NCBI GenBank assembly: GCA_001766815.1
Contig: LYOS01000002.1
Coordinates: forward strand, 378,802-410,801
DNA from: Candidatus Syntropharchaeum caldarium
Lineage (GTDB): Archaea; Halobacteriota; Syntropharchaeia; Syntropharchaeales; Syntropharchaeaceae
DNA: 32,000 nt
Reading direction: 5' to 3'
The position numbers and the translations under genes were made by a program. This document shows positions 1 to 32,000 of this stretch, one piece after another. Position 1 is the stretch's first letter. Each line of letters begins with the position of its first letter. The notes beneath the pieces are model-generated. The model did no database searches, had not been told where the DNA came from, and worked only from the letters and a program-made list of their open reading frames with translations.

Positions 1-429
1 TCCTTTTCCATCTCAACTCTGGACGAGAAATTGGCAAAAATTCTTGAACCGGGAGCTCCTAAACCTATAGAGAGATTGGATGCGATGAAAAGATGTAAAG
101 AGAGGGGATTTTTTACTGGAATATGTTTTATTCCCGTTTTGCCATTTTTATCAGATTCTGAGGAACAAGTTGAGGAAACGATAAAAACTGTGAAGGAATA
201 TGGAGCAGATTTCATTTTTGTTGGTGGCTTAACTTTATTTGGTAAGGGGCCAGCGGATTGTAAGACTCTTTATTATAAATTCTTGGAAAAATATCATCCT
301 GAGCTTGTGCCAAAATATAAGAGTTTATACAGAATCTTTTTTGCACCATCAAAAGAATATCAAAAAGAGCTTGAAGAAAAATCAAGGAGGTTGTGTGAGA
401 GATATGGAATTAAAAATGGGATTATCTAA
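1..429 (+). CDS. radical SAM family protein, C-terminal fragment (5' end lies left of the window)
   Basis: The frame is open from nt 1 (SFSISTLDEK precedes the ORF-track TTG at 31). The sequence ...EPGAPKPIERLDAMKRCKERGFFTGICFIPVLPFLSD...GADFIFVGGLTL resembles the C-terminal barrel half of SplB/COG1533-type radical SAM proteins. The CxxxCxxC motif would lie upstream and is not visible, so the family call is from recollection only. Confidence 0.5.
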   Translation, partial: SFSISTLDEKLAKILEPGAPKPIERLDAMKRCKERGFFTGICFIPVLPFLSDSEEQVEETIKTVKEYGADFIFVGGLTLFGKGPADCKTLYYKFLEKYHPELVPKYKSLYRIFFAPSKEYQKELEEKSRRLCERYGIKNGII

Positions 430-474
430 TGACGGTTTTGGGGCGGAACGCTTCGTCGCTTCGCTCCTCGCCCT

Positions 475-577
475 CACTTCGTTCGGGTCATATAACACGG
501 GCTATACGGCTCACTCCGTTCGCCCAAATTTCGCCTTACGGCGAAACTTCACATATCCCCAAAACGTTAAGTGAAAT
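475..577. repeat. structured intergenic repeat, copy 1 (left flank of MNT/HepT cassette)
   Basis: The left arm cacttcgttcgggtcatataaca (475-497) and right arm atatccccaaaacgttaagtgaaat (553-577) recur at 1353-1377 and 1398-1422. The central part differs but contains a perfect hairpin, ttcgcc-ttac-ggcgaa (531-546). A 9-nt inverted repeat, gttttgggg (435-443) / ccccaaaac (557-565), also brackets it. Confidence 0.5.
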
Positions 578-639
578 ACCCAAGCCCGCCTTGGGAAAGG
601 ATTTAAAAGTTGAAGCAAAACAATAAAACTGGGTACGAT

Positions 640-948
640 ATGATAAAAGATATATCAGTTGATGAAATAAAAAGAACTCTTAAAAAATATAAAAGTGAGC
701 TAAAAGAGAAATTCGGAGTTAAAGAGATTGGTGTGTTTGGCTCCTATGTAAGAAGAGAACAGAAAAAAGGCAGTGATATTGACATCCTCGTTGAATTTCA
801 TCCAGATACTGAGATGGACTTAATAAAATTTGTTGAACTCGAAGAATATCTATCTAAACTATTAGGAATAAAAGTTGATCTGGTAATGAAATCTGCTCTT
901 AAACCACGGATAGGAAAGCGGATATTGAAAGAGGTAGTTTATATATGA
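640..948 (+). CDS. mntA: MNT-type nucleotidyltransferase, antitoxin partner of HepT
   Basis: It has the Pol-beta-type NTase signature GVFGSYVRREQKKGSDIDILVEF (GS...DxD). The ATG at 640 is preferred over the ORF-track start at 610. Its stop overlaps the HepT ATG as ATGA (945-948), which is typical TA coupling. Confidence 0.85.
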   Translation: MIKDISVDEIKRTLKKYKSELKEKFGVKEIGVFGSYVRREQKKGSDIDILVEFHPDTEMDLIKFVELEEYLSKLLGIKVDLVMKSALKPRIGKRILKEVVYI

Positions 949-1312
949 AAAGAGAAGCCGGCGACTTTATTGAAGATATTATCAATGATCATATCAATGA
1001 TCAATGCGATGAATAAAGCGTTAAAGTTTGTTGAGGGGATGTCTTATGAAGAGTTTGCCAAAGATGACAAAACCGTTTTTGCTGTTATTAGAGCTATTGA
1101 AATAATCGGAGAGGCTGTAAAAAAATATACCCGAAGATATAAGGAAAGAGTATCCCGAAATTCCCTGGAAGGGGATGGCTGGGATGAGAGACAAAGTTAT
1201 TCACGGGTATTTTGGAGTAGATATCAAAGTTGTGTGGGATACTGTTACAAAGAGAATTCCGGGACTTAAACCACTGGTTGAGAAGATGTTAGAAGAGCTG
1301 GAGGAGAAATAG
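945..1312 (+). pseudogene. hepT: HepT (HEPN/DUF86) RNase toxin, disrupted by two +1 frameshifts
   Basis: Three frame segments carry the gene. 945-1016 gives MKREAGDFIEDIIND...*. 970-1125 gives ...NAMNKALKFVEGMSYEEFAKDDKTVFAVIRAIEIIGEAVK. 1127-1312 gives [61 protein letters not shown], containing the Rx4H HEPN motif. Break 1 is a 19-nt slippage-like insertion of atcaatg units (988-1006). Break 2 is an extra A in an A7 run (1119-1125). Removing both restores one ~115-aa DUF86 ORF. Confidence 0.8.
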
Positions 1313-1352
1313 ATCTGACGTTAGGCAGACTCGGGCACTCTGCAGTGCTTCG

Positions 1353-1422
1353 CACTTGCCTTTCGGGTCATATAACAAGCGGAATATCTGGCTTCAGATA
1401 TCCACCAACCCTTAACTGAAAT
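1353..1422. repeat. structured intergenic repeat, copy 2 (right flank of MNT/HepT cassette)
   Basis: It has the same conserved arms as 475-577 (cacttgcctttcgggtcatataaca ... atatccaccaacccttaactgaaat). The centre is shorter and different but again forms a hairpin (atatct-ggcttc-agatat, 1384-1401). Confidence 0.5.
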
Positions 1423-1491
1423 GCTGTGCCTGAGAAAGACAAAAAGGATGGGCAAGGAAACTTTATAGCTGGAAAGGGGTTTAACATAACT

Positions 1492-2187
1492 ATGATAAAG
1501 ATCATTACCATTTGTTTACCACTACCTTATAAGTTAGGTACCGTAAATTGCTACCTCATAGAAACCGACATCGGCTATATTCTGATCGACACAGGGTGCT
1601 CAAATAAGCGCACCGAGCTTGAAAAAGAACTTGAAAGAGCGGGGTGTAAACCCGGCAATCTCAAACTCATCGTTTTAACCCATGGAGATTTTGACCACAC
1701 AGGTAATGCAGCTCATCTCCGTGAAAAGTTCGGTGCAAGGATAGCGATGCATCATGATGATTCGGGAATGAGCGAACGTGGAGACATGTTCTGGAACAGA
1801 AGAAAAGGCAATATTCTCCTTGGAATGATAGCTCGTATCCTGTTCAGATTTGGCAAAAAGGAAAGATTCAAACCAGATTTATATATTGATGAGGGATACG
1901 ATCTCTCTGAATACGGACTCGATGCAAAAGTTCTTCATATTCCAGGCCACTCAAAAGGTTCAATAGGAATCCTGACAGCCAATGGCGACCTGTTTTGCGG
2001 AGATTTGCTTGAAAATAAAGACAAACCAGTTCTCAGCTCTATTATGGACGACTTAACAACGGCAAATGCCAGTGTTGAGAAACTGAAAAGATTGGAAATA
2101 AAAACTGTTTATCTAGGGCATGGAAAGCCCTTCCCGATGGAACTGTTTATGAAACATCACCGAAAAAGGGATAAAGAGGAAAATTAA
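1492..2187 (+). CDS. MBL-fold metallo-hydrolase
   Basis: The N-terminus VNCYLIETDIGYILIDTG, the motif LTHGDFDHTG (a variant H-x-D-x-D-H of HxHxDH), a later HIPGHSKG and a C-terminal GHG all fit the fold. The ATG at 1492 is preferred over the GTG at 1426. Confidence 0.8.
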   Translation: MIKIITICLPLPYKLGTVNCYLIETDIGYILIDTGCSNKRTELEKELERAGCKPGNLKLIVLTHGDFDHTGNAAHLREKFGARIAMHHDDSGMSERGDMFWNRRKGNILLGMIARILFRFGKKERFKPDLYIDEGYDLSEYGLDAKVLHIPGHSKGSIGILTANGDLFCGDLLENKDKPVLSSIMDDLTTANASVEKLKRLEIKTVYLGHGKPFPMELFMKHHRKRDKEEN

Positions 2188-2937
2188 ATGTCTCAATTAA
2201 AACAAAATCCGCTTATTGGTGTCGAAACTGCAAATTCCAGCTGGAATTGGCTCTACAGAGTCGCAGGAGTGGCTGCCCTGATCTCATTAGTGATTATCCC
2301 GATCCAGGTCATCATCTTCATCGTCTCGCCGCCACCAACCACTGCAATCGGTTGGTTCACCCTGTTTCAAAACAATAAGCTCCTGGGGCTCCTGGCTTTT
2401 GAACTCTTGATTATTGTCAGCAATGCTCTTGCGATTCCGATATATCTCGCATTCTACGCCGCCCTCAGACGAGTCAGTGAATCTTTCATGGCCATCGCCA
2501 CGGTCATCGGCTTGGTGGGGATTGTGGCTTCCTTCGTAGCGAGACCCGCCTTCGAAATGCTTTACCTCAGCGACCAATACGCGGCTGCCACAACAGATTC
2601 GCAATCCATGTTCCTGGCAGCAGGGGAGGTTATGATTGCCATGTCCAAGGGCACTGCTTCTCATTTGAGTTACATCTTCGCGGCCTTAGCCCCTCTGATA
2701 ATCTCGGTTGTCATGCTGCGGAGCAATATCTTCAGCAAGGCAACTGCTTATATTGGAATTCTGGCAAATGTGATTGCATTGGGCTTTTACGTGCCAGAGA
2801 TAGGCATCATTTTTGGAATCATTTCTGTCTGCCCGTTTTTGATGATATGGGAGATCCTGATTGCCCGAAGGTTCTTCCAGTTAGGGCGCGGTATCTCTAA
2901 AGAGGAGGCAAATCGGATTGGAGGTATGTCTCGATGA
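2188..2937 (+). CDS. polytopic integral membrane protein (about 6 hydrophobic spans), function unknown
   Basis: The ORF has repeated 20-aa hydrophobic stretches. It abuts the upstream stop, and its own stop overlaps the next start as ATGA, which suggests an operon with the MBL and flavodoxin-like genes. Confidence 0.6.
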   Translation: MSQLKQNPLIGVETANSSWNWLYRVAGVAALISLVIIPIQVIIFIVSPPPTTAIGWFTLFQNNKLLGLLAFELLIIVSNALAIPIYLAFYAALRRVSESFMAIATVIGLVGIVASFVARPAFEMLYLSDQYAAATTDSQSMFLAAGEVMIAMSKGTASHLSYIFAALAPLIISVVMLRSNIFSKATAYIGILANVIALGFYVPEIGIIFGIISVCPFLMIWEILIARRFFQLGRGISKEEANRIGGMSR

Positions 2938-3416
2938 AAGCATTGGTAATTTACGATTCGGTTTTTGGCAATACAGAGCAAATAGCCCAAGTGATTGGTA
3001 ACGCGATGGGTTCCCAAGCAGAGGTCAACATACTTCGTGTGGGTAATGTGAAGCCAGAACATTTGACAGGTTTGGACGTGCTCATCGTCGGCTCTCCTAC
3101 CCGGGGATTCAAACCTACAAAAGCGATTACAAATTTTCTGAAAAGAATTCCAAAAAATGGTCTAAAAGGTGTCAAGGTAGCTGCATTTGATACCAGGTTT
3201 ACAATGAGTGCTATAGAAGAATCACGCGTGTTACCATTTTTTGTAAGATTATTTGGCTATGCCGCCAAGCCGATCTCAGACAGACTCAAGAAAAAAGGGG
3301 GAGAATTGATCATCCCTCCTGAAGGGTTCTTTGTAGAAGGGGTAGAAGGTCCACTGAAAGAAGGCGAACTTGAACGAGCTGCGGATTGGGCAAAGCAAAT
3401 CATAGCAACACAATAA
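2934..3416 (+). CDS. flavodoxin-like protein
   Basis: The N-terminal MKALVIYDSVFGNTEQIAQ is an FMN phosphate-binding loop of the S/T-x-x-G-N-T type. It is followed by LIVGSPTRG and VAAFDT strands. Confidence 0.7.
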   Translation: MKALVIYDSVFGNTEQIAQVIGNAMGSQAEVNILRVGNVKPEHLTGLDVLIVGSPTRGFKPTKAITNFLKRIPKNGLKGVKVAAFDTRFTMSAIEESRVLPFFVRLFGYAAKPISDRLKKKGGELIIPPEGFFVEGVEGPLKEGELERAADWAKQIIATQ

Positions 3417-3432
3417 ATCGCCCAACAACCGC

Positions 3433-3804
3433 ATGGAGCTGACACTCGAAGATGTTAAAGAAGTCGACCTTGAAAAGTTAGCGGATTGTTATGCAATGTT
3501 GATAGGGTTGCCAAATCATTGGGGTGGGCCTTCTCGAACTATTAGAAAGTTTATTGATAAGCTTGACAAACTTGACTTGAAGGCGAAGTGGTTCGCTGTT
3601 TTCGATACCTATCTTGGGGGAGATTTCGAGAAGGCTGTGAAGAAAATGGAGAAGAGAATAGGCGAAAAGATTCCTAGCCTGAAGCTAATAACTTCTGGCT
3701 TATCCATAAAGGTTGAGGGAATGAAGAGTCCTGTCATAGAAGAAGAGTATCTCAGGTGCAAGGATTTCGGAAAGAAAATAGCGAATCAACTTCTGAGGTG
3801 TTAA
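3433..3804 (+). CDS. flavodoxin-like paralog lacking the N-terminal FMN-phosphate loop
   Basis: AMLIGLPNHWGGP...KWFAVFDTYLGG aligns with the middle and C-terminal strands of the preceding gene. The first strand and the GNT loop have no counterpart, and only 16 nt separate it from the upstream stop. Confidence 0.5.
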   Translation: MELTLEDVKEVDLEKLADCYAMLIGLPNHWGGPSRTIRKFIDKLDKLDLKAKWFAVFDTYLGGDFEKAVKKMEKRIGEKIPSLKLITSGLSIKVEGMKSPVIEEEYLRCKDFGKKIANQLLRC

Positions 3805-3805
3805 A

Positions 3806-4210
3806 ATGGGAATAAAGATATATCTATATGCTCTTGGGATTTGGCTCATATTTGTTGCTGCGGGTATCTTGAACGGAGTATTTAGGGAGTCATTTATCAC
3901 ACCTAAGATAGGAGAACATACAGGTCACATTATCAGCACAGTCATTCTTATCTGTGTTATCTTAGCGGTGACGTATCTATTTATCAGCAATTTGAAAATC
4001 AACTACACTAAGACAGACCTGCTTTTGATTGGTATGTTTTGGACTATATTAACCATTTTGTTTGAATTTGGCTTCGGTCACTATGTTATAGGTCATTCAT
4101 GGAGTAAGTTATTTGCAGATTACAACATCCTTAAAGGGAGAGTATGGAGTCTTGTATTATTAACTACGTTCATCGCACCATTGTTAATTGGCTACATTCT
4201 GAAGAGGTAG
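3806..4210 (+). CDS. small membrane protein (about 4 TM), function unknown
   Basis: The hydrophobic segments are regularly spaced. The start lies 1 nt after the previous stop. Confidence 0.55.
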   Translation: MGIKIYLYALGIWLIFVAAGILNGVFRESFITPKIGEHTGHIISTVILICVILAVTYLFISNLKINYTKTDLLLIGMFWTILTILFEFGFGHYVIGHSWSKLFADYNILKGRVWSLVLLTTFIAPLLIGYILKR

Positions 4211-4364
4211 GTTTGGAGAATATGAAAGTTAAAAGAGGCGGGTGTTCAATATCGCCTAACAGAACATAAAAGGTATACGCTGTGTCTGTGGGCTAACCTA
4301 ATTTCTGCCTCACAAAAACTGCTTAATATCATGGTCTTTCCAGAGATAAATCATAAAGAAAGTT

Positions 4365-5723
4365 TCACCCCCTCCTGAACGCTTCCATCGCTTCTCTAAA
4401 TCTTACAACAGACTCAGGATCTGATGCAAAGTGGAGATGCATGTACGAAGCAAGTGTTCCGCCCTGGATGATCCCATCATGTTTGCCATCGATCCCATTT
4501 CCCCGTAGCATCCTGTATGCAAACCGCAAATCTTCCGGCGGATCATGAACCGCTGTATAGTGAAACTCATGACCCAGTACACGCTTTCCTTTTGCAAATA
4601 ATACTGAGTCGTTTATCGTCTCTGCAACCGTGAACTTGACGTGCCTTCCATTCATACCCGACTCAATCGGCAGGAAACCAACCCCTCTCGATCCAGCGAG
4701 TTTTTTTCCGAGATAAATTAAACCACCACACTCTGCAATTGTCGGGATTCCATCATCAAGCACTCTCTGCAGGTCTTTAAGCATACTCTCATTTCTTGAA
4801 AGCTCTTTTGCGAATACCTCAGGGTAGCCCCCTCCAATATAAAGCCCATCAAGTTGGGGAAGTCTTTTGTCACTCAGTGGGCTGAAAAATACAGGTTCAC
4901 AGCCGTTTATGCGCAGAAGGTCGAGCGAATCCTCGTAATAGAAGTTGAAGGCATCGTCGTATGCAACCCCCACCCTGAAGATACCATCACCAATGCCCTC
5001 TTGCCTTAAAAAAACCACAGGGGCTTCCGTCTCTATTTCTGGAGCACTCTCTGCGATCTCAAGGATTCTGTCAAGATCTACGTACGTCTCGATAACAGAG
5101 CGAATCCCCTCAAGCTCAATTCCTGACTCAACCATCGGAATAAGTCCAAGATGTCTGTCACAGATCTCCATCTCTTCGGATCTGGGGATTGCACCAATCA
5201 CACTGACCCCTGCGAGATCCTCGACCGCGGTAACCACCTTCTTTCTGTGCTCCTCGCCGGCGATATTGTTCAGGATTACACCTTTTATCATAACCTCACG
5301 ATCAAAGGATTTAAACCCGTGAACGATCGCTGCGGCGCTCTTTGTAATACTCTTTGCATTCACGATCAGGATTACGGGGGCTTTCAGGATCTTTGCAATA
5401 TGCGCTGTGCTCCCCTCTTCCTGATGTATCGAGATCCCCTCAAATAACCCTCTTACACCTTCGATGATCGATAAATCCTTGCTGGTGCTGTTTCGAAAGA
5501 AGATCTCTTTTATTGTCGCTGGTGTCATCAGCACACTGTCAATATTTCGAGATGAATGCCCTGTTGCCTTGCGGTGGTATCCGGGATCGATATAATCAGG
5601 TCCGACCTTATAACCCTGGACATCAAAACCACGCCCTGTCAGGGCTGACATCACGCCTGTTGTGATTGTGGTCTTCCCGACGCCGCTACCCGATCCTGCA
5701 AATATGATTCTTGGAAATTTCAT
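4365..5723 (-). CDS. cbiA: cobyrinate / Ni-sirohydrochlorin a,c-diamide synthase (CbiA/CfbB family)
   Basis: The N-terminal P-loop is AGSGSGVGKTTIT. The C-terminal glutaminase domain carries the nucleophile in IAECGGLIYLG and HEFHY. At 452 aa the length is typical. I cannot discriminate the cobalamin (CbiA) from the F430 (CfbB) paralog from sequence alone. Confidence 0.85.
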   Translation of the reverse strand: MKFPRIIFAGSGSGVGKTTITTGVMSALTGRGFDVQGYKVGPDYIDPGYHRKATGHSSRNIDSVLMTPATIKEIFFRNSTSKDLSIIEGVRGLFEGISIHQEEGSTAHIAKILKAPVILIVNAKSITKSAAAIVHGFKSFDREVMIKGVILNNIAGEEHRKKVVTAVEDLAGVSVIGAIPRSEEMEICDRHLGLIPMVESGIELEGIRSVIETYVDLDRILEIAESAPEIETEAPVVFLRQEGIGDGIFRVGVAYDDAFNFYYEDSLDLLRINGCEPVFFSPLSDKRLPQLDGLYIGGGYPEVFAKELSRNESMLKDLQRVLDDGIPTIAECGGLIYLGKKLAGSRGVGFLPIESGMNGRHVKFTVAETINDSVLFAKGKRVLGHEFHYTAVHDPPEDLRFAYRMLRGNGIDGKHDGIIQGGTLASYMHLHFASDPESVVRFREAMEAFRRG

Positions 5724-5730
5724 CTGCTTT

Positions 5731-6078
5731 TCAGCCTATATAGGTCAGATCCTCCTTCTTTTCTGCCCCTCCGTCCTCTGCATCTTTCTGTGCCACGCCA
5801 GGCACATTTATGGTACCGAACTTCCGCTCATAGTTCGCAACATTCTCTTTGAACGCCTGTAAGAAGACCTTTGCATGATTCGGGCTGAGTTTTATCCTTG
5901 TGAGTACCTCGAAAGTTTCCTTCTCAGGTATAAAGACTCCGAAGTCGATCGTAAAGTCATGGAGGCTGTTTGAGATCCTTGCAACATTTGAATAGATCCC
6001 TTCAAGCTTATCTTCCGATATATTGAACTTAATCGAACTGATATCTGATTTACCCTTTAGTAGTTTATTTCCCATCAA
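5731..6078 (-). CDS. DUF3467-like small protein
   Basis: YSNVARISNSLHDFTIDFGV...IKLSPNHAKVFLQAFKENVANYERKFG matches my recollection of the DUF3467 pattern. It overlaps the gatD stop by 4 nt and ends 8 nt before the cbiA start, so it sits in the operon. Confidence 0.6.
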   Translation of the reverse strand: MMGNKLLKGKSDISSIKFNISEDKLEGIYSNVARISNSLHDFTIDFGVFIPEKETFEVLTRIKLSPNHAKVFLQAFKENVANYERKFGTINVPGVAQKDAEDGGAEKKEDLTYIG

Positions 6079-7328
6079 AACCCACCTATAACATCTGTTG
6101 AATCTGTGATTTCACCAACTATATTGGTTTTCATCATATCTTTAATCTTATCTGGATCTTTTTCTCGATTCAGAAGCCACATAAGCTTTATAAGTGCAAC
6201 TTCAGGAAGCATATCCTCCCCTTCAATTACACCAAGCTTGAGAAGGTCGCGGCCTGTATCATAGACCCTGTCACATACCCTGCCATAGAGACACTGTGAG
6301 GTCATAACCACGATAACACCAGCATCAATGAGGTGTCCTATCGCATCAAACCAGGTGCTCGATGTATGACCAAGCCCTGTCCCTTCGATCACAACGCCTC
6401 TGTAACCTCGTTCCCTGTAAAAGTCGAGGATTTCTGGGTCTGCACCAGGATAGAACTTGACAAGTGCAACTCGCTCTTCTAAACCATCATAGAGTGCTAA
6501 AGCCACCTCTCCCCGTTTTGTATGTGATTCTTCTATCTCAATTTTGAGGTCTGGATAACTCACCTTTCCTATCGGATTTACATTGATCGATCTGAACGCA
6601 TCCCTGCGTGATGTGTGCATCTTTCGAACCTTGACGCCCCTGTGGATCAAACAAAGATCATCAGAGGTTGAGCCGTGCATCACACAGACAACCTCTGCAA
6701 TATCTGAGGTTGCAACCTTCGCGGCGGCAAGCGCATTCATCACATTATCGCTCGATGGTCTGTCTGCACTGCGCTGTGAGCCCACGAGTACGATCGGAAC
6801 AGGAGTTCGCACCATGAATGCAAGCGCAGCGGCTGTGAATCCAAGCGTATCTGTTCCATGTGTTATGATGATTCCTTCTGCACCATCTTTGATCTTCTCA
6901 TAAACCCGTCTTGCAAGCTCAATCCAGTAAGAAACCTGCATATTCTCGCTCAGGATGTTGTAAACAACCTCTGCATCGAAATTTGCGATTTTTTCAAGCT
7001 CTGGAATCGCCTGAAGGATCTCACTTGCAGTAAACTGGCTTGTAACCGCACCGGTTCTGTAGTCCACTCTGCATGCGATCGTACCGCCTGTCGAGAGGAT
7101 AACAAGATTTGGAAGCGATGAGTCGCGATGATACTCATATTGCTGCGCGTTCTCAGCCTTTTCAACCTCTCGCGACTCAAGTATCTTCACCCGGTCCTTC
7201 TTAAGACCGATATTATACCCATTTGAAAGCTTGATCACAAGATGATCAGTGGCACCTGGCAGGAGTGTACCTTCATAGATTTTTCCTCCACGTTCCAGGC
7301 GCACCCATGATCCCTCTTCAATCTTCAT
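6075..7328 (-). CDS. gatD: Glu-tRNA(Gln) amidotransferase subunit D
   Basis: An archaeal GatD N-terminal domain is followed by an asparaginase-type core (LSTGGTIA, HGTDT). The length is 417 aa. Confidence 0.9.
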   Translation of the reverse strand: MKIEEGSWVRLERGGKIYEGTLLPGATDHLVIKLSNGYNIGLKKDRVKILESREVEKAENAQQYEYHRDSSLPNLVILSTGGTIACRVDYRTGAVTSQFTASEILQAIPELEKIANFDAEVVYNILSENMQVSYWIELARRVYEKIKDGAEGIIITHGTDTLGFTAAALAFMVRTPVPIVLVGSQRSADRPSSDNVMNALAAAKVATSDIAEVVCVMHGSTSDDLCLIHRGVKVRKMHTSRRDAFRSINVNPIGKVSYPDLKIEIEESHTKRGEVALALYDGLEERVALVKFYPGADPEILDFYRERGYRGVVIEGTGLGHTSSTWFDAIGHLIDAGVIVVMTSQCLYGRVCDRVYDTGRDLLKLGVIEGEDMLPEVALIKLMWLLNREKDPDKIKDMMKTNIVGEITDSTDVIGGF

Positions 7329-8464
7329 TCTCTGAGTCTCTTCCAGATTTCATCTCCCCTGGTCAATCCTTCATATCCTCTTGCCATCATCAGTGCATCT
7401 GTTATCGCGATCATGACCATCGCCTCTGCTACAGGGTAGATTCTTGGACAGATCGTGGCATCTCGCCTTGTTATCGGCGCCAGGGTCGTCTCCTCCATCT
7501 TCCTGATATCTACCGTCTTCTGCGGAAGTGAGATCGTTGGTGTGGGTTTCACGGCAATCCTCACAACAATATCCTCTCCATTTGATATTCCGCCGGAGAA
7601 GCCGCCAGAGTTGTTCGTTCTGAACCTCACCCTTCCTTCATCGTCTATGTATGGGAGATCGTTACACTCAGATCCCTTCATCCGTGCTGCTTCAAAGCCT
7701 GCACCAACCTCAACGCCTGTAACCGCACCGATTGACATAAGCCCGTGTGCGATCGTTGCCCTGAGCTTATCAAATACAGGTTCGCCAAGCCCTGGTGGCA
7801 CACCCCTTGCAATGACCTCGATGATCCCACCGCATGTATCACCCTCGTCTTTGACCTCAAGAATCTTCTCGATCATACGTTCGGCAGCCTCAAGATCGGG
7901 GCAGTTGAGTTCGTTCTTTCGGTAATTTGCTTTGATCTCCTCGAAGGTCATCTCTTTTGCCCTTATCCCATAGCTCTCCTTGACATAACCGATCACCTCG
8001 ATTCCTTCCTGAAGCAGGATCTGCTTTGCAACGGCTCCACCTGCGACCCTTCCAACCGTCTCCCTGCCGCTTGCCCTTCCTGCACCACACCAGTCTGCAT
8101 ACCCGCCATACTTGACAAAGAATGTATACTCTGCATGTCCAGGGCGGATCTCATCCTTGTAATCACGGTACTGCTGGATGTGAATATCCTGCGTATCCAC
8201 GTTGTAAACGAGAAGCCCCACCGGTGCACCCGATGTGTACCCTTCCTGATTCATGCCTGCAACGATCTCGACCTGATCTGTCTCCTTACGGGGTGAGTCG
8301 AGTTCACTCTGACCTGGACGTCGCTTATCAAGCTCCTCCTGAATCATTTCGTTGGTAAGTTTAAGCCCTGGTGGAACACCATCAACGATGGTAAAAAGTG
8401 CTCTGCCATAGGATTCACCGCATGTTGTAACCCTGAACATCCTTCCGAATGTGTTTCCAAGCAT
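7325..8464 (-). CDS. aroC: chorismate synthase
   Basis: MLGNTFGRMFRVTTCGES.G...DGVPPG and RPGHAE motifs run over the full length of 379 aa. A GGAGG sits upstream. Signature 1 reads GESYG instead of GESHG (see findings). Confidence 0.95.
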   Translation of the reverse strand: MLGNTFGRMFRVTTCGESYGRALFTIVDGVPPGLKLTNEMIQEELDKRRPGQSELDSPRKETDQVEIVAGMNQEGYTSGAPVGLLVYNVDTQDIHIQQYRDYKDEIRPGHAEYTFFVKYGGYADWCGAGRASGRETVGRVAGGAVAKQILLQEGIEVIGYVKESYGIRAKEMTFEEIKANYRKNELNCPDLEAAERMIEKILEVKDEGDTCGGIIEVIARGVPPGLGEPVFDKLRATIAHGLMSIGAVTGVEVGAGFEAARMKGSECNDLPYIDDEGRVRFRTNNSGGFSGGISNGEDIVVRIAVKPTPTISLPQKTVDIRKMEETTLAPITRRDATICPRIYPVAEAMVMIAITDALMMARGYEGLTRGDEIWKRLRE

Positions 8465-8587
8465 ATCTTTTGACCTCCTAAGTGATCAAATCACGTCATG
8501 CATGTTTATGAACTTTACCAGAGAGGAATAGTATCTGACGCAGAAGTTCCAAAAATTAAAATACAGGATCTTATAGAGTATGTTACT

Positions 8588-10480
8588 ATGAAAGAGTTAA
8601 CGGTAGATGAGAAAGCAGCATCACTTCTGGGGAAGGCAAAAAAGGATGACGTTGAGATTGTCTGGGATCGTTTTGAGCGGCAGGGGGATAAATGCAACTT
8701 TGGAGAGCTTGGGATATGCTGCAGAAACTGCAATATGGGACCGTGCAGACTCACACATCCCTCGCTACCGGTGCATCTGAGGAAGGGGCCATTTGCGACA
8801 AAGGCAGAGAAAGGAGTGTGTGGTGCAGGATATGATACGATCGTTGCGAAAAACCTCACAAAGGCCATTGCAGCAGGTGCTGCAGCACATTCAGATCACG
8901 GAAGAGATGTAGCAGAAACGTTACTTCTTGTAGCAGCGAATAAGGCATCGGGCTATACAATCAAGGACGAAAAGAAACTTGACGCCCTTGCATCAGAGTT
9001 TGGAATTGATACAGCAGGCAAGAGTAAAGAAGAGATCGCAGGAGAGCTTGCACGTGCCGTGCTTGATGAGTTCGGGACGCTCAAGGGTAGATTGCAGTTT
9101 GTTGAGCGTGCACCTGAGGCAAGACGGAAAGTCTGGCAGGATCACGGGATCACACCACGCGGTATCGATCGTGAGATCGTTGAGATGATGCACAGGCTAC
9201 ATATCGGGGTTGATAACGAATATGTGAGCCTGATCCTGCAGGGGTTAAGGGTAGCCATATCAGATGGCTGGGGTGGATCGATGGTAGCAACAGAACTTTC
9301 TGATGTCCTCTTTGGAACACCAAAACCTGTAAAGTCGAGTGTAAATCTCGGGGTACTTGATGAGAAAAAGGTCAATATCATTGTACACGGACACGAACCG
9401 ATCCTCTCTGAGATGATCGCGGATGCAGCAGAAGATCCTGAGCTCATTGAACTTGCAAAGAGCGCAGGTGCCGAGGGTATCAATCTATGTGGAATCTGCT
9501 GCACTGCAAATGAGCTGCTGATGCGTCGTGGAATCCCAATTGCAGGAAACTTCCTCAATCAGGAACTTGCACTCATCACAGGGGTTGTTGAAGCGATGAT
9601 CGTTGACGTACAGTGCATAATGCCATCACTCGGCGAGATTGCAAAGTGCTATCATACACTGCTCATCTCAACATCCTCAAAGGCAAAGTTCCCCCATGCT
9701 GAGCATATCGAGTTTGATGTAACACGGGGCAAGGAGATTGGAAAGGAGATCGTAAAACAGGCAGTTCTGAACTTCAAGAGCCGTAACCCTGATCGAGTTC
9801 AGGTGCCTTCAGATCCCGTTGAGATGATGGCGGGATTCAGTGCTGAGGCAATCATCGAGGCACTTGGTGGAAGCCTGACGCCGCTCATCGACGTGATAAA
9901 AGCGGGTAAGATCAGGGGGATTGCTGCACTCGTTGGTTGCAACAATCCGAAGGTCACACAGGATAAGAATCATACCGTGATCGCAAAAGAACTCATCAAG
10001 AGAAATATACTTGTGGTTGAGACAGGGTGCAGCGCAATCGCCTGTGCAAAGGCAGGCATGCTTCTCCCAAGTGCTGCAGAGATGGCAGGAGAAGGGCTTA
10101 AGGCAGTCTGCAACTCACTCGGCATCCCACCGGTTCTTCACATGGGCTCGTGTGTTGATATAAGCAGGATACTCGTTGTTGCAGGTGCAATCGCAGATGA
10201 ACTCGGTGTTGACATCTCGGATCTACCCATTGCAGCCGCAGCACCTGAGTGGATGAGTGAGAAAGCAGTGAGTATCGGCGCTTATGCGGTTGCATCAGGA
10301 ATTTACACACTCCTTGGCGTATCTCCTGCAATCTTTGGAAGTTCCAATGTCGTTGAACTCCTGACAGCAGGTGCTGAGGATGTTGTTGGTGGCAAATTTG
10401 CAGTTGAATCCGATCCAGTAAAAGCGGCTGATATGATCGCGAATGTGATCGAAGATAAGCGCATGAGTCTCGGAATTTGA
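8588..10480 (+). CDS. cooS: anaerobic carbon-monoxide dehydrogenase catalytic subunit
   Basis: The Cys pattern is CNFGELGICCRNCNMGPCR...GVCGA, then VHGHEP, CGICCT, VDVQCI, GCNN, TGC and MGSCVD, which are the B/C/D-cluster ligand motifs. The ATG at 8588 (MKELTVDEKAASLL) gives the N-terminal spacing seen in CooS homologs. The longer ORF from 8498 would leave only 33 nt to the divergent aroC start. Confidence 0.85.
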   Translation: MKELTVDEKAASLLGKAKKDDVEIVWDRFERQGDKCNFGELGICCRNCNMGPCRLTHPSLPVHLRKGPFATKAEKGVCGAGYDTIVAKNLTKAIAAGAAAHSDHGRDVAETLLLVAANKASGYTIKDEKKLDALASEFGIDTAGKSKEEIAGELARAVLDEFGTLKGRLQFVERAPEARRKVWQDHGITPRGIDREIVEMMHRLHIGVDNEYVSLILQGLRVAISDGWGGSMVATELSDVLFGTPKPVKSSVNLGVLDEKKVNIIVHGHEPILSEMIADAAEDPELIELAKSAGAEGINLCGICCTANELLMRRGIPIAGNFLNQELALITGVVEAMIVDVQCIMPSLGEIAKCYHTLLISTSSKAKFPHAEHIEFDVTRGKEIGKEIVKQAVLNFKSRNPDRVQVPSDPVEMMAGFSAEAIIEALGGSLTPLIDVIKAGKIRGIAALVGCNNPKVTQDKNHTVIAKELIKRNILVVETGCSAIACAKAGMLLPSAAEMAGEGLKAVCNSLGIPPVLHMGSCVDISRILVVAGAIADELGVDISDLPIAAAAPEWMSEKAVSIGAYAVASGIYTLLGVSPAIFGSSNVVELLTAGAEDVVGGKFAVESDPVKAADMIANVIEDKRMSLGI

Positions 10481-10495
10481 TGAATAAAACGCACG

Positions 10496-11008
10496 CTATT
10501 TGATCTGTAACAACGGACTGTTCCTGTTGATATGGCAGATCGCAACCGCTATTGCATCTGCTGTATCATCAGGCTTTGGTATATCGTGCAGATTAAGAAG
10601 CAGACGCACCATCTCCCCAACCTGGGCTTTCTTTGCTTTCCCATACCCAGTTATTGCCTGTTTAACCTCAAGTGGGGTGTACGAAAAAGTTTCAACCCCC
10701 ATCGTCACAGTAGCGAGCATTAGAACTCCTCTTGCTTCGCTCACGTCCATAGCGGTTTTTGCGTTCGCATAAAAGTAGAGCCGTTCAATTCCAGCTTCAT
10801 CGGGGTTAAAACGGTCGATGATTGCAGATATTTCGTCATAGATCATCTTGAGTCGTTTAGCATGTTCCATCTTTGCAGGGGTGCTTATATAACCACAATC
10901 AAGAAGCCTCATCAAATTGTTGCTCGATTCAACAACCCCCCATCCAGTGGTTGCAGTTCCAGGATCAATTCCAAGTACAACAAGTGGCCTACCAGAGCGT
11001 CCTGGCAT
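10496..11008 (-). CDS. ruvC: RuvC-type crossover junction endodeoxyribonuclease
   Basis: VLGIDPGTATTGWGVV (catalytic Asp), IERLYF (Glu) and PDDTADAIAVAICH (Asp/Asp) are present. The ATG at 11006-11008 is preceded by GGAGGGG. The ORF-track extension to 11071 is unlikely. Confidence 0.8.
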   Translation of the reverse strand: MPGRSGRPLVVLGIDPGTATTGWGVVESSNNLMRLLDCGYISTPAKMEHAKRLKMIYDEISAIIDRFNPDEAGIERLYFYANAKTAMDVSEARGVLMLATVTMGVETFSYTPLEVKQAITGYGKAKKAQVGEMVRLLLNLHDIPKPDDTADAIAVAICHINRNSPLLQIK

Positions 11009-11447
11009 CAATAATCCCCTCCTCCGTGACAATCGCAGAGACAAGCTCAAGCGGTGTTGCATCAAATGCAAAGTTCAAAACATCAACTCCATCAGGGGCG
11101 TTCTTGATTCCCTTGAAGTATCGAAGCTCATCCCCATCTCGCTCTTCAACCTTTATATCTGCTTCTGTGTGATTAAGATCGAACGTCGAGGTTGGTGCTG
11201 CAACATAGAAGGGTATCCCGTGATGCTTTGCATTTACAGCATGTGAGTATGTCCCGATCTTGTTAAATACCGCATCTTTGACGATTCTGTCCGCACCAAC
11301 AATCACCTTGTCGATTAGCCCACGTTGCATGAGATATGCGGCAGATGAGTCGGTTATGAGCGTGACAGGTATTTTATCTTCCATAAGTTCCCATGCTGTG
11401 ATCCTTGAGCCCTGATTGAGCGGACGGGTCTCACATGCAATCCACAT
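10989..11447 (-). pseudogene. displaced 3' fragment of mtnA (C-terminal ~145 codons only)
   Basis: ...ACETRPLNQGSRITAWELMEDKIPVTL...VSAIVTEEG is near-identical to residues ~180-320 of the full-length gene at 16036-17016. There is no N-terminal half. The first codons (MWI) come from junction sequence. The C-terminus (IIDARTLW*) overlaps the ruvC start. Confidence 0.8.
11010..11438. repeat. direct repeat copy A (mtnA 3' end), right-hand partner at 16051-16479
   Basis: In my hand alignment the offset is a constant 5,041 bp at both ends. I found no indels and about 13 substitutions in 429 nt. Confidence 0.85.
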
Positions 11448-11569
11448 TTTGGATATAACATATTTTCCTCCGTCTTAATTCATTTTTTTCTATCATCGTA
11501 TTCAAAGGTACACTTCTATCCGTTGAGGAATTGCTGAGCATCCGCTTTGTCGTTTTCCGCTCATTTTGT

Positions 11570-11779
11570 TTAATCCTCCTCAAATATGCCACACATGAAA
11601 CATACGAAAGCACCTATTATACATGCTTTTCCTAGGAGAAGGTTACCACCCCACCAAGCCGCAAAAGTAGCGTCATTCGATAGTCGCGCCCATCCCACAA
11701 AAATAATCGTACTGAGATAACTCAGCAGAGGCCCCATCAAAAGAACGAACCCTGATGCATACCATTGGATTTTATTCAT
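11570..11779 (-). CDS. small two-span membrane protein
   Basis: It has two hydrophobic helices (FVLLMGPLLSYLSTIIFVGW and LLLGKACIIGAFVCFMCGIF). It lies 20 nt downstream of the nuclease gene, and the ATG at 11779 (MNKIQWY) is preferred. The only support is ORF length and hydropathy. Confidence 0.4.
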   Translation of the reverse strand: MNKIQWYASGFVLLMGPLLSYLSTIIFVGWARLSNDATFAAWWGGNLLLGKACIIGAFVCFMCGIFEED

Positions 11780-11798
11780 GTGATTTTCCTCCAATCAA

Positions 11799-12620
11799 TT
11801 AGTCAAACCCACTATAACTGTAGCTTATCACTAAATTACCGCCCACTTCTCTTAAATAAAGTGTATCACCATCATTGTTCCATATTGCGTTACATGTATG
11901 ACCGCTGCTATTCCAGTATAGTGCTCTTTTTGTATCCATTCCAGAACCTGTGTACAGCGTAACCGTGGCACCACCTGCCAGTTCAAAATCTGGAAACGTG
12001 TAGATATGATTCGCCTCATCTTTAACACTCCAGCCGGTCATATCGATCGATTCGGTGCAGGTATTCTTGAAGGTGACATACTCATCGTTGAGGTTATAGC
12101 AATCATTGCCCTCTGCATTCCAGTTAAAATAAAGGATACCGATGCATTTAGATAAACCTTCTGATTGTTGCCATATTCCTCTTTTTGCGTTTTTTGCTTC
12201 TTCTTCGGCTTTTTCAAAGTCATCTGAATATCTCGTGTTTGGAGGTATGATATAGACGTTAGCGTATCCTTCTCTAACCAGTTCTAAGTTTACAAATCTA
12301 TCATCAATGTAAATATACCTTAACAGTCTTCCATATTTGTCCTTATCCTCAACATCCTTTTCCAACATTACTGTTTTTCCTTCAATTAATTTCTTTAGCA
12401 TATTTGTCGCTTCTTCGTAGTATGGTTGTCCCATCTCTGGCGTATTAATTCCGAGCAATCTGACCCTTTCGCCGTTCTGTAATTCTACAGTATCACCGTC
12501 TATTACACTGGTTACAACAGCGGTTGAGATTGGTCGTTCCGTTTCAAGGCATCCCGCAAAAATTAGAGCCAACGTGATTACAATTGCAGCTAATAAACGT
12601 GCTATGGTTTTCTTCTTCAT
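11799..12620 (-). CDS. secreted lipoprotein: staphylococcal-nuclease (SNase) domain fused to a lamin-tail (LTD) domain
   Basis: A signal peptide with a lipobox-like LIFAGC leads the protein. The SNase motifs are VIDGDTVEL...VRLLGINTPE...KYGRLLRYIY...RGIW, with the Ca-ligand Asp40 equivalent being Asn. The C-terminal LTD pattern is NAEGNDCYNLNDEYVTFKN...MTGWSVKD...IWNNDGDTLYL. Confidence 0.8.
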   Translation of the reverse strand: MKKKTIARLLAAIVITLALIFAGCLETERPISTAVVTSVIDGDTVELQNGERVRLLGINTPEMGQPYYEEATNMLKKLIEGKTVMLEKDVEDKDKYGRLLRYIYIDDRFVNLELVREGYANVYIIPPNTRYSDDFEKAEEEAKNAKRGIWQQSEGLSKCIGILYFNWNAEGNDCYNLNDEYVTFKNTCTESIDMTGWSVKDEANHIYTFPDFELAGGATVTLYTGSGMDTKRALYWNSSGHTCNAIWNNDGDTLYLREVGGNLVISYSYSGFD

Positions 12621-12724
12621 GTTTCTTAACTCCCTTTTATGTTAAAGTTCCATCCTTATCATCCCGCAATAAATTCGAGGGCATCTCGTTGATATATCTT
12701 GCTCATTTCTCCTTCTTAATATAG

Positions 12725-13069
12725 TCAATCCTTTTTTTCAGCTTCGCTTTGTAACCATGCAAAGATTGCTAATATTAAGACAAATATTGCCTTCAAAAAA
12801 GATATTACGACCAATTCCAACATACTAATGTGTGATTGCATGCATCTAATCGCACCCGTTTCTGTATAAGAAGAACACCCAGCTAATGTTGTGCCCATAA
12901 TATCTCCTGCGAGATATATGTTTAGGGCAAGGTAACCACTAGATGCAGCAAGGAACGAAATAAATAACAGCCATTGCCATTTTTTCTTCCATACGAGTAT
13001 AGCCAGAATGATTATAAGTATCAACGTCTGAACAATGAGCATCAACGCTTGAACTTCTGTCACGCTCAT
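12725..13069 (-). CDS. membrane protein (3-4 TM), function unknown
   Basis: Support is from hydropathy only. It sits in the island operon. Confidence 0.45.
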   Translation of the reverse strand: MSVTEVQALMLIVQTLILIIILAILVWKKKWQWLLFISFLAASSGYLALNIYLAGDIMGTTLAGCSSYTETGAIRCMQSHISMLELVVISFLKAIFVLILAIFAWLQSEAEKKD

Positions 13070-13163
13070 CTATTCGTCATCACCTCTATTTTCCGATCAC
13101 CCTTTTTCATTTCGCCCACAGAAACTCTTCTGGAAATTTTTTACTTCTGTTGGTAAGCATACT

Positions 13164-14576
13164 TTACTTTCTCCTTCTAACAAGATACACAACCACTAAC
13201 AACCCTGCAATTGCAAATATCGCTGTGAATCCTGGAACTCCAAAAATACTTTCAGCTATCCAGATCGTGACTACTATGATCTCCTTTACTGGAACATCCC
13301 CCGGTGCAGCAATTTTTGGTGTAAGTTCTCCGCCTTCACCTACGGTATAGGCCTGCGTACCCTTGTTGTATGTCAGATTTGCTTCTATCCCAATATCTCT
13401 GGGTTCGGTCAGCGTGATTGTGTAGTTACAGGTATGTTCCTCGCCTGGTTGTAATTCTTCTCCCGACCAGTAAATTCTGTTAAAGTCAGGGTTGATTTTA
13501 CAGCCTGAAATCGCCTCAACATGCAGATCTACTGGGTGATCGATCTTTAAGTTGATATCGGTTGCTTTAACCTCACCAATGTTCTGGATCGTCAATGAGA
13601 TCAGTGCTGTACCCGTTCCATACTTTTCAATCTTGTATCCCAGATTTAGCTGTGCCTCTTTTACGATTTGTGTTGCTGGTGTTGATGTTATTGTCGGCGT
13701 TACAGTAGAGATTGTTGTTGGTATCACTGTTGGAGTACCACCTGTCTCTGTAGCGGTTACCGTCGGGCCTGTGCCTCCACCACCGCTGCCACCGCCGCTG
13801 GATTCAGTAGCGGTAGGTGAAGCTGTTTTTGTCTCAGCTGGCGTGGGTGTAGTAACAGTCATCGGATCAAGCGGATACGCATCTTGGCCATCCCATACAC
13901 CGTCACCATCGGTGTCAGGATCACATGGATCAGTTATCCAGCCATCTGCGCCTTCAACAGTTTCTTCAAAGTCATTAAGACCGTCTCCATCAGTGTCAAC
14001 CTTGTCTGGATCTGTGCATCCAAGCTGCTCCTGTGTGTCCGGGATACCATCTCCGTCTGAGTCTGTGGGACCACTCCCGCCCCCTCCTCCTCCACCGGTA
14101 CCACCACTGGATTCGGTAGCAATTGGTGTCACCGTGGGTGTCTCAGTCTCGGTTGGTGTGTGGGTTGCCTCTGGCTCACCTGTTGCACCAAGGTCAAGCA
14201 TTCGTGGCTCTGCCATGCTCTGCCACCCGGTGGTCTCATTTGCACGAACACCGTTCACGTAGAAGATGATCGTCTTACCATCATCCACTGCGCTGCCCGC
14301 TACTTCAAGATAGTTGAAATCATGACCGTACTTTCCTGCTGACTCAACCATGACACTTCCCCGAAGCTCACCATCGATGTATGCATTTATTACTGTCCCA
14401 ACTGGGGCTGGTTCACCATTCAATGTCACATTACCATAGAACTTGTTTGGAGGAAGTTGTGCATCTCCCATCACTGTCGTCATCGATACCGCCGTAATTA
14501 CGGCCCCGATCAAAAGCACAAAAAATATCAGATTCATTCCTTTCTTCAACAAATTCCTGATCGCCATTTCCTCCAC
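13164..14576 (-). CDS. PGF-CTERM-anchored surface protein
   Basis: Domain order: signal/TM; a ~90-aa beta-sandwich ([19 protein letters not shown]...FYVNGVRA); Thr/Pro and Gly-rich linkers; thrombospondin-type-3-like Ca loops ([27 protein letters not shown]); a CARDB-like module; and the C-terminal [24 protein letters not shown]. The ORF-track start is GTG, and the ATG 9 nt downstream (MAIRNLL) is an alternative. Confidence 0.8.
13167..13244 (-). other. PGF-CTERM archaeosortase (ArtA-type) sorting signal
   Basis: A PGF tripeptide (13227-13235) is followed by a hydrophobic helix and an RRRK tail at the extreme C-terminus. A Thr-rich linker precedes it. Confidence 0.75.
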
Positions 14577-14601
14577 GCCTCTAATGACGGTTTAGCTCAG
14601 A
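14541..14601 (-). promoter_or_regulatory. conserved leader plus first ~12 codons, shared with 15940-16000
   Basis: The 61-nt block tttcttcaacaaattcct...cctctaatgacggtttagctcaga recurs with about 6 mismatches. On the coding strand it reads ctgagctaaaccgtcattagagg.gtggaggaa followed by M..RNLLKK. A TATA-like TATAAATA lies just upstream (about 14611-14618). Confidence 0.45.
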
Positions 14602-14622
14602 CCATATTTATACGTTTGGATT

Positions 14623-15375
14623 TTAACTTTTCACAGAGTCAAAAAGAATAATCTCAAATACTTCATCAGAAACTGGGAACGAAAAAGTTATTTTTGGGTA
14701 GCGGAATTCAAAATATTGAATAATGTGTTCTATGTTGAATTCTTCCATTAATTTCTGAAAAGGTTCTTTTGCTAAATTCATAAATTTAGCAGGGTCTATT
14801 AAGATGCACTTTTCATTCTCGATTTTAGATAACATGAAAAGTCTTTTGGATGTTTCTTCTCCAAGAAGTGCAAATTCTTTATTTTGTTTGACTTGGAGTA
14901 AATTTTTGGCAGTAGCCTCATTTTCAGAAAAATACTTTTCGGGATTTTTTCCAATTCCATGCGCTATTTTGGCAAATTCTGAAGTATTAAAAATAATGCG
15001 GCCATCTTCTTTGGCTTGTATGAGCAAATCTTCAAGTTTTTGTTTTGATGCTACGAACAAAATATAGCCTTTTTCAACTTCATCAACCGCGATAACCTTT
15101 ACACAAGATTTTAAAAAAGAGTGAAACAAGCCCTGTTTTAACGTTTCGAGAATATCAAGATGGTCGTGGTGCTCTCCATTGGTCGTCCAATGTCCAGTTA
15201 TTCTTTTCAAAGATTCTTTTTCATCAAACAATATGGTAAAATGGTCATCCCTTCCTCTTTTCATCAAATCATCCTTGACGCCAAAAATAAGACCGTCTCT
15301 ACATAAAGCTATAAAAAATTCGTTACCCATAAAATCTATTTCCAGCTTTGATTTCTTTGTCTTGAACATAAACAC
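14623..15375 (-). CDS. hypothetical cytoplasmic protein (no signal peptide), orphan
   Basis: This is a 250-aa ORF in the most AT-rich part of the window. It has no motif I can recognise. Confidence 0.5.
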   Translation of the reverse strand: MFMFKTKKSKLEIDFMGNEFFIALCRDGLIFGVKDDLMKRGRDDHFTILFDEKESLKRITGHWTTNGEHHDHLDILETLKQGLFHSFLKSCVKVIAVDEVEKGYILFVASKQKLEDLLIQAKEDGRIIFNTSEFAKIAHGIGKNPEKYFSENEATAKNLLQVKQNKEFALLGEETSKRLFMLSKIENEKCILIDPAKFMNLAKEPFQKLMEEFNIEHIIQYFEFRYPKITFSFPVSDEVFEIILFDSVKS

Positions 15376-15441
15376 TCACCCGTTTCTTTCATCTTATAAA
15401 ACCTTACGAATGGCTTGGTAAACTCTCACGTCTCTCTTTCT

Positions 15442-15975
15442 CTATGCTCCTAACAGTGAATTACAAGCTTCAATTTGTTTTTCTGAGCTATTAATTGCAT
15501 CGATAACTAAAGATCTCTCTTCAAAAGTTGGATAAAGCTCTAATAACATCTTTAATTTCTCTAATGATTGTGAGTAAAAATGTTTAGCGTTATTAATGAA
15601 ATAAGCAGCTTCTCCAGAGTTAAAGGCAGTATAAAATGCAATATCCCCGTCCACCTCGTCAATTCTCGCATCTACAAATAATACCCAATCCTCTTCTCCA
15701 GCGCTAATAAAAGCCTCCTTAGATTTTTGTAAAAGCCCTCTAACATCATGCAGCTGGTATAACACTTGATTATAATTAAAATCATCACCTTGTATAGTAT
15801 GCAGCATTGCAGTATTCACTTCATTCCAACAGAACATCGCATCGTTATAATATTCTATCCCTTTACTTTTATCCCCTATGCATCCCGAAAATATAACGAC
15901 CAATGCAATCACTGCTATCGCTATTAAGCCTGCTATATCTTTCTTCAACAAATTCCTCATCATAACTTCCTCCAC
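15442..15975 (-). CDS. putative secreted lipoprotein, helical
   Basis: A signal peptide ends in VIFSGCIG (lipobox-like Cys). The rest is predicted soluble. The N-terminus and leader are homologous to those of the gene at 13164-14576. Confidence 0.55.
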   Translation of the reverse strand: MEEVMMRNLLKKDIAGLIAIAVIALVVIFSGCIGDKSKGIEYYNDAMFCWNEVNTAMLHTIQGDDFNYNQVLYQLHDVRGLLQKSKEAFISAGEEDWVLFVDARIDEVDGDIAFYTAFNSGEAAYFINNAKHFYSQSLEKLKMLLELYPTFEERSLVIDAINSSEKQIEACNSLLGA

Positions 15976-16000
15976 ACCTCTAATGACGGTTTAGCTCAGA
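15940..16000 (-). promoter_or_regulatory. conserved leader plus first ~12 codons, twin of 14541-14601
   Basis: See 14541-14601. A TATA-like TTTAAAT lies about 10 nt upstream of the conserved block (about 16006-16012). Confidence 0.45.
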
Positions 16001-16035
16001 TTAGATTTAAACTTTTGGATAACTCACTTCCCATC

Positions 16036-17016
16036 TTAGAACGGCGGATAAATAACCCCCTCCTCCGTAACAATCGCAGAGACAAGCTCAAGCGGTGTAG
16101 CATCAAATGCAAAGTTCAAAACATCAACTCCATCAGGGGCGTTCTTGATTCCCTTGAAGTATCGAAGCTCATCCCCATCTCGCTCTTCAACCTTTATATC
16201 TGCTTCTGTGTGATTAAGATCGAATGTGGACATTGGTGCTGCAACATAGAACGGTATGCCGTGATGCTTTGCATTTACAGCATGTGAGTATGTCCCGATC
16301 TTGTTAAATACCGCATCTTTGACGATTCTGTCCGCACCAACGATCACCTTGTCGATCATCCCACGTTGCATGAGATATGCGGCAGATGAGTCGGTTATGA
16401 GCGTGACAGGTATTTTATCTTCCATAAGTTCCCATGCCGTGATCCTTGAGCCCTGATTGAGCGGACGGGTCTCACATGCTACGACCTCCACATGCTTTCC
16501 CTCCTCAAAGCACGATCTTATAACACCAAGTGCAGTCCCCCAGTCAACACAGGCAAGCCTCCCAGCGTTACAGTGTGTTAGAACCCTCTCCCCATCCTTG
16601 AAGAGTTTAGCGCCATGTTTCCCAATCGCTCGATTGACCTCTACATCCTCCTCTGCCATTCTTTTTGCAAGATCAAGTGATCTCTCCCGTGCTTCACCGA
16701 CAGACTCACAATCTTCAACCGCAGCAAGTACACGCTCAACCGCCCACTGTAGGTTAACCGCGGTTGGTCTCGCATTTTTAAGCTCTTCACACTTCTTAAG
16801 AGCTTCTTCTATCGTGGTAGAGGTCTTGAAAGATAGAACAACCCCAAACGCAGCTGCAACACCAATTGCCGGAGCCCCCCGAACAGCAAGTGTCCTGATT
16901 GCATGAATAAGCTCATCAACCGTATTACAGAGAAGAAGATCAGGTGTATCTGGAAGCATACGCTGATCAATGAGTGTCACAGCCTCTTTTTGATCATCCC
17001 ACGCGATTGTCTGCAT
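16036..17016 (-). CDS. mtnA: S-methyl-5-thioribose-1-phosphate isomerase (MtnA / aIF-2B-like family)
   Basis: It has the N-terminal TLIDQRMLP motif, RGAPAIGVAAAFG, and VGADRI...NKIGTY. The full length is 326 aa. Confidence 0.85.
   Translation of the reverse strand: MQTIAWDDQKEAVTLIDQRMLPDTPDLLLCNTVDELIHAIRTLAVRGAPAIGVAAAFGVVLSFKTSTTIEEALKKCEELKNARPTAVNLQWAVERVLAAVEDCESVGEARERSLDLAKRMAEEDVEVNRAIGKHGAKLFKDGERVLTHCNAGRLACVDWGTALGVIRSCFEEGKHVEVVACETRPLNQGSRITAWELMEDKIPVTLITDSSAAYLMQRGMIDKVIVGADRIVKDAVFNKIGTYSHAVNAKHHGIPFYVAAPMSTFDLNHTEADIKVEERDGDELRYFKGIKNAPDGVDVLNFAFDATPLELVSAIVTEEGVIYPPF
16051..16479. repeat. direct repeat copy B (functional mtnA 3' end), partner of 11010-11438
   Basis: See copy A. 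Homology ends at ...gggtctcacatgc on the gene-internal side, and within 1-3 nt of the ruvC ATG position on the other side. Confidence 0.85.
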
Positions 17017-17019
17017 AAA

Positions 17020-17940
17020 TTACCCACGCCAGACTGACTTAAGCTCATTGCCGATCCTCTCTGCCGCAGAGATTGCACCATCACGAGATACAGTCTTTTT
17101 GATATGTGATAAAACACCTCCATCATCGGTTAAAATCTCAGCAATGATCGTGATCCCTGAATCCTCTTCTGCCTCTGCGTATACACCGATCGGAACTTTG
17201 CACCCTGCACCAAGTATCTCGATGATCCTTCGCTCCAGGATTGTAACAAGCCTCGTCTCCGGGTCATCGAGCTGTGATACTATCTCAGATGCCGATGTCT
17301 GGGTTTTTGCAACGACCGCGATCGTTCCCTGGTTTGCAGATGGGACAAACCGTTCTGGATCAAGCCGCTCAAAGCCCAGATCAAATTTCCCATCAATCCA
17401 CCCCATGCGCTCAAATCCCGCCTCTGCAAGGAGTATTGCATCATAATCTCCACGAATGAGCTTTTTAACTCTCGTATCGATATTTCCACGTATATCCTCA
17501 AGTTTCAGATCCTTTCGTTCTCGCATAATCTGGCAACGCCGCCTCATACTCGATGTTCCGATGACAGAGCCTGCTGGAAGCTCAGATAATCTTGAGCCAT
17601 CACGTGTCACAAGAAGATCACACGGCGAGTCTCTGGGAAGAATTGCAGCAATCTCAAGCCCGCGAGGTCTTTCTGTTGGTATATCCTTCATCGAGTGGAC
17701 AGCGATATCGATCTCACCTCGCAGCATCACATCATCAAGCTCTCTCACGAATGTTCCAAAACCCTGAAACTCGAATAGCGGTTTATCCTGAATTACATCA
17801 CCAGATGTCTTCACAATCTTTCTTGAAAACTCAAACCCCATCTCTGAGAGCATAGCCTCAACGATCTCGGTTTGACGGACTGCAAGCGCACTCCCCCGTG
17901 TCCCGATTATGATTTTATCAGACTGCAAGCTCGTCACCAA
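17020..17940 (-). CDS. hemC: porphobilinogen deaminase (hydroxymethylbilane synthase)
   Basis: [17 protein letters not shown] and the cofactor-binding GAGCKVPIG are present. The length is 306 aa. Confidence 0.9.
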
Positions 17941-19189
17941 AGGTTGCGATTGTGGTATCTATATCCTCCTCACTGTGTGCAAATGAGATGAAGTTCGTCT
18001 CAAACTGCGATGGTGGAAGGAATATGCCATGCTTAAGCATTCTACCAAAAAACTTGAAATATCCTTCTTTATCACATTTGAGAGCCTCAGTGTAGTTTGA
18101 TGGAAGTTCTCCAAAGAAGACAATGAACATCGATCCAATCCCACCAACTGCATAGTCGAGGCCTGCATCATGGATGATCTCGGCTAAAGCATTTCTCAAT
18201 CGTTCACCACGTGCATTTATCACACGGTGAACATCCTCCTTTACAAGTGTCTCGATCGTGGCGATCCCAGCTGCAAGTGATAGAGGGTTGCCATTGAATG
18301 TTCCAGCCTGATAAACCTTTCCCTGTGGTGATACGTTCTCCATAATATCGCGTCTTCCACCAACGACTCCTATAGGAATGCCGCCCCCAATAACCTTGCC
18401 GAGCGTTGTCATATCTGGCTTAACCCCGAAGTATTCCTGTGCACCGCCCATAGCAAGCCTGAAGCCCGTTATGACTTCATCAAATATCAGGAGTATATCG
18501 TTTTCTGCTGTTACAGCCCTGACCTCTTCAAGATACCCTTTTTCTGGTGTGATTGTGCCGATATTACCAAGCACTGGCTCCATAATAAGTGCCGCAATTT
18601 CGCCCTTATTTGCCTCTATCAGGCTCACAAGTGATTCGATGTCGTTGTATGGAACCTGTAGTGTATTCTTTGTAAAATCTCGTGGCACACCGAGCGAATC
18701 GGGTACACCATGGGTTGTAGCTCCTGATCCAGCCTTAACAAGGCACGCATCATGTGCCCCATGAAACCCACCTTCGATTTTTATGAACTTATCCAGCCCT
18801 GTAAATCCCCTTGCAACACGAATGGCTGCCATTGTAGCCTCTGTCCCTGTATTTACAAATCGCATCATCTCAATAGCGGGAAAATACCGATTGATCTTCT
18901 CAGAAAGCTCAACTTCAAGCTCACAGGGTGTTCCGTAGAGCCAGCCATCATCAAGCTGACGTTTCAGCGCTTCTTTGATTGCAGGATAACTGTGCCCAAG
19001 TATCAATGGACCATAACCCATGCAGTAGTCGATATACTCGTTTCCATCAACGTCCATGATCCTTGAACCATGGGCAGACTTTGTGTAAAACGGATATGGC
19101 TTTATCGCACGAACAGGGCTTGAAACGCCACCAGGAATGAAGTTTTTTGCCTTTTCAAATAACTCAATCGATCTTTTCATTTCATCCAT
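17918..19189 (-). CDS. hemL: glutamate-1-semialdehyde 2,1-aminomutase
   Basis: [20 protein letters not shown] and the PLP-Lys in TLGKVIGGG are present. The length is 423 aa. An alternative ATG at 19180 would abut the kae1 stop. Confidence 0.95.
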
Positions 19190-20166
19190 ACTATATCAAC
19201 CTCATCAGGTCTGTAATCAGGTATGACCTTGGACTCCTCGATCTGGAGGGTTTTTCCAGCCGACAGAAGGAGATGGCCTGTATATGCTATCATGATACCG
19301 TTATCCTTCAAAACATTTTTCGGGGGGACGGAGAATGCTGCACCCCGTGCCATACACATATCCTCAACCATCTCTGCGAGTCGCCTGTTTGCACCAACCC
19401 CGCCGACAAGCAGCACCTCATCCTTCTCACAGTGGGCAAGTGCACGCTCAGTGACCTCTGTGAGCATCGCAAATGCGGTCTCCTGAAGACTGTAACATAC
19501 ATCCTCAAGTGGATTTTTCCTTGTAGCATTGATTGCAGCAGTTGTGAGACCTGAAAACGAAAAATCCATTCCTTTAACAACGTACGGGAGTGGTATATAC
19601 CTTCTTGAAGTTGATGCAAACACCTCAATCTTCGGACCTCCAGGATGGCTCAATCCAACTCCACGAGCGAACTTATCAAGCGCGTTCCCTATTCCGATAT
19701 CGAGTGTCTCACCAAAGATCCTGTACCTTCCAGCCCTGTATGCAAGAACCTGTGAGTTTGCACCACTGACATAGAGTGTCACAGGATCTTTGAGATCGCA
19801 TAACCATTTCCCAACCTCGATATGCGCGATGCAGTGATTGACACCTAAAAGTGGGATTCCAAGCTTGATCGAGAGTGTGCGTGCTGCGGTTGCAACCGTC
19901 CTGAGACATGGTCCCATACCAGGTCCCTGTGAAAATGCGATTCCATCAAGATCTGCTGGAGTGATGCCTTTTGCTGATGCTTTCTCAAATACTTCTTTTA
20001 TCACAGCCTTTATCTCTGCTGCATGGTGCTGGGCTGCTTCTCTTGGATGGATGCCACTACCTTCACCGGGTACGTAGGTCGACTCTGCTTCTGCGATAAT
20101 TTCTGTTTCTGATATGATCCCTGCAGATAGATTCCACGCAGTGCCCTCAATGCCGAGTATGAGCAT
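19177..20166 (-). CDS. kae1: tRNA N6-adenosine threonylcarbamoyltransferase Kae1 (stand-alone, no Bud32 fusion)
   Basis: [10 protein letters not shown], the metal site [10 protein letters not shown], and SGANSQV are present. The ATG at 20166 (MLILGIEG) is preferred over the ORF-track start at 20253, which would overlap the upstream gene. Confidence 0.9.
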
Positions 20167-20189
20167 CAGGATAGATATATCACGCGGGC

Positions 20190-20213
20190 TTAAAGAATCT
20201 TCGTATCGAAGAT
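20190..20213 (-). terminator. possible transcript-end hairpin after the 801-aa gene
   Basis: A perfect 7-bp stem with a 3-nt loop, atcttcg-ata-cgaagat on the minus-strand transcript (20197-20213), is followed on that strand by TCTTTAA. It lies in the 64-nt gap between the 801-aa gene stop and the kae1 start. Archaeal terminators are poorly defined, so confidence is low. Confidence 0.3.
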
Positions 20214-20230
20214 GATCACTTCCGCGAAGC

Positions 20231-22636
20231 TTACCCACAGCACCCAATCTCATACGTCGCAGGGTTGTTGACGTGGTTCAGTAATAGAATCACATCACCC
20301 ATATCTACAGAGCCATCGCAGTTTACATCCCCTCCATCGAGTGGTTCATCCGATAAATCCCCAACATATTCAAGTAAGAGGATGACATCATCAATATCGA
20401 CCGTACCATCACCGTCGAGGTCGCCATCTTCTGAGCCGATATAGCTCTCAAACCTCTCCACCAGCGGATAATAATCCTTATCACCATCTATGCTATAAGC
20501 AGTATCGCCAATTCCATCCCCATCAGCATCGCTTCCTTTGTAATCGCTCCAGTAGTTTCCAAGATAGTTTGTGTAGGTGTCGCCATTGTAGGTATAGGTT
20601 ATTTTCTCGGTGGAGTTCCAGATGTTTGTTGAAGAGAGAGAATAAACGTTATCTGTGTTATTTATGAAGTTGTTGAGGTAGATGTTATTGTTGCTGGAAT
20701 ATTCGAGGTAGATTCCATCATCGTTGTTCGAGGCATTGTTGTTATAGATAGTATTGTTGCTGCTGGAATACCACAGCTCGATGCCATCGCCGTTGTTCGA
20801 GACATTGTTGTTATAGATAGTATTGTTGCTGGAACCCTTCAGCTTGATGCCCCAACCGTTGTTCGAGTTTGCGGTGTTGTTATAGATTTTGTTGCTGCTG
20901 GAATACCACAGCTCGATGCCATCGCCGTTGTTCGAGGCGTTGTTGTTATAGATAGTATTGTTGCTGCTGGAATCCCATAGACAGATGCCATTATGGTTGT
21001 TCGAGTTTGCGGTGTTGTTAATTAGAGTGTTATTGCTGGAAGAGTAGAGATAGATTCCATTCCAGTTGTTCGAGCTTACAATATTGTTTGCTATGATGTT
21101 GTTGTTGCTGGAATAACCCAGACGGATGCCACAACCGTTGTTCGATGCGTTGTTGTTATAGATAGTATTGTTGTCGCTGGAATCCCATAGACAGATGCCA
21201 TTATGGTTGTTCGAGTTTGCGGTGTTGTTATAGATTTTGTTATTGCTGGAATACCCCAGCTCGATGCCATCGCCGTTGTTCGAGTTTGCGGTGTTGTTTT
21301 TAATAATATTATGCGATGAGAATCCTAATTGAACTCCTACAGCTGTATTGCTAATATTTAGATTCTCTATTCTCATTCCCGTACAGTTGGCAAGAATGAC
21401 CTGCCCTGCATCCTCGGGAACCTTACCTCCAATCTTGTTCTTAAAATAATAAAGAGGTTTACCATTGACAATGTTGCCTTCTATTGTATGAGTGTTCCAG
21501 TGTTGTAGTTGAGAACCCCCAATGACAATGCCATCACTATTCATTACGTTGTTGGTGATGCTGTTGTTGCTGGAAAACCACAGAGCGATGCTATCTCCGT
21601 TGTTCGAGTTTACGATGTTGTTATAGATATTGTTGCTGCTCGAAGAATACAGGAAGATTCCATCCCAGTTGTTCGAGCTTACGGTGTTGTTATAGATAGT
21701 ATTATTGCTGGAATCCCCCAGATAGATGCCCCACTCGTTGTTCGAGTTTACGATGTTGTTATAGATGGTGTTGTTACTGGAAGAAGACAGATGGATGCCA
21801 TCTTCGTTGTAGTTGTTCGAGGCGGTGTTGTTATAGATAGTATTATTGCTGGAATCCCCCAGATAGATGCCCCACTCGTTGTTCGAGTTTACGATGTTGT
21901 TATAGATGGTGTTGTTGCTGGAATACCACAGCTCGATGCCATCTTCGTTGTTCGAGGCGTTGTTGTTATAGATAGTATTGTTGTTGCTGGAAGAGTAGAG
22001 GTAGATTCCATCGTGGTTGTTCGAGCTTACGATATTGTTTGCAAGGGTGTTGTTGCTGGAAGAGTGGAGGTAGATTCCATAGTAGTTGTTCGAGCTTACG
22101 GTGTTGTTTGCTATGATGTTGTTGTTGCTGGAATAACCCAGACAGATGCCATAATCGTTGTTCGAGACGGTGTTGTTATAGATTTTATTGTTGTTAGAAT
22201 CCCACAGAAAGGTGCCATACCGGTTGTTCGTGATGCTGTTACAGGCGATTTTATTAGCGTTTGAAACTACATTTATCCCTGCATTTGGCCAACTACCTAA
22301 GTTTCTTACAGTGAATCCTTCAATCGTAATTCCATCTGCATTTAATGTAATTACATTGCCACTGCCTCCACCATCCACGATACAATTAGCAGAGCCGTTT
22401 TCTGATTTGATGGTCAATTGTTTATTCACTATCACGTTCTCGTAATATGTTCCATCCCTTACAACAATCGTATCCCCAGCGGATGCATTATCCACAGCCC
22501 ATTGAATTTTTGCGTAGTTGTCGGGCACGTAGATCGTTGTTGCAGACGCCAGCGCCACACTCACACCCACGAAAGCACAAAGTAGCACAAATGCCACACA
22601 CATTCCAAACGCGAGATATTTTATATCTTTATTCAT
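20231..22636 (-). CDS. secreted Asn-rich right-handed parallel beta-helix (NosD/CASH-like) protein with C-terminal dockerin
   Basis: After a signal peptide (MNKDIKYLAFGMCVAFVLLCAFVGVSVALA) come more than 25 rungs of the ~22-24-aa coil N-N-x-I-x-x-N-x-x-x-G-I-x-L-x-x-S-S-N-N. A cap module follows ([26 protein letters not shown]...[15 protein letters not shown]), then the dockerin. Confidence 0.85.
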   Translation of the reverse strand: MNKDIKYLAFGMCVAFVLLCAFVGVSVALASATTIYVPDNYAKIQWAVDNASAGDTIVVRDGTYYENVIVNKQLTIKSENGSANCIVDGGGSGNVITLNADGITIEGFTVRNLGSWPNAGINVVSNANKIACNSITNNRYGTFLWDSNNNKIYNNTVSNNDYGICLGYSSNNNIIANNTVSSNNYYGIYLHSSSNNTLANNIVSSNNHDGIYLYSSSNNNTIYNNNASNNEDGIELWYSSNNTIYNNIVNSNNEWGIYLGDSSNNTIYNNTASNNYNEDGIHLSSSSNNTIYNNIVNSNNEWGIYLGDSSNNTIYNNTVSSNNWDGIFLYSSSSNNIYNNIVNSNNGDSIALWFSSNNSITNNVMNSDGIVIGGSQLQHWNTHTIEGNIVNGKPLYYFKNKIGGKVPEDAGQVILANCTGMRIENLNISNTAVGVQLGFSSHNIIKNNTANSNNGDGIELGYSSNNKIYNNTANSNNHNGICLWDSSDNNTIYNNNASNNGCGIRLGYSSNNNIIANNIVSSNNWNGIYLYSSSNNTLINNTANSNNHNGICLWDSSSNNTIYNNNASNNGDGIELWYSSSNKIYNNTANSNNGWGIKLKGSSNNTIYNNNVSNNGDGIELWYSSSNNTIYNNNASNNDDGIYLEYSSNNNIYLNNFINNTDNVYSLSSTNIWNSTEKITYTYNGDTYTNYLGNYWSDYKGSDADGDGIGDTAYSIDGDKDYYPLVERFESYIGSEDGDLDGDGTVDIDDVILLLEYVGDLSDEPLDGGDVNCDGSVDMGDVILLLNHVNNPATYEIGCCG
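20234..20425 (-). other. dockerin module (two F-hand repeats) of the 801-aa protein
   Basis: The sequence is GDLDGDGTVDIDDVILLLEYV ... [32 protein letters not shown]. Confidence 0.7.
20925..21230. repeat. intragenic tandem duplication, period 210 nt (three beta-helix rungs)
   Basis: 20925-21020 and 21135-21230 are about 96 nt each with about 3 mismatches. They encode [29 protein letters not shown]. Confidence 0.8.
21683..21916. repeat. intragenic tandem duplication, period 141 nt (two beta-helix rungs)
   Basis: 21683-21775 and 21824-21916 are 93 nt each and identical by my reading. They encode [31 protein letters not shown]. Confidence 0.8.
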
Positions 22637-22755
22637 TCCAATCGCCTCTTTTCTACATCTATTTTGAGTATATCGATCTGATCAAAAGTAAAACTGAAAT
22701 CACCTCATACATACACTCCTCCAAATTCTGTGCATGCCCCAAATATAAACTTAAC
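22637..22755 (-). promoter_or_regulatory. conserved promoter/5' leader module of the 801-aa gene (twin of 30629-30750)
   Basis: The coding strand reads cgTTAAGTTTATATTTggggcatgcacagaatttGGAGGAGtgtATG..., with the TATA box at 22741-22749. A 17-codon uORF, MYEVISVLLLIRSIYSK*, occupies 22659-22712. A purine-rich aaaagagg lies before the main ATG. Confidence 0.5.
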
Positions 22756-22780
22756 GAGTGGGGTAGAATGCCAACCATCA

Positions 22781-25700
22781 TCACCTCTTATCACAGCAAT
22801 CAAGCTTATACTTCACCGGATCACCCATATAATTCAACAACAATATCACATCACCCACGTTAACAGAGCCATCGCAGTTTACATCTTCATCTATCTGGTA
22901 TTCTGCATGGTTTCCGACGTGGTCAAGGAGCAGGTAGAGATCGGTCATATCAATCGTGCCATCTGAGTTGAGATCGCCACATCTCACCAATACATTCTTT
23001 GTTGTTGAGCTGGTCAGGCCATCGTTATCTGTTACGGTTAGCGTTACCTCATAACTACCTGCTTCTGAGTAGGAATGGGTTATAACAGGATCTGGCGTGG
23101 TTGTGGTGTTACCATCGCCGAAGTTCCAGGTGTAATTCATGATGTTCCCGTCCGGATCGTAAGAAGCAGAGGCGTTGAAGGTTATAGTATCATCTACCGT
23201 TGGAGATTGAGGAGTGAAGAAGAAGTCTGCTGTGGGAGCAGAAAGGTTGCTGTCAATATTCCCATCTCCATCGTAATCCACTTCGACATAATCGGTAGTT
23301 AAATCTGCATAGACCGTAGAATTGTTTGTTAATATCAAGGGTATGGTTTTGTTCTCTATTGCACCATCCTTAACTCCATTAATTCGAAGCTGGACATTAC
23401 CCTCTCCACTAATGTTGATACTACTTCCGTTAACATCAGCCACTATTTTATTATCCGACACTACTGTCAGACTCCTGTTAAAGTTAACAGAGGTTATAAC
23501 TAGGGGGTCAAGTGTACCTGGTATCTCCTGCGTTTCTACAGTTGTCTCCAAACTGATAGGGTGGGCTACGATATAAACAGTATCTGCTACGTTCCCATTC
23601 ACTTTTCTGTATTCCATAAACCCATAGGAATAATCGATATCAGTTACATACTGCGTTGAATCGAAGTATCCTGTGCATTCATCACTCTTACAATCCGATG
23701 TTGAAATTTCAATTGGATTGGAGCAAGCAAGAACTGTGTAGTTCGTGATTAATCCTTCATGTTCTGAGGGTTCACCTGTGGGCGATAACCATGGCCAAGT
23801 GAAGGAACCCCACCAAGTGAACGTCTCAGGTACTGAGAATTCATTTAGGGTGTCATATTTACCATAAGGGGGATCTATATCTCCAGTTTCTGAATTGTAA
23901 TATAAATGACTAAATTCCAATTGAACTCTATTTTTATCTCCAGACAGTGAATTGCTATTGGGGTCATATATGTAAAATTCAATATGGTCACCCTCTTCAT
24001 AGTATCCAAAAGCCAATACAGAATGACCTGGACTCGAGCTATTTGTATCGTTTATTGATATGAGAACAGGATGACCATCTTTTATTCTATTCTTAGCAGT
24101 ATCCACATTGAAAGAGCGTTTTTTTCCTGCAATTTGATGCATTATAATTGAAAAGATTACGTTATCCATTGGGGTTATCTCTTTACCTCTGAATGTATCT
24201 CTCTTAATTTGGCCTGTTTCGGGGTCCCAGTAACCACAATTTGAATTTTCGCATGCAGGGACATATTCCGGAACATAATCCAAGAGATGTGTAAAGTCAA
24301 GCGGGTTTGGTGCTATATATTCAGTATCAGATGAGTATGGATACAAGCCTTTATTCCCATAATATAGTATCGATGTTGAGGTCATTCCAAAGCAAATCCC
24401 CTTGCTCTCTCTGACACGTCGATTCTCAAAGATGTAAGAATCATTGAATGGATTGAAGTTTGTAAGTCCTTCATCATCATCCCAATTTTTAAGAGCGGGG
24501 CTAATTGTGAGTTGATTTTCTAAGAATGGAGCATTGAACCAGAATTCGAAGGTGTGATGACTTTCAGAATACAACTTATATCTGGTATTCTTATTGCAAG
24601 GAGTAAAGAATTTGTAGTACCATTTGTCTTCAACAACACCTGCATCCGAGATTTCCAAATCTGAAGGAGATACAGTCCAGTAATGCAAGTCAACTAGACA
24701 GACATCCATCTCATCTGTAAGTTCTACAATCTCTTTTGTTGATTTTGATAGGTATATGTTCTTAGTTTCTTCATTTCCACCATTTATTACTTTAACTTGA
24801 TAATCACCCCACTCAAGATTATCGAAACATGTACAACCACTTACATTAGTGAATTTTTCGTATAATCTGACCATTCTGGAATCATAAAGTTCTGTTTTAA
24901 CCGATACAACTGGCAAATCATCAGTATCATCCTTTTTGACTACATCTATACAAAGGTTGTATCTAAACATTTCTATCCAACCATAGTTGTCCGTGCAGAT
25001 TTCTCCTCCACCAACAATGTATGCCTTAGCAAGTCCTGTATATGTTTCCTGCTTAGATGGTGTGAAAATAAAAGTGAATGTGCTGTTACCACCCCTCTGA
25101 ACAGTTTCAATGCCACTCTCTTCTTGTAAAACTACTTGCCCGCTCTCATTCTTTATGATGACAGATGCTTTAACATCCACCTCATCAGAAGTAAAGTTAG
25201 AGGGGACTTTGATGGTAACATTAACATCCACTGGATTGTTTACATCTACTTCCTTAGCATTGAATTCCTCAACGTAGGGGTTACACCTGTAGAAATCCTT
25301 CTCAGTTGTATCTCCAGCATTAACAGTTATTCCTGTTATCTGTCCCCAGAATTCCTCCTCTCCATATTCAAATTCGGGATCGTGCCATACGTTGATATAG
25401 TATTCACCAGCTGGAACTAAAAAGGTTACTTTCCCATCATCTACCACCTCTTCTGCAAATGCAGAGGTTTCACCTGCTTTTATCAGTTCAACGATTGTAG
25501 TTCCTTTAACTTCATAAGCTGGATTACCGTTGACATTATAAGTGTTAATAATCAGACTCCCGGTGTCATCTGATGGAAAATAATTCTCAAACCTTTCCAT
25601 CAGCGGGTAGTTGTCCTCATCTGAATCTATGCTGTAAGGCGTGTCTCCGATTCCATAATTGTTTGCGTCCGTTCCAGTATAATCATCCCAGTAGTTGCCG

Positions 25701-28700
25701 AGGTAGTTTGTGTAGGTGTTGCCATTGTAGGTGTAGGTTATTTTTGAGGTGGAGTTCCAGATGTTTGTTGAATCGGAGGAATAAACGTTTCGGGTATTGT
25801 TTATAAAATTATTTAAATATATTTTGTTTTCATTGGAATAAAAAAGTCGGATTCCATAGTAATTACTGCAAATAATATTGTTGATTATCGTGTTATTATT
25901 GGAAGAGTAAAAACTGAGGTAACTCATGCTATTGTAGCTTATATTGTTACCTTTAATGGTGTTATTATTGGAGAACAAAAACCCAAATGCAACTCCGTTA
26001 TTAACGATGATATTACTCACGATATTATTTTTGTCAGAATATTCTATATAAATACCTGCCCAACAATTGTCAGTGACGTTATTACCGATAATATTATTAT
26101 TACTGGAATTAATAAGCAAAACTCCGTAATCGTAATTATTGTAGACAGTATTGTTGATGATTGTATTGTTGTTTGAGTTCAAAAAAAATATGCCAAAGTC
26201 ATTAGATAATAATCTTGACTTTTCACCTATTTTGTTATCCTGTATTTTTGAGTTAGTCGAATTAAAAAAGAGAATCCCATGAGTAGTATTCGTAAAAACT
26301 AGGTTCTTAACAGTAACATTGTTACAATTTATACAATATACCGCACCTGCATTCGACGATGAATCCAAGAGTGTGTTGGAGGAATTTACAAGATAGTAAA
26401 TCGGTTTTTCTTCGATTGTATTAGAGCTATCTATTTTATTTATAAAGTGTGATTCACTCCTACCCGTTACACCAAAGTTCCATTGATTATTAGAGATTAT
26501 ATTATATCTCAAAGTATTATTTCCAGAATAACGAAGTTTAATGCCATCCCAATTGTTAATTGCAGTGTTATTGACTAGCGTATTGTTATTTGAGTAATCA
26601 AGTATAATGCCATCGCTATTATTAACAGCGATGTTGTGTGAAATAATATTGTTATCAGAGTATACGTGAATTCCATAATAATTATTACTAATATTGTTAT
26701 TTTTAATAATATTGTAGTTTGCAGTTACATTGATTCCAGCACTTGGATAATCACCGGAGTTTATTATATTAAAGCCCTCAAGTGTAATTCCATTAGCAAT
26801 TAATGTAAAAACATCACCATTATGTAATCCATCAACAATACAATTTTCAGAGCCATTCTCAGACCGAATTGTCAAATGCGGCTTATTCACCTCTATATTC
26901 TCGATATAAACACCATCATAAACAACTATCTCGCATCCCTCAATCGCATCATCCACACCTTCCTGTATCGTATCCCATTTGTGATTCGCAGGGTCATCTT
27001 CAAAATCATCATCCACATAAACTATCTTTGGTGATATGCTTATGCTCTTTGAATCTTCATCGGTAGTGCCATCATCATCTGTTACCGTTAATGTTACGTC
27101 ATAAATTCCTGCGGAAGAATATGAATGTGTTACTATCATTCCTGTTGCAGTATTTCCGTCTCCAAAATTCCACTCATATTTTTCAATTGTTCCGTCCGGG
27201 TCTGTTGAATTTGAGGCATCAAAAGTTATTTCTTGATCTACAAATGGATGAGAAGGTGAATAAGTGAATGAAGCGGTTGGTGGTTGGTTCTCTACCGGCT
27301 TAAAGTATTTCTCCCAGGGTTGCATCAGCGGATAATTGTCCTTATCTGAATCTATGCTGTAAGGCGTGTCGCCAATTCCGTCTCCATCTGCATCACCTCC
27401 AGAATAATCATCCCAATAGTTGCCGAGGTAGTTTGTGTAAGTGCTGCCGTTGTAGGTGTAGGTTATTTTTGAGGTGGAGTTCCAGATGTTTGTTGAAGAA
27501 CAAGAATCAACGTTATGAGTGTTGTTCATGAAATTGTTAAGGTATATGGTGTTGTTGCTGGAATCATATAGATGAATGCCACTATAGTTGTTCGAGTTTG
27601 CGGTGTTATTATAGATTTTGTTGTCGCTGGAAGAACCCAGACCGATGCCAGCCCCGTTGTGCGAGGCATTGTTGTTATAGATGGTGTTGTTGCTGGAATA
27701 CCACAGATCGATGCCATCACCGTTGTTCAAATAGATGTTGTTTTTAATAATATTATGCGAGGAGAATCCTAATTCAACTCCTACAATGGTATTGCTAATA
27801 CTCAGATTCTCTATTCTCATTCCCGTACAGTTGGCAAGAATGGCCTGTCCTGCATCATCGGGAACCTTACCTCCAATCTGGTTCTTAAAATAGTAAAGAG
27901 GTTTATCATTGACGGTGTTGCCCTCTATTGTATGAGTGTTCCAGTGTTGTGGTTGATCGCCCCAAATGACAACACCATCACTATTCATCACGTTATTGGT
28001 GATGCTGTTGTTGGTGGAAGAAGCCAGATAGATACCGCCCCTGTTGTTAGAGTTTACGTTGTTGCTATAGATGGTGTTGTTGGTGGAAGAAGCCAGAACG
28101 ATGCCGGCCCAGTTGTTCGAGCTTACGTTGTTGTTCTCAATGAGGTTATTGCTGGAAGAGCCGAGGAGGATTCCAATCCAGTTGTTCGAGGCGTTCACGT
28201 TCTCTATTCTACAGTTTTTCGAGCTGTGGAGGTAAACTCCAGCTATATCATAATAATAGCCAGTTGCCCCGGTCACGGTGAAGCCGCTTATGTTAACGTT
28301 ATCTGCGGTCACATCGAAGACATGGTCATCTGGATTTGCAGCATGAACAATCGTATCCTCGGGATTTCCAGAGGTTGACCTTATTGTTAAAGATTTTGTA
28401 ACATCCACATTCTCGGTGTAAGTTCCGGGGTCAACGGTGATCGTATGCCCATCCAAAGTATCAGGGTCGTCTATTGCAGCCTGGATCGTTGTGAAGTCTT
28501 CGCCGGTGTTGAGGTTGTGGACTTTTAGTTCTCTTTCTTCAGCAGGTTTTATTGTAAGGTCTTCTGTATCGGCAGTTGACCACACACCATCATCATCCTT
28601 CACCTTAAATGAGATGATATGAGTTCCAACTGAAAGATCAGATGCAGGCATGTCAAAGTCTTCTTCGTTACTCAGCACGCCGCCTTTATCTGATGTCCAT

Positions 28701-30628
28701 TCGTATGCGACCACCGAACTATCGGAATCGTTTCCATGTCCCCTGAAATGAACCATATCTTTTCCTTGGATTGCAGGGTCGGGAGTTATTGAATCAATAA
28801 ATGCTGTTGGTGGTTGGTTTACAGGGCCTGTTCCAGTCGTTTTGACGATATAGATGCCTTGATTTGTGGTGAAAAATAAGTCCTTTATCCCATCATTATC
28901 AAAGTCATGCCCCCATCCAAGCCAACTGAAGTGAGTGTTTTCTGAAGAGACAATTTTGGCATCCCAAAGCTCATTTCCATTATTCCCATCCATCACGATT
29001 TTTTTTAATGCAGCGTATCTTACCCAAGTTTCAGAACTTTCATTCCACCAAGAACACTCATAGCCTATATCTAAAAATGGATCCGGCGTACCATCCCCGT
29101 TCAAATCAGAATATCCACATACAAATGCCCGAGTATAGTTCCAGCCATTCTCTGGTGGAATAACATCAACATGATGAGTAAAACTATTTTCCCATATTTC
29201 ATCTCCATTGGCACCGCTCAGTGCTGTAACGTCATATTTATAGTCATAAGAATCCAATTTTGTAGAGTTAACAGTAAAAACCTCATCTTTACCATCACTA
29301 TTTATATCGTTGCAATAACCAACATACCCTACATTTACATTTTTTTCCCATATTATTGATCCATCTGCTCCACTAAGAACTTGAAGTTTGTTTGAGCTCA
29401 CAGCAAAGTCGTTAATCCCATCGTTATCAATATCAAGCCAGTAGCAGATATCTATACTGCCATTATAGTATCTGCTCCATACCGCCGACCCATCCTTACC
29501 ATTCAGAACATGAATGCTACTGCTATTATTCTTCTCGTCATCACCTTCAACAACTACATCTATTATCCCGTCTTTGGTATAGTCATAATAGGAGTAAGAA
29601 AAGAAATCATACCCAAATTTTTCATTCCATATTTCGGCCCCGTCTTTCCCGCTCAACGCAGTTACATTTCCTGCATTGGTATCATATGAATAAGTCGATG
29701 CAATATAATCTCCAATTCCATCTCCATTTAAATCTGGAAGCTCACGTGGTATACACCTACGAAAGTCGCCCTCAAAAATTTTGCTCTGCCATATTTCAGA
29801 TCCGTCTTTTCCACTAATAGCCTCTATTAACGAAATGGAATGATCCATACCCACCCAGCAATTCCAACGGAAAGTTATATCGTTTATCAAATCCTCATTC
29901 AAGTCATTTTCATGAGCGGTGCCCCATCCTCCCCATCTCTCTGTGCGAGCAATTGTTTTACTCCAAAGGGTGTTACCATCAACCCCGCTGATCAAATCCA
30001 TAGCAAGATAGGTCTCGTTGTTGCTTTTGTTATAATTTCTGGAATAAATTATAACATCATCTATCCCATCTTCATTTTCATCTCCTATAGGTCCTGCAAT
30101 TTCTATTTCTCTACCATAGCTCTTGTTCCAGAGAGTAAAACCACTTTTTCCACTCAGCAAGAGTAATTTCCCAGTCGTATTCCAGCTATCACTAACAATG
30201 ATGTCACTTACTCCATCGCCGTTAACATCGCCTATCCACGCCAAATCAAGATGTGAATATTCTTTTTTGTTTTCATATTTCCATAGGAGTTCTGCGTTTC
30301 CATGAAGGGAAAAGGTGTAGTTTGATTTGTGAGTTCCTGCTGCTCTGATCATCTGTTTGTTGAGTTCATGTTTCGGAATCGAACGTTTATAAAACGGAAT
30401 ATGTTTCTCATGTGCTAAATATTCCTCATCTTCATCTATCATACGACCAAAGAGCATGCGATGGGGAATGAGCGTATCGCCGTAAAAAGGCATCGCTGCC
30501 CCATCCCCCGCCTGAATCGATTCCCCTTCTTCCACATGCGATCTTGCAGACGCTCCTCCTGCAAAAGCACAAAGTAGCATGAAAACTACGCAGACCACAA
30601 ACATGAGATGTTTTATATTCCCCTTCAT
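22781..30628 (-). CDS. giant (2,615 aa) secreted mosaic surface protein
   Basis: It is a single uninterrupted 7.8-kb ORF. The order is signal peptide, ~8-blade propeller, PKD-like, beta-helix block 1 plus cap, PKD, beta-helix block 2 plus cap, beta-sandwich modules, Cys/His/Asp papain-like candidate domain, unknown beta-rich region, PKD, dockerin. Domain motifs are listed in the sub-features. Confidence 0.85.
22784..22981 (-). other. dockerin module of the giant protein
   Basis: The sequence is [66 protein letters not shown]. Confidence 0.7.
22990..23238 (-). other. PKD domain 3
   Basis: The sequence is [47 protein letters not shown]...[24 protein letters not shown]. Confidence 0.8.
23849..24661 (-). 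other. candidate papain-fold (clan-CA-like) cysteine peptidase domain embedded in the giant protein
   Basis: [13 protein letters not shown] carries Cys2079 (codon 24392-24394). [13 protein letters not shown] carries His2202 (codon 24023-24025). FYIYDPNSN carries Asp2222 (codon 23963-23965) and Asn2224. The order and spacing (C...~120 aa...H...20 aa...D/N) fit a Cys-His-Asp/Asn triad. This rests on motif-level inference only. Confidence 0.4.
25575..27029 (-). other. parallel beta-helix block 2 plus cap module
   Basis: It begins [26 protein letters not shown]...[15 protein letters not shown]. The rungs follow the pattern NN.I..N...GI.L..S.NN. The cap is [29 protein letters not shown]...[11 protein letters not shown]. 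Confidence 0.75.
27030..27289 (-). other. PKD domain 2
   Basis: The sequence is [50 protein letters not shown]...[23 protein letters not shown]. Confidence 0.85.
27300..28530 (-). other. parallel beta-helix block 1 plus cap module (paralogous to the 801-aa protein)
   Basis: It begins [20 protein letters not shown]...[14 protein letters not shown], followed by rungs and the cap. 27741-28020 is about 90% identical at nucleotide level to 21296-21575. Confidence 0.8.
28548..28819 (-). other. PKD-like / Ig-like domain 1
   Basis: The sequence is [49 protein letters not shown]...[17 protein letters not shown]. Confidence 0.65.
28838..30316 (-). other. ~8-bladed beta-propeller with FG-GAP-like Ca loops
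   Basis: Eight repeats pair D-x-N-x-D-G-x-x-D ([63 protein letters not shown] ...) with x-S-G-x-D-G-x-x-x-W ([80 protein letters not shown]). Confidence 0.7.
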
Positions 30629-30750
30629 TCTTCTGATCGCCTCTTTCCTGTATCTATTTTGAGTATATCGATCCGATCAAAAGTAAAACCGAAACCACCT
30701 CATACATACACTCCTCCAATTTCTGTGCATGCCCAAAATATAAACTTAAC
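30629..30750 (-). promoter_or_regulatory. conserved promoter/5' leader module of the giant gene (twin of 22637-22755)
   Basis: The TATA box TTTATATTT lies at 30736-30744 (coding strand). GGAGGAG plus a 17-codon u[20 protein letters not shown], occupies 30654-30707. Then ggaaagagg precedes the main ATG at 30628. There are about 10 substitutions and one 1-nt indel relative to the twin. Confidence 0.5.
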
Positions 30751-30774
30751 GAAAAGGAAGGATGTCGATCATCT

Positions 30775-31350
30775 TCACGTCTCCTCACAGCAGGTAAGCC
30801 TGTATATCTCAGGATTGTTCACATGATTGAGCAATAAGATCACATCACCCATGTTAACAGAGCCATCGCAGTTTACATCGGCTATTGCTTCATAATCACC
30901 GTGGTTTCCAACGTGCTTCAGAAGCAGGTAGAGATCGGTCATATTTATCTCGCCATCTGAGTTAAGGTCGCCACATACTCCTTCAACTGAAAGATCAAGC
31001 TTTCTTGGTGGTGCCATTGAATACCAGACCGCGGTTTCATTTGCACGAACGCCGTTCACGTAGAACTCGATCATCTTACCATCATCTGCCGCACTGCCAT
31101 TTACCACAAGATAATTGAGATTATCACCATACTTTCCAGGTGTTGTGACCTCGACACTCCCACGAAGCTCACCATCGATGTGTGCATTTATTACTATCCC
31201 AACTGGGGCTGGTTCTCCATTCAGGCTCACATTACCGTAGAACTTGTTGGGAGGAGGTGGCGCATCATCTGCTATTCCAATCATCACCCCACTCAAGATA
31301 ATGGTGAGCAGGAGCGATAGCAGCACCGCTCCTCTCTTAAATCTCTTCAC
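30775..31350 (-). CDS. small secreted protein: ~90-aa beta-sandwich plus dockerin
   Basis: It has a signal/TM segment. The domain [33 protein letters not shown]...[10 protein letters not shown] is about 70% identical to the N-domain of the PGF-CTERM protein at 13164-14576. A dockerin follows. The start lies 6 nt after the upstream stop, which suggests co-transcription. Confidence 0.75.
   Translation of the reverse strand: MKRFKRGAVLLSLLLTIILSGVMIGIADDAPPPPNKFYGNVSLNGEPAPVGIVINAHIDGELRGSVEVTTPGKYGDNLNYLVVNGSAADDGKMIEFYVNGVRANETAVWYSMAPPRKLDLSVEGVCGDLNSDGEINMTDLYLLLKHVGNHGDYEAIADVNCDGSVNMGDVILLLNHVNNPEIYRLTCCEET
30778..30975 (-). other. dockerin module of the 191-aa protein
   Basis: The sequence is [66 protein letters not shown]. 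Confidence 0.7.
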
Positions 31351-31356
31351 ACATCA

Positions 31357-32000
31357 TCACCGACGCTGGATGTAGATGTACGCCGCGATGATCCCGAGAA
31401 GTACCAGCAGGATTATACCGATCACAACCCAGCTTATTGGTATAGGTTGGCCAGGGGTTGATGTGGGTGTTGCAGTTGGAGTCTGGGTTGGTGTGGGCGT
31501 GGGTGTTGCAGTTGTGATCGTCGCTGGCGAAGGGGCTGGTGTCGCGGTTATTGTGGGCGTTGGGGTTTCCGGCAGTACACCAGGATAGGACGATGGATCA
31601 TCTGGATCGGTTCCAGCGATCATCTCCTGTATGTCACTGTAGCCATCACCATCTGAGTCCCTCGGAGCGCCTCCTCCCCTGTAGTAATTATCACGCATTC
31701 CCTTTTCACCCTCATCTGCCTCAACAGTTATATCAATCGAACTTGATCCCTGAGTGTACCCTACTTTTGTAACATCCACAGCAATCGCATATGTTGCGTC
31801 CGAACTCACAGATGGTGCGGTGTATATAGCAGTGAATATTCCCCCGGCATCTGTGATTCCACTGTCTGGTGAAAATATCCCATCTGTTGAGCTGAGTATC
31901 ACATTTGCATCAGCGATGGTATTCCCTTCTGATGTGACAGTTACTGTTATCGTGGAACTCTCGCCGGATTTAACACTCATCGGATTCGCAGTGAGTGAGA
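31357..32000 (-). CDS. C-terminally membrane-anchored surface protein, partial (5' end beyond the window)
   Basis: The frame stays open to nt 32000 (..SLTANP precedes the ORF-track Met). The order is a Big_1/invasin-like Ig domain (SGESSTITVTVTSEGNTIADANVILSSTDG...TDAGGIFTAIYTAP), a Ca loop (DSDGDGYSD), a Thr/Pro linker, and a C-terminal helix with a basic tail (ISWVVIGIILLVLLGIIAAYIYIQRR). It is PGF-CTERM-like in layout but lacks the PGF tripeptide. Confidence 0.65.
   Translation of the reverse strand, partial: SLTANPMSVKSGESSTITVTVTSEGNTIADANVILSSTDGIFSPDSGITDAGGIFTAIYTAPSVSSDATYAIAVDVTKVGYTQGSSSIDITVEADEGEKGMRDNYYRGGGAPRDSDGDGYSDIQEMIAGTDPDDPSSYPGVLPETPTPTITATPAPSPATITTATPTPTPTQTPTATPTSTPGQPIPISWVVIGIILLVLLGIIAAYIYIQRR

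Follow-up and report, generated by a model that had tools for sequence, protein, structure and literature searches.

An apparently old, strain-variable block of surface and secreted-protein genes bracketed by mtnA 3'-end repeats in Candidatus Syntrophoarchaeum

Genes and repeats between mtnA and ruvC

The window, a 32,000-nucleotide stretch of DNA from a Candidatus Syntrophoarchaeum species, carries a kae1-hemL-hemC-mtnA operon (16036-20253), behind which two direct repeats of the mtnA 3' end (R) enclose six ORFs: a lipoprotein-like gene, a 248-aa orphan, a PGF-CTERM gene, a 114-aa membrane ORF, an SNase-LTD gene and a 69-aa membrane ORF (Table 1). Then come ruvC and the convergent cooS (8498-10480), a flank that is conserved in relatives. 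The mtnA ORF matches Pfam IF-2B (5e-86) and NCBIfam salvage_mtnA (388.8 bits; cutoff 279) and ends EEGVIYPPF*. Copy B of the repeat is the true 3' end of this intact gene and copy A a displaced distal fragment, the arrangement described in the initial annotation.

Table 1. Features of the mtnA-ruvC interval in the window
Feature	Coordinates	Strand	Description
ruvC	10496..11008	(-)	170 aa from ATG at 11008; Pfam RuvC 8.5e-50
Repeat copy A (R)	11007..11438	(-)	5'-truncated mtnA fragment within 152-aa ORF 11447-10989
Microhomology	11010..11018	(-)	9 nt; mtnA'-ruvC joint
Junction b	11439..11460	(-)	Cargo end to internal mtnA position, 429 nt from end of R
69-aa membrane ORF	11570..11779	(-)	Gene call also in L083, L084, L086, L092
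Secreted SNase-LTD nuclease	11799..12620	(-)	Pfam SNase + LTD; lipoprotein signal peptide
Window-specific segment	12616..13160	(-)	Contains 114-aa membrane ORF 13069-12725
PGF-CTERM surface protein	13164..14576	(-)	Pfam PGF-CTERM, NCBIfam TIGR04126; TSP3-like Asp-rich repeats
P element copy 2	14540..14621	(-)	5' of PGF-CTERM gene, overlapping its start
248-aa cytoplasmic orphan	14623..15369	(-)	Sole Pfam match sub-threshold
Lipoprotein-like gene	15442..15963	(-)	Signal peptide + Cys; without known domain
P element copy 1	15939..16020	(-)	TATA-like box, leader, first codons of lipoprotein gene
Native mtnA tail (T)	16024..16047	(-)	Last codons (YPPF), stop, 12 nt further, ending ...GTGA
mtnA, full length	16036..17016	(-)	326 aa; last gene of kae1-hemL-hemC-mtnA operon
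Repeat copy B (R)	16048..16479	(-)	Final 432 nt of mtnA coding sequence common to copy A

A fixed-offset comparison agreed with the earlier description of 429-bp direct repeats at a constant offset of 5,041 with about 13 substitutions and no indels: copy A (11010-11438) and copy B (16051-16479) are identical at 416 of 429 bases, and the extended pair (11007-11438 and 16048-16479) at 418 of 432, giving 13-14 substitutions and zero indels at an offset of 5,041 nt. From 11439 onward, and likewise below 11007, identity is at background level. A repeat search and a self-BLAST of the window were concordant (96.8% over 432 nt) and found no third R copy within the window. The 13 differences comprise nine synonymous and four nonsynonymous changes (dS 0.097, dN 0.012; NG86) and are mostly synonymous alleles found too in the full-length mtnA of other strains. 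The ORF of copy A (MWIACETRP...EEGIIDARTLW*) overlaps the ruvC ATG (11008-11006) and has been entered as a protein in public records. It had been called a promoterless fragment; a fragment it is, but one with its own ATG and a GGAGG about 20 nt upstream. The ATG comes from junction b, where ATGTGGA is present on both the cargo and the mtnA sides, and this junction recurs in five contigs (L082, L083, L084, L092 and L100).

Within the cargo, the two copies of the P element (82 nt, 87% identical) share an identical 23-nt core, with 0 expected by chance, and a third copy is fused to SNase in L092. A variant of the lipoprotein (P0254) occupies the same position in L092-L095. The orphan has one homologous cluster only among 1.84 billion representative proteins, while the SNase-LTD protein, a PADLOC candidate 'SNc+LTD', occurs in identical form on five independent contigs. 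Segment 12616..13160 has the same form in Logan contigs L082 and L083, which bears out the window version. As the initial annotation had it, the cargo encodes no recognisable recombinase: against Pfam, PHROGs, NCBIfam and PADLOC, its ORFs matched neither integrases nor transposases; no tRNA genes were found. A search for further copies of the cargo in collections of viral contigs, plasmids and phages found none. The AT-richness ascribed to the cargo is real (G+C 40.4%, against 47.4% for the operon) but not distinctive, with 40.8% in the surface-protein region at 20254-32000.

Structural variants and mosaic alleles in sister strains

The comparison sequences, cited here by L numbers, were short-read metagenome contigs throughout. 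Sister strains are about 98% identical to the window and have the same mtnA-to-cargo junction; mtnA-adjacent cargo was found in four of their contigs. The mtnA region is collinear with L002, L092 and L096 at 97.7-98.1%. In BLAST alignments, L092 follows the window from 20205 to 13161 at 97.8%, and the collinearity of L092-L095 stops at 13161. Counted per 500 nt, the cargo has 4-19 mismatches and the part of the operon ahead of the mtnA 3' half has 4-14. Because the cargo has diverged between strains as much as kae1-hemL-hemC-mtnA, the block looks old. A recent insertion is therefore not supported; the initial annotation had itself named the same duplicated arrangement in relatives as a sign of an old event.

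At the position of 12616..13160, L092 carries a 380-aa nuclease-like gene, a 184-nt copy of the mtnA end, T, P and the lipoprotein signal peptide, and L093-L095 have the same 380/387-aa gene plus the beginning of the 184-nt copy. The 380-aa gene has weak fold matches to restriction-endonuclease-like nucleases, and no integrase or transposase was found in it. The third mtnA-end copy of L092 consists of 184 nt of R, T, P and 19 lipoprotein signal-peptide codons in-frame with SNase. Such a remnant is expected if a segment is duplicated in tandem and a deletion then joins two similar signal peptides; judged from this layout, the copy looks like the product of a tandem duplication.

The native tail T is common to the sister strains, where alignments place the beginning of both downstream flank types right after it; homology between L002 and the window stops at 16024, and the R copies that retain the tail all share one final nucleotide (...GTGA). 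Full-length mtnA is present in three sister-strain contigs, and in two of them (L002 and L092) it ends ...VVYPPFWD(G/E)(K/G)*, which does not support the reading of the ...YPPF end as a 'surrogate'. The remaining one, L096, has the ruvC-type tail, its 328-aa mtnA ending ...DARTLW* and overlapping ruvC. Two further assemblies have the same distal fragment, joined to the cargo in the same way, but there it retains the native tail and enters a flank towards cobS, not ruvC.

Overall, R is entered from the mtnA 5' part (a), the end of the 69-aa ORF (b, -429) or the end of the 380-aa gene (c, -184), and left into T-P-cargo (1), ruvC (2) or T-D towards cobS (3). Seven combinations were seen: a1 (window, L092), a2 (L096), a3 (L002), b2 (window), b3 (L084, L100), c1 (L092) and c3 (L093). 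Since, at a repeat of 184-455 nt, an assembler is free to link each entrance to whichever exit, some of these combinations, notably a2 and a3, may be chimeras rather than real variants; a2 is known from one contig, and the a3 contig ends 163 nt beyond. No outgroup shows the ancestral downstream flank of mtnA, and the change may have been either an insertion or a deletion.

Alleles are mosaic among the R copies. The first R copy of L092 and its b-linked copy are identical over 313 nt. The copy-A alleles of the window at 11184-11191 and 11211 equal those in the full-length mtnA of L092 and L094, and the first R copy of L093 has copy-A-type alleles at 11184-11191. At 11030-11035, copy A of the window reads GTCTCT, as does its own copy B, whereas the other ruvC-linked copies (L096, L097, L098) read GTTGAT. 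Each of two tail alleles pairs with both exit types, giving all four combinations although the two are at most 4 nt apart, so that exchange must have taken place only a few nucleotides from where the homology ends; a site-specific crossover would produce this more naturally than homologous recombination.

The joint between the mtnA fragment and ruvC

The closest relatives of this RuvC are encoded either in the order NRD1_2-DUF357-ruvC or behind a multihaem cytochrome gene. In L090, L098 and L099, a Prismane-family gene lies behind ruvC in convergent orientation, and L001 and L096 have the cooS side of the window. The window and L099 have the RuvC N-terminus (G)LLMP(G/R)... in common, and their homology begins exactly at GGGGTTATT, a stretch that the mtnA end shares with the native ruvC leader in L099; its counterpart in the window is GGGATTATT, with A at 11015. 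Because relatives have DUF357-ruvC or cytochrome-ruvC, and because the joint lies within this 9-nt microhomology, the joint between the mtnA fragment (mtnA') and ruvC appears from the sequences to be a secondary fusion. Contrary to what had been supposed, the operon thus probably did not end in an mtnA-ruvC overlap originally; in S. butanivorans, too, an HNH gene and an IS630-like transposase lie behind mtnA. The cargo-free mtnA-ruvC site predicted on that supposition is seen in one public contig, the 5.7-kb L096, which may have arisen through deletion or through collapse of the repeat.

Origin of the block

We consider it probable (about 60%) that we are dealing with an accessory block that varies between strains, or flexible island, directly downstream of mtnA, and that duplication, homologous recombination and microhomology joins have shaped it. 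It looks like an old set of variable envelope and secreted-protein genes rather than a freshly inserted mobile element, and does not appear to be integrase-borne. Recombination through the mtnA arm, the fallback idea of the initial annotation, fits the data best.

From the repeats, junctions, structural variants, mosaic alleles, microhomology and absence of a recognisable recombinase, we infer the following order of events. Partial copies of the mtnA 3' end, which delimit modules, would have arisen by segmental or tandem duplication, or equivalently by Campbell-type single crossovers of popped-out circles. Host homologous recombination would then take the R copies as substrates, deleting, duplicating or exchanging the modules between them and converting the copies against each other, which would explain the several forms of the block among sister strains. 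In the lineage of the window, the distal R would have lost its native tail and been joined to the ruvC leader by an illegitimate, microhomology-mediated event at GGGGTTATT, so that ruvC now lies behind, and is overlapped by, the mtnA' ORF. The machinery may have been RadA-type recombination, replication template switching or end joining.

Flexible genomic islands of bacterial and archaeal populations exchange envelope genes by homologous recombination via conserved flanks. The block resembles them in its fixed site beside a conserved housekeeping operon, its genes for surface proteins, secreted proteins and nucleases with their lower G+C, its varying gene content among strains about 98% identical, its lack of a dedicated recombinase and the mosaic alleles in its flank. 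It differs in that the homology used goes beyond the natural flank: duplicated 3'-end fragments of the flanking gene (184 and 429 nt) are found within the island and at its far edge, so that direct repeats bracket the modules, which can pop out. As in tandem segmental duplication with unequal crossing-over or gene conversion, the end of a unit is joined to an internal upstream site, the second unit of L092 opens with the same T-P-signal-peptide sequence, and the 313-nt identity and patchy allele sharing recall concerted evolution; however, the immediate 429-nt product (R, then T-P-cargo again) was not observed, only the cobS-side or ruvC forms. The mtnA'-ruvC joint is like microhomology-mediated illegitimate recombination in lying in a 9-nt stretch of both parents, with unrearranged versions of both sides still seen in relatives. 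Gene fusion by this putative pathway would, however, account for only one step in the history of the locus.

The order of events in the initial annotation, in which an L096-like mtnA-ruvC overlap came first and the cargo with one R-T copy entered later, perhaps by a single homologous crossover of a circle popped out of the island of a sister strain, seems doubtful to us. L096 reads proteasome-kae1-hemL-hemC-mtnA(328 aa)-ruvC-cooS, cargo-free and 98% identical to the window, a circle from an a1...b3 strain crossed into its R would give exactly the structure of the window, and the differences between copies A and B are alleles circulating among strains. However, the L096-type mtnA protein is recorded from a single contig, and this contig runs across a repeat at which other assemblies break off or go astray (L001, L097 and L098 end inside R); deletion between copies A and B in a window-like chromosome gives L096 equally well, and GTCTCT at 11030-11035 requires a crossover in the last ~20 nt of R or a later gene conversion.

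We also regard it as unlikely that integrase-mediated elements targeted the mtnA 3' end and stacked in tandem, their integrase being lost or acting in trans and their gene-end copies, of 429 nt in the SNase module and 184 nt in the module from the lipoprotein to the 380-aa gene, serving as attP. Islands and proviruses at the 3' ends of tRNA or protein genes likewise leave direct repeats of the target-gene end around their cargo, the gene restored intact and the displaced 3' fragment at the far end, and tandem att arrays place several modules behind one gene. The unequal R copies with one downstream boundary (...GTGA), the four tail-allele and exit combinations, the cargo-free L096 and L002, and the nucleases among the accessory genes agree with such elements. 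In contrast to them, neither the cargo of the window nor the 380-aa gene of the sister strains provides an integrase or transposase, the cargo has diverged between strains like the core, and no free or second copy was found in the viral, plasmid and phage collections. The att cores of such elements are usually a few tens of nucleotides, and the identity blocks here (184-455 nt) are about tenfold longer and of differing lengths. The middle copy also extends into the promoter and 19 codons of a neighbouring gene, which is predicted by duplication and not by an att site.

An assembly artefact is unlikely because public assemblies made independently reproduce every junction of the window: copy B tail to cargo in L092, L093 and L094, PGF-CTERM gene to 114-aa ORF to SNase in L082 and L083, and copy A to ruvC in L001, L096, L097 and L098. 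No independent contig spans from cargo to ruvC across the whole of copy A, and the long-range linkage of b to ruvC thus rests on the original assembly. That the contig joins two strains or loci via the repeat into a structure present in no single genome is nevertheless highly improbable: the SRR3669912 Logan contigs L001 (100% identical to the window) and L082 (99.85%) do break inside the repeat, and L082 combines A and B alleles, but for every junction there are two to five independent assemblies, built from different samples, that show it, the window is part of a 410-kb contig, and, with two entrances and two exits, the mtnA-to-cargo path, contiguous on the 17.9-kb contig L092, forces the path from cargo to ruvC.

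The mtnA repeat pair and the enclosed genes

The 3' end of mtnA occurs twice in the window, once within full-length mtnA (copy B) and once in a 152-aa fragment ORF before ruvC (copy A), and six genes, referred to here as the cargo, lie between the two copies. When the copies were compared at a fixed offset of 5,041 nt, 416 of the 429 bases of 11010-11438 and 16051-16479 were identical with no indels, and the identity extended to 11007 and 16048, dropping to background level beyond both ends. A repeat search and a self-BLAST of the window recovered the same single pair and no third copy within the window. The cargo is flanked in an att-like manner by 432-nt direct repeats, with a full-length (restored) mtnA on the proximal side. 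The offset comparison, the repeat search and the ORFs all agree with the description of the repeats and the locus in the initial annotation, which was accurate. No tRNA or tmRNA gene that might act as a target was found in the window, no known RNA family (Rfam) matched in it, and promoter and terminator scans gave signals at background level.

Features of the window in the mtnA-ruvC region and its flanks
Feature	Position	Strand
surface-protein genes	20231-31980	minus
kae1/tsaD	20253-19177	minus
hemL	19189-17918	minus
hemC	17940-17020	minus
mtnA, contains copy B	17016-16036	minus
copy B	16048-16479	
native mtnA tail (T)	16047-16024	
P element, first copy	15939-16020	minus
lipoprotein-like gene	15963-15442	minus
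248-aa orphan	15369-14623	minus
P element, second copy	14540-14621	minus
PGF-CTERM surface protein	14576-13164	minus
114-aa membrane ORF	13069-12725	minus
secreted SNase-LTD nuclease	12620-11799	minus
69-aa membrane ORF	11779-11570	minus
152-aa mtnA fragment ORF, contains copy A	11447-10989	minus
copy A	11007-11438	
ruvC	11008-10496	minus
cooS, convergent with ruvC	8498-10480	plus

None of the six cargo ORFs contains a recombinase, integrase or transposase domain according to Pfam, PHROGs, NCBIfam and PADLOC, which bears out the earlier remark that the cargo carries no integrase. In the search for phage and defence proteins, the only matches in the cargo were those of the SNase-LTD protein (a PHROG nuclease and a PADLOC candidate). 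In PADLOC, this lipoprotein falls into the candidate defence family 'SNc+LTD' (3.5e-29). A PHROG family annotated as tail protein is matched by its LTD part, and the identical protein is found in five assemblies from different sources. Among 1.84 billion representative proteins, only one cluster (79% identity) is homologous to the cytoplasmic 248-aa orphan, whose sole domain match, to peptidyl-tRNA hydrolase, is sub-threshold.

The cargo had been taken for an inserted segment. The sister-strain contig L092 is collinear with the window from 20205 to 13161 at 97.8% identity, and L093-L095 are alike. Per 500 nt, the cargo has 4-19 mismatches, the 3' half of mtnA has 21, and the part of the operon upstream of that half has 4-14. 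The cargo is as diverged as the core between these ~98% sister strains and is not a recent arrival. The G+C content of the cargo (40.4%) is below that of the operon (47.4%) but the same as in the surface-protein region at 20254-32000 (40.8%). The cargo DNA had no match among plasmids and phages, nor did the repeat and leader patterns among viral contigs, and all public copies of the cargo are located behind mtnA. In these comparisons the cargo showed no sign of recent or independent mobility, its divergence being that of the core and its G+C that of other accessory genes.

Structural variants and probable exchange among the repeat copies

The operon is 97.7% identical to that of a Candidatus Syntrophoarchaeum sp. 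MAG (L002) and 77% identical to that of Ca. S. butanivorans BOX1 (L003). Strain contigs at ~98% identity, derived from several samples and assemblers, were reached via exact-protein and cluster look-ups (L001, L082 and L083 from Logan; L084, L092 and L096 from ENA; L093 and L098 from JGI; L100 from NCBI; and further contigs L094, L095 and L097). Two contigs derived from SRR3669912 match the window at 100% and 99.85% identity. Exact look-ups of full-length mtnA and of the lipoprotein (with two alternative starts) matched no contig, and the copy-A ORF, used as query for homologues, yielded a single close relative (the database protein P0121). Exact matching of a conserved 26-mer from the mtnA 3'-end repeat (R) across metagenomes was uninformative, as it hit only the S. 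butanivorans-like contig L091, and a literature search on this locus found nothing.

The window, L092, L093, L096 and L002 share the operon at ~98% but differ in content downstream at the same locus. Three elements adjoin R in these variants, namely T, the native mtnA tail with its last codons, stop and the sequence up to ...GTGA; P, an 82-nt stretch of promoter, leader and first codons common to the lipoprotein and PGF-CTERM genes; and D, the flank following T in L002, L093 and L100, which leads to cobS in L093. L092 reads mtnA-T-P-lipoprotein-249 aa-PGF-380 aa gene-R(184)-T-P, after which the lipoprotein signal peptide is fused in frame to SNase, followed by 69 aa and R(429), where the contig ends. 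L093 follows L092 up to R(184)-T and then enters D, and L084 and L100 run SNase side-69 aa-R(429)-T-D. L002 (mtnA-T-D) and L096 (mtnA with the tail DARTLW-stop, then ruvC-cooS) have no cargo; each variant is represented by one short-read contig that crosses the repeat or ends there, and both could equally be deletions between repeats. The window represents one variant, in which the 380-aa-gene module and the middle R copy are absent and the distal R is fused to ruvC. Seven of the nine combinations of entrances into and exits from R were observed among the assembled contigs in public data, the window included.

Combinations of entrances into R and exits from R, with the contigs in which each was seen
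Entrance	Exit 1 (T-P-cargo)	Exit 2 (ruvC)	Exit 3 (T-D)
a (mtnA 5' part)	window, L092	L096	L002
b (69-aa ORF end, -429)	none seen	window	L084, L100
c (380-aa gene end, -184)	L092	none seen	L093

The R copies at module ends are 429-455 nt and 184-208 nt long, which is sufficient for homologous recombination. A table of the 46 variable sites in R and T revealed mosaic alleles. At 11184-11191, copy A carries the alleles found in full-length mtnA from L092 and L094 and in the first copy of L093, and at 11211 that of L092 and L094; it shares CTA at 11316-11318 with its positional counterpart in L084, and at 11030-11035 it reads GTCTCT, as does its own copy B, whereas the other ruvC-linked copies and the outgroup read GTTGAT. 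A 313-nt stretch is identical between the first and the b-linked copy of L092, and a 5-nt deletion is present in the 184-nt copy of L093. The mosaic alleles and homogenised copies point to exchange or gene conversion between the repeats. Copies A and B differ by nine synonymous and four non-synonymous changes (dS 0.097, dN 0.012), and this synonymous excess marks them as allelic differences that originated in functional genes. Decay of copy A as a pseudogene was ruled out, given that its distinctive alleles occur in functional mtnA of other strains and that dN/dS is ~0.13. The middle R copy of L092 also duplicates the adjacent promoter and 19 lipoprotein codons, which is what a tandem duplication plus a deletion between similar signal-peptide sequences would leave, and an attachment site would not.

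The 380-aa gene (L092 12795-13937, L093 3056-4219, also in L094 and L095), which is absent from the window, adjoins the 184-nt mtnA-end copy in the sister strains. Its product has 36 homologues, the two named ones both from ANME-1/Methanophagales, and no match in Pfam. The predicted structure (mean pLDDT 80) gave weak matches (E at least 0.016), mostly to restriction-endonuclease-like nucleases (PaqCI, NucS/EndoMS and EcoO109I), and the acidic residues D179, E193 and E195 are invariant in the family. The protein is not a recognisable recombinase.

A third copy of P in L092 (14163-14244) drives the chimeric SNase, and the two copies in the window are 87% identical and share a 23-nt core without mismatches. 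P showed no stable RNA fold (z about 0) and no Rfam match, and it may be a shared regulatory leader. Just upstream of R, L096 (~4461-4481) contains a diverged 15-nt patch, CACATTAATGTTATT versus CATGTGGAGGTCGTA in all other full-length copies. The patch lies at the exact upstream edge of the repeat and alters HVEVVA to HINVIA, and its last 3 nt (ATT) equal the cargo side of copy A.

The joint between the mtnA fragment and ruvC

The initial annotation explained the overlap of the mtnA fragment with ruvC as ancestral, an mtnA-ruvC overlap having been split by an inserted segment with a surrogate mtnA 3' end. The closest RuvC relatives (72-77% aa) are encoded in the order NRD1_2-DUF357-ruvC (L087, L089 and L090); the stop and start overlap in L089 and L090, and L090 has the same convergent Prismane gene downstream of ruvC as the window. 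In the nearer relative L099, which is 88% identical (nt) over ruvC-cooS, a multihaem cytochrome gene and an 80-nt spacer precede ruvC. The L099 ruvC leader has the sequence ...ATATGGGGTTATTGATGCC..., and the L099 product begins with MGLLMPRHSDRPLVV, in agreement with the window's ...GLLMPGRSGRPLVV. This indicates that ruvC natively has both the N-terminal extension and the ATG at 11008; evolution of the start codon from a mutated mtnA tail was ruled out on this ground. The stretch that L099 shares with the window starts at 11018, at GGGGTTATT. These 9 nt are present at the mtnA end (window copy B and L092) as well as in the L099 ruvC leader, and the R region of mtnA ends with them (GGGGGTTATT, followed by TATCC), pointing to a microhomology join as the origin of the joint. 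Fusing the mtnA end with the ruvC leader in this way would have removed the first codon of ruvC. The unrearranged partners are found in relatives as R-T-D (L084, L100 and L093), cytochrome-ruvC (L099) and DUF357-ruvC (L087, L089 and L090). From these gene orders, the mtnA-ruvC overlap is probably secondary. An ancestral overlap is not supported, as relatives have DUF357-ruvC or cytochrome-ruvC and the joint lies in a 9-nt microhomology. The observation in the initial annotation was confirmed and its interpretation stood in part; neither the ancestral overlap nor a recent insertion found support.

The window RuvC is a bacterial-type resolvase in an archaeon. It has a handful of relatives at 69-77% identity, three of which adjoin archaeal-type neighbours (NRD1_2, DUF357); the other best matches are ~50-59% identical, and the few named ones are bacterial (Ruminococcus, Firestonebacteria). 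An old transfer of ruvC from bacteria is suggested. Behind mtnA, S. butanivorans BOX1 (L003 11285-12880) has genes for an HNH endonuclease and an IS630-like DDE transposase with an unknown ORF between them, indicating that the mtnA flank is unstable across the genus as a rearrangement hot spot.

Readings of the locus and its surroundings

We read the locus, with a probability of roughly 0.6, as a flexible island behind mtnA that consists of envelope and nuclease genes, is punctuated by duplicated mtnA-end fragments and has been reshaped via them. Duplication would have contributed to the reshaping, together with microhomology joins and homologous recombination among the fragments, in an order of events that we infer.

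A more far-reaching and rather doubtful reading is that the mtnA-end fragments are portable homology arms, with modules of envelope and nuclease genes that would circularise between R copies and re-insert by single crossover into the essential mtnA of other Syntrophoarchaeum strains; in a stronger version, an unrecognised site-specific activity might exchange strands at the ...GTGA boundary. If true, islands would move without needing an integrase, and R would act as a recombination hub. It is unlikely that mtnA-ruvC preceded the cargo and that a single crossover brought the cargo in later, the order proposed initially: the structure of L096 fits, but the L096 mtnA protein is recorded from a single contig, and a deletion between copies A and B yields the same product. 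We consider it improbable that integrase-mediated elements are stacked at one site, the 3' end of mtnA. In line with such a site, every T-retaining R copy stops at the same ...GTGA, and tail alleles are found with either type of exit though they lie within 4 nt of the boundary; however, no recombinase was found (four libraries for the cargo, and the 380-aa gene not recognisable as one), the repeats are long and unequal, the duplication reaches into P, and the cargo shows no sign of mobility. An assembly artefact is very hard to credit, because every local junction of the window recurs in independent contigs (from the mtnA tail into the lipoprotein promoter in L092, L093 and L094; PGF-CTERM through the 114-aa ORF to SNase in L082 and L083; cargo end to copy A in L082, L083, L084, L092 and L100; copy A to ruvC in L001, L096, L097 and L098), although no independent contig spans the whole of copy A from cargo to ruvC and the comparison contigs, all short-read, offer limited proof across a repeat. 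L092 holds kae1 through mtnA into the cargo on a single 17.9-kb contig, and with two entrances and two exits, fixing the mtnA-to-cargo link also fixes the cargo-to-ruvC pairing.

The locus is a further example of known genome plasticity and opens no new class of system. It illustrates how duplicated gene ends can organise a variable island in an alkane-oxidising archaeon that has not been cultured, records the re-wiring of a bacterial-type archaeal ruvC behind a gene fragment, and cautions that gene-end direct repeats with AT-rich cargo lacking a recombinase should not be read as an integrative element. Junctions a, b and c and exits 1, 2 and 3 provide strain markers for Syntrophoarchaeum populations in Guaymas-type enrichments.

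A second synteny break is located at 20205/20206, just upstream of kae1, where the sister strains (L002, L092 and L096) have proteasome, beta-CASP/CPSF and Nop genes and the window has the gene for an 801-aa beta-helix/NosD/dockerin protein, which ends at 20231; variable DNA therefore lies on both sides of the conserved operon. This gene belongs to a run of very large surface-protein genes, which also includes a 2,615-aa ORF, a gene for a 191-aa dockerin protein and one for a TSP3/Big_1 protein. Dockerin domains are unusual in archaea. The run contains many internal and mutual repeats at 70-82% identity, such as 21096-21746 versus 27546-28190 and 22572-22982 versus 30564-30976. Over 276 nt, the PGF-CTERM gene (14190-14465) is 79% identical to the 191-aa dockerin gene (30991-31266) 16 kb away, indicating that the island and the surface-protein region share a module.

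What the first reader, a model, noticed from the sequence alone, without database searches (positions are those of the whole stretch)
20231..32000. Cluster of dockerin-tagged secreted proteins: a candidate archaeal cohesin-dockerin surface assembly with its partner out of view
Three consecutive minus-strand genes (20231-22636, 22781-30628, 30775-31350) each start with a signal peptide. Each ends in a ~65-aa module of two Ca-binding F-hand loops plus helices (e.g. [20 protein letters not shown] ... [20 protein letters not shown]). That is the duplicated D-x-N-x-D-G-x-[IV]-[DN]-x-x-D plus helix pattern that defines type-I dockerins. The cargo differs enormously (191, 801 and 2,615 aa) while the tag is conserved, which is how a targeting or assembly module behaves. 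I see no glycoside-hydrolase-like domain, so this is not a cellulosome. The cargo is adhesin-like (beta-helix, PKD, propeller) plus one candidate peptidase. The fourth gene (31357 to the window edge) is membrane-anchored and could belong to the scaffold side. I see no cohesin-sized module in its visible 214 aa. Non-cellulosomal dockerin/cohesin modules are known to exist in archaea, but their biology is largely uncharacterised.
Basis: partly seen in the sequence, partly recalled or inferred. Interest (0 to 1): 0.7.

Follow-up and report, generated by a model that had tools for sequence, protein, structure and literature searches.

The report
Dockerin-tagged surface proteins of Syntrophoarchaeum
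Three secreted proteins of the butane-oxidising archaeon Candidatus Syntrophoarchaeum caldarius end in genuine dockerin tags, and close relatives encode the matching cohesin protein just beyond the window edge, so this is most likely a non-cellulosomal cohesin-dockerin surface display system of a kind already noted in related methane-oxidising archaea.

Summary
ORFs 20231-22636, 22781-30628 and 30775-31350 (all minus strand) encode 801-, 2615- and 191-aa proteins. Each has a signal peptide and a C-terminal module of two Ca-loop/helix repeats. Pfam Dockerin_1 scores are 24.4, 18.7 and 38.9 bits (cutoff 22.9). PDB sequence hits are only dockerins, and the AF2 model superposes on solved dockerins.

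The window comes from Ca. Syntrophoarchaeum caldarius. No cohesin lies inside it. The fourth gene is an intimin-like Ig stalk with a TSP3 repeat and a transmembrane anchor, not a scaffoldin.

Relatives do carry a cohesin next to this cluster:
- A contig 96.8% identical to the window edge has, directly upstream of the fourth gene, the end of a gene whose ortholog starts with a cohesin.
- Syntrophoarchaeum sp. GoM_oil and a Thermoplasmata MAG also carry cohesin genes in the same cluster.

So "partner out of view" is well supported but not seen directly.

New details:
- The dockerins belong to a four-cysteine subfamily that ends in CC.
- One head domain appears in the window on three different anchors (dockerin, TM helix, PGF-CTERM).
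- The giant protein carries a C39-like peptidase.

Cohesin/dockerin abundance in ANME archaea is published, so this is a new member of a known kind. Binding is untested.

The parts
20231..22636 (-). 801-aa secreted protein: signal peptide, long NosD-like right-handed beta-helix, C-terminal dockerin
   Evidence: ORF. Pfam: Beta_helix 374.6 bits, NosD 329.5 bits, Dockerin_1 24.4 bits. Its beta-helix is 61% identical over 292 aa to the giant neighbour.
20234..20431 (-). Dockerin module of the 801-aa protein (aa ~736-801): loops DLDGDGTVDIDD and [12 protein letters not shown], ending ...YEIGCCG
   Evidence: It lacks the Cys before loop 1 that 48 of 51 subfamily members have.
22781..30628 (-). 2615-aa secreted giant protein: signal peptide, beta-propeller, PKD-like module, beta-helix block 1, PKD, beta-helix block 2, beta-sandwich region, C39-like cysteine peptidase, PKD, dockerin
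28829..30331 (-). Beta-propeller region of the giant protein (aa ~100-600, approximate) with FG-GAP-like Ca loops
   Evidence: Pfam Beta-prop_FAM234A_B 48.5 bits and PQQ_2 34.1 bits
23909..24451 (-). Papain-like (C39-like) cysteine peptidase domain of the giant protein (aa ~2060-2240, approximate). Candidate catalytic residues are the Cys in GICFGMT (motif starts at aa 2077) and the His in GHSVLAFGY (motif starts at aa 2201).
   Evidence: Pfam Peptidase_C39_2 29.9 bits against a cutoff of 24, covering the His half of the profile. Motif positions.
22784..22984 (-). Dockerin module of the giant protein (aa ~2549-2615): [14 protein letters not shown] ... [12 protein letters not shown] ... YKLDCCDKR
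   Evidence: Dockerin_1 18.7 bits, below the cutoff. 63% identical to the 191-aa protein's tail. Four-Cys signature.
30775..31350 (-). 191-aa secreted protein: signal peptide, ~90-aa 'X' head domain (transthyretin/CarboxypepD_reg-like beta-sandwich), dockerin
   Evidence: Dockerin_1 38.9 bits. AF2 model pLDDT 80. Foldseek matches the head to PapC C-terminal domain and SusC NTE, and the tail to dockerins 2VN6_B (rmsd 1.6 A), 4FL4 and 4UYP. PDB phmmer finds only dockerins.
30985..31254 (-). 'X' head domain of the 191-aa protein (aa ~33-122). No Pfam family.
   Evidence: 40% identical over 93 aa (E 8e-19) to the N-domain of the full-length fourth-gene homolog P0018. 62% identical over 124 aa (E 3e-46) to the PGF-CTERM protein at 13164-14576. 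No Pfam hit at E<=10.
30778..30978 (-). Dockerin module of the 191-aa protein (aa ~125-191): [14 protein letters not shown] ... [12 protein letters not shown] ... YRLTCCEET
31357..32000 (-). Fourth gene, 3' two-thirds only (SCAL_000964): intimin-like Ig (Big_1/Big_12) domain, TSP3 Ca-binding repeat, Thr/Pro-rich linker, C-terminal TM helix. Full-length homologs (341-345 aa) add a signal peptide and an X head domain. It is not a cohesin carrier.
   Evidence: 100% identical to P0017, Ca. S. caldarius. TSP3_bac 29.1 bits. Homolog Pfam results. AF2 model of P0018 plus Foldseek: intimin D00-D0 6TQD, InvE, SbsC, no cohesin in the top 50. It lies 6 nt from the 191-aa gene, the same spacing as in GoM_oil.
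13164..14576 (-). 470-aa surface protein outside the finding: signal peptide, the same X head domain, weak sub-threshold TSP3-like matches and Thr/Pro-rich linkers, and a PGF-CTERM archaeosortase sorting signal
   Evidence: PGF-CTERM 32.3 bits. X domain 62% identical to the 191-aa dockerin protein.

Best explanation
The three genes encode Sec-secreted extracellular proteins of Ca. Syntrophoarchaeum caldarius. Each carries a C-terminal Ca-binding dockerin that acts as a non-covalent surface-attachment tag.

The most likely receptor is a single-cohesin protein with the layout signal peptide, cohesin, Ig domains, then two 'GWNLISIP...YW' repeats. In the closest relatives its gene lies directly upstream of the fourth gene. 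In the source contig that would be about 0.4 kb beyond nt 32000.

The cohesin protein has no membrane anchor. It presumably holds on to the envelope through its C-terminal double repeat, which is a portable module also found on other cargo.

The docked cargo would be:
- two NosD-like beta-helix proteins, which could be adhesins or matrix-polysaccharide-active proteins;
- within the giant one, a beta-propeller, PKD modules and a C39-like cysteine peptidase;
- a small head domain ('X').

The same X domain is also displayed on a TM-anchored Ig stalk (the fourth gene) and on a PGF-CTERM-anchored protein at 13164-14576.

The likely role is building the extracellular layer or mediating cell-cell adhesion in the consortia this archaeon forms with its sulfate-reducing partner.

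Shown: the dockerin identity and fold, the domain content, and the cohesin genes in syntenic clusters of relatives.

Inferred: the cohesin gene in the source genome, which cohesin binds which dockerin, the anchoring role of the double repeat, and the physiological role.
For: Dockerin identity:
- Pfam hits.
- PDB sequence hits are only dockerins that were solved with cohesins, for example 5LXV_B 7e-6, 2CCL_B 1e-5 and 1OHZ_B.
- The model superposes on 2VN6_B, 4FL4 and 4UYP.
- The loop motif is far above chance.

Cohesin next to the cluster in relatives:
- L013 (Syntrophoarchaeum GoM_oil) has the gene order CC-dockerin protein, 334-aa cohesin protein, CARDB protein, fourth-gene ortholog, 191-aa ortholog.
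- The PDB sequence hits of the 334-aa protein below E = 0.1 are all cohesins, best 3L8Q_A at 1.3e-7. It aligns end to end with the L001 protein (E 3e-9), which scores Pfam Cohesin 51.5 bits.
- In L016, the gene directly upstream of the fourth-gene homolog starts with a cohesin. It scores 30.8 bits with a 5-sequence archaeal cohesin HMM, and 0 of 2000 shuffles reached that. It ends in the double repeat.
- L017 is 96.8% nt identical to the window. It has the same gene end 43 nt upstream of the fourth gene, 73% identical to L016.

The dockerin behaves as an anchor: the X head occurs on a dockerin, a TM stalk and PGF-CTERM within 20 kb.

The double repeat is portable: it ends unrelated cargo in L014.

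Literature: cohesin/dockerin domains are abundant in ANME-1 and ANME-2 and are proposed to act in the extracellular space (PMC9012536, PMC5244752).
Against: - The source contig beyond nt 32000 could not be read, so no cohesin of S. caldarius itself has been seen.
- The L016 cohesin call rests on a home-made HMM. Pfam and PDB sequence searches miss it, and hhalign probability is only 12-18%.
- L017 shows only the last 190 aa of the upstream gene, not its cohesin.
- The GoM_oil 334-aa protein is below the Pfam cutoff (14.7 bits).
- No binding, calcium dependence, localisation or expression data exist.
- Only one cohesin is visible per relative's cluster, yet several dockerin proteins would have to share it, so other cohesins elsewhere in the genome may be the true partners.
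- The anchoring function of the double repeat is pure inference. It has no Pfam, NCBIfam or PDB sequence match.
Confidence: 0.65

Rival explanations
1. Inter-species docking. The archaeal dockerins bind cohesins displayed by the syntrophic sulfate-reducing partner (HotSeep-1, Ca. Desulfofervidus), or the reverse, so the system glues or recognises partner cells rather than assembling a self-complex.
For: HotSeep-1 is the partner of Ca. S. caldarius (PMC10553843). Cohesin/dockerin complexes are reported as conserved in HotSeep-1, are expressed in consortia, and are suggested to serve partnership sensing. The cargo is adhesin-like: beta-helix, PKD and propeller.
Against: Relatives encode a cohesin inside the same gene cluster as the dockerin proteins. 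That is the usual signature of a self-encoded pair. No HotSeep-1 cohesin was examined here. This reading does not exclude self-docking.
Confidence: 0.1
2. Orphan dockerin-like tails. The modules are Ca-binding, Cys-stapled C-terminal stabilising or ligand-binding ends (binding for example an S-layer, glycan or metal) that do not use a cohesin.
For: Many non-cellulosomal genomes carry more dockerins than cohesins (149 versus 80 and 112 versus 77 domains in the first two genome columns of Table 2 of PMC5244752; the excerpt does not show which genomes these are). This subfamily has an unusual four-Cys signature and always sits at the extreme C-terminus, which could reflect another function. No cohesin is in the window.
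Against: Cohesin genes sit beside dockerin genes of this cluster in three separate loci (L013, L016, L001). In L013 and L016 the dockerins are of the same Cys-bearing type as in the window; the L001 dockerin is of a different type without the terminal CC. The fold and the Ca-ligand positions are those of cohesin-binding dockerins.
Confidence: 0.15
3. An exopolysaccharide-processing 'mini-cellulosome'. The NosD-like beta-helix cargo are carbohydrate-active enzymes (lyase, epimerase or hydrolase fold), co-localised by cohesin-dockerin pairing to remodel matrix polysaccharide rather than to act as adhesins.
For: The right-handed beta-helix is the fold of pectate lyases, GH28 enzymes and the AlgG epimerase. 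There are weak AlgG and pectate-lyase-like hits. The same dockerin type is fused to a glucoamylase-family protein in a Methanosarcinales MAG (P0015; L002).
Against: The AlgG hits are far below the cutoff (18-24 bits against 700). No catalytic motif was identified. NosD-like beta-helices are also common in non-enzymatic surface proteins.
Confidence: 0.1

Closest known systems
Dockerin/cohesin-domain proteins of ANME archaea (Chadwick et al. 2022, PMC9012536; Timmers et al. 2017, PMC5244752)
   Same: These are related archaea with a syntrophic, consortium-forming lifestyle. From my own knowledge, Syntrophoarchaeum is a sister lineage of ANME-1. Many of their secreted proteins carry dockerin or cohesin domains on non-cellulolytic cargo. 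A role in the extracellular space or in partner interaction has been proposed and is equally untested.
   Different: Those papers list domain counts and architectures. The sections I read do not describe Syntrophoarchaeum proteins, this conserved gene core (cohesin plus double repeat, X-Ig-TM stalk, X-dockerin), the four-Cys/terminal-CC dockerin signature, or the double-repeat module. The multi-cohesin scaffoldin-like proteins reported for ANME were not seen in the loci I examined.
Archaeoglobus fulgidus cohesin-dockerin pair (Bayer 1999 and Haimovitz 2008, as cited in PMC9012536)
   Same: An archaeal, non-cellulosomal pair with a duplicated F-hand dockerin. Archaeal versions have been shown experimentally to bind specifically, according to PMC9012536.
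   Different: The lineage and cargo differ. From my own knowledge the A. fulgidus modules lack the four-Cys/CC signature; I did not check this here.
Bacterial cellulosome type I dockerin-cohesin (e.g. Clostridium thermocellum Xyn10B dockerin with CipA cohesin, PDB 1OHZ/2CCL; C. cellulolyticum 2VN6)
   Same: The same two-repeat Ca-binding fold, with direct sequence matches (E about 1e-5) and structural superposition (rmsd 1.6 A over 55 columns). The tag is C-terminal on varied cargo.
   Different: No glycoside hydrolase or CBM cargo, and no multi-cohesin scaffoldin or SLH anchor. The relatives' cohesin matches A. cellulolyticus ScaB (type II) cohesins best, so the type label is ambiguous. There are extra conserved cysteines.
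Archaeal PGF-CTERM/archaeosortase and C-terminal TM anchoring of surface proteins
   Same: These serve the same purpose of attaching secreted proteins to the envelope. In this window the same head domain is found on PGF-CTERM, on a TM stalk and on a dockerin.
   Different: Those anchors are covalent-lipid or integral-membrane anchors. A dockerin is a reversible protein-protein tag that needs a cohesin receptor.

Membership tests
Dockerin (Pfam PF00404, type-I-like) | Two tandem ~22-residue segments, each a 12-residue Ca-binding loop with Asp/Asn at positions 1, 3, 5, 9 and 12, followed by an alpha-helix (F-hand) | tested here: met
   All three tails have both loops and helices. Asp at loop positions 1 and 12 is 51/51 in both repeats, and the other ligand positions are mostly Asp/Asn, across 51 subfamily members. 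The model has helices at 137-146 and 167-178.
Dockerin (Pfam PF00404, type-I-like) | Significant match to the family profile (gathering score 22.9 bits) | tested here: met
   38.9 bits (191 aa) and 24.4 bits (801 aa) pass. The 2615-aa tail scores 18.7 bits, below the cutoff, but is 63% identical to the 191-aa protein's tail.
Dockerin (Pfam PF00404, type-I-like) | Dockerin three-helix fold | tested here: met
   The AF2 model of the 191-aa protein matches 2VN6_B (TM 0.73 on target, rmsd 1.6 A, 34% identity), 4FL4 and 4UYP_B. pLDDT in the tail is only 64-83.
Dockerin (Pfam PF00404, type-I-like) | Ca2+-dependent binding to a cohesin | not testable with these tools
   No multimer prediction or experiment was available.
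Cohesin-dockerin system | A cohesin module encoded by the same genome | not testable with these tools
   The source genome is absent from the collections. No cohesin is in the 32-kb window.
Cohesin-dockerin system | Cohesin genes associated with the dockerin genes in related genomes | tested here: met
   L013: 334-aa cohesin protein (PDB cohesins 1.3e-7). L001: Pfam Cohesin 51.5 bits. L016: cohesin HMM 30.8 bits, 0 of 2000 shuffles. L017 (96.8% nt identical to the window) has the orthologous gene end.
Scaffoldin / cohesin carrier (claim for the fourth gene) | Contains one or more cohesin modules | tested here: not met
   No Cohesin hit in the visible part or in full-length homologs. The model matches intimin/invasin Ig domains, with no cohesin in the top 50.
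Cellulosome | Dockerin-borne glycoside hydrolases or CBMs and a multi-cohesin scaffoldin | tested here: not met
   No GH or CBM family hit on the four proteins. Only single-cohesin proteins were seen in relatives.
Peptidase C39-like (Pfam PF13529) for aa ~2060-2240 of the giant protein | Profile match above the cutoff, with catalytic Cys and His | tested here: inconclusive
   29.9 bits against a cutoff of 24, but only the His half of the profile aligns. The Cys in GICFGMT (motif starts at aa 2077) and the His in GHSVLAFGY (motif starts at aa 2201) are present by inspection. No PDB sequence match.
PGF-CTERM archaeosortase substrate (protein at 13164-14576) | C-terminal PGF motif, TM helix and basic tail | tested here: met
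   PF18204 32.3 bits (cutoff 18.8) and TIGR04126 28.9 bits (cutoff 24.5).

The most novel reading that the evidence does not exclude
The conserved three-gene core (cohesin plus 'GWNL' double repeat; X-Ig-TM stalk; X-dockerin) may build a self-assembling, non-covalent surface polymer. If the double repeat binds the X head, the 191-aa X-dockerin protein would be a bivalent adaptor: its dockerin goes into a cohesin and its X head into the next double repeat. It would link cohesin proteins head to tail. The chain would be rooted on the membrane by the X-Ig-TM and X-PGF-CTERM proteins and decorated or capped by the large beta-helix dockerin proteins.

The four-Cys/terminal-CC dockerin would be a new metal- or disulfide-stapled variant, suited to hot, sulfidic sediment. 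It may also be able to engage cohesins of the bacterial partner.
Probability: 0.1. Interest if true: 0.7.

Novelty: new member of a known kind. Interest (0 to 1): 0.4.

Why it matters
Alkane- and methane-oxidising archaea live in tight consortia with sulfate reducers, and how the cells build their shared matrix and recognise partners is an open question. Cohesin/dockerin domains have been flagged in these lineages only as domain counts.

This locus offers a compact, testable set:
- three dockerins;
- a predicted single-cohesin receptor next door;
- a head domain shown on three different anchors.

That set would let someone determine experimentally what an archaeal, non-cellulosomal cohesin-dockerin pair actually assembles. 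The four-Cys, CC-terminated dockerin subfamily may also interest protein engineers as a possibly stapled dockerin variant. It accounts for 42 of the top 144 new 50%-identity representatives.

Tried and rejected
1. Finding the source contig beyond nt 32000. Exact look-ups of four window proteins and of P0017 all failed. The GTDB scan returned relatives only.
2. Searching the 5.8-billion-protein database with two ANME-type cohesins, to look for Syntrophoarchaeum cohesins. Only 4 close hits came back, which was uninformative.
3. A metagenome scan with the GoM_oil cohesin protein. Only the C-terminal double repeat matched. This showed the repeat is portable but gave no new cohesins.
4. Pfam and PDB sequence searches for the L016 N-terminal module found nothing, and hhalign was weak. 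The cohesin call there rests on my own HMM with a shuffle control.
5. Testing whether the X head or the fourth gene's Ig domain is a cryptic cohesin. Rejected: the folds are transthyretin-like and intimin-like.
6. NCBIfam has no specific model for the tail, the X head, the cohesin proteins or the double repeat.
7. A literature search for Cys-stapled archaeal dockerins found nothing relevant. Peer et al. 2009 is not held.
8. I could not obtain model coordinates, so the Cys-Cys distances in the dockerin model were not measured.

Full report
**Observation**

The three minus-strand ORFs exist exactly as described: 20231-22636 (801 aa), 22781-30628 (2615 aa) and 30775-31350 (191 aa). A fourth ORF runs from 31357 to the window edge.

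Each of the three begins with a typical signal peptide, read from the sequence. Each ends with two 12-residue D-x-[ND]-x-[DN]-G-x-[IV]-[DN]-x-x-D loops followed by hydrophobic helices. This loop motif occurs six times in the six-frame translation of the window, only in these tails. It never occurred in 200 triplet-shuffled windows.

**Are the tails dockerins?**

- Pfam Dockerin_1 (cutoff 22.9 bits) scores 38.9 bits for the 191-aa protein and 24.4 bits for the 801-aa protein. It scores 18.7 bits for the 2615-aa protein, which is below the cutoff.
- The sub-threshold tail is 63% identical to the 191-aa protein's tail.
- A phmmer search of the 191-aa protein against all PDB sequences returns essentially only dockerins that were solved with their cohesins, for example 5LXV_B at 7e-6, 2CCL_B at 1e-5, 2Y3N_B and 1OHZ_B.
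- An AlphaFold2 model (mean pLDDT 80) places two helices after the loops. Its tail superposes on C. cellulolyticum dockerin 2VN6_B (rmsd 1.6 A over 55 columns, 34% identity), on 4FL4 and on 4UYP_B.

The dockerin assignment is therefore secure. The 'type I' label is loose.

**Organism and context**

The visible part of the fourth gene is 100% identical to SCAL_000964 of Candidatus Syntrophoarchaeum caldarius, on a 410,801-bp contig. From my own knowledge this is a thermophilic butane-oxidising archaeon.

The rest of the window is archaeal housekeeping: Kae1, HemL, HemC, aIF-2B, CooS-like prismane, chorismate synthase and GatD.

Its syntrophic partner is HotSeep-1 (PMC10553843).

**Cargo**

- The 801-aa protein is almost entirely a NosD-like right-handed beta-helix (Beta_helix 375 bits, NosD 330 bits).
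- The giant protein has a beta-propeller (48.5 bits), two beta-helix blocks, PKD modules (156 bits) and, at about aa 2060-2240, a Peptidase_C39_2 match. That match scores 29.9 bits against a cutoff of 24, and a Cys in GICFGMT and a His in GHSVLAFGY are present.
- The two beta-helix proteins are paralogous, 61% identical over 292 aa.
- No glycoside hydrolase or CBM family hits any of the proteins.

**The fourth gene**

NCBI calls it 207 aa, but the frame is open to the window edge. Homologs are 341-345 aa.

Full-length homologs have this layout: signal peptide, a ~90-aa head domain, an Ig domain (Big_1/Big_12), a TSP3 Ca-binding repeat, a Thr/Pro linker and a C-terminal TM helix.

An AF2 model of the 92%-identical homolog P0018 has an Ig domain with pLDDT above 90. 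It matches intimin D00-D0 (6TQD), invasin InvE and S-layer SbsC Ig domains, with no cohesin among the top 50.

It is therefore a membrane-anchored stalk protein, not a scaffoldin.

**A shared head domain on three anchors**

- The N-terminal cargo of the 191-aa dockerin protein is homologous to the head of the fourth-gene protein: 40% identity over 93 aa, E 8e-19.
- It is 62% identical (E 3e-46) to the head of the 470-aa protein at 13164-14576, which ends in a PGF-CTERM archaeosortase signal.
- The head models as a transthyretin/CarboxypepD_reg-like beta-sandwich and has no Pfam family.

So within 20 kb the same head is displayed on a dockerin, on a TM stalk and on a lipid-anchor signal. This is comparative evidence that the dockerin here works as a surface-attachment device.

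**Where is the cohesin?**

No ORF in the window matches Cohesin, either in Pfam or with a local HMM of archaeal cohesins. The source contig could not be retrieved. Relatives are informative.

1. Syntrophoarchaeum sp. GoM_oil (L013). The gene order is:
   - a CC-type dockerin protein (524 aa);
   - a 334-aa protein;
   - a CARDB/DUF3344 protein;
   - the fourth-gene ortholog;
   - the 191-aa ortholog.

   The 334-aa protein has a signal peptide, a ~130-aa module and two 'GWNLISIP...YWY' repeats. All its PDB sequence hits below E = 0.1 are cohesins of A. cellulolyticus ScaB, best 3L8Q_A at 1.3e-7. Pfam Cohesin is sub-threshold at 14.7 bits. The protein aligns end to end (E 3e-9) with the L001 protein described next.

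2. A Thermoplasmata MAG (L001). It has, in order:
   - a VWA/FG-GAP protein ending in a dockerin;
   - a 352-aa protein with Pfam Cohesin at 51.5 bits plus the same double repeat;
   - an X-head, PKD, TM-anchored protein.

3. L016, where the fourth-gene homolog is 69% identical.
   - The gene directly upstream starts with a module that scores 30.8 bits over nearly the whole 5-sequence cohesin HMM.
   - None of 2000 shuffles reached that score (maximum 8.0), and it exceeds the leave-one-out scores of three of the five members, P0037, L001 and L013.
   - Pfam, PDB and hhalign support for this module is weak or absent.
   - The protein continues with Big_2 and ends in the double repeat.
   - The downstream gene is an X-dockerin.

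4. L017 is 96.8% nt identical to window 31300-32000 over 701 columns. Forty-three nt upstream of the fourth-gene homolog it carries the last 190 aa of a gene that is 73% identical (E 2e-99) to the L016 protein's C-terminus.

From these I infer that the source genome has a cohesin, Ig and double-repeat gene ending about 0.4 kb past the window edge. This is strong but indirect. The cohesin part has not been seen in L017 or in S. caldarius itself.

**The double repeat**

The 'GWNL...YW' pair also terminates two unrelated cargo proteins in L014. It has no Pfam, NCBIfam or PDB sequence match.

The cohesin proteins have no membrane anchor. A reasonable guess is therefore that this portable C-terminal module attaches them to the envelope. 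This is untested.

**A four-Cys dockerin subfamily**

The window tails and their homologs share a Cys two residues before loop 1, a Cys at loop-2 position 4 (DVNCDG), and a terminal Y-x-L-x-C-C followed by 0-6 residues.

A profile search of 1.84 billion representatives found 10,494 proteins at E <= 1e-3. Among the top 144 new representatives, 42 end in CC within 8 residues of the C-terminus, with total protein lengths from about 55 to over 1,000 aa.

In 51 CC-terminated proteins the upstream Cys is present in 48 and the loop-2 Cys in 51. The 801-aa protein is one of the few lacking the first Cys.

Whether these form two disulfides or a metal site is unknown. I found no description of this signature, but the search was limited.

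**Most likely mechanism**

The three proteins are secreted, fold with Ca2+, and dock non-covalently onto a cluster-encoded single-cohesin surface protein. This decorates the envelope with beta-helix, PKD and propeller adhesin-like or polysaccharide-active modules and a cysteine peptidase. I put confidence at about 0.65.

Rivals:
- docking to the partner bacterium's cohesins (0.1; HotSeep-1 conserves cohesin/dockerin complexes);
- orphan Ca-binding tails with no cohesin partner (0.15);
- an exopolysaccharide-processing enzyme complex (0.1).

A speculative chain-assembly model through the X head and the double repeat is given as the novel case.

**Comparison with what is known**

Non-cellulosomal archaeal cohesin-dockerin pairs have been known since the A. 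fulgidus work, as cited in PMC9012536. Their abundance in ANME-1 and ANME-2 is published: 77-80 cohesin and 112-149 dockerin domains per genome in Timmers et al. 2017, and architectures and proposed roles in Chadwick et al. 2022. Their presence in HotSeep-1 is also published.

This locus is therefore a new member of a known kind. Its locally new features are the conserved gene core, the four-Cys signature, the shared head on three anchors, and the double-repeat module. Function remains untested, as it does for all of these systems.

Noticed in passing
window 13164-14576 (-): A 470-aa PGF-CTERM (archaeosortase-sorted) surface protein. Its signal peptide and head domain are 62% identical to the 191-aa dockerin protein. 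The same head is thus anchored three different ways within 20 kb.
   Followed up: yes
window 20234-20431, 22784-22984, 30778-30978 (-); P0060-P0189: A four-Cys dockerin signature: C-G-D before loop 1, DVNCDG in loop 2, and a terminal Y-x-L-x-C-C followed by 0-6 residues. It always sits at the extreme C-terminus. 42 of the top 144 new 50%-identity representatives have it. Whether it is a disulfide or a metal staple is unresolved.
   Followed up: partly
L013:2300-2800, L001:8200-8742, L014:1373-1993 and 3080-3702, L016:1250-1786, L017:2-574: A portable C-terminal double repeat ('GWNLISIP ... G-YWY') with no Pfam, NCBIfam or PDB sequence match. It ends the cohesin proteins and also unrelated CARDB/DUF3344 and Ig cargo. 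It is a candidate envelope-binding module.
   Followed up: partly
window 31357-32000 (-): The public annotation SCAL_000964 is 207 aa, starting at the internal ATG at 31980. The frame is open to the window edge, and homologs, including a 96.8% nt-identical contig, encode 345 aa with a signal peptide and head domain. The gene is probably under-called.
   Followed up: partly
L002:609-1724 and 1982-5380 (Methanosarcinales archaeon ex4572_44): A beta-helix/PKD protein is 77% identical over 146 aa to part of the giant protein, although it comes from a different archaeal order. This suggests a shared or transferred gene pool. Next to it is a glucoamylase-family protein carrying the same dockerin type.
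   Followed up: partly
window 10496-11071 (-) and 10989-11447 (-): A strong RuvC match (168.9 bits), which is unusual for an archaeon. It overlaps a half-length aIF-2B-family ORF (profile positions 136-279 only). This could be an insertion or a gene remnant.
   Followed up: no
window 11799-12620 (-) and 15442-15975 (-): A secreted SNase plus lamin-tail-domain nuclease and a 177-aa unknown protein. Both have lipobox-like signal ends (…FAGC, …FSGC), so they may be lipoproteins near the surface-protein cluster.
   Followed up: no
P0049-P0058: Several ~1,100-aa representatives contain 9-12 dockerin-like stretches each. These are poly-dockerin proteins of unknown origin.
   Followed up: no
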